From: Prolixibacteraceae bacterium | GTDB lineage: Bacteria > Bacteroidota > Bacteroidia > Bacteroidales > Prolixibacteraceae | Length of the DNA: 64,000 nucleotides | Assembly (NCBI GenBank): GCA_963662895.1 | Contig: OY759982.1 | Span: 414,884-478,883, forward strand | Reading direction: 5' to 3' | Shown: positions 1 to 64,000 of the stretch, piece after piece | Layout of the letters: each line of letters starts with the position of its first letter | How positions within the stretch are numbered: the stretch's first letter is position 1 | Notes under the pieces: generated by a model | What the model saw: the letters and a program-made list of their open reading frames with translations, nothing else | Databases searched by the model: none | What the model was told of the DNA's origin: nothing | Made by a program: the position numbers and the translations under genes

Positions 1-1914
1 CATGGCTTCGAAAATGCCTTCAAAGTCTTCGCGTTGGTAAGGTAATAGTTTGACCAGAGCCTTTTCTCGTCCTTCTTTGGTTGAAGAAAGGATCATTTCT
101 CGCATGGCTTTAATACGTTCCCCTTCGAAGAACATGTGTTCTGTACGGCAAAGGCCAATCCCTTTTGCGCCAAAATCACGGGCTGTTTTTGCATCACGTG
201 GTGTATCAGCATTGGTACGGACAGACATGCGGGTGTATTTGTCAGCAAGGTCCATAATTTTTCCAAAATTCCCGCTGATTCCCGCGTCCATAGTCGGGAC
301 TTTTCCTTCGTATACTTCGCCGGTCGAGCCGTTTAATGATATCCAGTCGCCTTCTTTGAATTTTTTATCACCAATGGTCATCACCCTGGCTTTATAGTCG
401 ATTTTAACAGCGCCGGCCCCTGAAACACAACATTTACCCATACCACGGGCAACTACTGCTGCATGTGAGGTCATACCTCCACGGGCAGTCAGGATACCTT
501 TAGCGATATTCATTCCTTCGAGGTCTTCAGGTGAAGTCTCGATACGAACCAATACCGAAGCAGGGTATTTGGTGGCTTCATCGGCAAAGAAAACCATCTG
601 TCCGGTAACTGCTCCCGGCGATGCAGGAAGGCCTTTGACCAGTACGGTTGCCTTTTTCATGGCATTGGTGTCGAATACCGGGTGAAGCAGTTCATCCAGT
701 TTATTCGGTTCGATGCGCAGCAAGACTGTTTTTTCATTGATCATACCTTCATCCAGCATGTCAATGGCAATGTTTACCATTGCTTCGCCGGTACGTTTCC
801 CGTTACGGGTTTGCAGCAACCATAATTTTCCTTCCTGAATGGTAAATTCAAGGTCTTGCATATCTTTATAATGGTTTTCCAGTTTTTGCTGGGTATCGTT
901 CAGTTGTTTGTATAATTCGGGCATGGTTTCTTCCAGCGATGGATAATTGGCTGCACGTTCTTCTTCGCTTACACCGGCCAGTTCGGCCCAACGTTTACTT
1001 CCTTCGAGGGTAATTTGCTGAGGAGTACGGATACCTGCCACCACATCTTCACCCTGTGCATTAATCAGGTATTCTCCGTTGAATATATTTTCCCCGGTAG
1101 CAGCATCCCTGGTAAAAGCAACTCCGGTAGCTGATGTTGGCCCCATATTTCCAAATACCATTGCCTGTACATTCACTGCAGTACCCCATTCGGCCGGAAT
1201 ATTGTTCATTTTCCGGTAATAAATGGCACGTGGGTTCATCCAACTGTCGAATACAGCACAAATGGCTCCCCAGAGTTGTTCCCACGGATCATCAGGAAAC
1301 GTATTTCCTGTATTTTTTAGAACGGCCTCTTTAAACCGGAGAACCAGTAGTTTAAGGTCTTCTGTGGTAAATTCAGTATCCAGGGAGATACCGCGTTCTT
1401 CTTTTAGCTGTTCGATAATTTCCTCAAAAGGATCAATATCCTCCTTGTTCCCGGGTTTCATCCCCAGTACTACATCACCGTACATTTGCACGAATCGGCG
1501 GTACGAATCCCATGCAAAGCGGGGATTACCTGATTTTGAAGCAATACCCTGAACTGCCAGATCATTCAAGCCCAGGTTCAATACCGTGTCCATCATTCCG
1601 GGCATGGAAACTCTTGCTCCCGAACGAACAGAAACCAGGCATGGATTGTCTTTGTCTCCGAATTTTGTGTCGGTTAGTGTTTCAACTTTTGCAACGGAGG
1701 TTTCAACATCTTTCTTAATTAATGCAATAGCTGCATCCCTTCCTTTTTCGTTGTAAATGGTACATACTTCTGTAGTAATAGTAAACCCTGGAGGTACCGG
1801 TACCCCGATCAGGTTCATCTCACTGAGATTGGCTCCTTTACCACCCAGTAAATTTTTCATGTCAGCTTTTCCTTCAGCTGCACCGTTCCCAAACGAATAA
1901 ACATATTTTGCCAT
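1..1914 (-). CDS. ppdK: Pyruvate phosphate dikinase, N-terminal ~637 aa; the C-terminus runs off the window start
   Basis: Reverse-strand translation from the ATG at 1914..1912 gives [44 protein letters not shown], a typical PPDK N-terminus. The catalytic-His motif [12 protein letters not shown] is found on the reverse strand around 450-485. The ORF track omits it because the stop lies outside the window. Confidence 0.85.
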
Positions 1915-2260
1915 AATTTAGCATTATTATAATTGGTTAGTGACTATGAATCTGATAATTGAATATGATGCGAAAGTAATCTATATTTTTTAATAATTAA
2001 AACAATAATACCACTTAAAAAAACTGTTTTGAAGCTATCCCGAAATAACATATTCTTTAGTAAAAAGTTTAAAAAACATGATAGCTAAAATAAGTGTACC
2101 TTGATAATATACCCAACCGGTGCTATTGAAAAAATGCAATATTAACATTCTTTAACTTTGCTTCATATGTCTTAACTCTTTACCGCTGTACTTTTGTATT
2201 GACACAAGCAAGAAGTACAAGTAAAATTTTTTCATAGAAAAATAGGTTTGGTTAGGTGAT

Positions 2261-2290
2261 AAGGACGGTAGAGGCCGTCCTTGTTTTTTT
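2261..2290 (+). terminator. Rho-independent terminator-like hairpin (AAGGACGG-TAGAGG-CCGTCCTT followed by GTTTTTTT)
   Basis: Perfect 8-bp GC-rich stem plus a 7-U tract on the plus strand. No plus-strand gene lies upstream in the window. Confidence 0.4.
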
Positions 2291-2445
2291 AAGCACTGCC
2301 AATTTTTCTTTTCTTTTATATTCTGTTTCGGAATAAACTTCATGTATATCAGTTATTTACAGTCAAAATGTCATTGCCCGGGGTACTGGCAGAAATATTG
2401 AAAGGGACATGCATCAAGATTGTTTAATCTTAAAAATGATGAACT

Positions 2446-5031
2446 ATGAATTTCAATAATTTTACCATAAAATCGCAGGAGGCTGTGCAACAGGCTTTTG
2501 TTATTGCACAGGGCTACAACCATCAGGCTGTTGAAACAGGCCATTTACTGAAGGGGTTATTACATGCAGCAGAAAACACGACAAGTTTTCTGCTTAAAAA
2601 ATTGGGGGTAAATGTTCCTGTACTTCAAAAGGCACTTGATAAAATCATTGAATCGTACCCAAAAGTAGTGGGGGCTGAGCAATATTTATCCAATGATACA
2701 AATCGTAGTCTGCAAAAGTCAATTTCGCTTGCACAAAAGATGGGCGACCAGTTTGTTTCGGTCGAGCATATTTTACTGGCCTTACTCGAATCAGGAGGTA
2801 CCATCAGCAGCCTTTTGAAAGACAGTGGTGTCACCCGGAAAGAACTGGAAGCCGCGATACTTGAACTTAGGAAAGGTGCTAAAGTTGACAGTCAGACGGC
2901 TGAAGATAAATTCAATTCATTAAACCGTTTTGCTGTTAACCTGAACGAGCGTGCCCGCAACGGGAAACTTGACCCGGTGATTGGCCGTGATGATGAGATC
3001 AGACGGATTCTGCAAATATTGACCAGACGAACCAAAAACAATCCGATACTGATAGGGGAACCGGGAACCGGGAAAACAGCCATTGCCGAAGGATTGGCTC
3101 ACCGTATCGTGCGTGGTGATGTGCCCGAAAACCTGAAGACGAAACAGTTGTTTTCGCTTGATATGGGAGCTTTGATCGCCGGGGCCAAATACAAGGGAGA
3201 ATTTGAAGAAAGGTTAAAAGCCGTGGTTAACGAGGTCGTTAATTCGAACGGGGAAATCATTCTTTTTATCGATGAAATACATACCCTTGTGGGGGCTGGA
3301 AAAAGCGAAGGGGCCATGGATGCGGCAAATATTTTAAAACCGGCACTGGCCCGGGGTGACCTGCGTGCCATTGGTGCGACCACACTAAATGAATACCAGA
3401 AATATTTTGAGAAAGATAAAGCGCTGGAGCGCCGTTTTCAGGTTGTAATGGTGGACGAACCGGATACTTTAAGTGCAATTTCAATTTTAAGAGGATTGAA
3501 AGAACGGTACGAAAATCATCACAAAGTGAGGATCAAAGATGAAGCCATTATTGCCTCGGTTGAACTATCTCAACGATATATCTCCGACCGTTTTTTGCCC
3601 GATAAAGCCATTGACCTGATGGATGAAGCAGCTGCTAAATTGCGGTTGGAAATGGATTCAGTGCCGGAAGAACTGGACGAAATTGAACGCCGGATCAAAC
3701 AGTTGGAAATTGAACGGGAAGCTATCAAACGTGAGAAAGATGAAGTAAAACTTTCGAAGTTGAATGAGGAAATTGCCAACCTGAAAGATGAACAATCGAA
3801 ATACCGGGCACAGTGGCAAACTGAAAAATCGCTGATTGATGGTATCCAGAAAAATAAGACTGATATTGAGAACCTGAAATTTGAGGCCGAACAGGCTGAA
3901 CGTGCCGGCGACTTTGGCCGGGTAGCCGAGATCAGGTACGGAAAAATTAAAGAAGCCGAAGCTGAAATTGAACGGATAAAAGGTGAGCTTGTCCAAATGA
4001 AGTCCGAGGCTATGATCAAAGAGGAAGTGGACGCTGAGGATATTTCTGAAGTGGTTTCGCGTTGGACAGGCATTCCTGTTTCGCGAATGTTGCAGAGCGA
4101 ACGCGACAAGCTGCTTCATCTTGAGGAAGAGTTACACAAACGTGTGGTAGGGCAAAACGAAGCGATCCATGCAGTTGCTGATGCCGTACGCCGGAGCAGG
4201 GCCGGGCTTCAGGATGAAAAACGTCCGATTGGTTCGTTTATTTTTCTGGGAACAACCGGGGTCGGTAAAACCGAGCTCGCCAAAGCACTGGCCGAATTCC
4301 TGTTTGATGATGAAAATATGATGACCCGTATCGATATGTCGGAATACCAGGAGAAATTTTCGGTGACCCGGTTAATTGGCTCGCCTCCGGGGTATGTAGG
4401 CTACGACGAAGGAGGACAACTGACTGAAGCTGTACGCCGGAAACCATATTCCGTGGTGCTGTTCGACGAAATTGAAAAAGCACATCCCGAAGTTTTTAAT
4501 GTGTTGCTTCAGGTACTCGACGATGGACGTTTGACCGATAACAAAGGCAGGGTGGTTAATTTTAAGAATACGATTATTATCATGACCTCAAACCTGGGAT
4601 CCCATTTGATTCAAAGTAACTTTGAAAAAATGAATGATGCCAACCGGGGCGAGATGATGGAAAAAACGAGGGAACAATTATTTGACTTGCTGAAAAAAAC
4701 CATCCGTCCGGAGTTTTTGAACAGGATTGACGAAGCCATCGTGTTTACTCCGTTGACCAAAACAGATATTCGGGAGATTGTCCGCCTTCAATTCAACCGT
4801 ATTGTTGAAAGACTGGAGAAACAGGATGTCTCAATCAGTATTTCTGATAAGGCAATCAACTGGATCGGGGCTGTGGGGTACGATCCGCAATACGGGGCGC
4901 GTCCGGTAAAACGGCTTCTTCAGAAATATATTCTGAATGAATTATCGAAAACCATTCTGGAAGGAAAAATAAGCAAGGGGCAACCTATCGTGATTGATAT
5001 GGTGAATGATGAATTGGTCTTCAGAAATTAA
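2446..5031 (+). CDS. clpB: ATP-dependent chaperone ClpB (861 aa, two AAA+ modules with a coiled-coil M-domain)
   Basis: N-terminal Clp_N repeats, Walker A motifs GEPGTGKT and GTTGVGKT, a long coiled-coil middle region, and a length typical of ClpB. Confidence 0.95.
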   Translation: MNFNNFTIKSQEAVQQAFVIAQGYNHQAVETGHLLKGLLHAAENTTSFLLKKLGVNVPVLQKALDKIIESYPKVVGAEQYLSNDTNRSLQKSISLAQKMGDQFVSVEHILLALLESGGTISSLLKDSGVTRKELEAAILELRKGAKVDSQTAEDKFNSLNRFAVNLNERARNGKLDPVIGRDDEIRRILQILTRRTKNNPILIGEPGTGKTAIAEGLAHRIVRGDVPENLKTKQLFSLDMGALIAGAKYKGEFEERLKAVVNEVVNSNGEIILFIDEIHTLVGAGKSEGAMDAANILKPALARGDLRAIGATTLNEYQKYFEKDKALERRFQVVMVDEPDTLSAISILRGLKERYENHHKVRIKDEAIIASVELSQRYISDRFLPDKAIDLMDEAAAKLRLEMDSVPEELDEIERRIKQLEIEREAIKREKDEVKLSKLNEEIANLKDEQSKYRAQWQTEKSLIDGIQKNKTDIENLKFEAEQAERAGDFGRVAEIRYGKIKEAEAEIERIKGELVQMKSEAMIKEEVDAEDISEVVSRWTGIPVSRMLQSERDKLLHLEEELHKRVVGQNEAIHAVADAVRRSRAGLQDEKRPIGSFIFLGTTGVGKTELAKALAEFLFDDENMMTRIDMSEYQEKFSVTRLIGSPPGYVGYDEGGQLTEAVRRKPYSVVLFDEIEKAHPEVFNVLLQVLDDGRLTDNKGRVVNFKNTIIIMTSNLGSHLIQSNFEKMNDANRGEMMEKTREQLFDLLKKTIRPEFLNRIDEAIVFTPLTKTDIREIVRLQFNRIVERLEKQDVSISISDKAINWIGAVGYDPQYGARPVKRLLQKYILNELSKTILEGKISKGQPIVIDMVNDELVFRN

Positions 5032-5068
5032 ATCTCTAATTTTATCCACTGAATTTTTCGGATGTTAT

Positions 5069-5653
5069 ATGCAAAAACGAACCAATGCCAGCCAGTTGAT
5101 TGAACAGTTGAAAAAAGGCGATGCTGCTGCTTTCGATGCACTGTTTGAAGAATACGGGCAGAAATTGTTTGGCTTTGCCATGAAATATATGAAGTCGGAA
5201 CCCGAAGCAGAGGATTTGGTACAGGAAGTTTTTGTCCGGGTTTGGGAAAAACGGAAATCATTGAAGTCCGATTATTCGTTCAAGTCTTATCTGTTTACTA
5301 TTGCGCTTAATCAAATCCGCAAATTTTTCAATAAAAAAGCTATTGCCTTGCACTATTTTGCTGAAATGAAATACATGGAGGCCGATTCGGACAATAATAT
5401 GGTTAAATCAATCGATTATGCATCTATCCTGGAACAGGTTGACCGGATTGTCGATAAATTACCGGAACGTAAAAGGCTGATTTTTCTGAAAAGCCGGAAA
5501 GAAGGCAAATCGTCAAAAGAAATAGCGGAAGAACTGCAAATTACCGTTGGCACAGTAGACAACCAGGTTTCTGATGCCCTTCGGATTATCCGCAATGCTT
5601 TAAAAAATGAGAACTTATCGCTGTTGCTTTTCCTTGCCCTTTTTCTGGCTTAA
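5069..5653 (+). CDS. ECF-type RNA polymerase sigma-70 factor. The likely start is ATG 5069; the track start 5006 overlaps the clpB 3' end.
   Basis: Sigma70 region 2 (DLVQEVFVRVWEKR) and a region 4 HTH (SKEIAEELQITVGTVDNQVSDALRII). The size is typical of Bacteroidetes PUL-associated ECF sigmas. Confidence 0.85.
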   Translation: MQKRTNASQLIEQLKKGDAAAFDALFEEYGQKLFGFAMKYMKSEPEAEDLVQEVFVRVWEKRKSLKSDYSFKSYLFTIALNQIRKFFNKKAIALHYFAEMKYMEADSDNNMVKSIDYASILEQVDRIVDKLPERKRLIFLKSRKEGKSSKEIAEELQITVGTVDNQVSDALRIIRNALKNENLSLLLFLALFLA

Positions 5654-5749
5654 CTTATGGAACAGTCACAGAATTGAAGGTTATTATTTTTTTATTTGAA
5701 TTTGTACAATTTTAAGATAATACTTTAAATTTGTACAAAAGATAATCAA

Positions 5750-6910
5750 ATGATCAAACGAGATATTATTTCAAAGTTTAGGGAGTACGAACAATATTAT
5801 CAGGTAATCAGTCTTAACGGGCCACGTCAGAGCGGAAAGAGCACCTTTATACAGAATGCTGTAAAAGATTTGCCATATATTAATCTTGAAGCACCTGACG
5901 AACGGGAATTTGCATTGGGTGATCCGAAGTATTTTTTGAAAAGGTTCCCATATGGTGCAGTAATTGATGAGGTACAATATGCACCGAAATTGTTTTCTTA
6001 TATACAGGTATTGACAGATGCCAATAGAAAGATAAAATTTTATCTTACTGGTTCCCAGAACTTCATAATGCAGGATAATATTACGCAGTCGCTTGCTGGA
6101 AGGGTCGGGATACTTACATTATTGCCCTTTTCTTTTCAGGAACTTTCCAATGCGAACTCTGCTTTTGCAGATGACAGTTCCTTGCAGCAGTACACCGGTT
6201 TTTATCCTCGTATTTATGACCGGAAGATTCCACCACGTGAATTTTACCGTAACTATGTCAACACTTATTTAGAGCGGGATGTACAGGGACTTATCCAGGC
6301 AGGGAACCTTAGCCAGTTCAACCGTTTTATTGCCCTAACAGCCGGACGTTCAGGACAAATACTTAATTACCAATCGCTTGCTAGCGATACAGGGGTTTCT
6401 GTTCCAACCATCCAAACATGGTTGAGTATACTTGAAAAAAGTTATATCGTTTTTCGGCTTTCTCCTTACTATCATAATTACAATAAACGAATCGTGAAAT
6501 CGCCAAAATTATATTTTTACGACACAGGTTTATTATGCTATCTGCTCAATATTGAGAAGCCTGAACAATTATCCACTCACTTTGCAAAAGGCGCAATTTT
6601 TGAAAATTACGTATTGGCAGAACTATTAAAACTACGGTTTAACCGTGGTTTTCCCGCTAATATGTTTTACTGGAAAGACAATCATAACAAGGAAATAGAT
6701 GCTGTTATCGAAAGTGGGGAAGGAGTATTGGCAATAGAGATAAAAAGTGCGCTTACATTTTCATCATCTTTTTTTGACAATATAACTTACTGGGGTAAAT
6801 TAAGCCCCCGGAACCGGCAGGGTATTGTTATTTATGGCGGAGATAAAAGTTTCTCCACTACTCATGGACCGGTTGTTTCCTGGAACCGGTTGTCAGAAAT
6901 TGAATATTGA
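5750..6910 (+). CDS. AAA+ ATPase (AAA_14 / DUF4143 family)
   Basis: P-loop GPRQSGKST near the N-terminus. Length and C-terminal region are typical of DUF4143 ATPases. The gene sits between sigma and anti-sigma. Confidence 0.75.
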   Translation: MIKRDIISKFREYEQYYQVISLNGPRQSGKSTFIQNAVKDLPYINLEAPDEREFALGDPKYFLKRFPYGAVIDEVQYAPKLFSYIQVLTDANRKIKFYLTGSQNFIMQDNITQSLAGRVGILTLLPFSFQELSNANSAFADDSSLQQYTGFYPRIYDRKIPPREFYRNYVNTYLERDVQGLIQAGNLSQFNRFIALTAGRSGQILNYQSLASDTGVSVPTIQTWLSILEKSYIVFRLSPYYHNYNKRIVKSPKLYFYDTGLLCYLLNIEKPEQLSTHFAKGAIFENYVLAELLKLRFNRGFPANMFYWKDNHNKEIDAVIESGEGVLAIEIKSALTFSSSFFDNITYWGKLSPRNRQGIVIYGGDKSFSTTHGPVVSWNRLSEIEY

Positions 6911-6958
6911 TTACAATAAAATTTTACTTTAACAGATTTAGCAAAGAAGACCTATTTT

Positions 6959-7100
6959 TCTGATTTTATACCCCAACCCCAAGGGGAGAAATCAGAAGAA
7001 TCCATCCGGTTCCCCCCGGGGATTAGGGTAAAACGGATGGATTTTTCGATTTTGAAGGAAGCTGTCAAAGTAGTCCCTCAGTATAGGGAAAATCCAGTTG
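6959..7100 (+). promoter_or_regulatory. Structured leader element: two stem-loops (6959-6996; 6999-7043 with a CCCCCCGGGG loop) plus a conserved block shared with 58143-58245
   Basis: Inverted repeats TCTGATTT/AAATCAGA and AATCCATCCG/CGGATGGATT. The core CCCCCGGGGNTTAGGGTAAAACGGATGGATTTT is 31/32 identical to the copy upstream of the second sigma gene. Confidence 0.4.
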
Positions 7101-7278
7101 CCAGAAGAATAACAAAAAAAGAGAATTAAATATTTGAGTATGTAACATGTAGAGCTCGTTGTAATAATTTTTCATATCTGACCATGAGATTCGCCCGGCT
7201 TATGGATATTAACTAGTGAATGCAGGATATTGTGAGGAAGATTAGTTAAAAACAAAGGGAATACAGGGAAAGGTTTAT

Positions 7279-8295
7279 ATGAAAAATCAATTCGGCACAT
7301 TATTTCAAAAATACCAGGAAGGGCAGCTTAGCCTGAAAGAAGAGTTTCTTTTGGCCAGGATGATTTCCGATCCTTCAAATACGGAAGTTGACAGGTATAT
7401 TAAAAATGATTTTCAGGAAGAGCTAAAAAATCCGGTTTCTGAAAAAAAGGAAATGCAGCATATCCTTCATGCCATTCACCACCGGCTGAATCTGAGGCAA
7501 TCAGAGAAACGGAAAAGCAAGGTTTTACGTATTTATCAATGGACATCGAGGATTGCCGCGATTCTGTTTGTGCCGTTTTTTATAATCAGTATTTATCTTT
7601 TTATGAATCAACATATAAAGCAGGAGCAGGCAACCCGTTTGCAAATTATTGCACCGGAAAGTTCTCGTGTTAGTTTTGAATTACCCGACGGGACCAAAGG
7701 GATATTGAACGGTGGTTCTGTTCTTGATTATTCTTCTGCTTTTACTGAAAACAGGCATGTGAAACTTTCGGGCGAAGCTTATTTCGATGTTGCTCATGAT
7801 ATGAAGCACCTGTTTACCATTGATGCAAATAATGATAAAATCCAGGTCGTTGGTACCAGGTTTACCCTGGCTGCCTGGCCGGACGATCACCAGACAGAAC
7901 TGGTTTTGGAAGAGGGGAAGGTAATGTTTCATACCGGGAGAAAAACTTATGCTGTTTTGCCAGGTCAGCGTATTGTTGAAAAAAACGGGAACCCGGAACT
8001 TTCGGAAGTGGAGACCTGGAAATATACCGGATGGAAAGATGGACGATTGATTTTTCGCAACGATTCGATGGAAGAACTGGCCCGGCGTATCTCGCATTGG
8101 TATAACGTAGATATAGAATTCGATAAAAGCAGTCTGAAAAATTATACATTCCGCGGTGTTTTTGAGGACGATCCGTTGGAAGAAGTACTCCGGTTACTAA
8201 AAATTACTTCACCAATTGATTACAAAATAGAGGACCGCCATATAAATGAAGATGGAAGTTTTAGTCCCCAAAAAGTAATAATCACAAAAAAATAA
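7279..8295 (+). CDS. FecR-family anti-sigma factor (FecR + DUF4974 C-terminal domain), single TM
   Basis: Central hydrophobic segment. FecR-like region (LPDGTKGILNGGSVLDY...GEAYFDV) and C-terminal RISHWYNVDIEFD motif characteristic of Bacteroidetes anti-sigma factors. Confidence 0.85.
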   Translation: MKNQFGTLFQKYQEGQLSLKEEFLLARMISDPSNTEVDRYIKNDFQEELKNPVSEKKEMQHILHAIHHRLNLRQSEKRKSKVLRIYQWTSRIAAILFVPFFIISIYLFMNQHIKQEQATRLQIIAPESSRVSFELPDGTKGILNGGSVLDYSSAFTENRHVKLSGEAYFDVAHDMKHLFTIDANNDKIQVVGTRFTLAAWPDDHQTELVLEEGKVMFHTGRKTYAVLPGQRIVEKNGNPELSEVETWKYTGWKDGRLIFRNDSMEELARRISHWYNVDIEFDKSSLKNYTFRGVFEDDPLEEVLRLLKITSPIDYKIEDRHINEDGSFSPQKVIITKK

Positions 8296-8405
8296 ATACC
8301 AGATGAAGAAAAGTCCTTAAAAAATAAAAAACAGGCAGACGCTCCACCGCCTACCTGTCACTGTGTTAATTATCAATGTAGTTAATAATTTAACGAGCTA
8401 AATTT

Positions 8406-11400
8406 ATGAAAAAATTATTGAAAACAGGGGGATGGGATTCTCATGCCTTGGAAAAATGTTTTAAAACTATGAAGATTTTTCTTTTTGTAATGATTCTGAG
8501 TATAGGACAGTTGCTGGCCATTGATTCCTATTCTCAAAGAACAAAACTTTCCTTGGATTTCGAAGGGACAAGATTGGTCGACGTTTTGGATGAAATTGAA
8601 AACAAAACAGAGTTTTTCTTTCTTTTTAATGAAAAATTAATTGATCTGGACAGGAAAGTGGATATTCATGTGAATGATCAGGGAATTACTGAAATATTGG
8701 AAACCCTTTTTAAAGGGACTAATGTGAAATACCAGATCGTTGACAGAAAGATTGTACTTTCTCCGAAAAATTCATTTCAGCCGTTACAAAAAACGGTTAC
8801 CGGAAAAGTGACCGACTCTTCCGGCGCTCCTTTGCCTGGTGTAACAGTAATAGTAAAAAGAACTACCCAGGGTATTATTACTGATGCCAACGGGAATTAC
8901 TCTCTTTCCAATATTCCAGGCGATGCAATTTTAGTATTTTCATTTGTAGGGATGAAAACACAGGAAATATCGGTTGCCGGGAAGACAGATATTAATATTG
9001 TCCTTGCAGAGGAACTTATTGGTATTGAAGAGGTTGTTGCTGTGGGCTATGGAGCAATCGCGAAAAAGGAACTTACCTCCGCAATTTCGCATGTATCGAG
9101 TGAAGATTTCCTGAATGTGGCCAGCATTGATCCGACGATGCAGATTCAGGGGAAAGTTTCCGGCGTTTCGATTACCAATACAGGCAGCGGGGATCCGAAC
9201 AATCAGGCCAACATTCAAGTGAGAGGAATTTCATCAAGGTCGGCAGGACTGGGCCCGCTGATTGTCATAGACGGAGTTCCCGGAGGAAACCTGACTAATA
9301 TCAATGTAAATGACATTAAGTCGATTGATGTGCTGAAGGATGGTGCCGCTTCTGCTATTTACGGAACCAGAGGAAGTAACGGAGTGGTATTGATCACAAC
9401 GAAATCAGGGAAAAAAGACGGGAATTTATATACTTCCTATCATGGCTATGTGTCGGCAGACATCATGAAAGATGAACTGAGACCTCTAAGTGCACAGGAA
9501 TTCAGGGAATACCGGGTTCCAAAAAATCAGGGAGTAGACCAGGGCGGAAATACCGACTGGATGGATGCTGTTACCCGGACTGGTTTTACTCATAGCCATA
9601 CCATAACTTTTGCAGGCGGAACAGCCAATAGTAATTACCGTGCAAGCGGGGATTATCGTAAATCTGAAGGTATTGATCTTCGTTCAGACCGGAAGGAATA
9701 CGGAGCCCGGCTTTCATTTCACCATACAACAAACAGCGGGTTGTTTAATTTCTCGGTTAATGTTACTCCCCGGGCAATTTACCGGAATAATGCCGATTGG
9801 AGTGTCTTTAAAGCAGCGCTGGAAGCAAATCCGACCACACCGGTTTTTGATCCGGAGAATCCGCTACAATATGCTAACTTCAATGGTCAGGCAGCAGATT
9901 TCAATCCGGTAGAATTACTTAAACTGGAGGAAAGCGGCGGTGAGACGAAGCTACTCGACTGGGATGCTACGGTAAAATTGAATTTGCTGCCATTACTGAC
10001 TGACAGGAAGAAGGCAACCCATTCTTTAAACACTCAGGTAACGATCGCCCAGCAGCAAAATGACAATTTTGATTATTGGTTTCGTCCGGCCATAAGTACT
10101 CAAGCTATTAATTCAGGACGGCAAGGTGAGGCTAATCGCAAGTATTCGAAAAGTCGTCAGGAAAGCCTGGAATGGGTCGGTAATTATTTAACAGAAATGA
10201 ATGGTCATAAAATCAAAGCAATGGTCGGCTATTCGTATCAGTATTTTCAATATTCGGAATTATATGCTGAAAATAAGGATTTTCCATCGGATGTTCTGAG
10301 TTACAACAATCTTGGTGTTGGAGAATGGACAAAGGAAGAGGGTAGAACCGGCATGAGCACAGGTAAAAATGACTCCAGATTGATCGGATTTTTTGGCCGG
10401 GTAAGCTATGATTATAAAGGGCGTTATTTACTGACCGCTTCACTCCGGTATGAAGGATCGTCAAAATTCGGAGAAAACAATAAGTGGGGGTATTTTCCTG
10501 CGACATCGTTAGGATGGCGAATAAGCGACGAGCCTTTTATGGCCCATGTCCGTTTTGTAGATGATCTCAAATTACGGGCAGACCTGGGTGTTACCGGGAA
10601 CCAGAACTTTGATAACTACAGGTCTTTGGCTACTATGCAAGGGTTTGGCAGCTATTATTATAATGGTGAATATTTCACGGTATGGGGCCCTGGGAAAAAT
10701 GCAAATCCTGACCTAAAGTGGGAAAAAGGAGTGAACTGGAATGTGGGTATCGATTTTTCTGTATTTGATCATGTTGTAAGTGGATCGCTGAATTATTATA
10801 ACAGAAGGCAAAGCGATCTTCTGGGGGACTATAATGTATCGGTACCTCCTTATTTGTTTCCCACAACTTTTGTAAACGTAGGAACATTGAAGAATATGGG
10901 GATAGAGATCGATTTGAATATTAATGCTATGAAAACCAGAAAATTTAGCTATCAGGTCGGATTAGTCGGGGCGACTAACCAGAACAAATTTGTCGATTTC
11001 TCAAATTCTGTTTATACTGGCCAGGACTATTCCTGGACATGCTGGATGGAAAGTCCGGGGAATCCCGGAAATCTTCAGCAAATAAGGAAGGGCGAACGTT
11101 TGGGGAATTTCGTGACCTGGGCCTTTGCCGGAATTGATGAAACAGGTAACTGGCTGGTCTGGAACAAGGAAAATACTGAAAAAATCCCTATTAGCGAAGC
11201 CACGGATGATGACAAACGTATTACAGGTAACGGACTGCCTAAAGTTACAGCATCGTTAACCAACTCTTTCACATATAAAAATTGGGATTTAACATTATAT
11301 TTCAGGGGAGCATTCGGATATGATCTGTATAACGTGCATGACCTGTACTATGGCCTGCAAAGTGCTCCCGGAAATGTTTTAAGGAAGGCATACGGCAAGA

Positions 11401-11693
11401 ATGCAGATATTACTTCAGGACTGAATGTTTTGACCGATTACTTTCTGGAGAAAGGCGATTATGTGAAGTTGGATGTCGTAACTCTGGGGTATAAGCTTAA
11501 TCTGAAAAACAGATGGATTGAAGGGCTGAGAGTTTATGCAACAGCCAGAAATTTGGCTACCTTCACCGGGTTTAGCGGTGTAGATCCTACGGCTTATCAG
11601 GTCAATGGTCTTACACCCGGAACTAATAACGGAACCCGGGCATATTATCCATCGTCCACTCAATTCATATTTGGTGCAACAGTTAATTTCTGA
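8406..11693 (+). CDS. susC: SusC/RagA-family TonB-dependent receptor with N-terminal STN signalling extension (transducer type). A probable signal-peptide start is at 8469.
   Basis: STN-like region and carboxypeptidase-regulatory-like domain (VTGKVTDSSGAPLPGVTVIV...DANGNYSL). TonB plug and barrel, with C-terminal aromatic terminus ...GATVNF. Confidence 0.9.
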   Translation: MKKLLKTGGWDSHALEKCFKTMKIFLFVMILSIGQLLAIDSYSQRTKLSLDFEGTRLVDVLDEIENKTEFFFLFNEKLIDLDRKVDIHVNDQGITEILETLFKGTNVKYQIVDRKIVLSPKNSFQPLQKTVTGKVTDSSGAPLPGVTVIVKRTTQGIITDANGNYSLSNIPGDAILVFSFVGMKTQEISVAGKTDINIVLAEELIGIEEVVAVGYGAIAKKELTSAISHVSSEDFLNVASIDPTMQIQGKVSGVSITNTGSGDPNNQANIQVRGISSRSAGLGPLIVIDGVPGGNLTNINVNDIKSIDVLKDGAASAIYGTRGSNGVVLITTKSGKKDGNLYTSYHGYVSADIMKDELRPLSAQEFREYRVPKNQGVDQGGNTDWMDAVTRTGFTHSHTITFAGGTANSNYRASGDYRKSEGIDLRSDRKEYGARLSFHHTTNSGLFNFSVNVTPRAIYRNNADWSVFKAALEANPTTPVFDPENPLQYANFNGQAADFNPVELLKLEESGGETKLLDWDATVKLNLLPLLTDRKKATHSLNTQVTIAQQQNDNFDYWFRPAISTQAINSGRQGEANRKYSKSRQESLEWVGNYLTEMNGHKIKAMVGYSYQYFQYSELYAENKDFPSDVLSYNNLGVGEWTKEEGRTGMSTGKNDSRLIGFFGRVSYDYKGRYLLTASLRYEGSSKFGENNKWGYFPATSLGWRISDEPFMAHVRFVDDLKLRADLGVTGNQNFDNYRSLATMQGFGSYYYNGEYFTVWGPGKNANPDLKWEKGVNWNVGIDFSVFDHVVSGSLNYYNRRQSDLLGDYNVSVPPYLFPTTFVNVGTLKNMGIEIDLNINAMKTRKFSYQVGLVGATNQNKFVDFSNSVYTGQDYSWTCWMESPGNPGNLQQIRKGERLGNFVTWAFAGIDETGNWLVWNKENTEKIPISEATDDDKRITGNGLPKVTASLTNSFTYKNWDLTLYFRGAFGYDLYNVHDLYYGLQSAPGNVLRKAYGKNADITSGLNVLTDYFLEKGDYVKLDVVTLGYKLNLKNRWIEGLRVYATARNLATFTGFSGVDPTAYQVNGLTPGTNNGTRAYYPSSTQFIFGATVNF

Positions 11694-11716
11694 ATCTAAC
11701 CTAATTCCAAAAAACA

Positions 11717-13447
11717 ATGAAAAATATATTGCGTTATTTAATCATATGCATAGGTGCTTTGACCATACAGGCATGTACAGATTTATCTGAAACCCTCTAT
11801 GATCAGATCGTTACGGATAATTATTATAACACGAAAGAAGATGTGATCCGGTCTGTGTTCCGACCTTTTGAGCATGGATTTTGGAGTATCGGTCCCCGTT
11901 TTACCATTAATGAAGAATCCTCCGACCAATTAGGTACTTGGAACCGGGATGGATGGTGGGTCGATGGTCAGGTTTGGCAACGGTTCCACTATCATACCTG
12001 GAACATTGATGATGACGGTCCAAAAGGGGAATGGGATGCTTGTTTTATCGGTATTATGCAGGTAAATTCCGTTTTACAGGATTTTCAAAACCTTGATCCG
12101 GCTAAATTCGGCTTGACAGAAGCTGAGTTTGATGCTTTTGCTGCACAGTGCAGAACACTTCGCGCCTGGTTTTATATCCGGTTGCTGGATGCATTCCGGA
12201 ATATTCCCCTTGCCGTGAGCCGTGATGTAAATCTGAATTCCCAGGGGCAGGTACCACCTGAAGAAATATTTCAGTTTGTGGAGCGTGAGCTTAAGGAATG
12301 TATCCAGTTACTTTCTGCTAAAGAAGGGATTCAGGGCAATGGTCTTTCCCAGGGACAATGGAATAAAGCCGGTGCGGCGGCTCTTTTGGTCCGTCTATAT
12401 TTAAATGCAGAAAAATGGATCGGTGAACCCAGGTATAACGAATGTGAGGAAACAGCACAAAAAATAATCGACGGAGAATATGGTTCTTATGAACTCTCCT
12501 CAAGTTGGAGCGCTCCGTTCGACTGGAATAACGATACCAATAATGAGATCATTTTCGGTTTCCCCGGAACTTACGGCCGTAGCCATTGGCATTATGGGAG
12601 TGACGTTTACTGGTGGTGTCTTCCGGCAAATGCTCACCGGTATTTCGGAAGCACCCAGCAAGGAAGTTTTAATCCCAAGTATGCTTTGCAGCCGAGCCGG
12701 GACGTGGAGGGAAATCTTTATGATTTTACACTTGGGATGCCTGTGGCTAAATTTCAAAAATATCCGGAAGACCAACGGTTGAAGTTGTATCGAAATCTGG
12801 GAAACAGCACCAGGGAAGGCATGTTCCTGTTTGGCTACCTGGAGTATAGCGAAGCCGGTGAAATCAAAAGGGTGACCTCTCCTTCCAATGGTTTGGATCT
12901 TTATTTAAGGGATCAGGTCGGGATATTCCATGGTACTCTTCCGGGAGAAGTACCTCAAAACAAGACATCGGATATGAAAACAGGTGATCACAATTCCGGA
13001 TGGCACTTTGCAAAATATCCGTTTTACGGTGATAATGATTTAGGTAAGCAGGAAGCGGACTTTGCAGAGATCCGGTTGGCTGAGATTTATTACTCCTTGG
13101 CGGAATGTAAGTTCCGGTTGGGTGATGTTAATGGTGCAGGAGCATTGTTGAATGATGTCCGTAAGCGAAATTACCCGGAGAATAAATACAGTGAATACTT
13201 ATATCAGCCGGAAGGGACTGTAGAACTGACTGCTGACGAGTTACTGGATGAATGGGGCCGAGAGTTTCTTGGTGAAGGCCGGCGCCGCACAGATCTCTGT
13301 CGCTGGGATAAATTTACAACAAGTGAATGGTGGGACAAGGAGCCTGACGCAGATCACCATACCGACATCTATCCTTTACACCGGAATGTGCTGGGGGCAA
13401 ACCCTCATCTGATACAAAATCCCGGATATGATGATATTGAACGCTGA
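11717..13447 (+). CDS. susD: SusD/RagB-family nutrient-binding outer-membrane lipoprotein
   Basis: Lipoprotein signal ending in QACTD. Size ~576 aa. Located immediately downstream of SusC with a 23-nt gap. Confidence 0.85.
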   Translation: MKNILRYLIICIGALTIQACTDLSETLYDQIVTDNYYNTKEDVIRSVFRPFEHGFWSIGPRFTINEESSDQLGTWNRDGWWVDGQVWQRFHYHTWNIDDDGPKGEWDACFIGIMQVNSVLQDFQNLDPAKFGLTEAEFDAFAAQCRTLRAWFYIRLLDAFRNIPLAVSRDVNLNSQGQVPPEEIFQFVERELKECIQLLSAKEGIQGNGLSQGQWNKAGAAALLVRLYLNAEKWIGEPRYNECEETAQKIIDGEYGSYELSSSWSAPFDWNNDTNNEIIFGFPGTYGRSHWHYGSDVYWWCLPANAHRYFGSTQQGSFNPKYALQPSRDVEGNLYDFTLGMPVAKFQKYPEDQRLKLYRNLGNSTREGMFLFGYLEYSEAGEIKRVTSPSNGLDLYLRDQVGIFHGTLPGEVPQNKTSDMKTGDHNSGWHFAKYPFYGDNDLGKQEADFAEIRLAEIYYSLAECKFRLGDVNGAGALLNDVRKRNYPENKYSEYLYQPEGTVELTADELLDEWGREFLGEGRRRTDLCRWDKFTTSEWWDKEPDADHHTDIYPLHRNVLGANPHLIQNPGYDDIER

Positions 13448-13538
13448 AAATGATTAATTTTATTGGTGGATGGTACGTTCTGCCTAAGAATGTGCCATCC
13501 TTTCCTGAATCAACATAAACAGATTTAAATCAAACCTT

Positions 13539-14267
13539 ATGAAACACATTACACTGACCATTTTATGCCTGATGACAGCATCTTCTCTTTTTGCCCAATG
13601 GACTCCGCAACAAACAGAATGGTATTATCCTGAACCTCCAAAGGTTGAACAAGGTAAACAACCGGGAGCTCCTCCATCTGATGCTCTTGTGCTTTTTGAC
13701 GGGAAAAGTCTTGATCAATGGCAGTCGGAAAAGGGAGAGGATATGAAGTGGGAGGTTTCCGGCGGAGTGCTTACCGTTGTTCCTGGAACCGGAAATATCG
13801 TTACAAAACAATTTTTTGGCGATTGTCAATTACATGTTGAGTTTAAGTCGCCGGCACCGGAAAGCTTTAACGGGCAGAATCGGGGAAACAGCGGAATATT
13901 TCTACAAAGCCGCTATGAAGTACAGGTTTTGGATGCCGATAACAATACAACTTATGTGAACGGAATGGTTGGCAGTATCTATAAACAACAGGCACCATTG
14001 GCAAACGCTTATTCGAAGAATGGAGAGTGGCAGGTTTATGATATATACTGGAAAGCTCCGAAATTTGGTACCGGCGGTGTTTTGGAAACTCCTGCCATGA
14101 TCACCGTTGTGTTGAACGGGATCGTGGTCCAGAATAATTATATATTAAAAGGAAATACCCCCTATATTGGCTTACCTGATTACGAACCTCACGGACGCTT
14201 ACCGTTGATGTTGCAGGACCATGGTACTAAAGTCGCATTTCGGAATATCTGGATAAGAAATTTGTAA
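13539..14267 (+). CDS. DUF1080 (3-keto-disaccharide hydrolase / LamG-like) secreted protein
   Basis: Signal peptide. Motifs DGKSLDQW...W.V..GVLTV and GNSGIFLQSRYEVQVLD are typical of DUF1080. Confidence 0.75.
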   Translation: MKHITLTILCLMTASSLFAQWTPQQTEWYYPEPPKVEQGKQPGAPPSDALVLFDGKSLDQWQSEKGEDMKWEVSGGVLTVVPGTGNIVTKQFFGDCQLHVEFKSPAPESFNGQNRGNSGIFLQSRYEVQVLDADNNTTYVNGMVGSIYKQQAPLANAYSKNGEWQVYDIYWKAPKFGTGGVLETPAMITVVLNGIVVQNNYILKGNTPYIGLPDYEPHGRLPLMLQDHGTKVAFRNIWIRNL

Positions 14268-14286
14268 ATAACTAACAGCAAACACA

Positions 14287-15588
14287 ATGACAATTTCAAG
14301 AAGATCTTTTATTCAGTCGTCTTCGTTGGTTGCTGCCGGCCTGGCAGTACCAATGGCCGGAAAATCTGCATGGCGTACAGGGATGGCCAATGATCAGATC
14401 AATGTAGCCCTCATCGGGTGCAGAAATATGGGATGGTCTAACCTGGCGGATTTTCTTCTGCATCAAGAAGTTCGTTGTGTCGCTCTGGCGGATGTAGATG
14501 CCCGGATCCTTGCTTCGCGGGGAAATGAATTAACCACCAAATACCAGATGAAAGCTGACTTGTATCCGGATTACCGGAAAATCCTGGACCGGGAAGATGT
14601 GGATGTGGTGATCATCGGAACACCGGATCACTGGCATTGCCTGCAGTTTGTCGATGCCTGTAAGGCCGGAAAGGACATCTATGTGGAAAAACCAATAAGC
14701 AATAGTCTGGCCGAATGCGATGTAATGGTGGCTGCTGCAAAAAAATATAAAAGAATTGTTCAGGTAGGACAGCAACAACGAAGCAGCAAACACTGGCAGG
14801 ATATGGTGGATTATCTGAAGTCAGGTAAACTGGGCACAATCGGACATGTCCACATTTGGGCTAATTTCGGTTATGCAGCTATTCAGAATCCGGTCGCAGA
14901 TTCTGAGGTGCCCAAAGATATTGATTTTAATTTTTGGTTGGGCCCGGCACCCGCGAGGACTTTCAACACCCAGCGTTTTCATGGGCTTTGGCGTATGTTT
15001 TGGAACTATGGTGGTGGTTTGATGACCGATTGGGGTGTCCATTTGCTGGATATGGGATTGTGGGGTATGGATGTAAAAGAAATGCCGCCAAAAGTAACAG
15101 CTTCGGGTGGCAAATATCTCTTCCCTCATGGGGCCCACGAGACTTTTGACGTTCAGTCAGTTTCTTACCAGTTTAATGATTTTCTGATGACGTGGGAGCA
15201 TAATTCCGGTATTGATTCCGGACCATATGGACGGAATTACGGCGTTTTGTTCCGGGGAACAAACGGTACGCTGGTGGCTAACCGGGATGACTGGGAAGTA
15301 TATCCGGAAAAAGATAAGATCGCGACAGTAAAGGTAAAGGCTGATTACCAGGACCATAAAAATCATGTAACCAACTTTCTGGATCATGTCAAAAACAGGG
15401 ACCCGGAAACTGCCTGTCCGATTGAAAATGGCAGCCTGTGTGCGAAATATGCCCATTTGGGAAATATCGCCGCCCGCTTAGGCGCGACACTTCGGTATGA
15501 TGATCAGAACCAGTCATTTGATAACGATAAAGCCAATCAGCTAATAAAGCCCGTTTACCGGAAGCCATGGAGATTTCCGGAGGTATAA
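14287..15588 (+). CDS. Gfo/Idh/MocA-family oxidoreductase with twin-arginine (Tat) signal
   Basis: SRRSFIQSSSLVAAGLA Tat motif. Rossmann N-domain (INVALIGCRNMGW) and the EKP motif (YVEKPIS) of the Gfo/Idh/MocA family. Confidence 0.85.
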   Translation: MTISRRSFIQSSSLVAAGLAVPMAGKSAWRTGMANDQINVALIGCRNMGWSNLADFLLHQEVRCVALADVDARILASRGNELTTKYQMKADLYPDYRKILDREDVDVVIIGTPDHWHCLQFVDACKAGKDIYVEKPISNSLAECDVMVAAAKKYKRIVQVGQQQRSSKHWQDMVDYLKSGKLGTIGHVHIWANFGYAAIQNPVADSEVPKDIDFNFWLGPAPARTFNTQRFHGLWRMFWNYGGGLMTDWGVHLLDMGLWGMDVKEMPPKVTASGGKYLFPHGAHETFDVQSVSYQFNDFLMTWEHNSGIDSGPYGRNYGVLFRGTNGTLVANRDDWEVYPEKDKIATVKVKADYQDHKNHVTNFLDHVKNRDPETACPIENGSLCAKYAHLGNIAARLGATLRYDDQNQSFDNDKANQLIKPVYRKPWRFPEV

Positions 15589-15694
15589 GCCGGAGATTTG
15601 GGAACCTGGCTGATAATTGGGAAAGAATAAAAAATCAGGATAGGTTACAACGAAGCTTCGAATAAAAACACATAAGCTTTTTTAAAATTCACTA

Positions 15695-17833
15695 ATGAAA
15701 AAAGAATTAATCATTATTACATTTCTTTTGAGTTTCTTGTCGGAGGCTTTCGCTTCAAATCCTGGAAAAGCCCGATGGATTTGGTATCCAGGCGATATGG
15801 AGGTCTGGCTGCATTCACAGGTAGCCAACCGCCGTCAGGAAAGAGGCGAATTTTATCCCCCTTTCTGGCGGATGGATTCCCCTTACCGCCTGGTGCGTTT
15901 CGAGAAATCGGCCGAACTGGAGGAGCCGGAAACCATCCGGATTTTTGCAGAGGGGCGTTTCCAGTTCCGGGTCAACGGAGAAATTATACACGATTATGAC
16001 CACAGGAACATTCATCTTCCGGCGGGAAAATTAAACCTATCGGTGCTGGTTGACAATCCTTCTGCCTTCCCGTCTCTGTTCATTCAGGGAAAGACGGTCT
16101 ATACCGATGATAGCTGGTGTGTTACTGCTCAAAACAATCAATTTTGCCCTGTTGCATCCGGCAGCTATACGGATCCGGGCCTGCCTCCGTCTTCCTTCCA
16201 TCTCGAATACCGTCCCATTACACCGGCGGTTCTGGAGCGGCAATCAAATGCCATGCTGGTTGATTTCGGCAGGGAGACTTTTGGCAAGGTCATCGCCGAA
16301 GGAGTCAGGGGAAAAGGGCAACTCCGTCTTTTCTATGGAGAGACCAAACAGGAAGCTCTGGCAAAAACCCTGGCTGAAACGTATGACTACCGGAATATCA
16401 ATTCAGCCACGGCAGGCAGTGATACCACAGAAAGCCGGGCTTTTCGTTATGTTTATGCGGAATGGGATACTTTGGTCACTCTGGAGCATATCAGCGCATT
16501 ATACGAATACCTACCCTTAAATGACCGGGGGCATTTTTCTTGCTCCGATACATTGCTGAACCGTATTTATGAAATTTCTCTCTATACGCTTCGCCTGACT
16601 ACCCGCGAATTTCATTTGGACGGGATCAAGCGTGACCGCTGGGTCTGGAGTGGAGATGCTTACCAAAGTTACCTGATGAACTTTTACACTTTTTTCGACC
16701 AGGATGTGAATAAGCGGACGTTTTATGCTCTGAGGGGACACGATCCCGTGGAAACGCATATTAATACCATTCTCGATTATTCTTTTTACTGGATGATCGG
16801 ACTTTATGATCATTTTATGTACACCGGAGATACCGCCTTTACCAGGCAGATTTATCCCAGGGCCAAATCTTTGATGGAGTTCTGCCTTGCTCGGACCAAT
16901 ACCAACGGGTTAGTGGAAGGGCTTCCGGGTGACTGGGTCTTTATTGACTGGGCAGATATGGATAAGGAAGGAGAGATCGGTTTCCTGCAGTTATTGCTGG
17001 CGCGGAGCCTGGAGGCTATTGCCATGAGCGCCCGCCTGGCAGAAGATGAGGCCTATGCCCATGATTGTCAGGAACGTTCGGAAAAGATCCGGAAAATGAT
17101 CTTCGACATTTATTGGAATGATCAGAAACATGCTTTTGTCCATAACCGGAAGGATGGGGTATTGTCGGAAACAGTTACCCGTTATGCCAATATGTTTGCC
17201 ATTTTATTCGGTTATGTCAACAATGAGCAAAAGAAACAGATTAAAGAGCATGTTATTCTGAATGACCGGATTCCGAAAATCACTACCCCCTATATGAAAT
17301 TTTACGAGCTGGCATCACTTTGTGAAATTGGTGCGGAAGAGCAGGCGCTGAATTTTGTCCGGGCATACTGGGGCGGTATGCTTAAGCTGGGAGCCACTTC
17401 CTTTTGGGAAACTTACGACCCGGAGCAAAAAGGAGATGCGCATTATTCGATGTATGGCCGTCCTTTTGGTAAAAGTCTGTGTCATGCCTGGGGGGCTAAT
17501 CCTGTTTACCTGTTTGGCAAGTACCTTTTAGGGGTAAGGCCGACCGCTCCCGGTTATCAGTCTTATGTCATTGAACCATCACTTGCCGGTCTGGAATGGA
17601 TAGAGGGGAGAGTACCTACCCCCAACGGTGTTATGGAGATTTTTATGGACAGGAAAATTGTAAAGATAAAAACAGCTCAGGGACAGGGAGTTCTTTTGAT
17701 AAAAAGTAAAAAGCAACCTGGAGTGGAGAAAGGTGTGTTTTGTACCCCTCTTGGTGATAACCTTTATAAAATTAAGTTAGACGTTCCGCAAAAGGAATAT
17801 GTAATTCGTTACCAGTCTCTTGAAAAAATATAA
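15695..17833 (+). CDS. Six-hairpin glycoside hydrolase, GH78 alpha-L-rhamnosidase-like (Bac_rhamnosid6H-like)
   Basis: Signal peptide. DGIKRDRWVWSGDA resembles the D-x-P-x-R-[DE]-R-x-x-W-x-GD catalytic-region motif of GH78 and related (alpha/alpha)6 hydrolases. Confidence 0.5.
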   Translation: MKKELIIITFLLSFLSEAFASNPGKARWIWYPGDMEVWLHSQVANRRQERGEFYPPFWRMDSPYRLVRFEKSAELEEPETIRIFAEGRFQFRVNGEIIHDYDHRNIHLPAGKLNLSVLVDNPSAFPSLFIQGKTVYTDDSWCVTAQNNQFCPVASGSYTDPGLPPSSFHLEYRPITPAVLERQSNAMLVDFGRETFGKVIAEGVRGKGQLRLFYGETKQEALAKTLAETYDYRNINSATAGSDTTESRAFRYVYAEWDTLVTLEHISALYEYLPLNDRGHFSCSDTLLNRIYEISLYTLRLTTREFHLDGIKRDRWVWSGDAYQSYLMNFYTFFDQDVNKRTFYALRGHDPVETHINTILDYSFYWMIGLYDHFMYTGDTAFTRQIYPRAKSLMEFCLARTNTNGLVEGLPGDWVFIDWADMDKEGEIGFLQLLLARSLEAIAMSARLAEDEAYAHDCQERSEKIRKMIFDIYWNDQKHAFVHNRKDGVLSETVTRYANMFAILFGYVNNEQKKQIKEHVILNDRIPKITTPYMKFYELASLCEIGAEEQALNFVRAYWGGMLKLGATSFWETYDPEQKGDAHYSMYGRPFGKSLCHAWGANPVYLFGKYLLGVRPTAPGYQSYVIEPSLAGLEWIEGRVPTPNGVMEIFMDRKIVKIKTAQGQGVLLIKSKKQPGVEKGVFCTPLGDNLYKIKLDVPQKEYVIRYQSLEKI

Positions 17834-18128
17834 GTGGTATGCTTCCTGTAAAATGAAAATTAAAAATAAACAGGGAAAATATCTTTCTGTTTTCCACATG
17901 CTGATTTCATTTATAATAAATAATTTAGTTTGTGAATTTCATATAATACGGTGAAAAATATGAAATAGACTTTAAGGTAAGAGAACTTGTTGATTTGATG
18001 ATGATGAAATTGAAATACAAAAACAATGAAATAAATACCCCATGATCATTTAAACTATAAGAATAAATATTATTTTAACGCAAAAATTTCTCAGATATAT
18101 AAAGAACCAAACTTAAACGATAAATACG

Positions 18129-19202
18129 ATGAGAGAAACCTTACTTGTCATTGCAGTACTTTTTTTGGCTGCCTGTAACAATACGAAAAAAACCAATAGC
18201 ACAGAACCGGAAACCGGGAAATGGGCACAGGAACAGGCCCGGCAATGGGGCGATCAACAGGGCTGGCTTCGTGGATGTAACTTTAACCCGAGCACAGCCA
18301 TCAACCAACTGGAAACCTGGCAGGCCGAATCGTTCGACCCGGAAACCATCGACCGTGAACTGGGATGGGCTGAAAACATCGGGATGAACTGTATGCGTGT
18401 TTACCTGCACCATCTTGCCTGGGAAACAGATAAGGAAGGTTTCAAAAAACGGATGAAACAATATCTTGATATTGCCGATAGTCACGGGATAAAAACCATA
18501 TTTGTATTTTTCGACGATTGCTGGAACGCCACCTACCAGGCAGGGAAACAACCTGATCCCAAACCGGGGGTACATAATTCAGGCTGGGTACGCGACCCGG
18601 GCGACTTGCTTTTCCAGGATTCAACATTGATCAGTACACTGGAAGAATACGTGAAAGATGTGTTGACCAGTTTTAAAAATGATAAGCGCATAGCTGTCTG
18701 GGACCTTTACAACGAACCGGGAAATTCAGGATACGGGAATCAGTCCCTGCCTTTGCTTCAAAAAGTTTTCGAATGGGGATGGGAAATCCGTCCGTCGCAA
18801 CCGCTTTCATCGGGAGTGTGGGACTATAAACTGAAAGATCTAAACAAATTTCAGGTTGAAAATTCAGACATTATTACCTACCACAATTATGGAGGCCCGG
18901 AAAAACATCAGGCAGCGATCGATACATTAAAACGATACAACCGCCCGATGGTATGCACCGAATACATGGCCCGCCGGAATAACAGTTTGTTTCAAAACAT
19001 TATGCCAATGCTGAAGAAAGAAAATGTCGGGGCTATCAACTGGGGACTGGTAGCCGGAAAATCGAATACCAAATACGCATGGGACGAACCCATCCCTGAC
19101 GGATCGGAACCGCCTCTTTGGTTTCACGAAATATTCAGGCCCGACGGAACCCCTTACAAACAGGAAGAAGTTGACCTGATAAAAAGCCTGACATTGGAAT
19201 AA
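18129..19202 (+). CDS. Lipoprotein glycoside hydrolase, clan GH-A (GH5-like)
   Basis: Lipobox LAAC. An NEP acid/base motif (WDLYNEPGN) and a TEY nucleophile region (CTEYMA) are typical of the (beta/alpha)8 GH-A clan. Confidence 0.55.
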   Translation: MRETLLVIAVLFLAACNNTKKTNSTEPETGKWAQEQARQWGDQQGWLRGCNFNPSTAINQLETWQAESFDPETIDRELGWAENIGMNCMRVYLHHLAWETDKEGFKKRMKQYLDIADSHGIKTIFVFFDDCWNATYQAGKQPDPKPGVHNSGWVRDPGDLLFQDSTLISTLEEYVKDVLTSFKNDKRIAVWDLYNEPGNSGYGNQSLPLLQKVFEWGWEIRPSQPLSSGVWDYKLKDLNKFQVENSDIITYHNYGGPEKHQAAIDTLKRYNRPMVCTEYMARRNNSLFQNIMPMLKKENVGAINWGLVAGKSNTKYAWDEPIPDGSEPPLWFHEIFRPDGTPYKQEEVDLIKSLTLE

Positions 19203-19225
19203 AAGAAGCCTTTTGTAAGAGATAG

Positions 19226-20248
19226 TTATATATTGATTACCCTTTGTATTTCAATCAGATCTTCATCGATACTGTGATGTAGTTTCACGGCTTTATTGAA
19301 GGGCACATGAACGGTTTTGTCATTTTTCAGGCCGATCATGATGCTTTTCTGGTCATCAAGTAAGGCATCGATGGCGGCTACCCCCATCTTGGTTGCTGCC
19401 ACCCGGTCTTTAGCACTCGGACTACCGCCGCGCTGTATATGTCCCAGTATGGAGACACGTACGTCCAGGTCAGGATGCTCTTCAGTAACTTTCCGGGCAA
19501 TTTTGATAGCGCCTCCCATCTCATCGCCTTCGGCAACAATTACGATACCACTGGTTTCCTTTGTTTTATACCCTTTATTGAGAAACTTTTTCAGTTCTTC
19601 GTGTTGTTCTTTCGATTCAGGGATCAGGATCACTTCCGCCCCTACGGCAATTCCGCTGTTCAGGGCCAGTAACCCGGCTTCGCGGCCCATCACCTCGATA
19701 AAGAAAATACGTCCGTGTGAACTGGCAGTGTCTTTAATTTTGTCGACAGCTTCGACTACTGTGTTCTGAGCTGTATCATAACCAATCGTATAGTCGGTAC
19801 CAAACATGTCGTTATCGATGGTTCCCGGAATGCCTACAAACGGAATATCATATTCCTTGGAAAAAATCAGCGCCCCGGTAAACGACCCATCGCCGCCAAT
19901 TACCACAACAGCATCAATGTCATGCTTTTTCAGGTTTTTGTAAGCTTTTTCCCGGCCCTCAGGTGTCCTGAACTCATTGCTGCGCGCTGTTTTCAGTATC
20001 GTTCCTCCCTGATTGATTATATTGCTGACATCGGTAGAATGAAGCGGTATAAAATTATCTTCAATCATTCCCTGGTAACCGTGCCGGATGCCGGCTACTT
20101 CCAGCCCGTGAGAAATGGCCGCGCGGGTGACGGCCCTGATGGCTGCGTTCATTCCCGGGGCATCTCCACCTGAGGTGAATACTCCTATTTTCTGAAGTTT
20201 TTTCCGTTTGGGGCTGGCCCCGCCTTCTATATTTACATTTTGATTCAT
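19226..20248 (-). CDS. pfkA: ATP-dependent 6-phosphofructokinase
   Basis: GVFTSGGDAPGMNAAIRAV, GGDGS and MGR motifs. The track ORF starts at an upstream TTG (20278); ATG 20248 (MNQNV...) is more plausible. Confidence 0.9.
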   Translation of the reverse strand: MNQNVNIEGGASPKRKKLQKIGVFTSGGDAPGMNAAIRAVTRAAISHGLEVAGIRHGYQGMIEDNFIPLHSTDVSNIINQGGTILKTARSNEFRTPEGREKAYKNLKKHDIDAVVVIGGDGSFTGALIFSKEYDIPFVGIPGTIDNDMFGTDYTIGYDTAQNTVVEAVDKIKDTASSHGRIFFIEVMGREAGLLALNSGIAVGAEVILIPESKEQHEELKKFLNKGYKTKETSGIVIVAEGDEMGGAIKIARKVTEEHPDLDVRVSILGHIQRGGSPSAKDRVAATKMGVAAIDALLDDQKSIMIGLKNDKTVHVPFNKAVKLHHSIDEDLIEIQRVINI

Positions 20249-20349
20249 TGCTCTTTTATTTATGTATTGAAATAACAATGCAAAGTAACGACTGCTTTTC
20301 GGGATATGGTTTCGGAATGTGTTGTAGAACAGAAATTTTTAATATAGAA

Positions 20350-21204
20350 TTAATGGTTCAATATCCGTTCCCGTACCTGTTCCATTAACCACCGGGGGGT
20401 AGACGTCGCCCCGCAAACGCCAACACTTCCGGCATCAGAGAACCATTCATAATTCAGCTCTTCAGGAAAAGAAATAAAATAACTACGCCGGTTGGTTTGC
20501 AGGCAGGCGTCATACAAAATACGGGCGTTCGAACTCTTTTTACCTCCCACGAAAACAATCACATCGTGTCGGGCAGAGAATTCTTTCATCCGGGGGACAC
20601 GACCAGATACCTGCCGGCATATCGTATCATGGATTTTCAGGTTACTATTCCTGGCATGTTCCCGGATATTCTTTTCCAACTGGTTAAATTTATCAATCGA
20701 CATGGTGGTTTGGGCAAACAGTGTGGCCGGTTTTCCGGGATCGATCTCCCGGACATCGTTCGGATTGTCAACAATAATTGCCCGGTCCCTGGTCTGACCA
20801 TTCAGCCCGACAACTTCGGCATGGCCCGGTTTGCCATAAATAATTACCTGTCCGTTCACCTGTTCCATTTCCCCTGCTGCTTTTTTTACCCGTTGCTGAA
20901 GTTTTAAAACCACCGGACAGGTCGCATCAATCAGTTCTATGTTATTGGCTTTGGCATATTCGTAGGTCGACGGTGGTTCCCCATGTGCCCGTAACAGTAC
21001 TTTACAATTGGAAAGCGTATGGTATTTTTCGTGATCAATCGTAACCAGTCCGAGTTTTTCAAGGCGTTTTACCTCCATGCCGTTGTGTACAATATCGCCC
21101 AGGCAATAGAGTGTACCTTCCTGCATAAGTGTATCTTCCGCCTTTTTTATGGCATTGACGACCCCGAAACAAAATCCCGATTTATGATCGATTACAACCT
21201 TCAT
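20350..21204 (-). CDS. ispH: 4-hydroxy-3-methylbut-2-enyl diphosphate reductase (IspH/LytB)
   Basis: N-terminus [19 protein letters not shown] with the conserved Cys. A LytB-length protein of ~285 aa. The start ATG overlaps the cmk stop (ATGA). Confidence 0.9.
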
Positions 21205-21899
21205 CCCCTGATCCGTTTTTCTGCTTCGTTGAGCGCCCACCGGAACTGCTCTTCGCGGGAGATATGGCTGTTGTCGAGCAAAAGCGCATCACTGGCCTGT
21301 TTCAGGGGGCTAGCCTCCCGCGACGAATCGATGTGGTCGCGTTCGAGCACATTCCGGAGTATCTCGTTAAAATCGACGGTCTGTCCTTTTGCCGTTAGTT
21401 CGTCGTACCTGCGTTGTGCACGGACTTCCGGCGAAGCAGTCATAAATATTTTTAGCCCGGCATTGGGAAAAACCACCGTCCCTATATCGCGGCCATCCAT
21501 CACAATGCCTTTGTCTTTACCCATTTTTTGCTGAAGTTTTACCATCGCAGCCCGTACTTCTTTGATGGTGGCAACAGGGCTTACATGGTTGGCAACAGGC
21601 AACAGGCGAATTTCTTCCTCCACATTTTCGCCATTCAGATAAGTTTCGTTTTGCCGGGTGTCAGGATTGAACCGAAATTCGATACTGATCTCGCCCAGAC
21701 GTGCAATCAGTCCTGCTTCATCTACTTTCTTGCCGGCAGCCAGCCCGTTACGCAGGGCAAACAAGGTTACCGCGCGGTACATGGCGCCTGTGTCGATGTA
21801 GATGTACCCCAGCTTTTTAGCCAGTTCTTTGGCAACGGTACTTTTTCCGCAGCCCGAATGGCCGTCGATGGCAATAATTATGCGGACAGGTTTTTCCAT
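21201..21899 (-). CDS. cmk: Cytidylate kinase
   Basis: [37 protein letters not shown]-loop / CMP-kinase signature. The likely start is the ATG at 21899 (MEKPVRI...). Confidence 0.9.
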
Positions 21900-22134
21900 G
21901 TTTCTTTTTTGAGAAAACAAATATAAGGGAAAAGATAAGGTTTTTGTCAGGAATAAATAGTTTAGGATGAAATAAAATATCATTCCGTATAAGTTGCAAC
22001 AGACACAAAATAGCTCCTGCCTCAACCCCTTATTTATGAATTAAACCATTAGTGGCCGGTCATGCTTCAAATTTTGGGTTACCATGAAGGAGTTTTAACT
22101 TCATAGCTCTAAACATGAGCCTCTCCCTGCATCC

Positions 22135-22277
22135 AAAGTGACTTACTAACGTTAGTAAGTCACTCTTACTAGTATTAGTAATGCACTCTTACTAGTGTTA
22201 GTAATGCACTCTTACCAGTGTTAGTAAGTCACTATTACCAGTGTTAGTAATAATGCCTTACTGGTATTAGTAATTTG
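22135..22277. repeat. Tandem array of six ~23-bp direct repeats, each with an internal palindrome TTACTAGTGTTAGTAA. The first unit is a 28-bp perfect palindrome, AGTGACTTACTAACGTTAGTAAGTCACT.
   Basis: The units are directly visible: ctcttactagtgttagtaatgca x5 with small variations, contiguous with no spacers. Confidence 0.75.
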
Positions 22278-22496
22278 CTTTGTCTGCCTGATCCCCCATC
22301 GCCGTTCAGGGGCAGAATTTCACCTCAAGAGGGGGCCTGCCGGCTGTTTTGTCTTCCGAATCCGGGACGTGGCGGAGTGCATTGATAAAATAAAATGCTT
22401 AATAAGGAGGAAAGTCGTCGTAAAAATTTTGTCGGGTACCAAATTTCAAAAATTCAACTGTATCATTGTCAATGTAAACCCCGTCCCCGAAGTGGA

Positions 22497-23534
22497 TTAT
22501 TTTCTCCGGTAATTATCGTTCAGGTTAATGGCTACGGAAAAGTGGTTTGAGGCTCCTGCCAGATGATAACGGGCTAATCCGTAATTCAATTCAAAACGGG
22601 AGATTTCAAACCCGAAACCAAAAGTAAAACCCACCGTTGACGCTTTTTCATCGAATTTCAGTTCCTGTCTGCGCTGGTAATTATACCCTGCACGAAGCGT
22701 GAGATTTTCGGAAGGCAATAATTCAACACCCAGTATCATGTGGCGAAGAAATTTTTTTCCGATACCATCTTCTTTGGTCGTGTCGTCTGATGTTTCATCA
22801 TCTGTTTCGGTTTTTCCCAGAGTCCATTTCTGAAGGTGCTGTAAGGTTCCGGAGATTCGTAACGGGGCATGTCCCAGGCGCAGCGAGTAGCCCATTTGAA
22901 TATCGAAGGGAAGTGGTTCCCTGTTGCCACCATCGTAGTAAGTAGTGATTTGTGTCCCGATATTTTTCAGGGCCAGACCAATGGTGGTAAGCCCGTCTTT
23001 ACTTTGGTAAGCAGCCCCCAGATCAACAGCAATCCCTGCCGACTGATACGACTCAAACGACGACCAGATCGGTTTCAGGGTGCCTCCAACCAAAATGCGG
23101 TTGAACTGGTATGACCAGATAATATTCAGGGCATATTCAGCAGCCTTAAAAGTACTCCCGGTCTTTGTCCCGTCGGGTAACGCTTCGATAAAAGTCCCGT
23201 AATTAATATAGTGCATCCCTGCTGCAAAATTGCCCGGCCACTTAACAGGCAAGGCATATGCGACATAGCCGTAATTTACATCGCTGATATAATTCACATA
23301 GTTGGCAACCAAATGATTTTGCATGTCTTCGGTAAGCAGGGCCGGGTTGTTGTAGGCCACATTTAAATCGGTCTCATCTGCCAGGGCAACCTGGGTTCCA
23401 CCCAATGCAGCCATCCTGGCCGAGTTTACCAGATTCAGGAATTCATACGTATTCTCACCACCAATCTGTGCTTCCGAAAGGAACGGGACGATCAGAAAAA
23501 GCGACAAGAGGTATTTATGATTCATGGTATTCAT
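22497..23534 (-). CDS. Outer-membrane beta-barrel protein, PorQ-like (T9SS-associated family)
   Basis: Signal peptide. N-terminal motif YEFLNLVNSARMAALGG resembles the conserved PorQ-family N-terminus. C-terminal aromatic terminus. The family call is from memory only. Confidence 0.45.
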   Translation of the reverse strand: MNTMNHKYLLSLFLIVPFLSEAQIGGENTYEFLNLVNSARMAALGGTQVALADETDLNVAYNNPALLTEDMQNHLVANYVNYISDVNYGYVAYALPVKWPGNFAAGMHYINYGTFIEALPDGTKTGSTFKAAEYALNIIWSYQFNRILVGGTLKPIWSSFESYQSAGIAVDLGAAYQSKDGLTTIGLALKNIGTQITTYYDGGNREPLPFDIQMGYSLRLGHAPLRISGTLQHLQKWTLGKTETDDETSDDTTKEDGIGKKFLRHMILGVELLPSENLTLRAGYNYQRRQELKFDEKASTVGFTFGFGFEISRFELNYGLARYHLAGASNHFSVAINLNDNYRRK

Positions 23535-23562
23535 GGTTGTATCATTGTATGGTCCAACCCTG

Positions 23563-24804
23563 TTATTTTTTCCTGTGTCCTGAAGTTTTGCCTGAAGGTT
23601 TTCTTTTTTTTGAATAATACCGTCGTTTACTGCTTTTCTTTTTGCTGTATGTTTTTACTTTCCATTCGGGACCTTCCCCTAATTCTTCCGGTAAGGGGAT
23701 TTTAATTACCTCCCGTTCGATAAGTTGTTCGATGCGGTGGAATTTTCCTATGTCCTTTTCATTGATCAGGCTGACAGCGATCCCGGTTTTGTCGGCACGG
23801 GCTGTACGTCCGACCCGGTGCACATAGTCTTCAGCCGAAGAAGGTACATCATAGTTGATAATCAGGTTGATGTCCTTGATGTCAATGCCGCGGCTGAGCA
23901 CATCGGTTGCAACCAGTATACGGGTGCGTTTTGACTTGAATCCCATCAAAACTTCTTCGCGTTCCTTTTGTTCCAGGTCGGAAGAAATGCCTTTTACCGT
24001 GTTCCCGCGTTTCCTTAATGCCCTGGCTATTTCGAAAACATTCTTTTTGGTTGAACTGAAGATCAGGATACTGTCAAAGTCCGGTTTATCGCTGATCAGA
24101 TGGTCGATTAACGGAATTTTTTGTTCGTTGTAGGTCAGGTAAGCCGCCTGTAAAACCCCTTCGGCTGGTTTCGAGATAGCTGTACTGATTTCGACAGGCT
24201 TGTTCAGTATTTTAGATGCCAGTTCCCTTATTTTCTGGGGCATGGTAGCTGAAAACATAAGGGTTTGCCGTTTTTCAGGAACATAGCTGAGAATGCGGAG
24301 AATATCGTCGTAGAAACCAATATCGAGCATGCGGTCGGCTTCGTCGAGGATTACGTATTTTACCTTGTCGAATTTTACATAGCCCAGATTTAGATGAGAG
24401 ATCAGTTTGCCGGGGGTTGCCACGATGATGTCGGTACCCCTGGTGAGGGCACGGCACTCCTGATCCCAGTCGGAACCTTCACGTCCCCCGTAAACAGCTA
24501 CTGAATTGATATTTACGAAATAACTGAATCCCTGTATCTGCTGGTTAATCTGGATGGCCAGTTCCCGGGTGGGGACGATGATTAAAGTGGAAAGGTCGTG
24601 AGTGTTTTCTTCTGCAATTTTATCGAGTATTGGTAATGTAAATGCTGCTGTTTTTCCGGTACCTGTTTGTGCGCAGGCAAGCAAATCTTTATCTTCCATA
24701 ATAACCGGGATTGTCATTTCCTGTATCGGGGATGCCTTTTCATAACCCATGTAATCAATTGCATCCAGAATACAGTCATGCAAATCGAACTCATCAAACC
24801 TCAT
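23563..24804 (-). CDS. DEAD-box ATP-dependent RNA helicase with a basic C-terminal tail
   Basis: Q-motif, AQTGTGKT, DEAD, SAT and HRVGRTAR motifs. Lys/Arg-rich C-terminus. Confidence 0.9.
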   Translation of the reverse strand: MRFDEFDLHDCILDAIDYMGYEKASPIQEMTIPVIMEDKDLLACAQTGTGKTAAFTLPILDKIAEENTHDLSTLIIVPTRELAIQINQQIQGFSYFVNINSVAVYGGREGSDWDQECRALTRGTDIIVATPGKLISHLNLGYVKFDKVKYVILDEADRMLDIGFYDDILRILSYVPEKRQTLMFSATMPQKIRELASKILNKPVEISTAISKPAEGVLQAAYLTYNEQKIPLIDHLISDKPDFDSILIFSSTKKNVFEIARALRKRGNTVKGISSDLEQKEREEVLMGFKSKRTRILVATDVLSRGIDIKDINLIINYDVPSSAEDYVHRVGRTARADKTGIAVSLINEKDIGKFHRIEQLIEREVIKIPLPEELGEGPEWKVKTYSKKKSSKRRYYSKKRKPSGKTSGHRKK

Positions 24805-24862
24805 ATTATATCTTCTAAAATCGCATCAAAGTTAATACATTACATCCAGCAAATTGTGAATA

Positions 24863-25924
24863 TTAAAGAATTCCTTTTAGTATTTTGTATTCATATTCGA
24901 AATTAGGGGTGAAGATTTCTTTCCCTGTGTTTTTTTCAACCTGGTTTTTAGTCCAGAAACGGCCTTCTTCTACTTCTTCTGAATGGATATTAATATTTTT
25001 GAAATCGTAAGTAACAAATACGTAAACCAGTTCGGCTTCAATTTCGGTTTCCCACCGGTAGGTTTTTACCAGCCGTGCCGAAAAATCTTTTAACCCGATT
25101 TCTTCCCACGCTTCCCGTTTCAGGGAATCTTCCAGCTTTTCACCGAATGAAATATGTCCACCAACGGCAGTATCCCATTTACCCGGCTGTACAAGTTTAT
25201 CCATTGGACGCTTCTGCAGGAAAATAGCTTTGTTTTTATTTATTACATGAAGATGTACCACCGGGTGCAGGAGTTTTTCTCCGAGGTGACATTGCGAGCG
25301 TGGGGCTTTTCCTGTAATTTGGCCTTGTTCGTCGACCAAAGGCAGCCATTCTTCGTTTAACAAATTTTTCTGTTTGCGCTTTTGCTTCAGTAACTCAATG
25401 AGGAACACAAGGCCGAATAAGATATAAAACAATCCGCCACTGATAAAAACCCAGGCTTCTTTTGACATGAAGAACGCAGAATAAAACACGAGCAGTGTAT
25501 GTCCCAGGAAAATGAAGAACATCATTTTCATACTATTCCTGAGTTGTTTTAATTGCCCGCCGTTCATTTTTAAATCTTTCATGTACCGTTGGGTCATCAG
25601 TCCTATAATATTAAGGGGCGAAAAAGCTGAAACGGCCAGTATTGCGCACAGTATTAATTCGACCAGTCCGGGTTTGAGTTTGAAAAAAATATCGTTTTCG
25701 AGCAGGATGGATACGCCTCCGAGGACCACCAGCAAAAGCGTATCGAACAAAACAAATTTATCAAACCGTTTTTCTTTGACCCCGACCCATATCAGTTCGG
25801 CCACGCCAATAACAAGAGCTGCAACCAGCCCTGCCGTAGTTCCCCAAATTTCATCGATGGCAATAAAAACAAAAAGCGGAAGGAATCCGGGTAATAATTT
25901 TTTCAGTAACTCAATCTTGTTCAT
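24863..25924 (-). CDS. Fusion protein: N-terminal multi-TM domain (YciB/IspZ-like) + C-terminal NUDIX hydrolase
   Basis: Roughly 190 aa of hydrophobic helices, followed by a NUDIX box (GGHISFGEKLEDSLKREAWEEIG). Confidence 0.65.
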   Translation of the reverse strand: MNKIELLKKLLPGFLPLFVFIAIDEIWGTTAGLVAALVIGVAELIWVGVKEKRFDKFVLFDTLLLVVLGGVSILLENDIFFKLKPGLVELILCAILAVSAFSPLNIIGLMTQRYMKDLKMNGGQLKQLRNSMKMMFFIFLGHTLLVFYSAFFMSKEAWVFISGGLFYILFGLVFLIELLKQKRKQKNLLNEEWLPLVDEQGQITGKAPRSQCHLGEKLLHPVVHLHVINKNKAIFLQKRPMDKLVQPGKWDTAVGGHISFGEKLEDSLKREAWEEIGLKDFSARLVKTYRWETEIEAELVYVFVTYDFKNINIHSEEVEEGRFWTKNQVEKNTGKEIFTPNFEYEYKILKGIL

Positions 25925-25994
25925 TGGCTGTCGTTACCGGGTGACGCCCGTATCGTTATTGTTTTTCCTGGAATTACAACAATTCTTTTGTTTG

Positions 25995-27029
25995 TTATCT
26001 TTTGGATTTCTTCAATTGTTCCTCATATACCGGCAACAGGGCTTCAAAGCTATCGACAGCTTCCTGAAGTGGCACGTAAATTTCACCGCCGGCAGCATTT
26101 AAATGTCCGCCTCCATTGAAGTTTTTTTCTGAAAAACGGTTTACAGGGAAACTTCCTTTCGAGCGAAAGGAGACTTTCACATGATCATCATTTTCAGTAA
26201 AAAAAGCACTAAAATGAATATTTTTTATGGAGAGGGGATAATTCACAAAACCTTCGCTGTCTCCCTTTTTAAAGTTGAATTGCTTCTGGTCGTCTTTTGT
26301 GAGGTACAGATAGGCCGCGTGGTATTGGGGAAACACTTTCATCCGGTTGTTCAGACAATATCCCAGTAAGCGCATGCGTTCTTCCGAGAAATTATCGTAA
26401 ATTGCCGAATGAATTTCATCCTGGTCAATGCCATATTCTATAAGTTTGCTGATGGATTGAAAGGTTTCAGGACTGGAAACATTGTAGTTAAACGATCCGG
26501 TATCGGTCATGATTCCTGTATATAAGCAGGCTGCAACATCCTTATCGATGTATGGGTGCAGGCCGGTTTCATGGAGTAGCGCAAAAACCAGTTCTGCCGT
26601 TGAACTCCGGCTGATATCAGAGATCATAATATCCGCAAAATCCGCAGGATCAGGATGATGATCAATCAGCACCCGGGTACCTTCAAAATTTTCAATAAGT
26701 TTTTCCATTTCACCTGCCCTCGACGGCTGGTTAAAGTCCATACAAATCAATACGGCAGCATCGTTCAGTATTTTTATCGCAGCCTCCTTCTTCCAGACGA
26801 ATACCAATGCATCGGAATGGCCGCACATCCAATTGTAGTATGATGCATAACTGTTTGGACTGATTACTTTTACATCCAATCCTTTATTTTTCAGTACTTT
26901 CCACAGGCCAAAGACCGAACCTGTGGCATCGCCATCGGCATTAATATGAGGTACCAATACGAATGTCCCGTGATTATTTGACAGGCAATGCCTGAATTTA
27001 TTAATGGTTTCTGTGTTAAAATGATTCAA
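25995..27029 (-). CDS. nrnA: DHH/DHHA1 phosphoesterase (NrnA-like bifunctional oligoribonuclease/pAp phosphatase)
   Basis: DHH motif (LIDHHP), a DxD motif (HINADGD) and a GGGH motif near the C-terminus (FNGGGHLNAAG). Confidence 0.8.
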   Translation of the reverse strand: MNHFNTETINKFRHCLSNNHGTFVLVPHINADGDATGSVFGLWKVLKNKGLDVKVISPNSYASYYNWMCGHSDALVFVWKKEAAIKILNDAAVLICMDFNQPSRAGEMEKLIENFEGTRVLIDHHPDPADFADIMISDISRSSTAELVFALLHETGLHPYIDKDVAACLYTGIMTDTGSFNYNVSSPETFQSISKLIEYGIDQDEIHSAIYDNFSEERMRLLGYCLNNRMKVFPQYHAAYLYLTKDDQKQFNFKKGDSEGFVNYPLSIKNIHFSAFFTENDDHVKVSFRSKGSFPVNRFSEKNFNGGGHLNAAGGEIYVPLQEAVDSFEALLPVYEEQLKKSKR

Positions 27030-27207
27030 AACTCTAATCTTAATTAATAATTTACAAATATAGAAATTCTGTTGTTGGCAAGTTCAGATAGAAATTTAAT
27101 TTCTACTTTTAGGCTTTGTTATTTCCCCGATGTTCCCGGAATAGTTGAACAACCGGGGTAATTTTTTGTTCAGGAAACAGATTGTTAATTAAAAATACAG
27201 ACTTATT

Positions 27208-27630
27208 ATGGCAGGAAGCAGAACTTTTACGATGATTAAACCGGAGGCCGTTAAAAATAACCATATCGGTCCTATCTTGAATATGATTACAGGGGCAGGC
27301 TTTCGTATTGTTGCTATGAAAATGACCCGGCTGAGTAAATCACAGGCCGAAGCATTTTATAGTGTTCACCGTGAAAAGCCTTTTTTCGAAGGACTTACTG
27401 ATTTCATGAGCTCCGGACATATTGTGGCAGCTATTCTTGAAAAAGATAATGCTGTTAAGGCATACCGTAAACTGATAGGGGCCACCGATCCGAAGGAAGC
27501 TGAAGAGGGGACTATCCGGAAACTGTTTGCCGAATCGAAGTCTCAAAATGCAGTTCATGGTTCCGACAGTGACGAGAATGCAAAAATTGAATGTGATTTC
27601 TTCTTTTCAGAGATTGAAAGATACAGTTAG
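27208..27630 (+). CDS. ndk: Nucleoside diphosphate kinase
   Basis: [10 protein letters not shown] and NAVHGSDS active-site motifs. 140 aa. Confidence 0.95.
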
Positions 27631-27687
27631 TTAATTTTATTTGCCATTTCCATTTTTCCATTGTGGCTGAATACTGAATTTTGATTT

Positions 27688-27900
27688 TTACCGGAGGTCA
27701 AGTTTCGTTTGGGGATCGGCCGGTTTTTGTTTTAGATAATCGTTAACAATCTGATCGATAGCCACCAGACATTTACCGCACGATGTTCCTGCACGGGTAA
27801 ATTCCTGAATTTTTTCTGTGGAGACACCTCCTTTTTTCAGAACGGAAATGATTTCATCTTCCGTTACAAAATTGCACATACATACCAAACGGTTTCCCAT
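27688..27900 (-). CDS. BFD-like [2Fe-2S]-binding domain protein
   Basis: C-x-C ... C-x2-C spacing (CMCNFVTEDEI...GTSCGKC) typical of the bacterioferritin-associated ferredoxin domain. The start overlaps the stop of the upstream HD gene. Confidence 0.65.
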   Translation of the reverse strand: MGNRLVCMCNFVTEDEIISVLKKGGVSTEKIQEFTRAGTSCGKCLVAIDQIVNDYLKQKPADPQTKLDLR

Positions 27901-28718
27901 TATTTCGATTTTGCAGGGGGACTGTTTTCAACAAATTTATTCTCGATATGAAGTTTGATGATACGGTAGGCGTTGATAATCCCGTCCTGTTTGGGCAGCG
28001 TGTTATATATTTTTTCGATGTACCTGTTCTGGTTCAGAATATTAAAAGAAGCCCGGTAATTCAGGTCGAAAACCCACGACATAAGCATTAACCTGAAATC
28101 GTTCATGGTTTTCAAATCCTCTTTCTTCACGAGTTTCTCCTGAAGGATTGATTTGATAACTTTGTCGGAAACCGGGTTCAGGTTGGACAGGTCGTACATT
28201 ATTGTTTTCATATCGTCGCTGCTTTTATCCCGGAACTGATTGGTAAACAAGGCCAAGACATCAAGTTTATCAGCATCGCGGATCAACTGGCAAAACATTT
28301 GTGTTTGCTCTTCTTCCTGTTTAGGGAACTGAATTTTTGAGTGGTACTGAACGGCTGTTTTTATAATATGCTGCGTTGCCTCATCAATTTCTGCAAAAAA
28401 ATCAGACTCTTCAAGTACATTTACTGATAATAAAGCATGATCTTCCGATTTTTCATCGTTAAAAGTTCCGTATTTAGTAAACTGGGGAAACCGTCCTGCA
28501 TCATGAAACAGTGCGATGATTTCAGCAATTCTTTTTTGCTCCTCATTCAGTGATAAAGCATTGGTGAGCTTATCCATGTTTTCAACTACCCGTAAAGTAT
28601 GATTCTTTTTCAGATCGATACTCCTCTGAACAATACTGTCATCCGATTTATAGTTCTGATAATACGAGTCAAAATAAAATCTTGCTATTTTCAGAATATT
28701 TTCTGTCAACATAACCAT
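27900..28718 (-). CDS. HD-domain phosphohydrolase
   Basis: His...HD metal-binding signature (LFHDAGR). Confidence 0.65.
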   Translation of the reverse strand: MVMLTENILKIARFYFDSYYQNYKSDDSIVQRSIDLKKNHTLRVVENMDKLTNALSLNEEQKRIAEIIALFHDAGRFPQFTKYGTFNDEKSEDHALLSVNVLEESDFFAEIDEATQHIIKTAVQYHSKIQFPKQEEEQTQMFCQLIRDADKLDVLALFTNQFRDKSSDDMKTIMYDLSNLNPVSDKVIKSILQEKLVKKEDLKTMNDFRLMLMSWVFDLNYRASFNILNQNRYIEKIYNTLPKQDGIINAYRIIKLHIENKFVENSPPAKSK

Positions 28719-28927
28719 TAATTATGAGGTTCAAAAGTATAGATTTTTTAAAATTGGGTTTCCACCTTTTTCAGATAATTATTAACAATCGATCATTTGA
28801 TTTTGCATTGGATTGTTTACACGAAGAAAAAGAGGGATAATTTTTAGAGTCCCGGTGCATGTTTTTTGTTAAAATACGGGCAGACAACCGAAGATTTATT
28901 ATTTTTGTGCGCTTAACACAGAAAACG

Positions 28928-29001
28928 GGTCCCATAGTTCAATGGATAGAATATCAGATTCCGGTTCTGACGATCTGGGTTCGAATCCCGGTGGGATCAC
29001 C
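28928..29001 (+). tRNA. tRNA-Arg (anticodon CCG)
   Basis: Manual fold. Acceptor GGTCCCA/TGGGATC, D-arm GTTC...GAAT, anticodon arm TCAGA-TTCCGGT-TCTGA (anticodon CCG), T-arm CTGGG-TTCGAAT-CCCGG. Discriminator A, then CC. Confidence 0.85.
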
Positions 29002-29176
29002 TTACAAAATCAAAAGCCTCGTAATTATAGGTATTACGGGGCTTTTGTGTGTTCGATATGAATGCTAAATATATTTTAGAAATAAGTAAAGTATTGTAAT
29101 ACAATTAATTAACTATTAGAGTGCCTTAAGGTTAAATAATTGTACAACAATTAAAAAACACTTTATAAAAAATAAC

Positions 29177-30757
29177 TTATAAAGACTCGATTTCAATCCT
29201 TAGAAACCTGATTGTTCCATTTTTAAACCATCCCGGAAAATTTTTAATAAGGGCTGAATTTACCATAATTGCCCCGCCTACATTTAATTGGCAATCCACT
29301 GGATTGCAATTTTCAACGATGTATGTTTTTTCTTTTTCACTATGCAGTTTTTTATGCGAGCCAGGAATAACTTGCAAAGCAAACTCTTTTGATTTTGGTT
29401 GTGAAAGCAGAACAACTAATTCAAGTTTTTTCAAATCCCCGGACTGCTTAAATTCCAGAAACTGCTCCGGTATTTTCTCGTAATAAGTAACAGTATTTAT
29501 GGAGTATTGACCTGCCAACTGTGTAAGAATTTTCTCTACTGAAGGTATCAATAAAATAGAACTTACATTTTTCTCTATCCCTAAATCGATGATTTTGGGT
29601 TTACCAGGAGTATTGTCTAATGAATTGTTTTTATATAATGCCAGACTCAATTGGTTTATACTTCGCCTGGAATAAAGTTGGTTAACCGTACAAAATCCGT
29701 TTTTAAAATATTTCTTACCTAAGGAAACAATTCCTTTCTCATTAATCGAGGTATTGTATAGTTCAAGTGCATTATTGAGTCTATCTGTAATGTTTGTACG
29801 CAAACGATCAGGTGCCAGAACAACAATACCGTCGCCCAGTCCCAGTATTTCCTTTTCCAATTCAAAATTGAGCTGCACTTCCAGTGAAATAGTAACCCCG
29901 TATTCATTTTCGTCTATTAATTTTTGCGACGAGTGGAAGGGTTTCGTTAGCACATAAGGCGCATGTTTGCGGGTAACGAACAGTACAATCTTCTCGGCCT
30001 TTGAACCATGATTTACCGTTACTCCAATCACGTTTTTGAAATACACGTCAGCGTCGAACCCCATTTCATCTGAAAAAATTCTTTCTGTGTTCTTAACTTC
30101 AATTATCCGGTCAATAGCAAGATTAAACAGTGGATGAGCATTGGTTTTTGAACCAATCAGGAACCAGCGGTTACGAAACTCTTTTAAAAGATAAGGATAA
30201 AACAAAAATGTACTTGCCTGCCTTGCCGTAAAAGACTGATAAGTGATTTCAAGAATATTCTTTCTATTGATAGCCTGATATAATTTTTCAAGAAATTCAA
30301 TTCCCTTCAAATCCTCATTTTTTTCAAAATCAATGACCGGCTTCCGGTTTACTTTCTGCGAATAGATATGGTCCTCAAGCTTTTGCACCATTGAATCCAG
30401 TTCCCTGAAATGAGAAAATCCTTTGAATTGTTTCAGAAAATCAACTGTTTCTGTTAGCTTATCCAGGTCTCCCTCAGAAAGCGGGATATTCATAATACTG
30501 TAGTCAGGATCTTCGTAGGTGTAATATTTCCGGTCTATAATTACGATTGGGGCATTGTATCCAAGCTTATCACTCCGCATTAACTGGATATCCATTTGAA
30601 CTGTTCTCCGGCTCACTCCTTTGTCAATACCCTCATATTCATACAAAGCATCGGAACAGGCATCAATTAAATCTTCCAAAGTCCATTTCCGATATCGGTT
30701 TTGTAAGCACAAATCAATGGTTTTGTAGCGAATAAGCGCATTTCGGTTGACTGGCAT
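29177..30757 (-). CDS. WYL-domain transcriptional regulator (wHTH + WYL) with a ~200-aa C-terminal extension
   Basis: N-terminal YafY-like HTH (GVSRRTVQMDIQLMRS). WYL signature region NRWFLIGSKTNAHPLFNLAIDRIIEV. The protein is unusually long (526 aa). Confidence 0.6.
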   Translation of the reverse strand: MPVNRNALIRYKTIDLCLQNRYRKWTLEDLIDACSDALYEYEGIDKGVSRRTVQMDIQLMRSDKLGYNAPIVIIDRKYYTYEDPDYSIMNIPLSEGDLDKLTETVDFLKQFKGFSHFRELDSMVQKLEDHIYSQKVNRKPVIDFEKNEDLKGIEFLEKLYQAINRKNILEITYQSFTARQASTFLFYPYLLKEFRNRWFLIGSKTNAHPLFNLAIDRIIEVKNTERIFSDEMGFDADVYFKNVIGVTVNHGSKAEKIVLFVTRKHAPYVLTKPFHSSQKLIDENEYGVTISLEVQLNFELEKEILGLGDGIVVLAPDRLRTNITDRLNNALELYNTSINEKGIVSLGKKYFKNGFCTVNQLYSRRSINQLSLALYKNNSLDNTPGKPKIIDLGIEKNVSSILLIPSVEKILTQLAGQYSINTVTYYEKIPEQFLEFKQSGDLKKLELVVLLSQPKSKEFALQVIPGSHKKLHSEKEKTYIVENCNPVDCQLNVGGAIMVNSALIKNFPGWFKNGTIRFLRIEIESL

Positions 30758-31450
30758 AAACTTTTTTCAATAAAAATATACACTTTCTTTTATCTGCGCA
30801 AAAAGATTGCGCAGTAGTAATTAACCTTTGTCCCATCAATTATGACAAAACGTTCTTTGAACCATTACAATATTGTGCAACTGGCACTAAAAATCTTCCT
30901 GAAAAAGAAGCATGGTAAAAAGCTGAAGGTATAAGCCCTGACAGGAGTTTCTGTATAGCTCCGTAGTGCGGCATTTGTTTCGAATGACCGTATGCTGCTT
31001 TGTCCAAGGTTGTTTTGCCACAACTTGTGTGTTGGGGGTTCGAATCCTCCTCCCAAATACGGGATAACTCAAAAGGTAGAGTAACAAGACCACCTCAGAA
31101 CTGCGTCTGGTAAACGCAACGGACTGTAAATCCAGCCAAAAAGAAGTCGGGCCCTTCTTTAAAAAAGCCTACCGAAAGTTGTGCCGGGAAAACCCGCCGC
31201 CCAGTTCATTTTAGATGAACAGGTGGCAGTTTTAAAGTGCCTGAGAGAAAGACAAAACCGATAACAACATTTGCTTTCCGGTTAAGCAACTTCATCAACG
31301 GACTTGGTTATAAACTCCTGATGCGGTCCCTGACCCAAAACCGAATGTTCACTTTCGAGGGATATCTTGCTTTCCGCTACGGAGAAATGGTTTTCCCCGC
31401 ACACTTTCCAAAAAGTGTAAACATTTTAACAAACATAAAAAAAACACGAC

Positions 31451-32551
31451 ATGAAAAGAATTAGAATCAACAAAGGAACAATCGGATTAGTATTCCGAAA
31501 AGGCGACTACAAACGTATCTTAACTGAAGGAATTCATTGGTTGGGAATCAATGAAAAGGTAACAGTTTATAATCTGGCTAAACCTTTCACTCCGGAAGTT
31601 GAACTGAACCTTTTGTTGGAAGATGCCGAACTGGCAAACCGTTTAAATGTAGTTGAAGTAAAAGACAATGAAATAGCCCTTCAATATATTGAAGAAAACT
31701 TCAAAAACGTACTGACACCGGGAAGATATGCCTTTTGGAAAGGAGTAACCAATTACTCATTCATAAAAGCAGACTTAAGCAAGATTGAAATTTCAGAAGA
31801 TATCCCGATGCAATTGTTACACAAACCGGAAGTGTTGCAGTATGTAAGGGTTTATGTAGTTGAATCCTATGAAAAAGGAGTTTTGATAATAAACGGAAAA
31901 ACTGATAAGGTTTTGGAAAAAGGAGTTTATTACTTCTGGAAAAATCCAATCCCAATTTCTGTAGTCAAGACCGATTTACGGCAACTGCAAATGGAAATCT
32001 CCGGTCAGGAAATCCTGACCAAAGATAAAGCTGCTTTGCGTGTGAATTTCTTTGTCCGCTACAAAACGGTTGATATCGACAAGGCTTTGTTTGAAAACAA
32101 AGAATTCGACAAGCAACTTTACGTGATGGTGCAACTGGCAATTCGCGAATTTATCGGAATGAATACCTTGGATGAATTGCTTGAACGCAAAACATCAATT
32201 TCAGAGTCGATACTTGAGACAATTGCCGCAAAAGCTGGCGAAATTGGTGTGGAAATTTTGGGTTGCGGAATTCGTGATATTATTTTACCCGGCGAGGTCA
32301 AAGATATCATGAACCAGGTACTGGTAGCAGAGAAAAAGGCTCAGGCCAACATCATTACCCGAAGGGAAGAAACAGCTTCGACCCGGAGTTTGCTGAACAC
32401 GGCCAAACTCATGGAAGAAAATACAATGCTGTTCAAACTGAAGGAAATGGAATACTTGGAAAAGATTACTGAAAAGGTAAACAACATCTCACTTTCCGGT
32501 GGTGGCCTTGTTTTAGACCAGTTGAAAGGATTGTTTGTTTCCCAAAAGTAA
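31451..32551 (+). CDS. SPFH/band-7 (stomatin/prohibitin-like) domain protein
   Basis: Band-7 core (LTKDKAALRVNFFVRYKTVD...ELLERKTSISESI...GVEILGCGIRDIILPGEV) followed by a coiled-coil tail. Confidence 0.7.
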   Translation: MKRIRINKGTIGLVFRKGDYKRILTEGIHWLGINEKVTVYNLAKPFTPEVELNLLLEDAELANRLNVVEVKDNEIALQYIEENFKNVLTPGRYAFWKGVTNYSFIKADLSKIEISEDIPMQLLHKPEVLQYVRVYVVESYEKGVLIINGKTDKVLEKGVYYFWKNPIPISVVKTDLRQLQMEISGQEILTKDKAALRVNFFVRYKTVDIDKALFENKEFDKQLYVMVQLAIREFIGMNTLDELLERKTSISESILETIAAKAGEIGVEILGCGIRDIILPGEVKDIMNQVLVAEKKAQANIITRREETASTRSLLNTAKLMEENTMLFKLKEMEYLEKITEKVNNISLSGGGLVLDQLKGLFVSQK

Positions 32552-32567
32552 AAACGTTATTTTTTAA

Positions 32568-33749
32568 TTGACAATTATGAAACAAGTAATATCAGAGGGA
32601 TGCAGAGTCCCGATAAAAATGTGGGTGAGCGATATTGAAGAGAATGCGTTGGCACAGGCCCGAAACCTGGCAAACCTTCCTTTTATTTTTAAACATGTCG
32701 CTTTAATGCCTGATTGTCATTCTGGTTACGGAATGCCTATCGGTGGGGTTATTGCCACCCAAGGTGTGATTATCCCCAACGCGGTTGGAGTTGACATTGG
32801 ATGCGGCATGTGTGCAGTTAAAACATCGCTGAATGAAATCAACACAGATGTACTGAAAACAGTCATGTCAGGAATTCGTGAATTGGTGCCATTGGGTTTT
32901 GACCATCATAAACAGGCTCAGGATGAAAGTCTGATGCCTTCAGTTGAAAATGTGCCTGAGCTAGGGATTGTTCGACGGCAATATACAGCAGCCAAAAAAC
33001 AAATTGGTACATTAGGTGGAGGTAATCACTTTATTGAAATACAGAAAGGTTCTGATGGACATATCTGGATAATGATTCATTCCGGGAGTCGGAATATAGG
33101 AATGAAAGTGGCCGAACACTATAACAAAGTGGCCATTCATCTTAACGAACGCTGGCATTCGTCTGTCGATAAAAAGCAAGACCTTGCATTCTTGCCCATA
33201 GAAACTCAGGAAGCAAAGGACTACTTTGCAGAAATGCAGTATTGTGTCGATTTTGCCTTTGCCAATCGATTGCTAATGATGGAGCGCATCAAATCGGTAT
33301 TTACATCAGTTATTGGCGAGAACTTTTCTGCCCTCGAATTTATCAACATCGCCCATAACTATGCCCGTTGGGAATCACATTTTGGCACCAATGTTATTGT
33401 ACACCGAAAAGGAGCTACCAGCGCCCGAGAGGGAGAAGTAGGTATTATTCCTGGCTCGCAGGGAACAAAAAGTTATATCGTTATGGGAAAAAGAAATACT
33501 GAAAGCTTTCAAAGTTGTTCGCACGGGGCCGGACGTACAATGGGCAGAAAACAAGCCCAACGTGAATTGGTGTTGGAGGAAGAAATTGAAAAACTCAATA
33601 ACAAAGGAATTGTCCATTCCATCCGCAATACACGCGACCTGGATGAAGCTCCCGGAGCTTACAAAAACATCGATGTTGTGATGGGAAACCAAGCTGATTT
33701 GGTCGATGTTCTGGTAGAATTAAGCCCGTTGGCAGTGATTAAGGGATAA
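32568..33749 (+). CDS. rtcB: RNA-splicing ligase RtcB
   Basis: Metal-binding and GMP-His region motifs MPDCHSGYG, GGGNHFIEIQ, HSGSRNIG, AHNYA and SCSHGAGR. Confidence 0.9.
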   Translation: MTIMKQVISEGCRVPIKMWVSDIEENALAQARNLANLPFIFKHVALMPDCHSGYGMPIGGVIATQGVIIPNAVGVDIGCGMCAVKTSLNEINTDVLKTVMSGIRELVPLGFDHHKQAQDESLMPSVENVPELGIVRRQYTAAKKQIGTLGGGNHFIEIQKGSDGHIWIMIHSGSRNIGMKVAEHYNKVAIHLNERWHSSVDKKQDLAFLPIETQEAKDYFAEMQYCVDFAFANRLLMMERIKSVFTSVIGENFSALEFINIAHNYARWESHFGTNVIVHRKGATSAREGEVGIIPGSQGTKSYIVMGKRNTESFQSCSHGAGRTMGRKQAQRELVLEEEIEKLNNKGIVHSIRNTRDLDEAPGAYKNIDVVMGNQADLVDVLVELSPLAVIKG

Positions 33750-34107
33750 TATTGTACTTTTGTTAGTTCCAGATGATTGCTATCTATCTTTGTTCATTTA
33801 GTGAGTTTGCATGTGCTTCCACCTTGGGCGGATTTAGCAGGATTGCTAGTTTCGATTAAAGACGTTATCTATAACGTGGGAATATTATTTATTAACCTTA
33901 AAAATGGACTGTGTATGAAAACAAATATAATGAAATCAATATATAAAGCTAAGCTGGTGTGGAACATGGTGGACTAAAACAGACACACTTGCAGGACAAA
34001 GAGAACCATAATAGGAGCATATGTTCCACCACCAGTTTTCATTTATAAATTAATCCGTTTCATTAAACTAAGATGTCTCCCAAAAGTTTTAACTCAGTTA
34101 TAAAATG

Positions 34108-34135
34108 GTTCGAATTTTGTCCCGGTGGGATCACT
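34108..34135 (+). repeat. attR-like direct repeat of the tRNA-Arg 3' end (T-loop + acceptor 3' strand, 5-nt insertion)
   Basis: ggttcgaat-tttgt-cccggtgggatcac versus tRNA ggttcgaat-cccggtgggatcac. Confidence 0.5.
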
Positions 34136-34177
34136 AAAAGCCTCTAATTATTTAACAATTAGAGGCTTTTGATTTTT
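34136..34177 (+). terminator. Strong hairpin terminator (14-bp stem AAAAGCCTCTAATT / AATTAGAGGCTTTT, 7-nt loop, T-tract), potentially bidirectional
   Basis: Perfect inverted repeat with A-tract upstream and TTTTGATTTTT downstream. Confidence 0.6.
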
Positions 34178-34700
34178 ACTGTCCTCAAACCGGACGGGCT
34201 GATTCTTTTTCCCTCCAGTTGGGAAAAGGATCCAAAAAGAGCCGCCGCTGAGGAGAAAAAACTAAAAAATCTTCCAAATTCCTCTCTGCGTTCGTCAAAC
34301 AGGAAGATTTTTTAACGCTCACTCCATCGATTTTCAACGAGATTTCACCCCATACCCCTAAAGGGGCAACTCGTTGAAAATCACCACGCCCTTTAGGGAT
34401 GGGGTTCCTGGTGATTTTCATTAGTAATACTTTCGCTTCTCGAACATTAAAGTGAAGTAATATGCAACACGAAGACGATATGATTGACCAAATTTTTGAA
34501 CGGCATTGCCGACGACAAAATGATATAAACCTTACTTTTGTAAATATGCGGAGAATAATTTTTTAAACAGATAAAATATCAACCATCTTTGCAAAAGATA
34601 TTTATCCTGAATATTTTTGTTCACATAAAGCTATTTCGGGTCAATTATACTGCCATTCGGTATTCCTGTTTAAAGCTCACTATAAAAAAATTTAACAGAG

Positions 34701-35747
34701 ATGGTTAATTCTAAGTTTCAGGGACTGTTGAAAAATCCGTTAAAAGTATTTTTTTTGTTGGGGACATTAACGGCTGGTATTGGGGCAATTATTGATATAA
34801 TAAAAATGTATACGGTACATGAAATGTTTAGTGTATATGTGGATATATTTTATTTAATCTCTTTTACCGTGAGTGTTATCATATATGTCAGGAATAAAAG
34901 CAATATCCGTTTGTCATCGGTAATTTTTATTTCTACGTTGGTGTCGGGCTTTGTAATAACTAATATATTCCTGCATGTTAATCACATGCGGCCATACTCA
35001 TTTTTACAGGATACTACATTTTATATAATGATAATAACGGTTACCGGAGCTTTTTTCCCCGGTATATACGTTATTATACTTGATATTATTTACTGTATTA
35101 CTCTTATATCACTGTGGTTTTTATCAGGAGATAAACTCGGAGATATAAATATTCTGTTTTTGCTTATTGTCATGACAGGCTATTCATGTGCGATTGTATT
35201 GTTTCCTAAAAAATTAAGAAATGCATTTACAGAAAACGAAGAACTTCATGCCCTGGTTGCCCGAAAGGATAAAGAACTGCTGGAGAAAGAAAACCTAAGG
35301 ATAGCCGGGGAAGTGAAGCTGTTACAGGAAACCGTTGATATTAAAAACCGTGAATTGGTAAGCCGGGCTCTGATTTTGACCGGACACAAGGAAAAAAACG
35401 CCCGTTTGGCAAAACAACTTAAAAAGATTGAAACCAACCAGACAGAGGAATTAAATAACATAATACACGGTCTGCAAACAGAAGATACCGCCTATTGGAA
35501 AGAATTCCGGGTAAGGTTTAATGATGTACACAAAGACTTTTATACGAATATTAAAGCCGATTTCCCCAATCTCACCACAGGGGAAATAAAACTCGCTGCT
35601 TTTATTAAATTAAAACTTTCGTCAAAAGAAATAGCCATTCTTACCAACACAACCAAAGCCGGGATAAATGTGTCCCGCTCCCGCCTCAGGAAGAAACTAA
35701 AAATGGATAACAAGAATAATTTCGTTGACTTCCTGGATAAATATTAA
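34701..35747 (+). CDS. Membrane-anchored LuxR/GerE-type HTH regulator (5 predicted TM helices + coiled coil + C-terminal HTH)
   Basis: N-terminal hydrophobic helices and a coiled-coil middle. The C-terminal LTTGEIKLAAFIKLKLSSKEIAILTNTTKAGINVSRSRLRKKL matches the LuxR-type HTH pattern. Confidence 0.55.
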   Translation: MVNSKFQGLLKNPLKVFFLLGTLTAGIGAIIDIIKMYTVHEMFSVYVDIFYLISFTVSVIIYVRNKSNIRLSSVIFISTLVSGFVITNIFLHVNHMRPYSFLQDTTFYIMIITVTGAFFPGIYVIILDIIYCITLISLWFLSGDKLGDINILFLLIVMTGYSCAIVLFPKKLRNAFTENEELHALVARKDKELLEKENLRIAGEVKLLQETVDIKNRELVSRALILTGHKEKNARLAKQLKKIETNQTEELNNIIHGLQTEDTAYWKEFRVRFNDVHKDFYTNIKADFPNLTTGEIKLAAFIKLKLSSKEIAILTNTTKAGINVSRSRLRKKLKMDNKNNFVDFLDKY

Positions 35748-35765
35748 CCTGCTTTTTCTCCTGGG

Positions 35766-35802
35766 TCCCTCTCCTGTGAGGAGCTGTGAAGAGAGGCTTT
35801 TT
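35766..35802 (+). terminator. Terminator-like GC-rich hairpin (CCTCTC...GAGAGG) followed by CTTTTTT
   Basis: Inverted repeat plus T-tract directly after the LuxR-like gene's stop. Confidence 0.4.
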
Positions 35803-36106
35803 ATACTTCCAAAAAACTTTTCAATGCTAATCATTTGCTAAGGTGTATTTTTTTGTAAGAAAAAACATCACCCTTACTTTAGCTCCTGTTCTGTTGAATA
35901 TACGTGTTATGCACCGGTTGGATTGTCAATAGAGATGCTTCACTCCGCATGACAAAAAAAAATTGACATGACAGATTTAATTCTTTGACCCAATCAGTTG
36001 CAAAAAACTATTTGATTATACAACTATCAGGCTCAAAGCAATTGACACGACACTAAGGTATTTTGAAACAAATAAAAAACGAAACAGAAAATATAAAAAC
36101 ATACAA

Positions 36107-39100
36107 ATGAACTACAATAACAAACCTGTAGAAACTATAAAGTCCCCTTCAGAGAATCGAAGACCAGCGTTAGCTAATTTAGGGGTAGAACAAGCAGTAA
36201 CCCAAACTCCCCCCCTTAGGGGGTTAGGGGGTATTATTTTACTGTTCCTATGCAGCATTTTTACTCTGCACGCACAAACAGTCACCGCACCTTCCGGCAG
36301 CGGAACAGAAGGCGACCCCTACCAAATTGCCGCACTTGATAATTTGTACTGGTTGTCGCAGACTTCTTCTGCCTGGGGCAGCTATTTTATCCAGACAGCC
36401 GACATCAATGCCTCTGCAACAACCGGATGGAACTCCGGCAGCGGCTTTTCGCCCATTGGCAATAGTACAACAAACTTCACCGGGCATTACAACGGTGCCG
36501 GGCATACCATCACCGGGCTGTACATCAGCCGCTCTTCAACAGACTATGTCGGGCTGTTTGGAGATACCGACAATGCGAAAATCGACAGCCTCGGCGTCGT
36601 AAACTGCGACATTTCGGGAGATGATTGTGTCGGCGGTCTTGTGGGGAGACAATATAAATCTACGGTGAACAACAGCTACAGCACCGGTGGCGTTTCGGGG
36701 GATACTTCTGTTGGTGGCCTGGTGGGGAGGCATCAATACACCACGATAAACAACAGCTACAGCACGGGTAGCGTTTCGGGAGATGATTGTGTCGGCGGTC
36801 TTGTGGGGGAAAATTTCTGGGGTTGCACGGTGAGCAGCAGCTACAGTGTCGGCAGCGTATCAGGTGTTACGAATGTCGGCGGCCTGGTGGGGGAAGATAA
36901 TGGTGACTGCACGGTGAGCAATTGTTACTGGAATACCGAAACCAGCGGGCAAATTTCAAGTACCGGGGGTATCGGATTAACCACCGCCCAAATGAAACAG
37001 CAAAGCAGTTTCAGCAACTGGGATTTTGATGCTAACTGGGAAATAACCAACGGGAAAACCTTTCCCCGCTTACGCGATGTGTACGATTACCCGATGCTTT
37101 TGCCAAAGCCAACCGCAATAGCACAAAAAGGGGCCTTGTACACCGACACCCCGGCAGTACCGATGGATTATGAAATACAGCTTACCTTAAAAGATTATCC
37201 CACGGGCATGACAGTGCAAAACGGTTCCATCATCACCTGGACACCGGAAAGTGCCGGCACATATACCTTTACCGTACAAGTTGAAGACACGGAAGGGAAA
37301 ATCACAGAATGTACCTACACAATTATAGTCATTGCTTTCCCGGGTGCAGGTGCCGGAACAAAAGAAAACCCTTTTGAAATAGCCACGCTTGAAGACTTAC
37401 AATTCCTTTCGGAAAACAGCGATGGTCTCTGGAACGGTAATTTCTATTTTATCCAGACAGCCGGTATTGATGCCTCCGCAACAACCGGATGGAACGAAGG
37501 CAGCGGCTTTTCACCCATTGGCAATAGTACAACAAATTTCACCGGGCATTACAACGGTGCCGGGCATACCATCACCGGGCTGTACATCAGCCGCTCTTCA
37601 ACAGACTATGTCGGGCTGTTTGGCTATACCAACAACGCGGGAATTGACAGCCTCGGTATTATCAATTGCAATGTTACGGGAAATGCGTATGCCGGCGGCC
37701 TGGTGGGGAATTGTTATTACTCGGAAGTAAACAACTGCTACGCCACCGGTACCGTAACAGGTGCAGGCAGTGTAAGCGGGGCAGGGAGCAAGGCAGGCGG
37801 CCTGGCAGGATGCAGCTCATCCTCGGAAATAAGTAACAGTTATGCATCCGTTACCGTAACCGGTGTGGGCGATTACGTAGGCGGCCTGGTGGGGCACAAT
37901 TACGAAGCAACAGAAAGTAACTGCTATGCCACCGGCAGCGTGACAGGGGAAGGCAATTATACCGGCGGCCTGGTGGGGCGCAGTACCGATTCCGAAGTGA
38001 ACTATTGTTATTCCACCGGCCTTGTAACCGGTTCCGGCAGCTCCGTTGGCGGCCTGGTGGGCGACAATTACCCCTATCTTGGCACTTCCACTGTAAACAA
38101 TTGTTACTGGGACACCCAAACCAGCGGGCAAAGCACAGGCGACGGCGGTACCGGCCTGACCACTGCCCAAATGAAACAGCAAAACAATTTCAGCGGCTGG
38201 GATTTTGACAATACCTGGGAAATAACCAACGGGAAAACCTTTCCCCGCTTGCGCAATGTGTACGATTACCCGGTAATTCTTCCAATAGCAACAGTCGCAC
38301 AAAGAGGCACCCTGTACACCGATACCATACAGATAGTATCTATGGATTATGAAATACAGTCTGTTACGCTGGCAGATAACCCTGAAGGTATGCTATTGCA
38401 AAACGGTTCTGTCATTACCTGGACAGCGCCGGACAACATCGGTACATGTACCTTTACCGTACGGGCCGAAGACACGGAAGGGGCAACCGTGGAATACAGC
38501 TATACAATTAAAGTTATCATTAGTGGTGAGGGAACAAACGGGAACCCATATGAAATTGCCACCCTTGAAGATTTAAAATTTCTTTCGGAAAACAGCGCTT
38601 ACTGGGGCAGCTATTTTATCCAGACAGCCGATATCGATGCCTCTGCAACAACGGAATGGAACGGCGGCAGCGGCTTTTCTCCCATCGGGAATAGTACAAC
38701 AAACTTTACCGGGCATTATAACGGCGCCGGGCATATTATCAGCAATTTATACATCAACCGTCCATCCACGGATAACATCGGTTTGTTCGGTTATACCAAC
38801 GGTGCTGAAATCGACAGCCTCGGTATTGCTGATTGCAATATCACAGGGAAATCTTATACCGGAGGCTTAACAGGAAGAGATAACAATTCTGCCATTACAA
38901 ACAGTTATGTAGCGGGAACGGTGTCAGGAACAGATCAGGTTGGCGGGCTAATAGGATATACGGAAAATACAACCATTACCAACAGTTATGCAACAGGAAC
39001 GGTATCGGGTAATAATTATGTTGGCGGTTTGACCGGACAGAACAGGGTTTCTTCAACCATTACCAACTGCTATTCCGCCGCAAATGTATCGGGACATAGT

Positions 39101-42100
39101 GTGACCGGCGGCCTGGTGGGGTATAATGTTGCATCATCGGCCATCAGTAATAGTTACGCCACCGGCAGTGTTTTAGGGTCAGGTAGTAAAATAGGCGGCT
39201 TGGTGGGGCATAATAACTCCTCTACTGTCAGCAACTGCTATTATAACAGCGAAACCAGCGGGCAAAGTAATGGGATTGGCGATGACAACAACAGCCAGTT
39301 CGTAACCGGTTTGACCACGGCCCAAATGAAACAGCAAAACAGTTTTAGCGGATGGGATTTTGATAATACCTGGGAAATAACCAATGGGAAAACCTTTCCC
39401 CGCTTGCGCAATGTGTACGATTACCCGGTAATTTTGTCAAAAGCAACAATCACAATACAAAAAGGTGTCCTCTACAGTACCATACCGGCAGTACAGATGG
39501 ATTATGAAATACAGCTTACCTTAACAGACTATCCTGCGGGTATGGTAGTTCAGGACGATTCCCTTATTATCTGGACACCGGGCAACACAGGTACCTACAC
39601 CTTTACCGTACGGGTTGAAGACACCGAAGGGGCAACAACAGAATGCAGTTATACAATTAAAGTCATCTATTTCCCGACGGCAGGTGCCGGGACAAAAGAA
39701 AACCCTTTTGAAATAGCAACACTTGAAGACTTACAATTTCTTTCGGAAAACAGCGATGATTTCTGGAACGGTAATTTCTATTTTATCCAGACAGCCGGTA
39801 TTGATGCCTCCGCAACAACCGGATGGAACGGCGGCAGCGGCTTTTCTCCCATCGGGAATAGTACAACAAACTTTACCGGGCATTATAACGGCGCCGGGCA
39901 TACCATCACCGGTTTGTATATTAACAGTCCTTCAACCGATGTCGGACTGTTTGGCTATACCAACGGGGCTGTGATCGACAGCCTCGGTATTGCTAATTGC
40001 GATATTACGGGAGATTCGGGAAATAAAAATGTCGGAGGCCTGGTGGGATATACTCTCTCCTCGGAAGTGAATAACTGCTATGTAACCGGCTATGTAACCG
40101 GGGCAGGAATCAGTACCGGTGGCCTGACAGGGTGCAACAAATCCTCTGAAATGAATAACTGTTATACTGCCGTTATTGTAACCGGGGCAAATGAATACGT
40201 TGGCGGCCTGGTGGGGCACAACTCCAACGCAACGGAAAACAACTGCTATGCTACCGGCAACGTAACAGGCTCAGACGGTTATACCGGCGGTTTAGTGGGG
40301 CGCAGTACCGATTCTGAGGTAAATAACTGCTATGCTACCGGCCAGGTAACCGGTTCCGGGAGTTCCGTTGGTGGCTTGGTGGGGAATAATTATAATTTCT
40401 CAGGAGCTTCGACGATAAATAGCAGCTATTATAACAGTGAAACCAGCGGGCAAAGCAATGGGATTGGCGGGGACAACAATAGCCAGAGTGTAACCGGACT
40501 GACCACTGCCGAAATGAAGCAGCAAAACAATTTTAGCGGCTGGGATTTTGACAATACCTGGGAAATAACCAACGGGAAAACCTTTCCCCGCTTGCGCAAT
40601 GTGTACGATTACCCGATGCTTTTGCCAAAGCCAACCGCAATAGCACAAAAAGGGGCCTTGTACACCGACACCCCGGCAGTACCGATGGATTATGAAATAC
40701 AGCTTACCTTAAAAGATTATCCCACGGGCATGACAGTGCAAAACGGTTCCATCATCACCTGGACACCGGAAAGTGCCGGCACATATACCTTTACCGTACA
40801 AGTTGAAGACACGGAAGGGGCAAAAACCGCAGAATGTACCTACACAATTATAGTCATTGCTTTCCCGGGTGCAGGTGCCGGAACAAAAGAAAACCCTTTT
40901 GAAATAGCCACGCTTGAAGACTTACAATTCCTTTCGGAAAACAGCGATGGTTTCTGGAACGGTAATTTCTATTTTATCCAGACAGCCGGTATTGATGCCT
41001 CCGCAACAACCGGATGGAACGAAGGCAGCGGCTTTTCACCCATTGGCAATAGTACAACAAACTTCACCGGGCATTATAACGGCGCCGGGCATACCATTAC
41101 CGGGCTGTACATTAATCGTCCATCCACGAATAACATCGGACTGTTTGGCTATACCAACGGGGCTGTAATCGACAGCCTCGGTATTGCTAATTGCGATATT
41201 ACGGGAGATTCGGGAAATAAAAATGTCGGAGGCCTGGTGGGATATACTCTCTCCTCGGAAGTGAATAACTGCTATGTAACCGGCTATGTAACCGGGGCAG
41301 GAATCAGTACCGGTGGCCTGACAGGGTGCAACAAATCCTCTGAAATGAATAACTGTTATACTGCCGTTATTGTAACCGGGGCAAATGAATACGTTGGCGG
41401 CCTGGTGGGGCACAACTCCAACGCAACGGAAAACAACTGCTATGCTACCGGCAACGTAACAGGCTCAGACGGTTATACCGGCGGTTTAGTGGGGCGCAGT
41501 ACCGATTCTGAGGTAAATAACTGCTATGCTACCGGCCAGGTAACCGGTTCCGGGAGTTCCGTTGGTGGCTTGGTGGGGAATAATTATAATTTCTCAGGAG
41601 TTTCGACGATAAATAGCAGCTATTATAACAGTGAAACCAGCGGGCAAAGCAATGGGATTGGCGGGGACAACAATAGCCAGAGTGTAACCGGACTGACCAC
41701 TGCCGAAATGAAACAGCAAAACAGTTTCAGCAACTGGGATTTTGATAATACCTGGGAAATAACCAACGGGAAAACCTTTCCCCGTTTGCGCAATGTGTAC
41801 GATTACCCGGTGATTTTGTCAAAAGCACCGGTCACAATACAAAAAGGCGCCCTTTACACCGGTACCATACCGGCAGTACCCATGGATTATGAAATACAGC
41901 TTATCTTAACAGATTCCCCTGAGGGGATGGTAGTTCAGGACGATTCCCTTATTATCTGGACACCGGGCAATACAGGTACCTACACCTTTACCGTACGGGT
42001 TGAAGACACAGAAGGGGCAAAAACCGCAGAATGCACCTATACAATTAAAGTCATCTATTTTCCGACGGCAGGTGCCGGGACAAAAGAAAACCCTTTTGAA

Positions 42101-45100
42101 ATAGCCACGCTTGAAGACTTACAATTTCTTTCGGAAAACAGTGATATATGGGACAAATACTTTATCCAGACAGCCGACATCAATGCCTCCGCAACAACCG
42201 GATGGAACTCCGGCAGCGGCTTTTCTCCCATTGGCAATAGTACAACAAACTTCACCGGGCATTACAACGGCGCCGGGTATATCATCAGCAATTTATACAT
42301 TAACCGTCCCTCGACAAATCGTATTGGCCTGTTCGGATATACCAGCGGTGCAGTAATCGATAGCCTTGGTATTGCTAATTGTGATATCACGGGAGGTGAT
42401 TATCATGTTGGAGGCCTGGTAGGGTATAATTATTCCTCACAGGTAAATAACTGCTACGTTACTGGTAGCATATCCGGCTCAGGCTATTACGTTGGTGGCC
42501 TGCTGGGAACCAATACAGCTTCCTCTGCAGTGGGCTACTGTTATTCCACAGGCAGTGTAAGAGTGTCGCATAGGTATGTAGGTGGCCTGATAGGGTACAA
42601 TAATTTCTCAACAGTAAACTACTGTTATAGCGCGGGCAGTATAACAGGTGCAAGTGCCGGTGGCCTGCTGGGCTACAATTCCGGCACTGTAATCAATTGT
42701 TATTATAACAGCGAAACCAGCGGGCAAAGTAATGGGATTGGCGATGACAACAACAGCCAGTTTGTAACCGGTTTGACCATTGCCCAAATGAAACAGCAAA
42801 GCAGTTTTAGCGGATGGGATTTTACAACCACTTGGGCTATACGGAAAGATAGTACCTATGCTGCTCTGCAGGGGATCAACAATGCCCCTTTTGCTTTTTC
42901 TGACATTGTAGAAGTATCCGTTGGAGATGTGCTGCTCCTTGACACAGTATTGCTAGCCAACGACTGCGATTACGAAACCGGGCAAGCTGCACTTATATAT
43001 AAAATAATAAGCGCAACCTCTGATAACTGTACTATAAACGGCAATATCTATACGTTTAACAATGAAGCAGCAATTGGTTCTTCTGAAACAATAATGTACC
43101 ATGCCGGTGAATTACTGGCTCCGGGTGATACGCTGTGGGGCAATGTCGCCCGGGCAGTACTAAATATCACTACGCCTTCCGGCAACGGGACAGAAAATGA
43201 TCCCTACCAAATTGCCACGCTTAACCATCTTGGCTGGCTCTCTCAGACAAACAGCGCCTGGAACAAATATTTCATCCAAACAGCCGATATTGATGCCTCG
43301 GAAACAACGGAATGGGACACAGGCAGCGGTTTTTCGCCCATCGGCAACCAGACAACGAACTTCACCGGGCAGTATAACGGCAAAGGGCATACCATCACAG
43401 GGCTGTACATCAACCGTCCGTCAACCGATTATACCGGGCTGTTCGGACACACCTCCAATGGCACAGTAATCGACAGCCTTGGAATTGCGAATTGCGATAT
43501 TACGGGAAATTCCCGTGTTGGCGGCCTGGTAGGGCTCAGTTATACCTCCTGTACAATAAGCAACTGCTATGTCACCGGTAGCGTAACAGGCTCAGTCAAT
43601 TACGTTGGCGGCCTGGCAGGGTACAATTACGAAGCAACGGTAAGCAACAGCCATGCCATATGCAGTGTAACGGGCAGTTCTTATGTCGGTGGCCTGGTGG
43701 GGCACAATTACCCCTCTTCGACAATAAGCTATAGCTATGCCACCGGCAGTGTAACCGGCTCGGGCGAAAAAACCGGCGGCCTGGCGGGGTGCAATAAATC
43801 CTCGGAGATAAATAACTGCTACGCCACAGGCAGTGTAGCAGGAGCACACGATTATGTTGGGGGACTGGTGGGGCACAATTACGAAGCAACAGAAAGCAAC
43901 TGCTATGCCACCGGCAGCGTGACAGGGGAAGGCAGTTATACCGGCGGCCTGGTGGGGCGCAGTACCGATTCCCGGGTAAACTATTGTTATTCCACCGGCC
44001 TTGTAACCGGTTCCGGCAGCTCCGTTGGCGGCCTGGTGGGCGACAATTACCCTTATCTTGGCACCTCCACGGTAAGCAGTTGTTACTGGGATACCCAAAC
44101 CAGCGGGCAAAGTTCAAGCGATGGCGGTACTGGTTTAACCACCGCCCAAATGAAACAACAGGCACAACTGGTTGGGTTCGATTTTACAACCACCTGGGCA
44201 ATACGCGAAGACAATACCTATGCCGCCATGCAGGGGCTTAACAACGCACCCATTGCCTTTGCCGACAGCATAGTAGTATATGGCGGCGTTTTACAACTCG
44301 ACACAATGTTAACCAACGATTATGATTATGAAACCGGGCAAAGCTCACTTGTATATCAAATAATAAGCGCTGCCTCGAACAATGGCAGCATAAACGGAAA
44401 TGTCTTCATATTTAGTAGTAGTGCACTTATTGGTTCAACCGATACAATCGTGTACCGTGCAGGTGAAATCCTGGCCCCGGGCGATACCCTGTGGGGCAAC
44501 ACGGCACAGGCTGTGTTATATTACAGACCTTATGAAATAACCACGCTTGAAGATTTAAAACTTCTTTCAGAAAACAGCGTTTACTGGGATAAGTGTTTTA
44601 TCCAGACCACCGATATCGATGCCTCCGCAACAACCGGATGGAACTCCGGCAGCGGCTTTTCTCCCATCGGGAATAGTACAACAAACTTTACCGGGCATTA
44701 TAACGGCGCCGGGCATACCATCACCGGTTTGTATATTAACAGTCCTTCAACCGATGTCGGACTGTTTGGCTATACCAACGGGGCTGTGATCGACAGCCTC
44801 GGTATTGCTAATTGCGATATTACGGGAGATTCGGGAAATAAAAATGTCGGAGGCCTGGTGGGATATACTCTCTCCTCGGAAGTGAATAACTGCTATGTAA
44901 CCGGCTATGTAACCGGGGCAGGAATCAGTACCGGTGGCCTGACAGGGTGCAACAAATCCTCTGAAATGAATAACTGTTATACTGCCGTTATTGTAACCGG
45001 GGCAAATGAATACGTTGGCGGCCTGGTGGGGCACAACTCCAACGCAACGGAAAACAACTGCTATGCTACCGGCAACGTAACAGGCTCAGACGGTTATACC

Positions 45101-48100
45101 GGCGGTTTAGTGGGGCGCAGTACCGATTCTGAGGTAAATAACTGCTATGCTACCGGCCAGGTAACCGGTTCCGGGAGTTCCGTTGGTGGCTTGGTGGGGA
45201 ATAATTATAATTTCTCAGGAGTTTCGACGATAAATAGCAGCTATTATAACAGTGAAACCAGCGGGCAAAGCAATGGGATTGGCGGGGACAACAATAGCCA
45301 GAGTGTAACCGGACTGACCACTGCCGAAATGAAACAGCAAAACAGTTTCAGCAACTGGGATTTTGATAATACCTGGGAAATAACCAACGGGAAAACCTTT
45401 CCCCGTTTGCGCAATGTGTACGATTACCCGGTGATTTTGTCAAAAGCACCGGTCACAATACAAAAAGGCGCCCTTTACACCGGTACCATACCGGCAGTAC
45501 CCATGGATTATGAAATACAGCTTATCTTAACAGATTCCCCTGAGGGTATGGCCGTTCAGGACGGTTCCCTTATTACCTGGACACCGGGCAATACAGGTAC
45601 ATATACCTATACCGTACAGATAAAAGACACGGAAGGGGCAACCACAGGATGCACCTATACAATTGTTGTTACTATTGCAGGTTCGGGGACAAGCGAAAAC
45701 CCTTATGAAATTGCCACCCTTGAAGATTTAAAATTTCTTTCGGAAAACAGCGCTTACTGGGGCAGCTATTTCATACAGGCTGCTGATATTGATGCTTCCG
45801 CGACAACCGGATGGAACTTCGGCAGCGGCTTTTCTCCCATAGGCAATGATACAACAAACTTCACCGGGCATTACAACGGCGCCGGGTATATCATCAGCAA
45901 TTTATACATTAACCGTCCCTCGACAAATCGTATTGGCCTGTTCGGATATACCAGCGGTGCAGTAATCGATAGCCTTGGTATTGCTAATTGTGATATCACG
46001 GGAGGTGATTACCATGTTGGCGGCCTGGCAGGGTATAATTATTCCTCACAGGTAAATAACTGCTACGTCACAGGTAACGTATCAGGGAAAACTTATGTTG
46101 GCGGCCTGCTGGGAACCAATACGGCTTCCTCTGCAGTGGGCAACTGTTACAGTACGTGCAACGTGACAGGGTCTAACCATTCCGGCGGCCTGGCAGGGTA
46201 CAATAATTCCTCAGCAGTAAACTACTGTTACAGCACAGGCAGCATAACAGGTTCAAATGCCGGTGGCCTGCTGGGCTACAATTCAGGCACTGTCAGCAAC
46301 TGCTATTATAACAGCGAAACCAGCGGGCAAAGTAGCGGTATTGGCAGTGACAACAACAGCCAGAGTGTAACCGGGCTTACCACCATCCAAATGAAACAGC
46401 AAAACAGTTTCAGCAACTGGGATTTTGATGCTATCTGGGAAATAACCAACGGGAAAACCTTTCCCCGTTTACGTAATGTGTACGATTACCCGGTAGTTTT
46501 ACCCAAAAAGCCTGCAACAGTACAAACAGGCTCCCTGTACACCGACACAATATCGGCAATACCTATGGATTATGAAATACAGCTTACGTTAACAGATTAT
46601 CCCGCGGGTATGGCCGTTCAGGACGGTTCCCTTATTACCTGGACACCGGGCAACACAGGTACATATACCTATACCGTACAGATAAAAGACACGGAAGGGG
46701 CAACCACAGGATGCACCTATACAATTGTTGTTACTATTGCAGGTTCGGGGACAAGCGAAAACCCTTATGAAATTGCCACCCTTGAAGATTTAAAATTTCT
46801 TTCGGAAAACAGCGCTTACTGGGGCAGCTATTTTATCCAGACAGCCAATATCGATGCATCCGCAACGGCGGGATGGAACTTCGGCAGCGGCTTTTCTCCC
46901 ATAGGCAATGATACAACAAACTTCACCGGGCATTACAACGGCGCCGGGTATATCATCAGCAATTTATACATTAACCGTCCCTCGACAAATCGTATTGGCC
47001 TGTTCGGATATACCAGCGGTGCAGTAATCGATAGCCTTGGTATTGCTAATTGTGATATCACGGGAGGTGATTACTATGTTGGCGGCCTGGCAGGGTATAA
47101 TTATTCCTCACAGGTAAATAACTGCTACGTCACAGGTAACGTATCAGGGAAAACTTATGTTGGCGGCCTGCTGGGAACCAATACGGCTTCCTCTGCAGTG
47201 GGCAACTGTTACAGTACGTGCAACGTGACAGGGTCTAACCATTCCGGCGGCCTGGCAGGGTACAATAATTCCTCAGCAGTAAACTACTGTTACAGCACAG
47301 GCAGCATAACAGGTTCAAATGCCGGTGGCCTGCTGGGCTACAATTCAGGCACTGTCAGCAACTGCTATTATAACAGCGAAACCAGCGGGCAAAGTAATGG
47401 GATTGGCGATGACAACAACAGCCAGTTCGTAACCGGTTTGACCACGGCCCAAATGAAACAGCAAAACAGTTTTAGCGGATGGGATTTTGATAATACCTGG
47501 GAAATAACCAATGGGAAAACCTTTCCCCGCTTGCGCAATGTGTACGATTACCCGGTAATTTTGTCAAAAGCAACAATCACAATACAAAAAGGTGTCCTCT
47601 ACAGTACCATACCGGCAGTACAGATGGATTATGAAATACAGCTTACCTTAACAGACTATCCTGCGGGTATGGTAGTTCAGGACGATTCCCTTATTATCTG
47701 GACACCGGGCAACACAGGTACCTACACCTTTACCGTACGGGTTGAAGACACCGAAGGGGCAACAACAGAATGCAGTTATACAATTAAAGTCATCTATTTC
47801 CCGACGGCAGGTGCCGGGACAAAAGAAAACCCTTTTGAAATAGCAACACTTGAAGACTTACAATTTTTTTCGGAAAACAGTGACGTCTGGGGCAGCTATT
47901 TTATCCAAACCGCCGATATCGATGCCTCTGCAACAACGGAATGGAACGGCGGCAGCGGCTTTTCTCCCATCGGGAATAGTACAACAAACTTTACCGGGCA
48001 TTATAACGGCGCCGGGCATATTATCAGCAATTTATACATCAACCGTCCATCCACGGATAACATCGGTTTGTTCGGTTATACCAATGGTGCTGAAATCGAC

Positions 48101-51100
48101 AGCCTCGGTATTGCTGATTGCAATATCACAGGGAAATCTTATACCGGAGGCTTAACAGGAAGAGATAACAATTCTGCCATTACAAACAGTTATGTAGCGG
48201 GAACGGTGTCAGGAACAGATCAGGTTGGCGGGCTAATAGGATATACGGAAAATACAACCATTACCAACAGTTATGCAACAGGAACGGTATCGGGTAATAA
48301 TTATGTTGGCGGTTTGACCGGACAGAACAGGGTTTCTTCAACCATTACCAACTGCTATTCCGCCGCAAATGTATCGGGACATAGTGTGACCGGCGGCCTG
48401 GTGGGGTATAATGTTGCATCATCGGCCATCAGTAATAGTTACGCCACCGGCAGTGTTTTAGGGTCAGGTAGTAAAATAGGCGGCTTGGTGGGGCATAATA
48501 ACTCCTCTACTGTCAGCAACTGCTATTATAACAGCGAAACCAGCGGGCAAAGTAATGGGATTGGCGATGACAACAACAGCCAGTTCGTAACCGGTTTGAC
48601 CACGGCCCAAATGAAACAGCAAAACAGTTTTAGCGGATGGGATTTTGATAATACCTGGGAAATAACCAATGGGAAAACCTTTCCCCGCTTGCGCAATGTG
48701 TACGATTACCCGGTAATTTTGTCAAAAGCAACAATCACAATACAAAAAGGTGTCCTCTACAGTACCATACCGGCAGTACAGATGGATTATGAAATACAGC
48801 TTACCTTAACAGACTATCCTGCGGGTATGGTAGTTCAGGACGATTCCCTTATTATCTGGACACCGGGCAACACAGGTACCTACACCTTTACCGTACGGGT
48901 TGAAGACACCGAAGGGGCAACAACAGAATGCAGTTATACAATTAAAGTCATCTATTTCCCGACGGCAGGTGCCGGGACAAAAGAAAACCCTTTTGAAATA
49001 GCAACACTTGAAGACTTACAATTTTTTTCGGAAAACAGTGACGTCTGGGGCAGCTATTTTATCCAAACCGCCGATATCGATGCCTCTGCAACAACGGAAT
49101 GGAACGGCGGCAGCGGCTTTTCTCCCATCGGGAATAGTACAACAAACTTTACCGGGCATTATAACGGCGCCGGGCATACCATCACCGGTTTGTATATTAA
49201 CAGTCCTTCAACCGATGTCGGACTGTTTGGCTATACCAACGGGGCTGTAATCGACAGCCTCGGTTTGGTAAATTGCGATATTACCGGGGATGATTACGTT
49301 GGCGGCCTTGTGGGGCACAATTCTTCCTCTTCCACGGTGAACAACAGCTACAGTACAGGTAATGTTTCGAGTTCTTCTTTTTGGGGTGCTGGTGGCCTTG
49401 TGGGGTGCAATTCCTCCTCCACGGTGAGCAACTCTTACAGCACAGTCAGCGTTTTGGGAGATGAGGATGTCGGTGGCCTGGTAGGATTTAATAATGATGA
49501 ATCCACGGTGAGCAACAGCTACAGTACTGGTAATGTTTTGGGTTCTTCTTATGTCGGCGGCTTCGTGGGGTACAATGAAGCATCATCGGCCATCTGCAAT
49601 AGTTACTCCACCGGCAGTGTTTCAGGGTCAGGGACTAAAATAGGTGGTCTGGTGGGGGATAACTCTTCAACTGTGAGCAAATGTTTTTTTAACAGCGAAA
49701 CCAGCGGACAGGACAAGGGTATTGGTTACCATTCCGGAGATGTTACAGGGTTGACCACTGCCCAAATGAAACAGCAAAGCAGTTTCAGCGGCTGGGATTT
49801 TGACAATACTTGGGAAATAACCAACGGGAAAACTTTTCCCTGCTTACGCAATGTGTACGATTACCCGGTAATAGTGCAAAAAGCAACAACCACAATACAA
49901 AAGGGAACCCTCTATACCGCTATCCCCGCAGTGCAGATGGATTATGAAATACAGCTTACGTTAACAGATTACCCGGAAGGTATGGCCGTTCAGGACGGTT
50001 CCCTTATTACCTGGACACCGGGCAACACAGGTACATATACCTATACCGTACAGATAAAAGACACGGAAGGGGCAACCACAGGATGCACCTATACAATTGT
50101 TGTTACTATTGCAGGTTCGGGGACAAGCGAAAACCCTTTTGAAATAGCCACGCTTGAAGACTTACAATTTCTTTCGGGAAACAGCAGTTACTGGAACAAA
50201 CATTTCATCCAGACAGCCGATATCGACGCCTCCGCAACGTCAGGCTGGAACGATGGCAGTGGCTTTTCGCCCATTGGTAATAGTACAACGAAATTCACCG
50301 GGCAATATAATGGCGCCGGGCATATTATCAGCAATTTATACATTAACAGTCCTTCAACAGACTATGTCGGGCTGTTTGGCTATACCAACGGGGCCGTAAT
50401 CGACAGCCTTGGTGTTGTCGGTTGTGATGTTAAGGGGCATGAGTATGTAGGTGGTTTAGTGGCATATAATTGTGAGGCTTCGACGGTCAGTAATTGTTAT
50501 GTAATTGGCGAGGTTACCGGCATTTATAGGATTATTGGTGGTTTGATCGGGCGAAATAGGTACAATGCCACGGTAAGTAACTGTTACGCCGCTGTTAGTG
50601 TTTCAGGACCCGAGCGGGTTGGCGGCTTAGTTGGGGACAGTTACGATTTGTCTGTCATAAGGAACTGTTACGCCACCGGTAATGTAATAACTTCAGGGAG
50701 TTACAACGGTGGCTTAATAGGGCTTAATTCCGCTTCTACGGTAAACGCCTGCTACAGTACCGGCAACGTGACTGGCAGTTCATCCATTGGCTGCCTGATC
50801 GGTTACAATTATGCCAATTCTACGGTAACCAATTGTTATTATAATAGCGAAACCGGAGCTATAAGCGAAGGGGTCGGCACAAATCTGGGTACGGATATCG
50901 TAACCGGGCTTACCACCGCCCAAATGCAAACCGCGGGCATCTTTATCAATACCGGCTGGAAATTTGCTGCCGAAGACAGCACGTGGGCGCTCAACGGGAC
51001 CGACAACAACGGCTACCCCTTCCTGCGCTGGCAGGGCAAGCCTGGCAATATCTGGCTCGGAACCAATTCTACAGCCTGGGAAACCGCTGCCAACTGGAGT

Positions 51101-52639
51101 GAGAACCGCGTGCCTGCCGATACCATAATCATTGCAGAAGCAACCAATGCCCCTGAAATCAACTCAACAACCACGGTTGAAGGCCTCACCATTGAAACCA
51201 ATGCAAGCCTTACCGTAAAACCCGCCGCAGGGCTTACCGTTTCGGGCACCTTAACCAACCATGCCGATGCAACCGGGCTGGTACTCCAGTCGGATGCCAC
51301 GGGTACGGCAACGCTTATCAATAGTACGGCAGGCGTACGGGCCACGGTACAGCAATATATTACCGGCACAGGCGGCAATACACCCAACGGACGGGGCTGG
51401 TATATGTCAACGCCAATTTCCGATGCTTCAAGCAATATATTTGGTGATTTTGAAGATTCAGGAAACAGTAACGGGCTGTGGTATTACGTAGAACCGTCAC
51501 AAGGATACGTAGAAATTACAACCAATTCAGAAAGTTTAGATGTAGGTACAGGTTATGTGTTACGTACCGGCACAAACGAAACTGTCGAATTTGCAGGGAC
51601 TCTTAATTCTGACGAACAAACATTAGCTGTAACGCGTACCGGCACCGGACATGCCAAACGCGGTTTTAATCTGGTTGGTAATCCTTATCCTTCGTATTTA
51701 GACTGGGATGCTCTTTATGAAGAGTTCCGTGAATCAATGCGTTCAAGTATCTGGTACCGCACTTCTAACGCGAATAACGATATGGTATTTGATATCTATA
51801 ATGCATCCACACAAACCGGGACCAAAAATAACGGGAAAGGTACAGCGGTAAGCGGATTAATCCCTCCCTGTCAGGCCGTTTGGGTAAAAGTAGATGCTGA
51901 TCCTTATGCTTCTGACGGTACTAATAGCGTTAACCTGTTTTTTACACCATCCATGCAATCGCATGGCGAAAGTGAGAATGGATTGAAACAGGCAATGGTA
52001 AAAGAGCTTATCCGTATGGAAATTGTCAAAGAAAGCAAATCCGACGAAACAGTCATTGTCTTTCATCCCGGGGCTGATCGTACGTTTAACTCCTATGATT
52101 CGGAAAAACAATTTGTAACAGCTCCGGGCTTACCACAACTGTACACGGTAGCAGGCACGAAAAAAACTGCCATTAATGGTCTTTCGCTTTATGATGCTCC
52201 GGATGAAATACCATTAGGTCTGATTTTACCGGAGGCAGGGAACTTCAGTCTTCAAGTTACCGAAATGAGTTGCGGTATCGCATACGAACTTTACGATAAA
52301 ATAACAAGGCTGTCAGAACCTATTTACGAAAGTTATAACTATTCATTTACCAGCGGCGCCGGTGATATTCCCGACAGGTTTGTATTGCAGGTAAAATCGG
52401 GGACAGGAGTAAACGAAAAGGCAGAAACAGAACTAAAAGTTTATAGCACAGGCGATAATCTTATAATAAATACGAATACACCGGGAGAGTTGTTGATATC
52501 CGACATTCTTGGCAGGATTGTGTATTCAGGAAATGTTGAAGAAGGGAAAATTACTTTACCGTTAAACGGAACAAATAAGTTTTACCTCGTAAGGCTGCAA
52601 ACCGAAAGAGAGATAATAACGAGGAAGTTTGTGAAGTAA
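36107..52639 (+). CDS. Giant (5510 aa) secreted GLUG-motif repeat protein with Ig-like modules and a T9SS C-terminal sorting domain
   Basis: Single 16.5-kb ORF. Contains dozens of GGLVG (GLUG) motifs in ~25-aa periodic repeats. Carries ~12 modules that each end in ...KTFPRLRNVYDYP plus an Ig-like domain (TYTFTV.VEDTEG). The C-terminus (LKVYSTGDNLIINTNTPGELLISDILGRIVYSG...YLVRLQTEREIITRKFVK) resembles a T9SS type-A CTD. Confidence 0.85.
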   Translation: MNYNNKPVETIKSPSENRRPALANLGVEQAVTQTPPLRGLGGIILLFLCSIFTLHAQTVTAPSGSGTEGDPYQIAALDNLYWLSQTSSAWGSYFIQTADINASATTGWNSGSGFSPIGNSTTNFTGHYNGAGHTITGLYISRSSTDYVGLFGDTDNAKIDSLGVVNCDISGDDCVGGLVGRQYKSTVNNSYSTGGVSGDTSVGGLVGRHQYTTINNSYSTGSVSGDDCVGGLVGENFWGCTVSSSYSVGSVSGVTNVGGLVGEDNGDCTVSNCYWNTETSGQISSTGGIGLTTAQMKQQSSFSNWDFDANWEITNGKTFPRLRDVYDYPMLLPKPTAIAQKGALYTDTPAVPMDYEIQLTLKDYPTGMTVQNGSIITWTPESAGTYTFTVQVEDTEGKITECTYTIIVIAFPGAGAGTKENPFEIATLEDLQFLSENSDGLWNGNFYFIQTAGIDASATTGWNEGSGFSPIGNSTTNFTGHYNGAGHTITGLYISRSSTDYVGLFGYTNNAGIDSLGIINCNVTGNAYAGGLVGNCYYSEVNNCYATGTVTGAGSVSGAGSKAGGLAGCSSSSEISNSYASVTVTGVGDYVGGLVGHNYEATESNCYATGSVTGEGNYTGGLVGRSTDSEVNYCYSTGLVTGSGSSVGGLVGDNYPYLGTSTVNNCYWDTQTSGQSTGDGGTGLTTAQMKQQNNFSGWDFDNTWEITNGKTFPRLRNVYDYPVILPIATVAQRGTLYTDTIQIVSMDYEIQSVTLADNPEGMLLQNGSVITWTAPDNIGTCTFTVRAEDTEGATVEYSYTIKVIISGEGTNGNPYEIATLEDLKFLSENSAYWGSYFIQTADIDASATTEWNGGSGFSPIGNSTTNFTGHYNGAGHIISNLYINRPSTDNIGLFGYTNGAEIDSLGIADCNITGKSYTGGLTGRDNNSAITNSYVAGTVSGTDQVGGLIGYTENTTITNSYATGTVSGNNYVGGLTGQNRVSSTITNCYSAANVSGHSVTGGLVGYNVASSAISNSYATGSVLGSGSKIGGLVGHNNSSTVSNCYYNSETSGQSNGIGDDNNSQFVTGLTTAQMKQQNSFSGWDFDNTWEITNGKTFPRLRNVYDYPVILSKATITIQKGVLYSTIPAVQMDYEIQLTLTDYPAGMVVQDDSLIIWTPGNTGTYTFTVRVEDTEGATTECSYTIKVIYFPTAGAGTKENPFEIATLEDLQFLSENSDDFWNGNFYFIQTAGIDASATTGWNGGSGFSPIGNSTTNFTGHYNGAGHTITGLYINSPSTDVGLFGYTNGAVIDSLGIANCDITGDSGNKNVGGLVGYTLSSEVNNCYVTGYVTGAGISTGGLTGCNKSSEMNNCYTAVIVTGANEYVGGLVGHNSNATENNCYATGNVTGSDGYTGGLVGRSTDSEVNNCYATGQVTGSGSSVGGLVGNNYNFSGASTINSSYYNSETSGQSNGIGGDNNSQSVTGLTTAEMKQQNNFSGWDFDNTWEITNGKTFPRLRNVYDYPMLLPKPTAIAQKGALYTDTPAVPMDYEIQLTLKDYPTGMTVQNGSIITWTPESAGTYTFTVQVEDTEGAKTAECTYTIIVIAFPGAGAGTKENPFEIATLEDLQFLSENSDGFWNGNFYFIQTAGIDASATTGWNEGSGFSPIGNSTTNFTGHYNGAGHTITGLYINRPSTNNIGLFGYTNGAVIDSLGIANCDITGDSGNKNVGGLVGYTLSSEVNNCYVTGYVTGAGISTGGLTGCNKSSEMNNCYTAVIVTGANEYVGGLVGHNSNATENNCYATGNVTGSDGYTGGLVGRSTDSEVNNCYATGQVTGSGSSVGGLVGNNYNFSGVSTINSSYYNSETSGQSNGIGGDNNSQSVTGLTTAEMKQQNSFSNWDFDNTWEITNGKTFPRLRNVYDYPVILSKAPVTIQKGALYTGTIPAVPMDYEIQLILTDSPEGMVVQDDSLIIWTPGNTGTYTFTVRVEDTEGAKTAECTYTIKVIYFPTAGAGTKENPFEIATLEDLQFLSENSDIWDKYFIQTADINASATTGWNSGSGFSPIGNSTTNFTGHYNGAGYIISNLYINRPSTNRIGLFGYTSGAVIDSLGIANCDITGGDYHVGGLVGYNYSSQVNNCYVTGSISGSGYYVGGLLGTNTASSAVGYCYSTGSVRVSHRYVGGLIGYNNFSTVNYCYSAGSITGASAGGLLGYNSGTVINCYYNSETSGQSNGIGDDNNSQFVTGLTIAQMKQQSSFSGWDFTTTWAIRKDSTYAALQGINNAPFAFSDIVEVSVGDVLLLDTVLLANDCDYETGQAALIYKIISATSDNCTINGNIYTFNNEAAIGSSETIMYHAGELLAPGDTLWGNVARAVLNITTPSGNGTENDPYQIATLNHLGWLSQTNSAWNKYFIQTADIDASETTEWDTGSGFSPIGNQTTNFTGQYNGKGHTITGLYINRPSTDYTGLFGHTSNGTVIDSLGIANCDITGNSRVGGLVGLSYTSCTISNCYVTGSVTGSVNYVGGLAGYNYEATVSNSHAICSVTGSSYVGGLVGHNYPSSTISYSYATGSVTGSGEKTGGLAGCNKSSEINNCYATGSVAGAHDYVGGLVGHNYEATESNCYATGSVTGEGSYTGGLVGRSTDSRVNYCYSTGLVTGSGSSVGGLVGDNYPYLGTSTVSSCYWDTQTSGQSSSDGGTGLTTAQMKQQAQLVGFDFTTTWAIREDNTYAAMQGLNNAPIAFADSIVVYGGVLQLDTMLTNDYDYETGQSSLVYQIISAASNNGSINGNVFIFSSSALIGSTDTIVYRAGEILAPGDTLWGNTAQAVLYYRPYEITTLEDLKLLSENSVYWDKCFIQTTDIDASATTGWNSGSGFSPIGNSTTNFTGHYNGAGHTITGLYINSPSTDVGLFGYTNGAVIDSLGIANCDITGDSGNKNVGGLVGYTLSSEVNNCYVTGYVTGAGISTGGLTGCNKSSEMNNCYTAVIVTGANEYVGGLVGHNSNATENNCYATGNVTGSDGYTGGLVGRSTDSEVNNCYATGQVTGSGSSVGGLVGNNYNFSGVSTINSSYYNSETSGQSNGIGGDNNSQSVTGLTTAEMKQQNSFSNWDFDNTWEITNGKTFPRLRNVYDYPVILSKAPVTIQKGALYTGTIPAVPMDYEIQLILTDSPEGMAVQDGSLITWTPGNTGTYTYTVQIKDTEGATTGCTYTIVVTIAGSGTSENPYEIATLEDLKFLSENSAYWGSYFIQAADIDASATTGWNFGSGFSPIGNDTTNFTGHYNGAGYIISNLYINRPSTNRIGLFGYTSGAVIDSLGIANCDITGGDYHVGGLAGYNYSSQVNNCYVTGNVSGKTYVGGLLGTNTASSAVGNCYSTCNVTGSNHSGGLAGYNNSSAVNYCYSTGSITGSNAGGLLGYNSGTVSNCYYNSETSGQSSGIGSDNNSQSVTGLTTIQMKQQNSFSNWDFDAIWEITNGKTFPRLRNVYDYPVVLPKKPATVQTGSLYTDTISAIPMDYEIQLTLTDYPAGMAVQDGSLITWTPGNTGTYTYTVQIKDTEGATTGCTYTIVVTIAGSGTSENPYEIATLEDLKFLSENSAYWGSYFIQTANIDASATAGWNFGSGFSPIGNDTTNFTGHYNGAGYIISNLYINRPSTNRIGLFGYTSGAVIDSLGIANCDITGGDYYVGGLAGYNYSSQVNNCYVTGNVSGKTYVGGLLGTNTASSAVGNCYSTCNVTGSNHSGGLAGYNNSSAVNYCYSTGSITGSNAGGLLGYNSGTVSNCYYNSETSGQSNGIGDDNNSQFVTGLTTAQMKQQNSFSGWDFDNTWEITNGKTFPRLRNVYDYPVILSKATITIQKGVLYSTIPAVQMDYEIQLTLTDYPAGMVVQDDSLIIWTPGNTGTYTFTVRVEDTEGATTECSYTIKVIYFPTAGAGTKENPFEIATLEDLQFFSENSDVWGSYFIQTADIDASATTEWNGGSGFSPIGNSTTNFTGHYNGAGHIISNLYINRPSTDNIGLFGYTNGAEIDSLGIADCNITGKSYTGGLTGRDNNSAITNSYVAGTVSGTDQVGGLIGYTENTTITNSYATGTVSGNNYVGGLTGQNRVSSTITNCYSAANVSGHSVTGGLVGYNVASSAISNSYATGSVLGSGSKIGGLVGHNNSSTVSNCYYNSETSGQSNGIGDDNNSQFVTGLTTAQMKQQNSFSGWDFDNTWEITNGKTFPRLRNVYDYPVILSKATITIQKGVLYSTIPAVQMDYEIQLTLTDYPAGMVVQDDSLIIWTPGNTGTYTFTVRVEDTEGATTECSYTIKVIYFPTAGAGTKENPFEIATLEDLQFFSENSDVWGSYFIQTADIDASATTEWNGGSGFSPIGNSTTNFTGHYNGAGHTITGLYINSPSTDVGLFGYTNGAVIDSLGLVNCDITGDDYVGGLVGHNSSSSTVNNSYSTGNVSSSSFWGAGGLVGCNSSSTVSNSYSTVSVLGDEDVGGLVGFNNDESTVSNSYSTGNVLGSSYVGGFVGYNEASSAICNSYSTGSVSGSGTKIGGLVGDNSSTVSKCFFNSETSGQDKGIGYHSGDVTGLTTAQMKQQSSFSGWDFDNTWEITNGKTFPCLRNVYDYPVIVQKATTTIQKGTLYTAIPAVQMDYEIQLTLTDYPEGMAVQDGSLITWTPGNTGTYTYTVQIKDTEGATTGCTYTIVVTIAGSGTSENPFEIATLEDLQFLSGNSSYWNKHFIQTADIDASATSGWNDGSGFSPIGNSTTKFTGQYNGAGHIISNLYINSPSTDYVGLFGYTNGAVIDSLGVVGCDVKGHEYVGGLVAYNCEASTVSNCYVIGEVTGIYRIIGGLIGRNRYNATVSNCYAAVSVSGPERVGGLVGDSYDLSVIRNCYATGNVITSGSYNGGLIGLNSASTVNACYSTGNVTGSSSIGCLIGYNYANSTVTNCYYNSETGAISEGVGTNLGTDIVTGLTTAQMQTAGIFINTGWKFAAEDSTWALNGTDNNGYPFLRWQGKPGNIWLGTNSTAWETAANWSENRVPADTIIIAEATNAPEINSTTTVEGLTIETNASLTVKPAAGLTVSGTLTNHADATGLVLQSDATGTATLINSTAGVRATVQQYITGTGGNTPNGRGWYMSTPISDASSNIFGDFEDSGNSNGLWYYVEPSQGYVEITTNSESLDVGTGYVLRTGTNETVEFAGTLNSDEQTLAVTRTGTGHAKRGFNLVGNPYPSYLDWDALYEEFRESMRSSIWYRTSNANNDMVFDIYNASTQTGTKNNGKGTAVSGLIPPCQAVWVKVDADPYASDGTNSVNLFFTPSMQSHGESENGLKQAMVKELIRMEIVKESKSDETVIVFHPGADRTFNSYDSEKQFVTAPGLPQLYTVAGTKKTAINGLSLYDAPDEIPLGLILPEAGNFSLQVTEMSCGIAYELYDKITRLSEPIYESYNYSFTSGAGDIPDRFVLQVKSGTGVNEKAETELKVYSTGDNLIINTNTPGELLISDILGRIVYSGNVEEGKITLPLNGTNKFYLVRLQTEREIITRKFVK

Positions 52640-52729
52640 AGTTATCATCAGTTTTTCAAAAGGATAGTAATGATGAAACATGAATTTATATCAAGTACTA
52701 AATATTAAGAATCTGAAATCAAGTTTATT

Positions 52730-52906
52730 ATGAAGACAAAAGAAAAAAGAACATATCAAAACCCCGAAATCACTAAAGTCGAAATCGACAACCAGATATC
52801 AATGGTAATGATGTCGGATACAAATCCGTATGGCGACCCGTGGTCGTTGGCTGAAGAACGGCAAGAAAACAAAGCAAATAATCCGTATAAAATTTCTCAG
52901 GGGTAA
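52730..52906 (+). CDS. Candidate 58-aa RiPP precursor peptide (MKTKEKRTYQNPEITKVEIDNQISMVMMSDTNPYGDPWSLAEERQENKANNPYKISQG)
   Basis: Short hydrophilic ORF, below the track's 60-aa cut-off, lying immediately upstream and co-directional with the PqqD-like and kinase genes. Contains three N-P-[E/Y] motifs. Confidence 0.35.
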   Translation: MKTKEKRTYQNPEITKVEIDNQISMVMMSDTNPYGDPWSLAEERQENKANNPYKISQG

Positions 52907-53035
52907 CACAAACATTATACATGTAAAATACACAGGTTGATTTTTGAATAAGATTCGATTAATTGTCAGAAGTCGGAAGTCTGAAGTTCGTTAAAAAATC
53001 ATCTTTTGCCGTCGTTAATTATTTTTTGTTTTATT

Positions 53036-53317
53036 ATGATTTTAAAAAGAATAGCTCAAAAGAAAAATTTATTTGCACAAAGTACCGTTGGAAAGGAAAC
53101 CATCTTAGTGCCTTTACGGGATTCAGTGGCAAATATGAACGAAATGGTTACGCTTAACGAACCGGGTTCTTTTATTTGGGATAAAATAACAATATCATCA
53201 ACCATTGAATCTCTAACAAAAGAAGTGGTGGATAATTTTGAAGTTGACGAACAAACCGCCAAAACCGACATAAACAGCTTCGTGCAAAAATTATATCAAT
53301 TTACAGAAACGGTTTAA
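53036..53317 (+). CDS. PqqD-family peptide chaperone (RiPP recognition element)
   Basis: ILVPLRD...NEMVTLNEPGSFIWDKI...SLTKEVVDNFEVDEQTAKTDINSFVQKL matches the PqqD/RRE pattern. Length ~93 aa from ATG 53036. Confidence 0.6.
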   Translation: MILKRIAQKKNLFAQSTVGKETILVPLRDSVANMNEMVTLNEPGSFIWDKITISSTIESLTKEVVDNFEVDEQTAKTDINSFVQKLYQFTETV

Positions 53318-53318
53318 T

Positions 53319-54182
53319 ATGTCTGGATCTAACACTACTGCTGTAAAAACCGGGGAGTTTATATTTAAGATTCAATCTGAATTCCAAATTGCTTTCGATA
53401 TCGGTTATTTTTCATTTGTAACAACTGATTTTGATGTTCCTGATGTTACACTGCAAGTAGAACAACTATCAAAAGAACATATTCGACCTGTTGTTTTTAT
53501 TTTTGAGGCTGTTGAGCAAGGTATCCCTTTATGGAAGGTAAGCAGAACAACAAATGGTTATCGACTGTTCATTTATAATCAACTTCAAAAAGGAGTAATA
53601 CAGGCAGTAATTGATGTTCCTCACGGATCAAACATCTGGCAGGTATATTGCCTTCCTGATGAGCAGGGTAATGTTGAGCCAATGGCATATCCCGCCGGAG
53701 CGTTGTTGTTATACATGCTGGCAATACGTAACAATGCTTTTATGCAACACGCATCGGCAGTTATAAGCAATGGCAATGCTTTTGTTTTTTCAGGATTTTC
53801 AGGAATTGGAAAGAGCACAATGGTTTCGATATGGCAGGAAACGGGCTATACTGTTATAAACGATGACCGAATTCTTATTCGTCAAAACAACAAAGGCTTT
53901 ACGGTTTACAATACGCCAATGTTCTACGACGATAAGCCCAAACAAGCACCTTTATCGGCTATTTTTTTATTACAACAGAGTTGTGAGAATTATATAAAAA
54001 GACTAAAAGGGGTGACTGCAATAACAAATTTTATGCGTTTTTCTATTCAGCATGCATACGATAAACATTTTTTAAATGCTCATTTGCAGTTAGTTCAGGA
54101 TATTTATAAAACAGTGCCTATATTTGAATTGGGCTTTAAACCCGATGTATCAGTTATTGATTTTATTCATACTAACTTGTAA
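53319..54182 (+). CDS. HPr kinase/phosphorylase C-domain-like protein (RiPP/lasso-peptide kinase-like)
   Basis: P-loop FSGFSGIGKST in the C-terminal half. ~287 aa, similar in size to lasso-peptide Ser-kinases. Confidence 0.6.
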   Translation: MSGSNTTAVKTGEFIFKIQSEFQIAFDIGYFSFVTTDFDVPDVTLQVEQLSKEHIRPVVFIFEAVEQGIPLWKVSRTTNGYRLFIYNQLQKGVIQAVIDVPHGSNIWQVYCLPDEQGNVEPMAYPAGALLLYMLAIRNNAFMQHASAVISNGNAFVFSGFSGIGKSTMVSIWQETGYTVINDDRILIRQNNKGFTVYNTPMFYDDKPKQAPLSAIFLLQQSCENYIKRLKGVTAITNFMRFSIQHAYDKHFLNAHLQLVQDIYKTVPIFELGFKPDVSVIDFIHTNL

Positions 54183-56374
54183 TGTTTGATATTGTTTCTG
54201 TATCGGCACAAATTCTAAGAAAAACCTTTGCTACAGCAACGACTATTGAAGTTAAAGCAGGTGGTTTTAGTATGTTTCCTACAATACGCGAAGGTTCAGT
54301 GTTGATAGTGCAACAAACAAAATCATCCGATATTTCAAAAGGCGATATTGTTTTGCGAGAAGAGGCTGGAAGGGTAATTGCCCACAGGGTAGTTTCCACT
54401 AAAAAAGGAATTGTTTCCCGTGGCGATAATTGTCGTAACCCGGATGTTGTAACTTCTCCCGAAAATATAATTGGCAAAATAACAGCGGTTAAAAGAAACA
54501 AAAAAGAAAAAAGCACAAATAAGTTTTCTTTCAGAATTATCTGTTTTTTTATACTGTATATTCCGTTTATTACACGATTAATTTTTAGGGTAATGCATTT
54601 TTTTATTAACCGGGGGAAACAGTTGATTGAAGTACATTGCCATATAAAACAACTTACTGTATCATGTCGGTTTCAATTTTGTTTAAACATATTTTTATCT
54701 GTATTGTCGGGATTAATACCATTGGCAATTTTGTACCTTTTCAAACTGCTTATCGATGCTTTGCATACTCAGGACAGGACACAAATAATAGTACTGTTTT
54801 CGATCGTAATTGCATTATTTGGAATTCAGTTATTGCTACAACCATTTAATGCTTTTATAAAGGAGAAATTATCGCAGGGCATACAGCATTATTCTCATAA
54901 ATTATTACAGCAGCAGTGTAATACAATTGCATTTTCGTATTTCGAGAATACACAAAATCAAGATGAACTTTATCGTGCAACCGTTGAGGCTGCAGGCCGT
55001 CCGGTCCGTATGGTACAGGCCTGCATTTCGTTTTTGCAAACATTTGTTGCCGGAATTGTTATTGTCGGGATACTGGCATGGCAAAATATTTACCTTTTTA
55101 TTGTTTTATGTTTGTTGTTGTTTCCCTGGTTTATATTCAAAATCCGGAATGCAAGGGTATTATATCGGTTTTACAAAGTTTACAATGTGAAAGAGCGTGA
55201 ATACTATTATTTTCACAGGGTACTCACATCTGCATTATTCTTAAAAGAAATAAAAATTTTTAATTCATTCCGGTTCTTTTCTGATAAATATACAAACGCG
55301 TATTTCGGATTTTATAGTCGGAAGAATGCTATTCTGAAAAAGCATTTGCTTATCGAGATTGCTCTTTTAATTTCTCTGATTGTCGTATTGGTCGTTGTCT
55401 TTTATTTGTTGGTATCCCGATTTTTGCAAGGTACAATAAGTGTTGGGACAATTGTCCTTATCCTTTTACTTTTTCAACGTGGTTTTTCGGTGATAAAATC
55501 GTTCTTTCAGGCAATTACAACTATTGTTGATAACCGGTCATACTTGTTCGATTTTATTTTATTTCTGAAAAAGAAAACAGAGAAATACGAGAGTAATGCT
55601 ATACTTTCGTTACAAAATTGCATTTCGTTACAAAACGTGAGTTTTACTTATCCGTCGAGTTTACGTAATGCGATAACCAATGTGTCGTTCGATATCCCGA
55701 AACAAAAAACAATAGCTTTGGTTGGAGAAAACGGTTCGGGAAAGACTACGCTTGTAAAGTTACTGTGTGGTTTGTACAATCCATGCGAAGGCAAAATTTT
55801 GTTCGATAATATGGAAGTGAGTCCGCAAAATCTACCGATAATACGAAATTCGGTTACAACCGTTTTTCAGGATTACGCACTTTATAATATGCCTGTTTTC
55901 GAAAATATTTCATTCGACAAAAAGGCGGATGCAGAGCGTGTTTTTGCTGCCGGGAAGCAGTCAGGTATTGATGAGACTGTTTCGTGTTTGCCCGATTCTT
56001 ATAAAACAATGTTAGGTAACTATTTTGTGAAAGGTGAACAATTGAGTATTGGCGAGTGGCAAAAAATTGCAATTTCGAGGGCATTTTACCGAAACAAAGA
56101 TATTTTGATATTCGATGAACCAACCAGTGCTTTAGATGTAAAATCGGAACGGTTGCTTATCGGGACTTTCAAAGAACTGGCTAAGCATAAAACCTGTATT
56201 ATCGTAAGCCATCGCCTATCAACAATTGATTGGGTTGATGAAATTGTTGTAATGCACCGGGGACAAGTTGTCGAAAAAGGAAGCCATGCCGGGTTGCTTG
56301 CTTTAAAAGGTCATTACTATGAAATGTATAAACAGTCGAAGCCTGTTAGTTCGTTTTTCCTGAAAGATAGCTGA
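54182..56374 (+). CDS. Fusion: N-terminal S24/S26 (signal-peptidase/LexA-like) Ser-Lys peptidase domain + ABC exporter (6-TM domain + NBD)
   Basis: GGFSMFPTIREGSVLIV...GDIVL matches the S26 SPase-I GDSMxPTLxxGD motif. TM region follows. Walker A GENGSGKTT, signature LSIGEWQKIAISRA, Walker B ILIFDEPTSALD. Confidence 0.7.
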   Translation: MFDIVSVSAQILRKTFATATTIEVKAGGFSMFPTIREGSVLIVQQTKSSDISKGDIVLREEAGRVIAHRVVSTKKGIVSRGDNCRNPDVVTSPENIIGKITAVKRNKKEKSTNKFSFRIICFFILYIPFITRLIFRVMHFFINRGKQLIEVHCHIKQLTVSCRFQFCLNIFLSVLSGLIPLAILYLFKLLIDALHTQDRTQIIVLFSIVIALFGIQLLLQPFNAFIKEKLSQGIQHYSHKLLQQQCNTIAFSYFENTQNQDELYRATVEAAGRPVRMVQACISFLQTFVAGIVIVGILAWQNIYLFIVLCLLLFPWFIFKIRNARVLYRFYKVYNVKEREYYYFHRVLTSALFLKEIKIFNSFRFFSDKYTNAYFGFYSRKNAILKKHLLIEIALLISLIVVLVVVFYLLVSRFLQGTISVGTIVLILLLFQRGFSVIKSFFQAITTIVDNRSYLFDFILFLKKKTEKYESNAILSLQNCISLQNVSFTYPSSLRNAITNVSFDIPKQKTIALVGENGSGKTTLVKLLCGLYNPCEGKILFDNMEVSPQNLPIIRNSVTTVFQDYALYNMPVFENISFDKKADAERVFAAGKQSGIDETVSCLPDSYKTMLGNYFVKGEQLSIGEWQKIAISRAFYRNKDILIFDEPTSALDVKSERLLIGTFKELAKHKTCIIVSHRLSTIDWVDEIVVMHRGQVVEKGSHAGLLALKGHYYEMYKQSKPVSSFFLKDS

Positions 56375-57518
56375 ACAAACTTCGTATTCCGTCGCCGAAC
56401 CGAACAAAATAGTATAAAAAGTAGAGCTTTTTATTTTTTATTTTATATCGGTAAACCATGAAACTTTTTGACGGGAAGAAATTGTGAAGCAAAAATTTTA
56501 ATTTGTTTTTCGTCCCTTTTACCCGTTTTAGTCCTGCAATGTTAGCGTTCTTTATGTGAATAGCAAGATGTTCGTTTGGTTCAATGGTATGTAAAAAAAA
56601 CGATTCGTAATAATCATCTCTATATTTATTTAATTGGTTTGTAACATCATCGGGAACAGGTGCTTTTAGGTAGGTATGAGATATAAGGATATGAGGGAAT
56701 ACATATTTTTTAATAGAATGTTCTGAGCAAAAAGAAATTAACTTTTCCCAGTTAAACGAATCGGCTTTTTTCTGTAAAAACCAGGCAATATCAATATATC
56801 CGATAAAATGCATTTGGGCATTTTGCACATGTTCGTCAATGTGTAAACACAGGCTGACAATAAATAACTCGGGATAGAATACCCTGGCATGAACATTTTT
56901 ATATCTTACACTTTGTAGATCTTCGAAAAAACACGATTGAGGAACAGAATACCCATTCCATTCATTAAATATTTTTTTGTGTAATTCAATGCCAACCCCC
57001 TGATTATTGCACATCATTGGAATGTGCTTAATATCCTGATGTTGTAGAATGAAATCAGTCCTTTCTGTTCCTTTAAACCGGAATCCTAATGATAGAATCT
57101 TTTGGGCAGCCGGTTCTATGTTATTTTCTTCCAATAACACATCAATATCGCTCAATTGCCGTAATGAAATATTTTCGTAGATGTGATGTGCCAGGTAAAT
57201 CCCTTTTAACAAGATAGGTGAAATTGATCCGGAATTTAAATGTGCCCCAATTTTCTCAAATTCATTATATATCAGTGTGTTTTTCCGGAGATTTTTAAAA
57301 TAGAATTTCTGCATTTCCCGTAAAATATCGTCGGGCACAAAAGAATTGAATTGCAACGACTGAGTTCTATTGTAAATTAGAGGTGTTGTTCGGGTTTTTA
57401 TGCTTATCTCCAATAATTTGTTCCAGTCAATATTCTTAGTGAGTTCAATAGTATTATTTGACAAATATTGTGGACGAATAGAGGTGAAAAAAAATTGTGT
57501 TGTTTTTGATACGTTCAT
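56346..57518 (-). CDS. Nucleotidyltransferase-fold protein (PF14907-like, the family seen in Firmicutes lasso clusters)
   Basis: LKGIYLAHHIY...LRQLSDIDVLLEEN matches the polymerase-beta-like NTase hG[GS]...D.D signature. Convergent with and overlapping the ABC gene's 3' end. Confidence 0.5.
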   Translation of the reverse strand: MNVSKTTQFFFTSIRPQYLSNNTIELTKNIDWNKLLEISIKTRTTPLIYNRTQSLQFNSFVPDDILREMQKFYFKNLRKNTLIYNEFEKIGAHLNSGSISPILLKGIYLAHHIYENISLRQLSDIDVLLEENNIEPAAQKILSLGFRFKGTERTDFILQHQDIKHIPMMCNNQGVGIELHKKIFNEWNGYSVPQSCFFEDLQSVRYKNVHARVFYPELFIVSLCLHIDEHVQNAQMHFIGYIDIAWFLQKKADSFNWEKLISFCSEHSIKKYVFPHILISHTYLKAPVPDDVTNQLNKYRDDYYESFFLHTIEPNEHLAIHIKNANIAGLKRVKGTKNKLKFLLHNFFPSKSFMVYRYKIKNKKLYFLYYFVRFGDGIRSLFSYLSGKTN

Positions 57519-57924
57519 TTCACATTGAAATTATGTATTTAGTAAAGGTAAAATGAAAAAAGAAAAATACCGGGTTGTATTTTAACAGATTTTTGATGCC
57601 GAGGTTTAACCTGCTTTTTGTCAGTTTTGTACATTGGTTCCTGCATTTATGTGCATTGAAAAACAAATCCCTGTCTGTATAAATATCCCATTGGTTTACT
57701 TTTTACGGGTCATTTATCAAACCTGCCACTAAAGGTTGGCACAAGACAAATTTAATATTTTGGGAAGGACTTCCCCGTGTTTTCAGGGGATACACGACAA
57801 ATTTCCCTTTTTTTCAACAGAAGAATGCTCTTTAACTCCATCTGCAGGTATTATTTTCACGCCAGGCACCCGGATCCAGGAGACAATGGACAGTGTCAAA
57901 TTCCAAAAAACATAGGTACTGGTT

Positions 57925-58009
57925 TTCCTAAGCTGGAAAATTTTTTTCCTGCTTAGCCGTTTGGATTTTCCTAATCATCCAATTTCAATTTCCTAAGCAG
58001 GAAAAAAAA
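57925..58009. repeat. Cluster of three copies (direct, inverted, direct) of TTCCTAAGC(A/T)GGAAAA
   Basis: 57925-57940 direct, 57941-57956 inverted, 57990-58009 direct. Copies 2 and 3 form a 16-bp perfect inverted repeat with a 33-nt spacer. Confidence 0.6.
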
Positions 58010-58142
58010 TCGCCACAGCAGGAAATTGAGTATACATAATACTGAATAAATTGTAACGGAACAAAAACAGGTCATCTCTTTTGCAGGAGGCCTTCTCTTA
58101 AAATAAACGAGACTTATTGGAAAGTTCCGGCGGTAGGTGCTG

Positions 58143-58245
58143 ATAATCGATCCTGTTTCCCCCGGGGCTTAGGGTAAAACGGATGGATTTTCCGATTTGG
58201 AGTGAATCTATCAAAGCAGAACCAGGATTGTAGGGAAATAATTCT
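58143..58245 (+). promoter_or_regulatory. Second copy of the conserved PUL leader element (see 6959-7100)
   Basis: CCCCCGGGGCTTAGGGTAAAACGGATGGATTTTCCGATTT... lies directly upstream of the ECF sigma gene. Confidence 0.4.
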
Positions 58246-58282
58246 TTTGTATTTTTGGCAATCCTTTTTATGTAACTTTATT

Positions 58283-58876
58283 ATGAGTGGACTGAAAAAG
58301 CATATTATTGATGAGGCCCTGGTAAAACGGTTTGCTAATGGGGACATGAAAGCTTTTGATGCCATTTATTCTGTTTTCAACAAAAAGTTACAGAATTTTA
58401 TTTTTACATTGGTCAAAACCAAAACAGATACAGAAGATTTGGTTCATGAAGTATTTGTAAAAGTATGGGAAAACAGAAATAAATTAAGAAATTATACTTC
58501 CTTTGATACATATCTGTTTACTATCGCATATAATTCTACTGTTAGTTTACTGAGGAAAAAGGCTAAAGATGCTCATTATATTGAGTATGTCAAATCAGTG
58601 CAGATCGAAATAGACGAACCTGATTTTATCGAAGGAGGCAATAGTGAAGAAGTTAATGAGAAAATAAACCTGCTGATAGAACAAATGCCTCCACGACAAC
58701 GTGAAGTATTTAAAATGAGGTATTTTCAGGATTATTCTTATAAAGAAATAGCTGAAGCTCTGGGAATATCTGTTAATACCGTTGAAAACCATATTGTTAA
58801 AGCTCATAAATATCTTAAAGAAAACGTAGGAAAAGCCTATTTGTCAATTCTTTTTTTTATTCATCTTTTTTTATAA
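58283..58876 (+). CDS. ECF-type RNA polymerase sigma-70 factor (the track ORF begins at an upstream GTG 58202)
   Basis: Region 2 DLVHEVFVKVWENR. Region 4 YKEIAEALGISVNTVENHIVKA. Confidence 0.85.
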   Translation: MSGLKKHIIDEALVKRFANGDMKAFDAIYSVFNKKLQNFIFTLVKTKTDTEDLVHEVFVKVWENRNKLRNYTSFDTYLFTIAYNSTVSLLRKKAKDAHYIEYVKSVQIEIDEPDFIEGGNSEEVNEKINLLIEQMPPRQREVFKMRYFQDYSYKEIAEALGISVNTVENHIVKAHKYLKENVGKAYLSILFFIHLFL

Positions 58877-59009
58877 AAAATGAATCAGGAATAGTGGTTT
58901 TTTGATTTTTTGCGTCTAACTTATAGTTTGATCAAGTTTTTATCATTTCAAATGCCTGATATCTGTATGGATTTTGAGGTGGGTAAACAGGCTGGAAAAT
59001 AAACGAAAA

Positions 59010-60086
59010 ATGGACAAAAAACTTCTAAATAAGTTTATCGCCAATCAATGTACATCGAATGAGATTGATACAGTTTTCAGTTGGGTCCAAAAATTTCAGG
59101 ACAAATTTTTATTTAAAAGCTATTGGGATGATATTAAAATTACGGATATTTCTGATGACGAACTTGTTCAAAGGCGGCTGGACCGGATTCACCATACCAT
59201 CAATTTAAATCAATCGGAACGATTGGGAAGAGGTAAAGTTCGTTTTTTAAGCAAGAGGAAATCCTCTTTTGTTCAATTCATTTCAAGGGCTGCAGCTATC
59301 CTTTTGTTCCCGCTTTTAACTTTATTTGTTTACATCCGGTTTTTTCAGCCTGAATTATATTCTATGCTCACTGTGTCGCAGGAATATGAGATCGTTTCAC
59401 CTCCTGGTTCCCGTACCCAACTGAAATTATCTGATGGAACAAAAGTTTGGTTAAATCATGGCAGCAGAATGATTTATCCTCAGAAGTTTACAGAGGATAC
59501 GAGGACTGTTGAGCTAACCGGGGAAGCATATTTTGAAGTTGCCCCGGATAAAACAAAACCGTTTGTTGTTGAGGCATCCGGCATGGCTGTAAAAGCTGTT
59601 GGTACTGCATTTAATGTAAAGGCTTATCCTGATGATCCGAATATTGAAACGACATTGGAATCGGGTAAAGTAATTATTTTGAGAAATGCATCCGGTATGA
59701 AAACAGAAGTATGTAACATGACCCCGGGACAGCATTTTATTTTTAACACTATTTCCAGTAAATATTCGCTTAAAACCGAAGACCCTTCTAAATATGTTTC
59801 CTGGAGAGAAGGAAAATTAATATTTCAGGATGATCATCTGGACCAGGTGGCCAATCGGTTGTCCCGCTGGTATAACGTGAAGGTAATTCTTAAAGATTCC
59901 GGGCTTAGTTCGCTTACTTACACTGCTACGTTTGTGGATGAAACACTTGATCAGATCCTTGAAATGCTTGAAATTGTGACCCCAATCTCATATACTATTT
60001 CTGACAGGCAGAAATTGCCTGATGGAACATTTTCAGAAAAAGAAATTTTAATCTATAAAAAAGAAAGAAATGAAAAACTAAATTAA
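59010..60086 (+). CDS. FecR-family anti-sigma factor (FecR + DUF4974); the track ORF begins at an upstream TTG 58974
   Basis: Single TM. LSDGTKVWLNHGSRMIYP...GEAYFEV FecR core. C-terminal RLSRWYNVKVILKD motif. Paralogous to 7279-8295. Confidence 0.85.
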   Translation: MDKKLLNKFIANQCTSNEIDTVFSWVQKFQDKFLFKSYWDDIKITDISDDELVQRRLDRIHHTINLNQSERLGRGKVRFLSKRKSSFVQFISRAAAILLFPLLTLFVYIRFFQPELYSMLTVSQEYEIVSPPGSRTQLKLSDGTKVWLNHGSRMIYPQKFTEDTRTVELTGEAYFEVAPDKTKPFVVEASGMAVKAVGTAFNVKAYPDDPNIETTLESGKVIILRNASGMKTEVCNMTPGQHFIFNTISSKYSLKTEDPSKYVSWREGKLIFQDDHLDQVANRLSRWYNVKVILKDSGLSSLTYTATFVDETLDQILEMLEIVTPISYTISDRQKLPDGTFSEKEILIYKKERNEKLN

Positions 60087-60200
60087 TTATTAAAGAATTG
60101 CTTCTGAAAAAACAGCAGGAAAATGCGCCACATCTCCCTGCCGGTTTAATTTAAAAAAACTCTTTTAAAGAGCTATTTCTAACAATAACAAAACAAAAGT

Positions 60201-63200
60201 ATGAAAAAAAAGATTCATTCCGTCTTTAGGGCGGGAAATGCGTGTATAACACGAAAAATTTTATTGACTATGAGGTTGACAGCTTTTTTATTGTTACTTA
60301 CGGTTATTCAGGTGATGGGGCTTGAATCCTATTCCCAGGAAACAAAAATTTCTCTGAATTTCAAAAGTACCTCTTTAAAAGAGATACTTGCGTCAATTGA
60401 AGACGAAACTGATTTTTACTTCCTGTACAGTTCAGCAATGATTGATGTAGAGAAAAAAGTTAATGTCGATGTAGAGGAAAAGCATATTACAGAAGTGCTT
60501 ACAGAAGTTTTTAAAAACACAGGAATCCGGTATGAAATTAAAGGAAGACAAATCCTGTTGTCTGCCAAAGACAATTTTTTTGGAGAAGATTCTCAGCAGC
60601 CTGTTTCCATCAAAGGCAAAGTAACTGATTCCTCCGGTGCTCCTTTGCCCGGCGTTACGGTAGTAGTGAAAGGCACCACTCAGGGGGTTATTACCGACGC
60701 CGAGGGCAATTACATACTCACAAAAGTGCCAGCCGATGCAACTTTGGTATTTTCTTTTGTAGGAATGAAAACGCAGGAAATACCGATTGGCGGGAAAACT
60801 TCCATTAATGTGACAATGGAGGAAGAATCCATAGGTATTGATGAAGTTGTTGCCATTGGCTACGGAACGCAGAAAAAAGCCACCGTAACCGGATCTATTG
60901 CTACCACCAAAGGAGAAGAACTAGCCAAAATTCCGACAACCAATCTCAGTACAGCACTCACAGGACAAATGACTGGCGTTATCGTTAACACTCGCGGGGC
61001 GAGCCCCGGGAATGAAACAGTTCAGATAAATATTCGCGGGAAAAGCTCCTGGCAAAGCGGTAATGACCCGCTGATTATTATAGATGGAATTGCAAACCGG
61101 AGTGGTTTTGAAAAAATAGACCCCAACGATATCGAAAGTATTTCCGTACTTAAAGATGCCTCAGCTGCTATTTATGGTTCCCGGGCAGCTAACGGTGTTA
61201 TCCTTATCACAACAAAACGTGGTAAAGATAGTGCACCAATTCTGGAATATACAGGAAACCTGTCACTAACTCAACCAACAAGGGTTTCCGAAATGGCACG
61301 CTCATGGCAATTTGCAACATACTATACCGAAGCTCAGCGAAACGGTTATGTATATACCGATGAAGAAATTCAAAAATTTAAAGAAGGGACTGAACCTAAT
61401 TTATATCCAAATTATAATATTCAGGATTATATTCTTCAGTCGTTTGCTCCTCAAACGACACATACCTTATCGTTACGAGGAGGAAATGATGCTGTGAAGT
61501 ATTATGTTTCGGGAAGATACTTATACCAGGATTCTTTTTTTAAAAAAGGTATAGATAATTTCAATAACTACAATATTCGCTCAAATCTTGATGCTAAAAT
61601 AAACAAGAACTTAAAAGTGTCGCTTGACATTTCTGGAAGAAGAGACGATGTACGCAGGGCCGTTGGCTCAAGTACAACGTATAGTGATGCAGTTGGATAC
61701 ACTGATATTGGTTTTTTTGACCACATGTTAGCTATAAATCCAACAATGCCCATTTTTTATGAGAATGGGTTACCTGCCCCAATTTTCGACCAGAATATTG
61801 CAGAGATTATAAAAGGAAAAGCGGGCGAAAAAAATGACCGCACTACTTCAATTAACACGCAGGCTACTTTACGATGGGATTTACCTTTCATTACCGATGG
61901 ATTATTTATTGAAGGGACAGCAGCTTATGATTATGCAAATACACGCACAAAAGAATTCTCAAAAAGTTATGACATTTATGCTTATGATAACTCAACCGGA
62001 GAATACACAAATCTAAATACCAATCCGGTAATGAATCGTAGCTTATATGACCGATACTATAATTCATACCGATATACTTTAAATTCTAAGTTAGGATACT
62101 CCAGAACATTTGAAGACCATAGCTTTAATGCATTTGTAGCTTATGAGCAATACTCAATTAATTATGAATGGATTGAGGCTACAAGAAGCACATTCCTTTC
62201 CGATCAGATTCCTTACCTTTTTGCAGGTGACGCAAATACGCAAAAAAATGATGGTTCGGGATATGAATTTGCTTACCGTAATATGTTTGGCCGTTTTGCA
62301 TATGCATATAAAGAAAAATACCTCCTCGATTTTACATTACGGCGCGATGAGTCGCTTAAGTTTGCAAAAGACAATCGCGTTGGTTGGTTCCCCGGAATTT
62401 CAGTAGGATGGAGGTTGTCTGAAGAACCATTTATTAAAAACAACTACGATTTTGTTGATAACCTGAAACTTCGGGCTTCTTATGGTCAAATGGGGAGCGA
62501 TAATGTTTCTGCCTACCAATACCTGGCTACAGCCGAACTATACAATACATCCGACAGTTACGTTTTAGGCAGCGATCCCTCAGTTGTTTCAACACTTCAC
62601 TTTACCGGAACACCTAATCCTGATATTACCTGGGAAGTTGCAAATTCATATAATTTAGGTTTGGAAGCCATGCTGTGGAATGGCCTGTTAGGCTTCGAAC
62701 TGGAATATTTCTTTTCAAAAAGAAGTAATATTCTGGCAGCAAGAAACGCTTCTGTACCTTATTATGCAGGTATGTCTCTTCCTTATGAAAATATTGGAAA
62801 GGCACAAAACCAGGGTATTGAAGTATTATTGACTCATGACAGGAAAATTGGAGATTTTGCTTACCATATTAAAGGAAATTTCACCTACACTGCCAACAAG
62901 ATTATTTTTATGGATGAGTCACCAAATGTTCCTGATTACCAAAGAAAGGAAAAACATCCTATCGACTCATGGCTTCTTTATAAAACCGATGGTATTTTTA
63001 ATTCCCAGGAAGAGTTAGACGCAACGGAAGTTAAACGTCCGGGAGCACAGGTTGGAGATATAAAATACCTCGACATGAATGATGACATGAAAATTGATGA
63101 TCTGGACAAAGTAAGATTATATGAATCTCCTATTCCGAAAATTATATTTGGGCTGAACCTTGACGTTGAATACAGAAATTTTCAAATCAGCATGTTGTGG

Positions 63201-63605
63201 CAAGGACAAGCCAATGCAAAAACTTACATTAACCCGACCGAAAGGAATGGTGATATAAACATTCCTCTGTGGATGTATAAAGACAGGTGGACCCCTGAAA
63301 ATGCAGAAAATGCCACTATGCCAAGAGCTTTTTACCACAGGTCCGAAAGTTATAATACACTAAAATCAGATTTCTGGTTAAAAGATGCTTCATTTCTTAG
63401 ATTGAAAAATATGGAACTAGCATATAACCTGCCCTCTGGTATAACTTCAAAAGCCTCGATAAGTAAAGCCAAAATATATGTAAGCGGGATGAATTTACTA
63501 CTGTTTGACAAGATCAAAGACTATGACCCTGAAATTGTAAACGATCTGGGGTTGTATTACCCTTCAACCAGAGTTTATAACATTGGCATAAAACTGACTT
63601 TCTAA
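60201..63605 (+). CDS. susC: SusC/RagA-family TonB-dependent receptor with STN extension (signal-peptide start probably at 60270)
   Basis: N-terminal region is ~75% identical to the first SusC across the STN and carboxypeptidase-like domains (IKGKVTDSSGAPLPGVTVVVKGTTQGVITDAEGNY). Plug and barrel domains. C-terminal NIGIKLTF. Confidence 0.9.
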   Translation: MKKKIHSVFRAGNACITRKILLTMRLTAFLLLLTVIQVMGLESYSQETKISLNFKSTSLKEILASIEDETDFYFLYSSAMIDVEKKVNVDVEEKHITEVLTEVFKNTGIRYEIKGRQILLSAKDNFFGEDSQQPVSIKGKVTDSSGAPLPGVTVVVKGTTQGVITDAEGNYILTKVPADATLVFSFVGMKTQEIPIGGKTSINVTMEEESIGIDEVVAIGYGTQKKATVTGSIATTKGEELAKIPTTNLSTALTGQMTGVIVNTRGASPGNETVQINIRGKSSWQSGNDPLIIIDGIANRSGFEKIDPNDIESISVLKDASAAIYGSRAANGVILITTKRGKDSAPILEYTGNLSLTQPTRVSEMARSWQFATYYTEAQRNGYVYTDEEIQKFKEGTEPNLYPNYNIQDYILQSFAPQTTHTLSLRGGNDAVKYYVSGRYLYQDSFFKKGIDNFNNYNIRSNLDAKINKNLKVSLDISGRRDDVRRAVGSSTTYSDAVGYTDIGFFDHMLAINPTMPIFYENGLPAPIFDQNIAEIIKGKAGEKNDRTTSINTQATLRWDLPFITDGLFIEGTAAYDYANTRTKEFSKSYDIYAYDNSTGEYTNLNTNPVMNRSLYDRYYNSYRYTLNSKLGYSRTFEDHSFNAFVAYEQYSINYEWIEATRSTFLSDQIPYLFAGDANTQKNDGSGYEFAYRNMFGRFAYAYKEKYLLDFTLRRDESLKFAKDNRVGWFPGISVGWRLSEEPFIKNNYDFVDNLKLRASYGQMGSDNVSAYQYLATAELYNTSDSYVLGSDPSVVSTLHFTGTPNPDITWEVANSYNLGLEAMLWNGLLGFELEYFFSKRSNILAARNASVPYYAGMSLPYENIGKAQNQGIEVLLTHDRKIGDFAYHIKGNFTYTANKIIFMDESPNVPDYQRKEKHPIDSWLLYKTDGIFNSQEELDATEVKRPGAQVGDIKYLDMNDDMKIDDLDKVRLYESPIPKIIFGLNLDVEYRNFQISMLWQGQANAKTYINPTERNGDINIPLWMYKDRWTPENAENATMPRAFYHRSESYNTLKSDFWLKDASFLRLKNMELAYNLPSGITSKASISKAKIYVSGMNLLLFDKIKDYDPEIVNDLGLYYPSTRVYNIGIKLTF

Positions 63606-63624
63606 CTAAAAAACAAGTGAAAAA

Positions 63625-64000
63625 ATGAAAAATATATATCGAATTATATTTGCAATTCTGATTATCCTTTCTGCTTTTGCCTGCAGCGACGACCTTTTGG
63701 ATAAAAAACCGTTAGACAAATTTTCAGAGACCTCAGTTTGGGAGGATCTCAACCTTGTCGAGGCTTATGTTAATAGTCAATACAAAGTCCTGCCAAAGAT
63801 TGGTTGGTACGAATGGATAAGAGCCTACCAACTAAGCTGTTTTACTGATGAAGCAACACATAAATACGGCTACCACGGAATTTATGATTACTGGGGAGGA
63901 GTTATGGGCTCTTCGATTACAACAAGTATCGATGTTTGGGAATATCATTACGAATTTATCAAAGGGTGTAATGTATTTCTGGCAAATATCGATAATGTTC
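63625..64000 (+). CDS. susD: SusD/RagB-family lipoprotein, 5' partial (runs off the window end)
   Basis: MKNIYRIIFAILIILSAFACSDDLLDKKPLDKF is a lipoprotein signal plus a SusD-like N-terminus, positioned directly after SusC. Confidence 0.7.
   Translation, partial: MKNIYRIIFAILIILSAFACSDDLLDKKPLDKFSETSVWEDLNLVEAYVNSQYKVLPKIGWYEWIRAYQLSCFTDEATHKYGYHGIYDYWGGVMGSSITTSIDVWEYHYEFIKGCNVFLANIDNV

What the first reader, a model, noticed from the sequence alone, without database searches (positions are those of the whole stretch)
28928..34135. tRNA-Arg(CCG) followed by a 5.1-kb integrase-less islet bounded by a direct repeat of the tRNA 3' end
The last 15 nt of the tRNA (tcccggtgggatcac) recur exactly at 34121-34135. 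They are preceded there by the T-loop segment ggttcgaat with a 5-nt insertion. This is the classic attL/attR signature of site-specific integration into a tRNA gene. The enclosed cargo is a WYL regulator, an SPFH protein and RtcB. No integrase gene is present, which suggests a decayed or satellite-type element or a recombination scar. A strong hairpin terminator sits immediately after attR.
Basis: seen in the sequence. Interest (0 to 1): 0.65.

Follow-up and report, generated by a model that had tools for sequence, protein, structure and literature searches.

The report
Integrase-less RNA-repair islet at tRNA-Arg
A 5.1-kb block of RNA-repair genes sits just after a tRNA-Arg gene and ends in a displaced copy of that tRNA's 3' end, the usual scar of site-specific insertion; it has no integrase and looks like an ordinary decayed island inside a larger strain-variable hot spot.

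Summary
tRNA-Arg(CCG) lies at 28928-29000. Its 15-nt 3' end recurs exactly at 34120-34134, preceded by GGTTCGAA plus a 5-nt insertion and followed by a strong terminator. The repeat extends further than reported, because the terminators after both copies are also related.

The enclosed DNA is a conserved cassette: a WYL regulator, a roughly 500-nt structured leader with a Y-RNA-like tRNA mimic, an SPFH/Band-7 protein and RtcB. This kind of RNA-repair system is already described.

The cassette occurs at 92% nucleotide identity in another genome with no tRNA or tRNA fragment. There, and in a soil contig, it sits next to MobC/relaxase genes.

A conspecific genome (99.3-99.8% identical flanks) has the same tRNA but only 282 nt in place of window 29001-58224. 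The left breakpoint is exactly the tRNA end. The variable unit is therefore 29.2 kb, not 5.1 kb, and I found no precise empty site for the islet. The reconstructed empty junction does exist in Roseimarinus sediminis.

No integrase was found among the ORFs scanned. Best reading: a decayed, CIME-like remnant of tyrosine-integrase insertion at a tRNA-Arg hot spot. This is a new member of a known kind and of modest interest.

The parts
28928..29000 (+). Intact tRNA-Arg(CCG), the regenerated integration target (attL side)
   Evidence: ARAGORN and Rfam at 62 bits. The sequence is identical in the conspecific genome L015, which lacks the islet.
28986..29000 (+). Core repeat copy 1, TCCCGGTGGGATCAC (3' T-stem plus acceptor 3' strand)
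   Evidence: Homology between the window and L015 stops exactly at 29000.
29001..29176 (.). Left arm: AT-rich DNA unique to this locus. It holds a bidirectional hairpin terminator at 29014-29049 that would serve both the tRNA and the convergent WYL gene.
   Evidence: Not shared with the cassette homologue L002: 61% identity over the 37 window bases compared, which is background level. The terminator is similar to the one after the second repeat copy.
29177..30757 (-). WYL-WCX transcription regulator, 526 aa, with a degenerate C-terminal PhyH-like domain
   Evidence: Pfam WYL 2.6e-10 and WCX 1.1e-8; PADLOC WYL 3e-24. There are more than 7800 homologues, many with PF05721. The HxD (WHQD) segment is deleted in this clade.
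30794..30814 (.). Perfect palindrome CTGCGCAA-AAAGA-TTGCGCAG between the divergent genes. Inferred to be the regulator's operator.
   Evidence: The arms are invariant in 4 loci, down to 64% regulator identity, with one change in the central spacer in L006. Binding by the regulator is inference.
30925..31405 (+). Conserved structured leader or ncRNA upstream of the SPFH gene. It has a Y-RNA-like (YrlA-like) tRNA-mimic core at 31026-31087.
   Evidence: Rfam YrlA hit at 29.3 bits, E = 0.003, below the gathering score of 69. The same hit occurs in L002, L006 and L010 at 30-36 bits. RNAalifold finds 11 pairs with compensatory changes. A long-range helix pairs 31180-31194 with 31389-31403 (I12). The IGR is 92.4% identical to L002, as conserved as the coding genes.
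31451..32551 (+). SPFH/Band-7 protein, 366 aa
   Evidence: Pfam Band_7 1.5e-33. Substitutions against L002 are biased to third codon positions: 11/1/44.
32577..33749 (+). RtcB RNA ligase (390 aa from the ATG; 393 aa from the TTG at 32568)
   Evidence: Pfam RtcB 2.5e-114. The homologue in L002 is called at 390 aa.
33750..34040 (+). Conserved cassette tail ending in a long-stem terminator (about 33950-34040). The 66-codon ORF at 33777-33977 is probably not coding.
   Evidence: 92% identical to L002, with homology ending near 34040. ORF66 substitutions fall 1/4/2 by codon position, so there is no third-position bias. The hairpin is shown.
34041..34106 (.). Right arm: DNA unique to this locus, between the cassette end and the tRNA fragment
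   Evidence: 51% identity to L002, which is background level. No match in any fetched locus.
34107..34134 (+). Displaced tRNA-Arg 3' fragment (attR): GGTTCGAA + TTTTG insertion + TCCCGGTGGGATCAC
   Evidence: Neither ARAGORN nor Rfam calls it as a tRNA.
34135..34171 (+). Terminator abutting the fragment. Inferred to be the original tRNA-Arg terminator.
   Evidence: 15-pair hairpin. It has the same type and spacing as the terminator after tRNA-Arg in Roseimarinus sediminis.
29001..58224 (.). Whole strain-specific segment relative to a conspecific genome. It comprises the islet, a 348-aa LuxR-like protein, a 5510-aa GLUG/He_PIG protein, a 287-aa HprK-related protein, an S24-ABC protein and an NTP_transf_5 protein.
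   Evidence: L015 is 99.3-99.8% identical on both sides but has 282 unrelated nt in this position. There is no tRNA fragment at the right breakpoint.

Best explanation
The 15-nt repeat, with its imperfect extensions, is an attL/attR pair left by tyrosine-integrase-type recombination between an incoming element's attP and the 3' end of the chromosomal tRNA-Arg(CCG) gene.

The element carried its own copy of the tRNA 3' end and a similar terminator. Integration therefore regenerated an intact tRNA at 28928-29000. It pushed the original 3' end and its terminator to 34107-34171.

What remains of the element is only its cargo, with no integration or transfer genes. It is a decayed, CIME-like islet that cannot move by itself.

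The cargo is a self-contained Band-7/RtcB RNA-repair cassette:
- a WYL regulator, divergently transcribed from a palindromic operator;
- a long structured leader with a Y-RNA-like tRNA mimic;
- an SPFH protein;
- the RtcB 3'-phosphate/5'-OH RNA ligase;
- its own terminator.

The same cassette travels elsewhere as cargo next to MobC/relaxase modules of mobilizable elements. The islet is the most recent layer of a 29.2-kb strain-variable hot spot anchored on the tRNA-Arg 3' end.

Shown: the repeats, the cassette boundaries, the presence/absence polymorphism and the lack of an integrase. Inferred: the integrase mechanism, the loss of the int/mob genes and the cassette's function.
For: 1. Geometry: an intact tRNA, plus a same-strand 3' fragment 5.1 kb downstream. 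No other fragment exists in 64 kb.

2. Mosaic pattern: identity is 15/15 in the core, with indels and about 75% identity on either side. If the neighbouring roughly 75% identity applied uniformly, 15/15 would have a probability of about 0.013 (my calculation). This favours two copies of different origin joined by a crossover in the core, rather than a duplication made in place and then diverged.

3. The reconstructed attB (tRNA end directly followed by TAAAAGCC...) exists exactly in Roseimarinus sediminis. There the same tRNA carries a terminator of the same type.

4. Three different sequences abut the same tRNA end in this species: the window's left arm, the window's post-fragment terminator, and L015. 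The window/L015 homology break falls exactly at base 29000.

5. The cassette is a discrete transferable unit. It is 92.3% identical in nucleotides to TARA scaffold L002 over 29202-34034 only, with unrelated flanks and no tRNA. It is 77% identical in L006, within a defence-gene neighbourhood. In L002 and L012 it lies within a few kb of MobC/relaxase.

6. The 90%-identity cluster of the regulator has 28 members, including Draconibacterium sediminis. The flanking HD gene's cluster has 3 members, and its next relative is at 79%. This hints at horizontal spread.

7. Other Prolixibacteraceae-like genomes carry alternative defence cargo after the same tRNA: type I R-M in L016, OLD-TOPRIM/UvrD in L017.
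Against: No integrase, excisionase or relaxase, and no recognisable remnant of one, lies in the islet, in the 29.2-kb segment, or among the ORFs scanned across about 13.5-64 kb of the window.

No genome was found with a precise empty site for the 5.1-kb unit. The only conspecific comparison differs by 29.2 kb against 282 nt, with no repeat at the right breakpoint.

The Roseimarinus match is to a distant relative. Its HD protein is only 36% identical and its right flank is not syntenic. Part of the 8-nt extension could reflect a common terminator design.

Similarity extending into the terminators is unusual for a minimal att core.

None of the cassette homologues examined is flanked by tRNA fragments. 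No donor element with a matching attP was seen.
Confidence: 0.6

Rival explanations
1. The att-bounded slot is older than its present cargo. The fragment was left by a different, earlier island at tRNA-Arg. The RNA-repair cassette reached the slot later, by homologous or illegitimate replacement of that island's interior. The repeats would then say nothing about how this cassette arrived.
For: The cassette's homology with L002 stops at gene and terminator boundaries, 176 nt and 67 nt inside the repeats. The arms are therefore not part of the conserved cassette. The tRNA flank is clearly a multi-event hot spot: 29.2 kb against 282 nt in conspecifics, and different cargo in L016 and L017.
Against: No remnant of any other island gene lies between the repeats. 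Coding and conserved RNA sequence fill the slot. This explanation needs an extra event.
Confidence: 0.2
2. Non-integrase origin. A local duplication of the tRNA 3' third plus terminator arose during illegitimate insertion of foreign DNA, and the two copies then diverged.
For: The similarity extends beyond the tRNA end into the terminator, giving a repeat of about 70 nt with three indels. No integrase is present.
Against: The core is perfect (15/15) next to flanks at about 75% identity with indels. Meanwhile the surrounding chromosome is 99.3-99.8% identical between strains that differ for the insertion. A recent duplication made in place should give near-identical copies. Target duplications of about 70 nt are not typical of illegitimate insertion (established knowledge).
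Confidence: 0.1
3. The fragment is a functional tRNA-like 3' element of the RtcB operon transcript, for example a decoy or ligand related to the 'band-7-associated tRNA'. Alternatively, the adjacent tRNA-Arg is itself that cassette-associated tRNA.
For: Band-7/RtcB systems are reported to include tRNA-like RNAs (Burroughs and Aravind 2016, as summarised in bioRxiv 10.1101/312249). The fragment lies between the operon and the final terminator.
Against: Cassette homologues at 92%, 77% and lower identity lack both the fragment and any tRNA. The same tRNA-Arg is present, base for base, in a conspecific genome without the cassette, and in L001, L016 and L017. The cassette has its own terminator upstream of the fragment. 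Its tRNA-like RNA lies in the leader instead.
Confidence: 0.03
4. The 15-mer is a chance match.
For: None beyond the short length of the exact core.
Against: With up to 2 mismatches allowed, shuffles give about 0.09 expected matches in 64 kb, and an exact match is far rarer. The copies share strand and order. The adjacent T-loop 8-mer and the related terminator extend the match.
Confidence: 0.01

Closest known systems
tDNA-integrated genomic islands as defined by Islander (Hudson, Lau and Williams; PMC4383910)
   Same: The tRNA gene is regenerated at one end. A displaced 3' fragment of the same tRNA lies in direct orientation at the other end. The identity block runs from the T-loop region to the tRNA 3' end. 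The insertion is strain-variable.
   Different: There is no tyrosine integrase inside, which is a required Islander filter. At 5.1 kb the islet is small. The fragment carries a 5-nt insertion. No precise empty-site allele was found.
CIMEs, cis-mobilizable elements: decayed ICEs or IMEs that keep attL and attR but have lost integration and transfer genes (Guedon et al. 2017, PMC5704250)
   Same: The islet is att-flanked with no integrase or relaxase. It lies at the 3' end of a tRNA gene in a region that looks like successive accretion. Close relatives of the cargo sit beside MobC/relaxase modules (L002, L012).
   Different: CIMEs are documented mainly in Firmicutes and Streptomyces. Descent from an IME is inferred here, not shown. 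Mobilization in cis is untested.
Band-7/RtcB RNA-repair systems with a tRNA-like RNA (b7a-tRNA or YrlA), predicted by Burroughs and Aravind 2016 (NAR 44:8525; not held, cited via bioRxiv 10.1101/312249)
   Same: RtcB is adjacent to a Band-7/SPFH protein, with a tRNA-like ncRNA. The YrlA-next-to-Band-7 variant is mentioned explicitly.
   Different: The RNA here scores far below the Rfam YrlA threshold and is embedded in a leader of about 500 nt. The regulator is a WYL-WCX protein with a degenerate PhyH-like domain. There is no Rsr/Ro60 and no RtcA.
rsr-yrlBA-rtcBA operon of Salmonella, controlled by the CARF-domain activator RtcR that senses damaged tRNA (Hughes et al. 2020, PMC7790460)
   Same: RtcB is paired with a Y-RNA-type tRNA mimic, under a dedicated regulator with a ligand-sensing domain. 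WYL and CARF were described together as sensor domains in PMC4012209.
   Different: The regulator family differs (WYL HTH rather than a sigma-54 bEBP). There is no Rsr and no RtcA, and an SPFH partner is present. The ligand is unknown.
NBU-type mobilizable elements of Bacteroides, which integrate into tRNA 3' ends (from my own knowledge, not checked here)
   Same: Same phylum and the same target type (a tRNA 3' end). The cassette's relatives have MobC/relaxase neighbours.
   Different: NBU elements encode their own integrase and mobilization protein. This islet has neither.

Membership tests
tDNA genomic island (Islander definition) | Intact tRNA gene at one boundary | tested here: met
   tRNA-Arg(CCG) at 28928-29000. 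It is identical to the copy in the islet-free conspecific genome.
tDNA genomic island (Islander definition) | Displaced fragment of the same tRNA, on the correct side and in the correct orientation | tested here: met
   A 3' fragment at 34107-34134, downstream and on the same strand.
tDNA genomic island (Islander definition) | Tyrosine integrase gene inside the island | tested here: not met
   Pfam finds only WYL/WCX, Band_7 and RtcB, and the small ORFs have no hit. None appeared in the rest of the 29.2-kb segment or its flanks.
tDNA genomic island (Islander definition) | Presence/absence polymorphism with a precise empty site | tested here: inconclusive
   The conspecific L015 lacks the islet, but it also lacks 24 kb more and has 282 unrelated nt. 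The reconstructed attB junction exists only in the distant Roseimarinus. The right-flank homologue locus L019 was uninformative.
CIME (cis-mobilizable element) | attL and attR retained | tested here: met
   The 15-nt exact cores are intact. This holds at sequence level only.
CIME (cis-mobilizable element) | No integration or transfer genes | tested here: met
CIME (cis-mobilizable element) | Derived from an ICE or IME by decay | tested here: inconclusive
   Cassette relatives lie beside MobC/relaxase in L002 and L012. No remnant of such genes is present here.
CIME (cis-mobilizable element) | Excises or transfers when a related element integrates alongside | not testable with these tools
   Needs an experiment.
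Band-7/RtcB RNA-repair system | RtcB ligase adjacent to a Band-7/SPFH protein | tested here: met
   The pairing is conserved in L002, L006 and L010.
Band-7/RtcB RNA-repair system | Associated tRNA-like ncRNA | tested here: met
   A YrlA-like core is conserved in 4 loci with compensatory changes. The evidence is computational only.
Rfam YrlA (RF02553) | Score at or above the gathering threshold (69 bits) | tested here: not met
   29.3 bits in the window and 30-36 bits in relatives. It resembles YrlA's tRNA-like module but is not a formal member.
Rfam YrlA (RF02553) | Encoded next to Rsr (Ro60) | tested here: not met
   No TROVE/Ro gene was found in the window ORFs scanned or listed in the related loci.
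Phage satellite (PICI/P4-like) | Integrase, replication and packaging-hijack genes, with a phage association | tested here: not met
   No such genes were found. There are no relatives in the viral contigs or the phage collection.

The most novel reading that the evidence does not exclude
The islet is not dead DNA. It would be a minimal att-flanked cargo unit (a CIME) still moved in cis or in trans by tRNA-Arg-specific integrases of Bacteroidota mobilizable elements. Band-7/RtcB RNA-repair cassettes would then circulate between genomes as integrase-less hitchhikers, which would explain why the same cassette appears beside MobC/relaxase modules elsewhere.
Probability: 0.2. Interest if true: 0.45.

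Novelty: new member of a known kind. Interest (0 to 1): 0.3.

Why it matters
This is a clean, well-delimited example of how a tRNA 3' end serves as a landing pad for successive layers of accessory DNA in Prolixibacteraceae. It also shows a known but uncharacterised RNA-repair module (WYL regulator, tRNA-mimic RNA, SPFH, RtcB) behaving as transferable cargo.

Its main practical value is as a pointer. The cassette, with its invariant operator palindrome and its long structured leader carrying a Y-RNA-like domain, is a tractable system for asking two questions: what WYL regulators sense, and what tRNA mimics do for RtcB.

The integration scar itself adds little that is new.

Tried and rejected
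- Exact look-ups of the window's own RtcB (two starts), WYL and HD proteins were all 'not on record'. The source genome could therefore not be fetched, although 100%-identical HD and 348-aa proteins exist on a 3.98-Mb contig.
- A metagenome scan with the HD protein gave one locus, L009, at 73% identity. It has no tRNA-Arg nearby and was uninformative.
- The right-flank 348-aa protein's 66% homologue locus, L019, has no tRNA and was uninformative.
- I searched for the attR-type and attL-type junctions in viral contigs, looking for a possible attP or donor. There were no matches.
- I looked for the cassette in plasmids, phages and viral contigs. Only short RtcB or WYL fragments at about 70% identity turned up.
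- I looked for a third tRNA fragment at the right end of the 29.2-kb segment and found none.
- I looked for tRNA-end repeats after tRNA-Arg in L001, L015, L016 and L017 and found none within 10 kb.
- I looked for att-like direct repeats around the cassette in L002 and L012. The only find was a 22-nt match between two coding regions.
- The idea that tRNA-Arg is the 'b7a-tRNA' of the cassette is rejected. The tRNA is present without the cassette, and the cassette without the tRNA.
- The idea that ORF66 is a gene is doubtful. There is no third-position bias and no family hit.
- Folding the cassette tail as a whole gave no significant signal, z = -0.6.
- The Burroughs and Aravind 2016 paper could not be read because it is not held.

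Full report
**Observation**

ARAGORN and Rfam both call one tRNA in the window, tRNA-Arg(CCG) at 28928-29000/29001 on the + strand. The 15-mer TCCCGGTGGGATCAC occurs exactly twice, at 28986-29000 and 34120-34134, both on the + strand. Allowing two mismatches, dinucleotide shuffles give 0.09 matches expected.

The second copy is preceded by GGTTCGAA and a 5-nt insertion (TTTTG), so the tRNA-derived piece spans 34107-34134. It is followed at once by a 15-pair terminator hairpin at 34135-34171. A sliding alignment of the tRNA's last 45 nt against the whole window finds no third fragment.

The repeat is longer than reported. The hairpin terminators after each copy (29014-29049 and 34136-34171) are significantly alike. 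Their alignment scores 32, against 12.5 +/- 2.1 for shuffles, with 0 of 2000 reaching it (I1). The copy after the intact tRNA has about ten extra bases (CTTACAAAATC against T) between the tRNA end and the hairpin.

**What lies between the repeats**

Pfam confirms the three genes:
- a WYL+WCX regulator, 29177-30757 (-);
- an SPFH/Band-7 protein, 31451-32551 (+);
- RtcB, 32577-33749 (+).

No ORF in the islet has a recombinase domain. The same holds for the rest of the region up to 64 kb and for the left flank back to about 13.5 kb.

The 694-nt divergent intergenic region is not empty. Rfam gives a sub-threshold YrlA (Y-RNA-like) hit at 31026-31087: 29.3 bits, E = 0.003, against a gathering score of 69. 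The hit covers the tRNA-like module.

The same hit appears at the same place in three related loci at 30-36 bits, and in L010 it spans the full model. RNAalifold on the four sequences predicts a large structure in which 11 pairs carry compensatory changes. These include the T-arm, the closing stem and flanking helices.

A perfect palindrome, CTGCGCAA-AAAGA-TTGCGCAG (30794-30814), has invariant arms in all four loci, with one change in the central spacer in L006. I infer that it is the regulator's operator.

Against L002, the intergenic region (92.4%) and the 290-nt tail after RtcB (92.2%) are as conserved as the genes. Substitutions in the genes are strongly biased to third positions. The 66-codon ORF in the tail shows no such bias (1/4/2) and is probably not coding. 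The tail ends in a long-stem terminator near 34040.

This architecture matches a published prediction. RtcB next to a Band-7 protein and a tRNA-like RNA (b7a-tRNA, occasionally YrlA) was predicted by Burroughs and Aravind 2016. I could read that work only through its summary in bioRxiv 10.1101/312249 (searches failed).

**Is the cassette a movable unit?**

The regulator family is very large in Bacteroidota, with more than 7800 hits, many carrying a C-terminal PhyH domain. Five contexts were recovered.

| Locus | Source | Regulator identity | Cassette content | Neighbourhood |
|---|---|---|---|---|
| L002 | TARA marine scaffold | 93% aa | Full cassette, 92.3% nt identical over window 29202-34034 only | Unrelated flanks: a NACHT giant gene on one side; HTH_17, MobC and relaxase on the other |
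| L006 | JGI | 78% aa | Full cassette | AAA_14/DUF4143, Arr-ms, HEPN/NTase and transposase genes |
| L010 | Prolixibacteraceae MAG | 64% aa | RtcB broken | Housekeeping genes |
| L012 | Soil | 74% aa | WYL plus RtcB, no SPFH | Next to a CBASS operon and MobC/relaxase |
| L014 | - | 54% aa | Regulator only | Next to a restriction-modification pair |

None of these loci contains a tRNA or the 15-mer.

Homology with L002 stops at the WYL stop codon and at the cassette's own terminator. That leaves 176 nt (29001-29176) and 66 nt (34041-34106) of locus-specific 'arms' inside the repeats.

The 90%-identity cluster of the regulator has 28 members, including Draconibacterium sediminis. The neighbouring HD gene's cluster has three members, and its next relative is at 79%. 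This is a rough sign that the cassette spreads horizontally. It has no relatives in the plasmid, phage or viral-contig collections.

**Empty-site tests**

- *Distant relative.* I searched all GTDB species genomes for the junction predicted if 29001-34134 were deleted: the tRNA 3' end followed directly by TAAAAGCC. There is one exact hit, in Roseimarinus sediminis. There tRNA-Arg(CCG) is followed directly by a terminator of the same type, TAAAAGCCTTATAATAATTTTATTGTAAGGCTTTT. The relative is distant, with an HD protein 36% identical and a non-syntenic right flank, so this supports the reconstruction but does not prove it.
- *Conspecific genome.* The HD protein next to the tRNA has a 99%-identical homologue on a 7.44-Mb contig, L015. 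L015 is 99.3-99.8% identical to the window on both sides: L015 9719-20795 matches window 29000-17661, and L015 3659-9436 matches window 64000-58223. It has the identical tRNA. Immediately after ...GGGATCAC it carries 282 unrelated nucleotides and then the ECF-sigma gene, which in the window lies at 58.2 kb. The polymorphic unit is therefore 29.2 kb (29001-58224). The left breakpoint is exactly the tRNA end, and no repeat marks the right breakpoint.
- *More distant relatives.* Genomes with an HD protein 75% identical (L016, L017) also have HD next to tRNA-Arg, followed by yet other DNA: type I R-M in one and OLD-TOPRIM/UvrD in the other.
- *Uninformative loci.* L009 and L019 added nothing.

No allele with the tRNA followed directly by the 348-aa gene was found.

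**Interpretation**

[quoted passage not shown] Two features favour a crossover between two DNAs of different origin over a duplication made in place. First, the core is perfect while its neighbours are about 75% identical with indels. Second, the strains that differ for the insertion are otherwise 99.3-99.8% identical.

On this reading the chromosome contributed the tRNA body and the post-fragment terminator, which is the Roseimarinus-like arrangement. The element contributed the imperfect T-loop piece, the 10-nt spacer and the left-arm terminator.

Because no integrase or transfer gene survives, the closest described category is a CIME. This is a decayed ICE or IME that keeps attL and attR, and is often found in tandem accretions at tRNA 3' ends (PMC5704250). 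The MobC/relaxase neighbours of the cassette in L002 and L012 fit that origin but do not prove it.

A serious alternative (about 0.2) is that the slot predates its present cargo. A local duplication (0.1), a functional tRNA-like 3' element (0.03) and chance (0.01) are less likely, for the reasons given under the rival explanations.

I also tested and rejected the idea that tRNA-Arg is itself the cassette's 'b7a-tRNA'. The tRNA exists unchanged without the cassette, and the cassette exists without the tRNA.

**How the cargo probably works** (inference from the named families)

- The WYL regulator binds the palindrome and controls the divergent operon in response to a nucleic-acid ligand. WYL was proposed as a sensor domain alongside CARF in PMC4012209. 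The CARF regulator RtcR senses damaged tRNA in PMC7790460.
- RtcB reseals RNAs cut to 3'-phosphate or 2',3'-cyclic-phosphate and 5'-OH ends.
- The tRNA-mimic leader and the SPFH protein act as cofactor, decoy or scaffold.

None of this was tested here.

**Verdict**

There is no support for a satellite. Both the scar and the cargo belong to kinds already described. Interest is 0.3: a new member of a known kind.

Noticed in passing
window 30925-31405 (core 31026-31087): A structured leader of about 500 nt lies upstream of the SPFH-RtcB operon. It contains a Y-RNA-like tRNA mimic (T-arm, short stem, D-arm) that scores well below the Rfam YrlA threshold. The element is conserved with compensatory changes in four loci that have no Rsr/Ro60. 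A second conserved hairpin, GGACTG-NN-AATCC (31120-31132), varies only in two loop positions between loci.
   Followed up: partly
window 30794-30814: A perfect palindrome, CTGCGCAA-AAAGA-TTGCGCAG, sits between the divergent WYL and SPFH genes. Its arms are invariant across regulators down to 64% identity. It is probably the WYL operator.
   Followed up: partly
window 29177-30757 (protein residues ~430-460): Distant homologues of the regulator carry a PhyH dioxygenase domain with a WHQD (HxD) motif. This clade (window, P0001, P0007, P0016) has deletions of about 33 aa in total that remove the motif, so the domain is probably catalytically dead.
   Followed up: partly
window 33750-34040: The tail after RtcB is 92% conserved with L002. 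Its 66-codon ORF shows no third-position bias. It may be a non-coding element, and it ends in a long-stem terminator.
   Followed up: partly
window 34135-58224: The rest of the strain-specific segment holds several genes: a 348-aa protein with a weak LuxR-type C-terminal HTH, a 5510-aa GLUG/He_PIG repeat protein, a 287-aa HprK-related/ScmC-like protein, a 730-aa Peptidase_S24-ABC fusion and an NTP_transf_5 protein. The last three look like a peptide-maturation or export set.
   Followed up: no
window 34180-34700: This is 520 nt of non-coding DNA with several nested perfect 13-nt inverted repeats (34263-34275/34302-34314 and 34329-34341/34370-34382). It has no Rfam match.
   Followed up: no
L016 1-9700 and L017 1-8860: Two related genomes share the tRNA-Arg/HD junction and a 537-aa unknown protein, then differ. 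One has a type I restriction HsdR. The other has an OLD-TOPRIM ATPase plus a UvrD helicase (Gabija-like). This is defence-gene swapping at the same tRNA.
   Followed up: no
L010 7556-8180: In a Prolixibacteraceae MAG the cassette's RtcB is split and truncated, while the SPFH gene, the regulator and the tRNA-like RNA stay intact.
   Followed up: no
L012 2783-11502: A WYL-RtcB pair without SPFH, and without the long leader, lies directly beside a CBASS operon (SMODS, E2-like, NUDIX) and MobC/relaxase on a soil contig.
   Followed up: no
L019 12007-17105: Next to a homologue of the 348-aa protein lie a bAvd gene and Lcl_C-domain proteins. This arrangement suggests a diversity-generating retroelement target set.
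   Followed up: no

What the first reader, a model, noticed from the sequence alone, without database searches (positions are those of the whole stretch)
29177..33749. WYL regulator - SPFH - RtcB RNA-repair module as island cargo
RtcB RNA ligase reseals RNAs cut by stress- or toxin-associated ribonucleases, and is normally regulated by RtcR (CARF + sigma54). Here it is preceded by a band-7/SPFH membrane-scaffold protein, and a divergently oriented, unusually long (526 aa) WYL-domain regulator sits upstream. WYL domains are ligand-sensing regulators often wired to defence or damage-response systems. The arrangement suggests a WYL-controlled RNA-repair or stress module carried on a mobile islet. 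The WYL protein's ~200-aa C-terminal extension (containing VIPGSHKK) is unassigned.
Basis: partly seen in the sequence, partly recalled or inferred. Interest (0 to 1): 0.55.

Follow-up and report, generated by a model that had tools for sequence, protein, structure and literature searches.

The report
WYL-controlled tRNA-mimic, SPFH, RtcB RNA-repair cassette
The three genes are real and form a widespread Bacteroidota RNA-repair cassette already predicted in 2016, whose unnoticed fourth part is a conserved tRNA-like RNA in the 693-bp gap, all sitting here on a 5-kb islet inserted at a tRNA-Arg gene.

Summary
A 526-aa HTH-WYL-WCX protein lies divergent from an SPFH gene followed by RtcB, and all three pass Pfam cut-offs.

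It holds a perfect 8-5-8 palindrome placed 36 nt from the WYL start codon and conserved across the family. After it comes a structured non-coding RNA: a ~110-nt domain, a YrlA-type tRNA mimic with a loop-capped acceptor stem, and an anticodon-like hairpin (CUGUAAA). The tRNA mimic shows strong covariation. It lies upstream of this SPFH family in 74 of 80 species loci.

The "unassigned" C-terminus is a PhyH-type Fe/2OG-dioxygenase fold that has lost its HxD...H metal triad. Most relatives keep the triad.

The SPFH protein has no predicted membrane helix.

Orthologues of the WYL protein flank RtcB, SPFH or both in 35 of 43 informative loci.

The islet claim holds. The last 15 nt of tRNA-Arg recur 5.1 kb downstream, and four ~92%-identical cassette copies have unrelated flanks. 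No integrase gene is present.

This is the Band-7/RtcB/tRNA-like system of Burroughs and Aravind (2016). WYL control of RNA repair is also already predicted in print. It is a new member of a known but experimentally untested kind.

The parts
28928..29001 (+). Resident tRNA-Arg(CCG). Its last 15 nt (28986-29000, TCCCGGTGGGATCAC) form the left att-like repeat of the islet.
   Evidence: ARAGORN; Rfam tRNA 62.2 bits; repeat D11; alignment A5.
29177..30757 (-). Regulator gene, 526 aa. It has a DriD/PafBC-like HTH-WYL-WCX part (res 1-~335) and a PhyH-like double-stranded beta-helix domain (res ~336-526). That domain lacks the HxD...H iron triad and the 2OG-binding Arg.
   Evidence: Pfam WYL and WCX. 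Homologues carry PF05721 PhyH. Alignment A3 shows a ~45-aa deletion that removes WHQD. The AF2 model has pLDDT 85-92 over the C-terminal domain. Foldseek hits: DriD 8tpk E 1e-12, PafBC 9fnd, and Fe/2OG oxygenases FtmOx1/AndA/SnoN/KanJ at E ~1e-8 to 1e-7. A profile search hits EctD 3emr.
30794..30814 (.). Candidate operator. It is a perfect inverted repeat, CTGCGCAA-N5-TTGCGCAG, 36 nt from the WYL ATG.
   Evidence: Unique in the 64-kb window, with 0 expected. Invariant in alignment A2. Found by strict pattern in 57 of 117 WYL loci, 43 of them at 36-39 nt from the ATG, with near variants in most of the rest. Within 2.5 kb upstream of SPFH it occurs in 30 of 32 WYL+ loci and 11 of 38 WYL- loci. 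Background is 14 matches in 638 kb. Protein binding is inferred, not shown.
30822..30830 (+). TAACCTTTG, a Bacteroidetes -7-box-like element (TAnnTTTG type) 12 nt after the palindrome. It points towards the ncRNA and SPFH. This is the inferred promoter.
   Evidence: TTTG is conserved at this spacing in A2 and in most upstream sequences listed. The promoter consensus is from my own knowledge (Bayley et al. 2000). No transcript data exist.
30892..31005 (+). Conserved structured RNA domain 'M1' (~110 nt, three hairpins). It has no Rfam family.
   Evidence: An nhmmer profile hits 91 related loci, always immediately 5' of the tRNA mimic. RNAalifold on 37 sequences finds 18 pairs, 13 with compensatory changes. 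Rfam E-value scan finds nothing here.
31021..31091 (+). tRNA-mimic unit 1 (YrlA-type). In order: anticodon-stem 3' strand (31024-31028), 5-nt variable region, T arm (31034-31050), loop-capped acceptor hairpin (31051-31064), UA, D arm (31067-31082), then anticodon-stem 5' strand (31084-31088).
   Evidence: Rfam YrlA RF02553 scores 29.3 bits, E 0.003, below the gathering score of 69. On 36 sequences, 94% of cells pair versus 42-48% in slid controls. There are 184 double-change cells versus 22-46, and 0 of 500 shuffles reach this. Model R1 scores 73.5 bits in the window. R1 hits 74 of 80 SPFH-seeded loci. It hits 23 of 23 SPFH+ loci and 2 of 20 SPFH- loci in the independent WYL-seeded set.
31103..31133 (+). 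Remnant of tRNA-mimic unit 2. It comprises a D-arm-like hairpin (GCGU-CUGGUAA-ACGC, 31103-31117) and an anticodon-like hairpin (GGA-CUGUAAA-UCC, 31121-31133; GUA = Tyr-like at 31126-31128).
   Evidence: In A2 it aligns with the complete second units of other loci. Thirty other loci have full second units ending in 5-bp/7-nt anticodon hairpins, with UUU x10, CAU x6 and GUU x4 among others. The stem is only 3-4 bp in the window.
31141..31157 (+). Hairpin AGAAG-ucgggcc-CUUCU followed by UU. It may be the 3' end of the ncRNA or a processing site. This is uncertain.
   Evidence: Read directly from the sequence. The GAAG...CTTCT block is conserved in A2. The terminator scan did not call it on the + strand.
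31158..31450 (+). A 290-nt leader before SPFH. It has conserved sequence islands and a 15-nt long-range complement (31180-31194 / 31389-31403). Its role is unresolved.
   Evidence: Inverted repeat I13. Alignment of 16 loci gave no consensus structure.
31451..32551 (+). SPFH/Band-7 ('slipin family') protein, 366 aa, with no predicted TM helix. It has three N-terminal beta-meander repeats, an SPFH core and long helices.
   Evidence: Pfam Band_7 E 1.5e-33. Family members are a very uniform 366 aa at 66-98% identity. Kyte-Doolittle 19-residue maximum is 1.2. Stomatin 9wmj E 2.6e-17 over res 133-360. AF2 model pLDDT 73. Foldseek matches stomatin/HflK over ~230-250 columns and major vault protein 9z4w/7pkz over 403-414 columns.
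32568..33749 (+). RtcB 3'-phosphate/5'-OH RNA ligase with catalytic motifs intact. The likely true start is ATG 32577.
   Evidence: Pfam RtcB E 2.5e-114. P. horikoshii RtcB 1uc2 E 7.6e-49. The alignment keeps CHSGYG, GGGNHF, HSGSR, AHN and SCSHGAGR.
34107..34134 (+). Right att-like repeat: GGTTCGAAT + 4 nt + TCCCGGTGGGATCAC. It is a partial copy of the tRNA-Arg T-loop and 3' end. A terminator-like hairpin (34135-34171) follows, resembling the one after the tRNA.
   Evidence: Repeat D11 is exact over 15 nt. Alignment A5. Terminator scan.

Best explanation
Window 29001-34134 is a small horizontally acquired islet inserted at the 3' end of tRNA-Arg(CCG). It carries one complete four-part cassette.

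(1) A DriD/PafBC-type HTH-WYL-WCX transcription factor. Its dimer is inferred to bind the 21-bp palindrome at 30794-30814, which overlaps the -33 region of the rightward promoter.
(2) A ~250-300-nt structured RNA made from that promoter. It comprises the M1 domain, a YrlA-type tRNA mimic with a capped acceptor stem, and an anticodon-like hairpin.
(3) A soluble, probably ring- or cage-forming SPFH protein.
(4) The RtcB ligase, which joins 3'-phosphate or 2',3'-cyclic-phosphate ends to 5'-OH ends.

The proposed working model follows the Salmonella rsr-yrlBA-rtcBA operon. There, Ro60 and a tRNA-like Y RNA accompany RtcB, and the CARF regulator RtcR is switched on by tRNA halves with cyclic-phosphate ends. 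In the cassette here, the SPFH protein takes the place of Ro60 as the protein partner of the tRNA-like RNA. The WYL domain takes the place of CARF as the sensor of broken nucleic acid. On tRNA or rRNA cleavage by ribotoxins, anticodon nucleases or translation stress, the regulator would switch the promoter on. The RNA-SPFH particle would then help RtcB find or hold substrates for resealing.

Shown: gene content and intact RtcB motifs; conserved synteny; a conserved operator at a fixed position; RNA structure supported by covariation; tight SPFH-RNA co-occurrence; att-like repeats.

Inferred: DNA binding by the regulator; the identity of the WYL ligand; activation versus repression; SPFH-RNA binding; RtcB substrates; co-transcription of the RNA with SPFH-rtcB.

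The C-terminal PhyH-like domain is catalytically dead in this clade. It most likely serves as a structural or ligand-binding module.
For: - Domains and motifs.
- Synteny, WYL-seeded loci with at least 3 kb upstream: 23 have SPFH (20 of them also RtcB), 12 have RtcB alone and 8 have neither.
- Synteny, SPFH-seeded loci: WYL lies upstream in 32 of 70 and RtcB downstream in 51 of 80. This is a lower bound, because tRNA arrays push neighbours out of the 4.5-kb flank, e.g. in L060.
- Operator.
- Regulator fold closest to DriD and PafBC, which are WYL activators that bind single-stranded DNA and contact RNA polymerase.
- tRNA mimic. The capped acceptor stem pairs 6.18 of 7 positions with 61 distinct strands, versus 3.57 when partners are shuffled.
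- M1 domain.
- The RNA travels with SPFH, not with RtcB or WYL alone: 23 of 23 versus 2 of 20 loci.
- Literature: tRNA halves with cyclic phosphate activate RtcR (PMC7790460). The YrlA tRNA-like domain has the same arm order (PMC4201824, 10.1101/312249). Band-7 + RtcB + b7a-tRNA has been predicted (10.1101/312249, citing Burroughs & Aravind 2016). WYL and CARF transcription factors are proposed to sense cyclic-phosphate RNA and regulate RNA repair (PMC9503650).
- Experimental analogue: in Anabaena one repressor co-controls a tRNA array, rtcB and a slipin gene, all induced by translation inhibitors (PMC10272220).
- Islet.
Against: - There are no expression, binding or ligation data for any member of this system.
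- The single-sequence fold of the RNA region is not exceptional (z = -1.48). Support comes only from comparison across loci.
- In the window the mimic is eroded. The acceptor cap has 4 bp rather than 7, unit 2 lacks its T arm and acceptor, and the anticodon-like stem has 3-4 bp.
- About half of the SPFH loci show no WYL gene within 4.5 kb, and 29 of 80 show no RtcB within 4.5 kb. The parts can therefore be separated.
- Known ligands of solved WYL regulators (DriD, PafBC) are single-stranded DNA, not RNA.
- The islet has no integrase, so its mobility is historical or depends on functions supplied in trans.
- The helix-1 covariation set was pre-filtered for at least 4 of 5 pairs, although 40 of 41 candidates passed.
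Confidence: 0.6

Rival explanations
1. Decoy or sensor for anticodon nucleases. The tRNA mimic cannot be aminoacylated, because its acceptor end is capped, yet it displays a canonical anticodon loop. Invading tRNases of the colicin E5/D, PrrC or RloC type, or toxins from toxin-antitoxin (TA) modules, would cut it first. The cut RNA, carrying a 2',3'-cyclic phosphate, would be the ligand for the WYL domain and would induce the operon. RtcB would then reseal both the decoy and the real tRNAs.
For: Thirty second units end in 5-bp/7-nt hairpins with U33 and purine 37. Their anticodons are typical of known nuclease targets: UUU Lys x10, GUU Asn x4, plus GUA Tyr, ACG Arg and GUG His. The window carries CUGUAAA, the tRNA-Tyr loop. 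The anticodon hairpin is the 3'-most element, so a cut would release a defined fragment. RtcR is activated by exactly such fragments (PMC7790460). Ordinary tRNA genes for Tyr, Asp, Asn, His, Lys, Gln, Glu and Arg sit in the same transcription units elsewhere.
Against: Forty of 71 units have no anticodon loop at all. CAU, found six times, is not a classic nuclease target. The window's anticodon-like stem is weak. No nuclease or toxin gene is linked to the cassette. Nuclease recognition usually needs base modifications and full tRNA context. Nothing here has been tested.
Confidence: 0.15
2. Permuted tRNA precursor. The units would be circularly permuted tRNA genes. RtcB would join the transcript ends, and RNase P plus 3' processing would open the capped acceptor. 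The result would be spare functional tRNAs made only when RtcB is active.
For: Most loci have 7-bp acceptor stems. In Flavobacteriaceae the cap loops often begin with ACCA or ACC directly after the 3' acceptor strand (table). M. smegmatis YrlA, which has a 7-bp stem, is cut by RNase P and receives CCA in vivo (PMC4201824). The units lie next to true tRNA arrays.
Against: Unit 1 has no anticodon loop, so it could never decode. In the window the acceptor cap is 4 bp with no CCA. No endonuclease that would generate ligatable ends is linked. Permuted tRNA maturation is known only in a few algae and archaea (own knowledge).
Confidence: 0.05
3. Loose neighbourhood. The WYL protein only autoregulates or controls something else. 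SPFH would be an ordinary membrane-microdomain protein and RtcB a stand-alone ligase. The tRNA-like sequences would be decaying tRNA genes left by integration events.
For: No WYL gene is seen within the flank in 38 of 70 SPFH loci, and RtcB is missing in 29 of 80. tRNA genes and islands commonly co-locate. The window's unit 2 is degenerate.
Against: The operator sits at a fixed distance and is present even in 11 of 38 loci with no adjacent WYL gene, versus about 1 expected. Compensatory changes maintain four helices, with 0 of 500 shuffles matching. The RNA accompanies SPFH in 74 of 77 loci that have upstream sequence. The same 4.6-kb block moves as a unit between unrelated contexts. SPFH has no TM helix.
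Confidence: 0.1
4. Anti-phage defence or abortive-infection module under a WYL repressor, as with BrxR or CapW. RtcB and SPFH would act as effectors or immunity factors.
For: WYL regulators often control defence islands (PMC4012209, PMC9503650). PADLOC WYL models match at E 3e-24. One copy sits beside a NACHT protein and mobilisation genes. The cassette lies on an islet.
Against: PADLOC gives no system-specific hit for SPFH (weak PDC-S64, E 0.0011) and none for RtcB. No nuclease or other toxic effector is present. RtcB chemistry is reparative. No relatives occur in 2.9 million viral contigs, which neither supports nor excludes defence.
Confidence: 0.07

Closest known systems
[quoted passage not shown] I know it only through 10.1101/312249 and PMC9503650; the paper itself was not held in the library.
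   Same: RtcB lies next to a Band-7 protein and a tRNA-like non-coding RNA. A YrlA-like RNA is said to occur occasionally next to Band-7. WYL transcription factors are cited as sensors for RNA-repair pathways. The system spreads by lateral transfer.
   Different: I could not check whether the 2016 description covers several features found here: the HTH-WYL-WCX-PhyH fusion, the palindromic operator, the M1 domain, the two-unit capped tRNA-mimic architecture, and the linked tRNA arrays. The window's copy has a dead PhyH domain and a reduced second unit.
Salmonella rsr-yrlBA-rtcBA operon (Ro60 + YrlA Y RNA + RtcB/RtcA, regulated by RtcR)
   Same: An RtcB operon that includes a tRNA-mimic RNA with the same arm order: stem, T arm, capped acceptor, D arm, stem. 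A dedicated nucleic-acid-sensing regulator is encoded alongside.
   Different: There is no Ro60/TROVE protein, no RtcA, and no sigma-54/CARF regulator. The RNA fails the Rfam YrlA gathering score (29.3 versus 69 bits) and lacks a recognisable Ro-binding helix. It carries the M1 domain and, in many loci, a second unit with a real anticodon loop.
WYL-domain activators DriD (Caulobacter) and PafBC (Actinobacteria)
   Same: The HTH-WYL-WCX fold matches (Foldseek E 1e-12 to 1e-10). A palindromic site directly abuts or overlaps the upstream promoter element. These regulators control damage-response genes.
   Different: This protein has an extra C-terminal PhyH-like domain. Its target is an RNA-repair operon. 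Its ligand is unknown, whereas the known ligands are single-stranded DNA. Bacteroidetes promoters are of a different type.
Anabaena TrcR regulon (PMC10272220)
   Same: One transcription factor co-controls tRNA genes, rtcB and a slipin-family gene. The regulon is induced by translation stress.
   Different: The regulator is a ribbon-helix-helix (RHH) protein, not a WYL protein. The genes are dispersed rather than in one cassette. No tRNA mimic has been described.
PhyH-family Fe(II)/2-oxoglutarate dioxygenases (e.g. EctD, FtmOx1, KanJ)
   Same: The C-terminal domain has the double-stranded beta-helix fold. Relatives pass Pfam PhyH and keep HxD...H and the Arg.
   Different: In the window protein the HxD segment is deleted and both the distal His and the Arg are replaced. 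It is not expected to bind iron or 2OG.
Eukaryotic vault particle (major vault protein + TROVE protein TEP1 + vault RNA)
   Same: The predicted SPFH protein has N-terminal beta repeats, an SPFH 'shoulder' and a long helix. It aligns to MVP over its whole length (403-414 columns, E 4.5e-7). It is genetically tied to a small structured RNA.
   Different: The model is only of medium confidence (pLDDT 73). There are three short repeats rather than nine domains. No assembly data exist. The resemblance may simply reflect the shared SPFH fold.

Membership tests
Band-7/SPFH-RtcB-tRNA-like RNA repair system (Burroughs & Aravind 2016) | RtcB ligase with intact catalytic motifs | tested here: met
   Pfam E 2.5e-114. 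Metal-binding and His-GMP motifs are conserved against P. horikoshii RtcB.
Band-7/SPFH-RtcB-tRNA-like RNA repair system (Burroughs & Aravind 2016) | Band-7/SPFH gene adjacent to RtcB and co-oriented with it | tested here: met
   SPFH stops at 32551 and RtcB starts at 32568/32577. The same pairing occurs in 51 of 80 species loci.
Band-7/SPFH-RtcB-tRNA-like RNA repair system (Burroughs & Aravind 2016) | Associated tRNA-like non-coding RNA | tested here: met
   tRNA mimic at 31021-31091. Present in 74 of 80 SPFH loci. I could not check whether it is identical to the published 'b7a-tRNA'.
Band-7/SPFH-RtcB-tRNA-like RNA repair system (Burroughs & Aravind 2016) | RNA repair activity in vivo | not testable with these tools
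   According to 10.1101/312249, the RNA has never been validated experimentally.
WYL-domain transcription factors (DriD/PafBC/BrxR type) | WYL and WCX domains above curated cut-offs | tested here: met
   WYL 40.6 bits versus 21.8; WCX 35.7 bits versus 23.9.
WYL-domain transcription factors (DriD/PafBC/BrxR type) | N-terminal DNA-binding HTH | tested here: inconclusive
   No Pfam HTH hit. The AF2 N-terminus is helical but has low confidence, pLDDT 45-75. The full-length Foldseek alignment to DriD includes it. Residues 1-130 are the most conserved part of the family.
WYL-domain transcription factors (DriD/PafBC/BrxR type) | Palindromic operator in the regulated or own promoter | tested here: met
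   The 8-5-8 palindrome is conserved at a fixed position. Binding itself was not tested.
WYL-domain transcription factors (DriD/PafBC/BrxR type) | Nucleic-acid or nucleotide ligand bound by the WYL domain | not testable with these tools
   Inference from DriD/PafBC (single-stranded DNA) and from the predictions in PMC9503650.
PhyH Fe(II)/2OG dioxygenases | Double-stranded beta-helix fold | tested here: met
   Foldseek to FtmOx1, AndA, SnoN/K, KanJ and AsqJ at E ~1e-8 to 1e-7, probability 1.0.
PhyH Fe(II)/2OG dioxygenases | HxD...H iron triad and 2OG-binding Arg; Pfam PF05721 above cut-off | tested here: not met
   No PhyH hit even at E 0.1. WHQD is deleted, LLHAS is replaced by NSALIKNF, and RRV by TIR. 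Relatives such as P0118 do meet this feature (E 8.8e-12).
YrlA (Rfam RF02553) Y RNA-like | tRNA-like domain with order stem / T arm / capped acceptor / D arm / stem | tested here: met
YrlA (Rfam RF02553) Y RNA-like | Rfam gathering score | tested here: not met
   29.3 bits versus 69. No YrlA hit at gathering threshold in 14 related loci.
YrlA (Rfam RF02553) Y RNA-like | Adjacent Ro60/Rsr (TROVE) gene and Ro-binding helix | tested here: not met
   The cassette has only three protein genes. ORFs within about 5 kb are HD, BFD, NDK, DHH, NUDIX, DEAD and a LuxR-like protein.
RtcR-regulated rtcBA operon | RtcR (CARF-AAA+-HTH) regulator and RtcA cyclase next to RtcB | tested here: not met
   Neither is among the neighbouring ORFs.
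tRNA-targeted genomic island | Direct repeat of the tRNA 3' end bounding the insert | tested here: met
   A 15-nt exact repeat at 28986-29000 and 34120-34134, plus GGTTCGAAT. About 0.02 such repeats are expected by chance in 6.1 kb (own estimate).
tRNA-targeted genomic island | Integrase or other mobility gene inside the insert | tested here: not met
   Only the three cassette genes lie between the repeats. A near-identical copy elsewhere lies beside HTH_17, MobC and relaxase genes.
tRNA-targeted genomic island | Different flanks in close relatives | tested here: met
   The window, L001-3, L008 and L088 share only 29165/29202 to 33750-34034 at ~92% identity.

The most novel reading that the evidence does not exclude
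The SPFH protein is a soluble, vault-like cage. It has beta repeats, an SPFH shoulder and a cap helix, with no membrane anchor. It packages a chimeric RNA made of the M1 domain and one or two capped tRNA mimics, one of which displays a genuine anticodon loop.

This particle would act as a bait and sensor for anticodon nucleases, and as a docking platform that hands broken tRNAs to RtcB. The WYL regulator would read the resulting cyclic-phosphate RNA ends. In most lineages that regulator carries an apparently active Fe/2OG dioxygenase. In many Bacteroidota the same promoter would also drive spare tRNA genes.

That would make this a bacterial counterpart of Ro/Y-RNA and vault RNPs, and the first WYL regulator with an RNA ligand and an enzymatic sensor domain.
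Probability: 0.12. Interest if true: 0.85.

Novelty: new member of a known kind. Interest (0 to 1): 0.5.

Why it matters
What bacterial RtcB repairs, and what SPFH proteins and tRNA-like RNAs contribute to that repair, are open questions. The Band-7/RtcB/tRNA-like system has been only a computational prediction since 2016.

This analysis makes the system directly testable. It supplies a compact 4.6-kb transferable cassette. It gives exact coordinates for a candidate operator, a promoter and an RNA with a covariation-supported structure. It identifies a regulator homologous to structurally solved activators. It also makes a clear prediction: the RNA accompanies the SPFH protein, not the ligase.

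The cassette occurs in at least 537 species genomes. Any function found would therefore apply broadly across Bacteroidota, including gut and marine groups. It may also bear on tolerance to ribotoxins and to translation-targeting antibiotics.

Tried and rejected
- Rfam at gathering threshold found only the resident tRNA-Arg in the window. It found no YrlA in 14 related loci. The YrlA hit is sub-threshold, so I describe the RNA as YrlA-like in architecture, not as a member.
- ARAGORN finds no tRNA in the gap. I had read 30905-30997 by eye as a degenerate tRNA-Tyr. I dropped that once the alignment showed a three-hairpin domain (M1) without a T arm.
- The conserved CUGAUGAG in M1 suggested a hammerhead core. 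I rejected this: there is no GAAA/stem III partner, and the segment pairs within a hairpin.
- I tested an alternative parse of tandem units as normal-order tRNAs lacking anticodon arms. The acceptor strands of neighbouring units are generally not complementary (e.g. L009). Only L087 and L027 allow it.
- The single-sequence MFE of the RNA region is not significant (z = -1.48).
- The sigma-70 promoter scan is uninformative for Bacteroidetes, with 19 found versus 15.8 expected.
- Aligning the 290-nt leader from 16 loci gave no consensus structure. The long-range complement at 31180-31194/31389-31403 remains unexplained.
- PADLOC returned only generic WYL models, so no defence-system membership is supported.
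- NCBIfam gave no equivalog for any of the three proteins. The PrfH-associated RtcB type is below its cut-off.
- The IMG/VR viral scan with the SPFH profile found no relatives.
- The Burroughs & Aravind 2016 paper could not be read. Claims about it rest on two citing papers.

Full report
**1. Observation**

Pfam supports every call above curated cut-offs:
- WYL: E 2.6e-10.
- WCX: E 1.1e-8.
- Band_7: E 1.5e-33.
- RtcB: E 2.5e-114.

RtcB keeps the metal-binding and His-GMP motifs when aligned to P. horikoshii RtcB. Its real start is probably ATG 32577, which gives 390 aa as in homologues. A tRNA-Arg(CCG) gene lies at 28928-29001, just beyond the 3' end of the WYL gene. An SPFH orthologue at 98% identity comes from an uncultured Draconibacterium genome. 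The window is therefore from Draconibacterium or a close relative.

**2. The regulator**

A search with the 526-aa protein finds thousands of relatives. Full-length ones are 520-590 aa, so the length is normal for this subfamily.

Many relatives carry Pfam PhyH at the C-terminus. P0118 from Flexithrix dorotheae scores E 8.8e-12. A 35-sequence alignment shows that the longer proteins keep WHQD (the HxD motif), a distal His in LLHAS, and RRVIHLEF. The window protein and its 520-530-aa clade differ in three ways:
- A ~45-aa deletion removes the HxD motif.
- The distal His is absent.
- The Arg is absent.

An AlphaFold model built from that alignment is confident over residues 330-526, with pLDDT 85-92. 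Foldseek gives two sets of matches:
- Residues 1-340 match DriD (E 1e-12) and PafBC.
- The C-terminal domain matches Fe/2OG oxygenases such as FtmOx1, AndA, SnoN/K, KanJ and AsqJ (E ~1e-8 to 1e-7).

A profile search of PDB sequences agrees, hitting WYL proteins and EctD. The "unassigned" extension is therefore a PhyH-type fold without its catalytic triad.

**3. Conserved neighbourhood**

Three diverged WYL homologues (93%, 64% and 52% identity) all show the same layout: WYL, a 690-980-bp gap, Band_7, then RtcB. Their other neighbours are unrelated.

A profile scan of one genome per species found at least 537 genomes with this SPFH family, and 80 loci were fetched. Within those loci:
- A WYL orthologue (48-95% identity over residues 1-334) lies divergently upstream in 32 of 70 loci with more than 3 kb of upstream sequence.
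- RtcB lies downstream in 51 of 80.

These are lower bounds. Intervening tRNA arrays can push the WYL gene about 4 kb away, as in L060.

The reverse scan of metagenomes with the WYL profile gave 43 loci with at least 3 kb upstream:
- 23 have SPFH, and 20 of those also have RtcB.
- 12 have RtcB directly, without SPFH.
- 8 have neither.

That condition is not met.

**4. The operator**

Alignment of nine intergenic regions shows an invariant palindrome. In the window it is CTGCGCAA-N5-TTGCGCAG at 30794-30814.
- It is unique in the 64-kb window, with none expected by chance.
- A strict pattern finds it in 57 of 117 WYL loci. In 43 of these it lies 36-39 nt from the ATG. Most of the rest carry near variants.
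- Twelve nucleotides downstream lies TAACCTTTG. This resembles the Bacteroidetes -7 box (my own knowledge) and points towards SPFH.
- An operator-like site occurs within 2.5 kb upstream of SPFH in 30 of 32 WYL+ loci and 11 of 38 WYL- loci. The background rate is 14 matches in 638 kb.

A site overlapping the upstream promoter element is how DriD and PafBC act. Entries 9pfq and 9fnd among the Foldseek hits are RNA-polymerase complexes of these activators. Binding and its sign are inferred here, not shown.

**5. The missing component: a tRNA-like RNA**

The antisense translation of the gap contains 'GGFEPPT', a typical T-arm signature. A permissive Rfam scan gave a sub-threshold YrlA match at 31026-31087, at 29.3 bits and E 0.003 against a gathering score of 69.

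A pattern for T arm, hairpin and D arm found 71 non-identical instances 300-670 nt upstream of SPFH:
- The hairpin between the T and D arms pairs 6.18 of 7 positions on average, with 61 different strands. Shuffled partners give 3.57.
- The T stem pairs 5 of 5 in every instance.

Forty instances are closed by a 5-bp stem formed from sequence 5' of the T arm and 3' of the D arm. That stem has 23 distinct versions. This is the YrlA arm order described in PMC4201824 and 10.1101/312249.

On 36 aligned units:
- 94% of cells pair, versus 42-48% when partners are slid.
- There are 184 double-change cells, versus 22-46 in controls.
- None of 500 shuffles reaches this.

One caveat applies. The D stem was constrained by the search pattern, and helix 1 was filtered at 4 or more of 5 pairs. 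Forty of 41 candidates passed that filter.

The covariance model R1 gives these results:
- It hits the window at 31021-31091.
- It hits 74 of 80 SPFH-seeded loci. Three of the six misses have no upstream sequence.
- In the independent WYL-seeded set it hits 23 of 23 SPFH+ loci but only 2 of 20 SPFH- loci.

The RNA therefore travels with the SPFH gene, not with RtcB or WYL.

**6. Further RNA parts**

Thirty loci carry a second unit: T arm, capped acceptor, D arm, then a complete 5-bp/7-nt anticodon hairpin. The anticodons are UUU x10, CAU x6, GUU x4, and others. In Flavobacteriaceae the cap loops often begin with ACCA.

The window keeps only a D-arm-like hairpin (31103-31117) and GGA-CUGUAAA-UCC (31121-31133) from this second unit.

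Upstream of unit 1 lies a ~110-nt domain, M1, at 30892-31005. A profile detects it in 91 loci, always just 5' of unit 1. It has three hairpins, and 13 of 18 pairs show compensatory changes. It matches no Rfam family.

In many genomes ordinary tRNA genes sit on the same strand between the operator and these elements. Some loci have a single tRNA-Tyr. Others have arrays of up to 16 tRNAs.

**7. The SPFH protein**
- It has no hydrophobic segment; the KD19 maximum is 1.2.
- Residues 133-360 align to stomatin.
- The AF2 model, pLDDT 73, shows three short beta-meander repeats, an SPFH core and long helices.
- Foldseek matches stomatin, HflK and prohibitin cages over 230-250 columns. It matches major vault protein over 403-414 columns at E 4.5e-7.

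'Membrane scaffold' is therefore unsupported. A soluble oligomeric scaffold is plausible but untested. No relatives occur in IMG/VR.

**8. The islet**
- The last 15 nt of tRNA-Arg recur exactly at 34120-34134.
- That copy is preceded by GGTTCGAAT and followed by a terminator-like hairpin similar to the one after the tRNA.
- Four copies of the cassette at ~92% identity (the window, L001-3, L008 and L088) share only 29165/29202 to 33750-34034. All their flanks differ.
- One of those copies lies beside HTH_17, MobC and relaxase genes.
- The left flank in the window is housekeeping: a DEAD helicase, NDK and a DHH protein.
- No integrase lies inside the 5.1 kb.

**9. Comparison with the literature**
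- Wang et al. (10.1101/312249) report that Burroughs & Aravind 2016 predicted RtcB next to a Band-7 protein and a 'b7a-tRNA', with YrlA occasionally next to Band-7. They state that none of this has been validated experimentally.
- Iyer et al. 2022 cite the same paper for WYL transcription factors. They state that CARF and WYL factors may sense cyclic-phosphate RNAs and regulate RNA repair.
- Hughes et al. [quoted passage not shown]
- In Anabaena, one repressor co-controls a tRNA array, rtcB and a slipin gene under translation stress.
- Searches for WYL together with PhyH returned nothing.

The 2016 paper itself could not be read.

**10. Verdict**

This is a real, complete and mobile copy of a known but experimentally untouched RNA-repair system. 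It missed the RNA, mislabelled SPFH as a membrane protein, and left an assignable domain unassigned.

The mechanism I favour has the WYL protein as the sensor, the tRNA-mimic RNA with SPFH as cofactor, and RtcB as the ligase. It rests on comparative evidence and analogy; no step after gene content has been shown.

Noticed in passing
L043, L045, L051, L053, L059, L062, L071, L075, L080, L083, L085, L086 (roughly 200-3700 in locus coordinates); single tRNA-Tyr in L010, L016, L017, L030 and others: Arrays of 10-16 ordinary tRNA genes, or a single tRNA-Tyr(GUA), lie on the same strand directly upstream of the tRNA mimic and SPFH gene in many Bacteroidota. In L010, L017 and L030 the tRNA-Tyr sits immediately behind the WYL operator and promoter. 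This recalls the stress-induced tRNA array co-regulated with rtcB and a slipin gene in Anabaena (PMC10272220).
   Followed up: partly
window 31451-32551 (SPFH protein): The predicted structure has three tandem ~45-aa beta-meander repeats before the SPFH core. It aligns over its full length to major vault protein (9z4w, 7pkz). It has no membrane helix.
   Followed up: partly
L092, L093, L100, L109, L127, L153-L155, L159, L162, L164, L166: In these loci, orthologues of the WYL regulator sit next to RtcB with no SPFH gene and no tRNA mimic. The regulator-ligase link therefore exists independently of the SPFH-RNA pair.
   Followed up: partly
L018, L021, L023 (operator ~167-170 nt upstream of SPFH): These SPFH loci have no WYL gene, no RtcB and no tRNA mimic. 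They still carry the operator palindrome close to the SPFH start, and two of them (L021, L023) carry a tRNA-Tyr there as well.
   Followed up: no
L004/L005 5556-6180: RtcB is split into two short ORFs in a Prolixibacteraceae MAG copy of the cassette. This may be a pseudogene or an assembly error.
   Followed up: no
L001 1-4468 and 9985-16740: A near-identical cassette copy is flanked on one side by a 2169-aa NACHT-domain protein. On the other side lie HTH_26, HTH_17, MobC and relaxase genes, suggesting a mobilisable element.
   Followed up: no
window 31180-31194 and 31389-31403: A 15-nt long-range complement, together with conserved islands (TTCCGn...GATG), lies in the 290-nt leader before SPFH. 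By eye, other loci seem to keep the complementarity with different sequence. Automatic alignment gave no consensus.
   Followed up: partly
window 36107-52639: A giant 5510-aa ORF with highly repetitive GLUG-motif and He_PIG Ig-like units. GC content is ~0.48, against ~0.36 in its surroundings.
   Followed up: no
window 27688-28718: An HD-domain protein (weak Cas3'' HD similarity, below cut-off) is followed, with adjoining or overlapping stop and start codons, by a 70-aa BFD-like [2Fe-2S] protein. The pair lies just left of tRNA-Arg.
   Followed up: no
window 54182-57518: A fusion of an S24-peptidase-like N-terminus with an ABC/AAA_21 ATPase (730 aa) lies next to an NTP_transf_5 nucleotidyltransferase. 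This may be a defence- or toxin-related pair.
   Followed up: no

Follow-up and report, generated by a model that had tools for sequence, protein, structure and literature searches.

The window, by which we mean the whole stretch of 64,000 nucleotides of Prolixibacteraceae DNA analysed here, contains a very large gene for a cargo protein of the type IX secretion system (T9SS), a small open reading frame and a gene cassette. The cargo protein has 5510 aa (ORF 36107-52639, plus strand) and ends in a conserved module of ~525 aa with a T9SS C-terminal sorting domain (51053..52639, plus strand). It is followed by a precursor peptide of 58 aa (52730..52906, plus strand) and then by a PqqD-family RiPP recognition element (RRE), a leader-binding chaperone (53006..53317, plus strand; PF05402, E 9.6e-13), which among NCBIfam models comes nearest to lasso_PqqD_Bac (E 7.6e-8, under the cut-off of that model). 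The next gene encodes a ScmC/HprK-related P-loop protein, a putative peptide kinase (53319..54182, plus strand), that matches TIGR04355 HprK_rel_B (E 1.7e-10) and TIGR04249 ScmC (E 1.2e-5), both below cut-off; its orthologues match PF27840 (ScmC), the P-loop SGFSGIGKST is present in 10/10 aligned homologues, and an INDDR motif is kept or nearly kept in most of them (LSDER in locus L004, INADR in L013). The stop codon of this gene overlaps the ATG of the exporter gene by 1 nt (TAATG). At its 3′ end the exporter gene overlaps by 29 nt with a convergent gene for an NTP_transf_5 nucleotidyltransferase-fold protein of the PsmN family (56346..57518, minus strand; PF14907, E 1.6e-44), in which the DxD motif SDIDVLL is conserved. 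A consensus scan around the cassette returned 31 promoter-like sites against 25.1 +/- 4.8 in shuffled sequence and three terminator-like sites against 4.1, an excess in neither case.

The exporter gene encodes a protein of 730 aa. An earlier note on this DNA had described it as an ABC exporter in which a domain of S24/S26 fold replaces the usual C39 peptidase, and the domain matches bear this out (PF00717, PF00664 and PF00005, with no match to PF03412). The type I transmembrane domain comprises six long helices (residues 145-462; 54614..55567, plus strand; PF00664) and is modelled by AF2 with a pLDDT that lies at about 74-95 in blocks of ten residues, most of them exceeding 85. The nucleotide-binding domain (residues 480-730; 55619..56374, plus strand; PF00005, E 3.8e-30) has a Walker A motif GENGSGKT and a Walker B motif at D645-E646. 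Foldseek matches the ABC part to MsbA, Atm1, PCAT1 and Sav1866, and its closest relatives in sequence are cassette-linked ABC proteins (320 bits for L012, 305 for P0004 of locus L095 and 304 for L003).

Related loci show where the additional domain comes from. A search with a five-sequence alignment gave five genome loci, the species representatives searched excluding the window's own genome. The conserved and widespread cassette consists of PqqD, the HprK-like ScmC, an S26B-like peptidase of ~150 aa, an ABC exporter and NTP_transf_5. In 7/8 sampled loci a stand-alone peptidase of ~150 aa directly follows ScmC, with PqqD upstream; the ABC exporter comes immediately after it in 5/8 and NTP_transf_5 is present in 5/8. 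Locus L095, found through its ABC protein and outside the eight-locus sample, has the identical order PqqD-ScmC-peptidase-ABC. The exporter gene of the window is thus a fusion of two neighbouring cassette genes, those for the peptidase and the ABC exporter. Such a two-gene origin, and the linkage of the peptide to a T9SS cargo protein described below, are points beyond the earlier note.

The precursor peptide and the neighbouring cargo gene

The small ORF, taken in the earlier note to be the adjacent precursor, indeed belongs to a family of conserved peptides whose leader is of the RRE type, and the HMM of this leader matches in the window with E 3.5e-19; none of the NCBIfam models describes these precursor peptides. 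Its leader reads K-R-x-Y9-x-x-P12-x-I...I-D-N-Q-I-S-M-V-M-M-S29 and the segment after S29 is DTNPYGDPWSLAEERQENKANNPYKISQG. Among 46 aligned members the Tyr is present in 45/46 and the Pro in 46/46, with I/V/L at +5, and conservation continues through D(+11) in 45/46, I(+14) in 43/46, S(+15) in 43/46 and S(+20) in 42/45. The C-terminal end carries an (N/D)(N/D)P(F/Y)K motif, and a GG-type motif is found in none of the 46. Even the 'core' segment is conserved among family members, as would not usually be expected of an antimicrobial RiPP. The cassette is accompanied by a small ORF with this leader in the window and in L001, L002, L003, L022, L024, L027, L035, L041 and L055, and Firmicutes cassettes have Y-x-x-P-x-phi peptides in which the leader ends phi-x-G/S and is followed by Cys-rich cores.

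The family leader ends I-S-L-x-[LM]-x-S, and the conserved boundary [LM]-x-S is followed by a Pro-rich segment. The candidate cleavage site conserved in the family is phi-x-Ser, or MMS29/D30 in the window (codons at 52814-52819, plus strand). With Met/Leu at -3 and Ser at -1 it bears only a loose likeness to SPase sites, though the peptidase could plausibly have a SPase-like preference for small residues at -1. One orthologue, that in L001, has Pro at +1 of the candidate site; Pro in this position blocks classical SPase I. SLA/EE, previously put forward as a candidate site, is not conserved and falls in a segment missing from the homologous precursors, and we have abandoned it.

Given the peptide family to which the adjacent ORF belongs and its RRE-type leader, the best reading of the 730-aa protein is that of a bifunctional leader peptidase and exporter in a RiPP-like system, its S26B domain tethered by a helix to the ABC exporter, and we regard this as probable with moderate confidence. 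The precursor would be bound by the PqqD-family RRE through its Y-x-x-P-x-I ... I-S-M-V-M-M-S leader and phosphorylated by ScmC, and NTP_transf_5 might then add a further group onto the phosphate, by analogy with PsmK and PsmN. The leader would be removed by the peptidase domain, most likely behind the conserved [LM]-x-Ser (MMS29/D30), and the homodimeric type I ABC exporter, to which this domain would be tethered through an amphipathic helix, would pump the core over the inner membrane at the expense of ATP. We infer catalysis by the N-domain, its substrate and its cleavage site in this scheme, together with the order of the maturation steps and the nature of the peptide modifications. Several observations weigh against the reading: the conserved core, the loose SPase likeness of the candidate site and the Pro at +1 in L001, the ScmC and PqqD matches below cut-off, and, as described below, the many loci with peptide but without nearby cassette, the low-confidence placement of the N-domain and the hydrophobic linker of the window protein.

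A cargo protein with the ~525-aa module is the usual neighbour upstream of the peptide gene. Homologues of its ~525-aa module occur in L001 (51% identity, E 1e-145), L002 (two copies), L012, L010 and L011, and at least 474 relatives are present in metagenomes; apart from a weak match to Por_Secre_tail, no Pfam or NCBIfam family covers the module. A peptide family gene lies directly downstream of a module-bearing T9SS cargo gene in 35/72 metagenome loci, as it does in the window, L001, L002 (twice) and L010. So tight a pairing suggests that the maturation of ribosomal peptides is connected with type IX secretion in a way that has gone unrecognised. Many loci with module and peptide have no cassette within 10 kb. 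It is possible, if tentative, that the cassette is the processing and export machinery of an undescribed, Bacteroidota-wide RiPP class in which one cassette per genome serves several dispersed precursors, each encoded immediately after a module cargo, and the modified peptide, once exported, acts with its cognate cargo in the periplasm. The peptide might, for example, be bound by the ~525-aa module and carried by the T9SS to the cell surface, or it might be required for maturation or attachment of the cargo. If this were true, no RiPP-like system before it would have been coupled to type IX secretion or have had a leader peptidase of signal-peptidase fold.

In a rival reading no free peptide is secreted, and the cassette and the S26B-ABC protein would instead act on a glycan or on the neighbouring T9SS cargo, or in concert with that cargo. 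The exporter might for instance move a peptide in modified form, or a group linked to a lipid or nucleotide, that serves in maturing, anchoring or regulating the cargo, and the peptidase might process something other than the leader of the small ORF. In keeping with this, the peptide gene so often follows a cargo gene, the cargo gene of L012 sits between PqqD and ScmC, Firmicutes cassettes lie inside polysaccharide loci (Wzz, CpsB, Bac_transf, glycosyltransferases), and one member of the peptidase family is fused to Poly_export/SLBB. We nevertheless consider it rather unlikely. A PqqD RRE coupled with a conserved Y-x-x-P-x-phi leader is the hallmark of peptide maturation. The cargo proteins carry signal peptides of the ordinary Sec kind, and their size is far beyond what a type I ABC exporter could handle. 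L003, from a hydrothermal-vent metagenome, has the peptide together with the cassette, yet its 11.3 kb contain no copy of the cargo module.

Fold, membrane side and active site of the peptidase domain

The N-terminal domain (residues 1-113; 54182..54520, plus strand) is an S26B (Sec11/SipW-like) peptidase domain. TIGR02228, the profile for ER- and archaeal-type signal peptidase I including SipW, matches residues 1-145 with 54.1 bits, above its cut-off of 51.85, and the S26 fold expected from the earlier reading of the sequence thus holds under a profile-HMM check. The same profile matches 36/36 scanned family members at E <= 0.01 (best E 3.2e-22), and the top PDB sequence matches of the domain are SEC11A and SEC11C, whose SM.P and HRV motifs align with the Ser and His boxes of the family. 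The domain also has the beta-barrel fold by which MEROPS S24 (LexA/UmuD) is defined. A word-indexed search with the N-domain alone gave no homologues, and those discussed here came from an exhaustive HMMER scan. In the full-length AF2 model the N-domain is placed at low confidence (pLDDT 50-70); domain and full-length protein were modelled separately because an alignment that mixed full-length, ABC-only and stand-alone peptidase sequences had misaligned all 61 short sequences.

Between the two halves lies a linker helix (residues 115-143; 54524..54610, plus strand; 115-149 in AF2), which AF2 predicts as a single unbroken helix of 29-35 residues and whose counterpart in the stand-alone peptidases is their C-terminal helix, which is basic and amphipathic. 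Across the family this helix has medians of 1.11 for KD19, 0.50 for hydrophobic moment, 5 for K+R and 0 for D+E, and the flank upstream of it is net positive. The linker of the window protein is itself hydrophobic (KD19 2.1) and could in principle span the membrane. If helix 115-143 were a seventh transmembrane helix, the N-domain would be periplasmic and would work like a signal peptidase on the exported peptide or the T9SS cargo after translocation, much as SipW processes TasA. The length and continuity of the helix would suit this, as would the fact that the best curated match is to archaeal/SipW-type signal peptidase I. Such a topology is nonetheless improbable, since an N-terminal anchor or signal peptide, that is, a hydrophobic segment before the catalytic Ser, is lacking in 151/152 family members, and the Lys/Arg cluster KRNKKEKSTNK just before the helix opposes translocation according to the positive-inside rule. 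The helix is, moreover, amphipathic in the family and non-hydrophobic in five fused homologues (L022, L024, L027, L035 and L041), and the peptidase domain is also found fused to NTP_transf_5, a second fusion type, and to SAM-, acetyl-CoA- and NTP-dependent enzymes, which are cytoplasmic and need cofactors. Judged from these sequence features the peptidase domain is most likely cytoplasmic, on the inner side of the membrane. Without an N-terminal anchor and with a domain that probably faces the cytoplasm, the protein would work in the manner of a PCAT with different chemistry.

The predicted catalytic set is of the Sec11/SipW (S26B) type and consists of Ser30 (54269-54271, putative nucleophile), His68 (54383-54385, putative base), and Asp82 (54425-54427) and Asp88 (54443-54445) as putative supporting residues, all on the plus strand. 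In 152 aligned family representatives of 25-40% identity, Ser30 is present in 150/152, Met31 in 152/152, Pro33 in 152/152, His68 in 152/152, Arg69 in 151/152, Gly81 in 148/152, Asp82 in 150/152 and Asp88 in 138/152, and the Ser/His/Asp/Asp set is kept in 11/11 peptidase-ABC fused proteins. The Asp pair of the G-D-N-x4-D motif presumably corresponds to Asp103/Asp109 of Sec11. That Ser30, His68, Arg69, Asp82 and Asp88 are nearly invariant at such low identity argues for catalysis. The Ser-Lys dyad that had been claimed for the domain, and that marks MEROPS S24, did not survive the alignment, for no Lys is conserved in the 152 representatives: position 104, where the AVKRNKK segment of the earlier note has its supposed Lys, is E in 51, K in 27 and Q in 12 of them and may be K, T, V, Q, N, I, L or E in the 11 fused proteins, while 119/152 have Arg at position 105. 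A non-catalytic leader dock in the style of the C39-like domain of HlyB, or a self-cleaving Ser-Lys regulatory module resembling LexA, is hardly credible given the near-invariant catalytic residues and the missing dyad Lys; nor did the N-domain reveal an internal Ala-Gly loop at which a LexA-like protein would cleave itself.

Comparison with known systems

To our knowledge, all characterised bifunctional peptidase/ABC exporters combine a C39 cysteine peptidase with double-glycine leaders. If a Ser/His domain of signal-peptidase fold does the job of C39, it would represent a second independent way to couple leader removal with export, and an S26B leader peptidase, differing in specificity, could be a new tool for traceless leader removal. 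The fusion further serves as a Rosetta stone: anonymous 'S24/S26 family peptidase' genes are found in thousands of genomes (4328 representatives at E <= 1e-3), and it ties them to an ABC exporter and to PqqD, ScmC and NTP_transf_5, giving the whole cassette a testable function. Our literature search found no paper on the PqqD/ScmC/peptidase/ABC/NTP_transf_5 cassette or on the SCM cassette, nothing on S24/S26 leader peptidases in RiPPs and nothing joining PqqD with type IX secretion. S24/S26 enzymes are likewise absent from the catalogue of leader proteases in a 2023 RiPP review.

Among the systems closest to the protein are the PCATs or AMS exporters (PCAT1, ComA, LahT, CylB), which share with it an N-terminal, here probably cytoplasmic, peptidase on a homodimeric type I ABC exporter and a small leader-bearing precursor encoded nearby. 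PCAT1 is one of the structures that the ABC part matches best. Their peptidase, however, is a papain-like C39 cysteine peptidase, whereas that of the window protein is an S26B-like serine peptidase of clan SF, and with an N-domain of PF00717 and no C39 match the protein is not itself a PCAT. The leader here is also without a double-glycine (GG/GA/GS) motif and is probably recognised by a separate PqqD RRE, and an amphipathic helix joins the two halves. With Sec11/SPC18, archaeal SPase I and SipW the N-domain shares the G-x-S-M-x-P, H-R-V and G-D-x5-D motifs. Those S26B signal peptidases act on Sec signal peptides, and their N-terminal transmembrane anchor holds the active site at the trans face of the membrane. 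Here, by contrast, a distinct minimal domain of ~110 aa has no such anchor, is probably cytoplasmic and is followed by a basic amphipathic helix, and its genomic ties are to PqqD, ScmC and NTP_transf_5 instead of Sec substrates.

The gene content resembles that of kinase-containing lasso peptide clusters (paeninodin with PadeK, pseudomycoidin with PsmK and PsmN), which also have a PqqD RRE, an HprK-like kinase, an NTP_transf-family protein, an ABC exporter and a Y-x-x-P-x-(L/I) leader motif. PsmK phosphorylates the C-terminal Ser of the pseudomycoidin peptide, and without PsmN the phosphorylated forms do not gain a further 162 Da (hexose) (PMC6993621). This is a precedent for a ribosomal peptide as the target of an HprK-like kinase paired with an NTP_transf-family protein. 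Unlike these clusters, the cassette has neither a lasso cyclase (the Asn-synthetase-like C protein) nor a transglutaminase-type B2 protease beside it, as seen from gene lists and Pfam matches in the window, L001, L002 and L003, and it relies on an S26B-like enzyme as its leader peptidase. With no cyclase present, we do not expect a lasso peptide as the product.

The pairing of a ScmC-type HprK-like protein with a PqqD-like protein is also known from SynChlorMet (SCM) cassettes, which comprise ScmC, ScmD and the radical SAM enzymes ScmE/ScmF. The scores here are nevertheless far lower (24.8 bits against a cut-off of 125 for ScmC TIGR04249, 20.4 against 100 for ScmD TIGR04248), and radical SAM genes are absent from the window, its cassette included; a radical SAM enzyme is present in the Firmicutes and L004 cassettes, with ScmE as the best match (E 2.7e-23). 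Finally, SodX, which matures Ni-superoxide dismutase, resembles the N-domain in being a soluble cytoplasmic S26-family peptidase that cuts an N-terminal extension, but differs in substrate and context and is not fused to a transporter. Its model TIGR02754 is weakly matched by 26/36 family members, well below the cut-off.

Domain architecture and predicted catalytic residues of S26B-ABC

The S26B-ABC gene (54182-56374, + strand) is an uninterrupted open reading frame of 730 aa, the ATG of which overlaps by one base the TAA of the gene before it (TAATG); its start can therefore be assigned well, and its translation is probably coupled to that of the preceding gene. Pfam places Peptidase_S24 (PF00717) at residues 18-100 (26.5 bits; gathering score 23.3), ABC_membrane at 167-432 and ABC_tran at 499-649, and finds in the protein no C39 domain, the hallmark of bacteriocin-type peptidase/ABC exporters. 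The architecture proposed in the earlier note, an N-terminal S24/S26-type domain joined to an ABC exporter lacking C39, is thus real, and the S26/LexA-type fold it proposed for that domain was borne out. Scanned alone, residues 1-145 match NCBIfam TIGR02228 (signal peptidase I, archaeal/ER type) with 54.1 bits, above the cut-off of 51.85; the SipW model ranks next, with the models for bacterial SPase I, NiSOD protease and LexA scoring far lower. The best PDB sequences by family profile are human SEC11C (E 8.7e-10) and SEC11A (E 1.2e-8), the alignment spanning S-M-x-P, H-R-V and G-D-N...D. An AlphaFold2 model of residues 1-150 (85 homologues; mean pLDDT 92.9, pTM 0.81) has a small beta-barrel followed by a single long helix (115-149), and is matched by Foldseek to UmuD', LexA, lambda cI, SpsB and SEC11A. 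Taken together, these matches of sequence and of predicted structure make the fold assignment secure.

The chemistry originally proposed, a Ser-Lys dyad with its lysine in AVKRNKK (K104), did not survive comparison with homologues. An exhaustive HMMER scan yielded 4328 cluster representatives that match the N-domain at E <= 1e-3, of which the best 152 were aligned to count conservation. Met31, Pro33 and His68 are invariant; Arg69 is kept in 151, Ser30 and Asp82 in 150 each, Gly28 and Gly81 in 148 each, and Asp88 in 138. The K104 position, by comparison, has Glu in 51 of the 152, Lys in 27 and Gln in 12, and is followed by Arg in 119. In 11 proteins that share the fusion this position varies (K, T, V, Q, N, I, L or E), whereas Ser30, His68, Asp82 and Asp88 are unchanged in all. 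Judged from this pattern, the predicted catalytic set is Ser/His/Asp/Asp, of the Sec11/SipW type (MEROPS S26B) by comparison with the numbered residues of Sec11, and no Ser-Lys dyad.

Gene fusion within a conserved cassette

Full-length relatives are rare: a search of 5.8 billion clustered proteins turned up only two others, P0002 (71% identity), from a MAG labelled uncultured Draconibacterium sp., and P0003 (40%). The exhaustive scan added three fused proteins (P0121, P0159 and P0240) and metagenome loci a further five (L022, L024, L027, L035 and L041). Most of the peptidase family consists of stand-alone proteins of ~150 aa, which sources, where they name them, call 'signal peptidase I' or 'S24/S26 family peptidase'. 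In seven of eight such members looked up, the gene directly follows a ScmC/HprK-like gene with PqqD upstream; a gene for a ~600-aa ABC exporter lies immediately 3' in five of the eight, and NTP_transf_5 is present in five. The closest unfused relative of the window ABC half, P0004, belongs to a PqqD-ScmC-157-aa peptidase-ABC cassette in which the peptidase and ABC genes overlap by 4 nt, and it scores 305 bits against that half, with the cassette ABC proteins of L012 and L003 at 320 and 304 bits. Because unfused peptidase and ABC genes are neighbours and the ABC proteins closest to the window ABC half are themselves cassette-linked, the window gene is best read as two genes, side by side in a conserved cassette, that have become one. 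A second, independent fusion links cassette members in other lineages, where the S26B-like domain is joined to NTP_transf_5 (P0167 and P0233).

In the window the cassette comprises the precursor peptide gene (52730-52906), PqqD (53006-53317), the ScmC-like gene (53319-54182), S26B-ABC and NTP_transf_5 (56346-57518, - strand). The cassette is uncharacterised and widespread, and a literature search found no description of it. Membership of the peptidase family does not always imply this setting: P0326 (L005 7001-7474, Marinilabiliaceae; 23 contigs), a stand-alone member located between an Omp85-family gene and purA, has no cassette genes nearby. Some cassettes carry a radical SAM enzyme (best match ScmE) together with Cys-rich precursors: that of L006 (Ruminiclostridium herbifermentans CP061336) and those of L014 and L013, which resemble it gene for gene. 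All three lie within capsule/exopolysaccharide loci that also encode Wzz, CpsB, Bac_transf and several glycosyltransferases.

Membrane side of the peptidase domain and likeness to PCATs

True signal peptidases have a transmembrane anchor just before the catalytic Ser. A hydrophobic segment at this position is absent in 151 of the 152 family members, and the window domain, although S26B-like by descent, therefore fails the topological hallmark of these enzymes. The helix that follows the domain has in this family a median best 19-residue hydropathy of 1.11, only 19% reaching 1.6, and a high hydrophobic moment (median 0.50); it contains a median of five Lys/Arg, lacks acidic residues and is preceded by a net positive stretch. 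That of the window protein is more hydrophobic (2.1); the linker of the five metagenomic fusions is plainly no membrane span. The same domain and helix are fused elsewhere to GNAT, SAM methyltransferase and NTP_transf_5 domains, all of which need cytoplasmic cofactors, and type I ABC exporter cores have their N-terminus in the cytoplasm. The absence of an N-terminal anchor, these fusions and the orientation of the ABC core indicate that the peptidase domain is most likely cytoplasmic, held at the membrane surface like the C39 domain in PCATs. The full-length AlphaFold2 model is confident in the ABC part (pLDDT about 74-95 per 10-residue block, mostly >85) but not in the N-domain (50-70). Poly_export/SLBB polysaccharide export protein is a further partner of the S26B-like domain and helix, alongside NTP_transf_5, GNAT acetyltransferase and SAM methyltransferase, among P0167, P0233, P0141, P0198 and P0128.

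PCATs are the nearest known systems functionally, in that peptidase, ABC exporter and leader-bearing peptide are shared, but two of their three defining features, the C39 domain and the double-glycine leader, are missing. S26B-ABC is predicted to unite peptidase and ABC exporter in one bifunctional protein, with another fold and another chemistry in its peptidase, and we consider it moderately probable that it acts as a PCAT-like leader-peptidase/exporter; this, like every function discussed here, we infer from homology, conservation, gene fusion and synteny. No S24/S26 enzyme is among the leader proteases that a 2023 RiPP review covers.

Precursor peptides, their proposed modification and the T9SS cargo module

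Orthologues of the 58-aa precursor ORF precede PqqD or ScmC in three related loci (L001, L002 and L003), and a small HMM built on the N-terminal part they share gathered 46 peptides. Their leader reads K/R-x-Y-x-x-P-x-I-E-x-I-x-L-D-N-E-I-S-L-x-[LM]-x-S, with conservation, numbered from Tyr (45/46), of Pro(+3) (46/46), Asp(+11) (45/46), Ile(+14) and Ser(+15) (43/46 each) and Ser(+20) (42/45). A Pro-rich stretch (PPxGPxE) follows, and the C-terminus bears a (N/D)(N/D)-P-(F/Y)-K motif (NNPYKISQG in the window). In lasso peptides, leaders that begin Y-x-x-P-x-(I/L) are the kind that PqqD-like RREs recognise. Where the cassette includes a radical SAM gene (L004, L006, L013 and L014), the peptides begin alike and have a phi-x-G/S boundary ahead of Cys-rich cores. 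This boundary and the conserved [LM]-x-Ser make M27-M28-S29|D30 the most plausible cleavage site in the window; its -1 residue is small and its -3 residue aliphatic, so that it would loosely follow the signal-peptidase rule. The site named previously, SLA|EE, is discarded because it falls in a segment absent from the other family peptides.

The ScmC-like protein has an HprK-type P-loop (SGFSGIGKST) kept in all 10 homologues aligned, and after it an Asp pair (INDDR) kept in most of them (LSDER in L004, INADR in L013); the NTP_transf_5 protein keeps its DxD motif. In the pseudomycoidin lasso pathway, the HprK-like PsmK phosphorylates the C-terminal Ser, and PsmN, of the NTP-transferase family, is needed for addition of 162 Da (hexose) to phosphorylated forms (PMC6993621). 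By analogy, the peptide might be phosphorylated and then receive a phosphate-linked decoration. Kinase-containing lasso clusters and the SCM cassette have similar accessory genes, but the enzymes defining either are absent from the window cassette.

The gene just upstream of the peptide (36107-52639, + strand) encodes a T9SS cargo protein of 5510 aa, in which near-identical units of ~390 aa with GLUG-like GGLVG repeats follow one another many times; repeats this long and this alike easily collapse or expand in an assembly. The GC content of this ORF is 0.47-0.50, compared with 0.35-0.37 in the cassette beside it. The last ~525 aa of the protein (51053-52636) form a conserved module, for which no Pfam or NCBIfam family was found, with the motifs GFNLIGNPYPS, IWYRT, IPPMQAVWV, DEAIIVF, YDSEKxF, PQLYT and AINGL. 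The module precedes the T9SS sorting domain in otherwise unrelated giant cargo proteins and recurs beside the cassette or peptidase gene: in L001 (6967-8517; 51% identity, N-terminal part Laminin_G_3), L002 (two copies, 2652-4304 and 6932-8440; 35% and 31%, LRR_5 and Glug), L010 (11308-12900; 25%, Gly_rich_2), L011 (2213-3307; 25%, Beta_helix) and L012 (4398-5837; 28%), where the gene lies between PqqD and ScmC and has a normal Sec signal peptide and no N-terminal part. A metagenome scan gave at least 474 module relatives, and in 35 of the 72 retrieved loci with at least 400 bp downstream a family peptide starts no more than 600 bp downstream of the module gene on the same strand; L002 has two such peptides and L027 three. 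Several loci with 10-kb flanks, such as L016, have module and peptide but no cassette, whereas the five metagenomic loci with fusions have the full cassette, always with a fused S26B-ABC gene. The simplest reading is that several cargo and peptide pairs per genome are served by one cassette.

The main rival reading, which we consider unlikely, is that the cassette serves the T9SS cargo or a glycan and does not make a free peptide. A lasso peptide would not be the expected product, as neither a lasso cyclase nor a B2 protease adjoins the cassette. An ABC exporter that has no partner in the outer membrane would release the peptide into the periplasm, through which T9SS cargo passes, and a physical partnership of peptide and cargo is, as speculation, conceivable.

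Across L016-L094, peptides of the form YxxPxIExIxLDNEISLxLxS...NNDP(F/Y)K lie downstream of a module gene, often without a maturation cassette within 10 kb. The L004 cassette (radical SAM gene, Cys/Gly-rich precursor) is flanked not by a T9SS-module protein but by two large Peptidase_C25 (gingipain-like) proteins (1-3695 and 7476-10757). Directly downstream of the window cassette lie a Bacteroidota-type ECF sigma factor (58202-58876, + strand), matched to family libraries, and two + strand ORFs that by appearance encode a FecR-type anti-sigma factor (58974-60086, 370 aa) and a SusC-type TonB-dependent receptor (60201-63605, 1134 aa). The neighbours in L001 differ from these genes (58202-63605), and nothing ties the sigma factor, FecR- and SusC-type genes to the cassette system.
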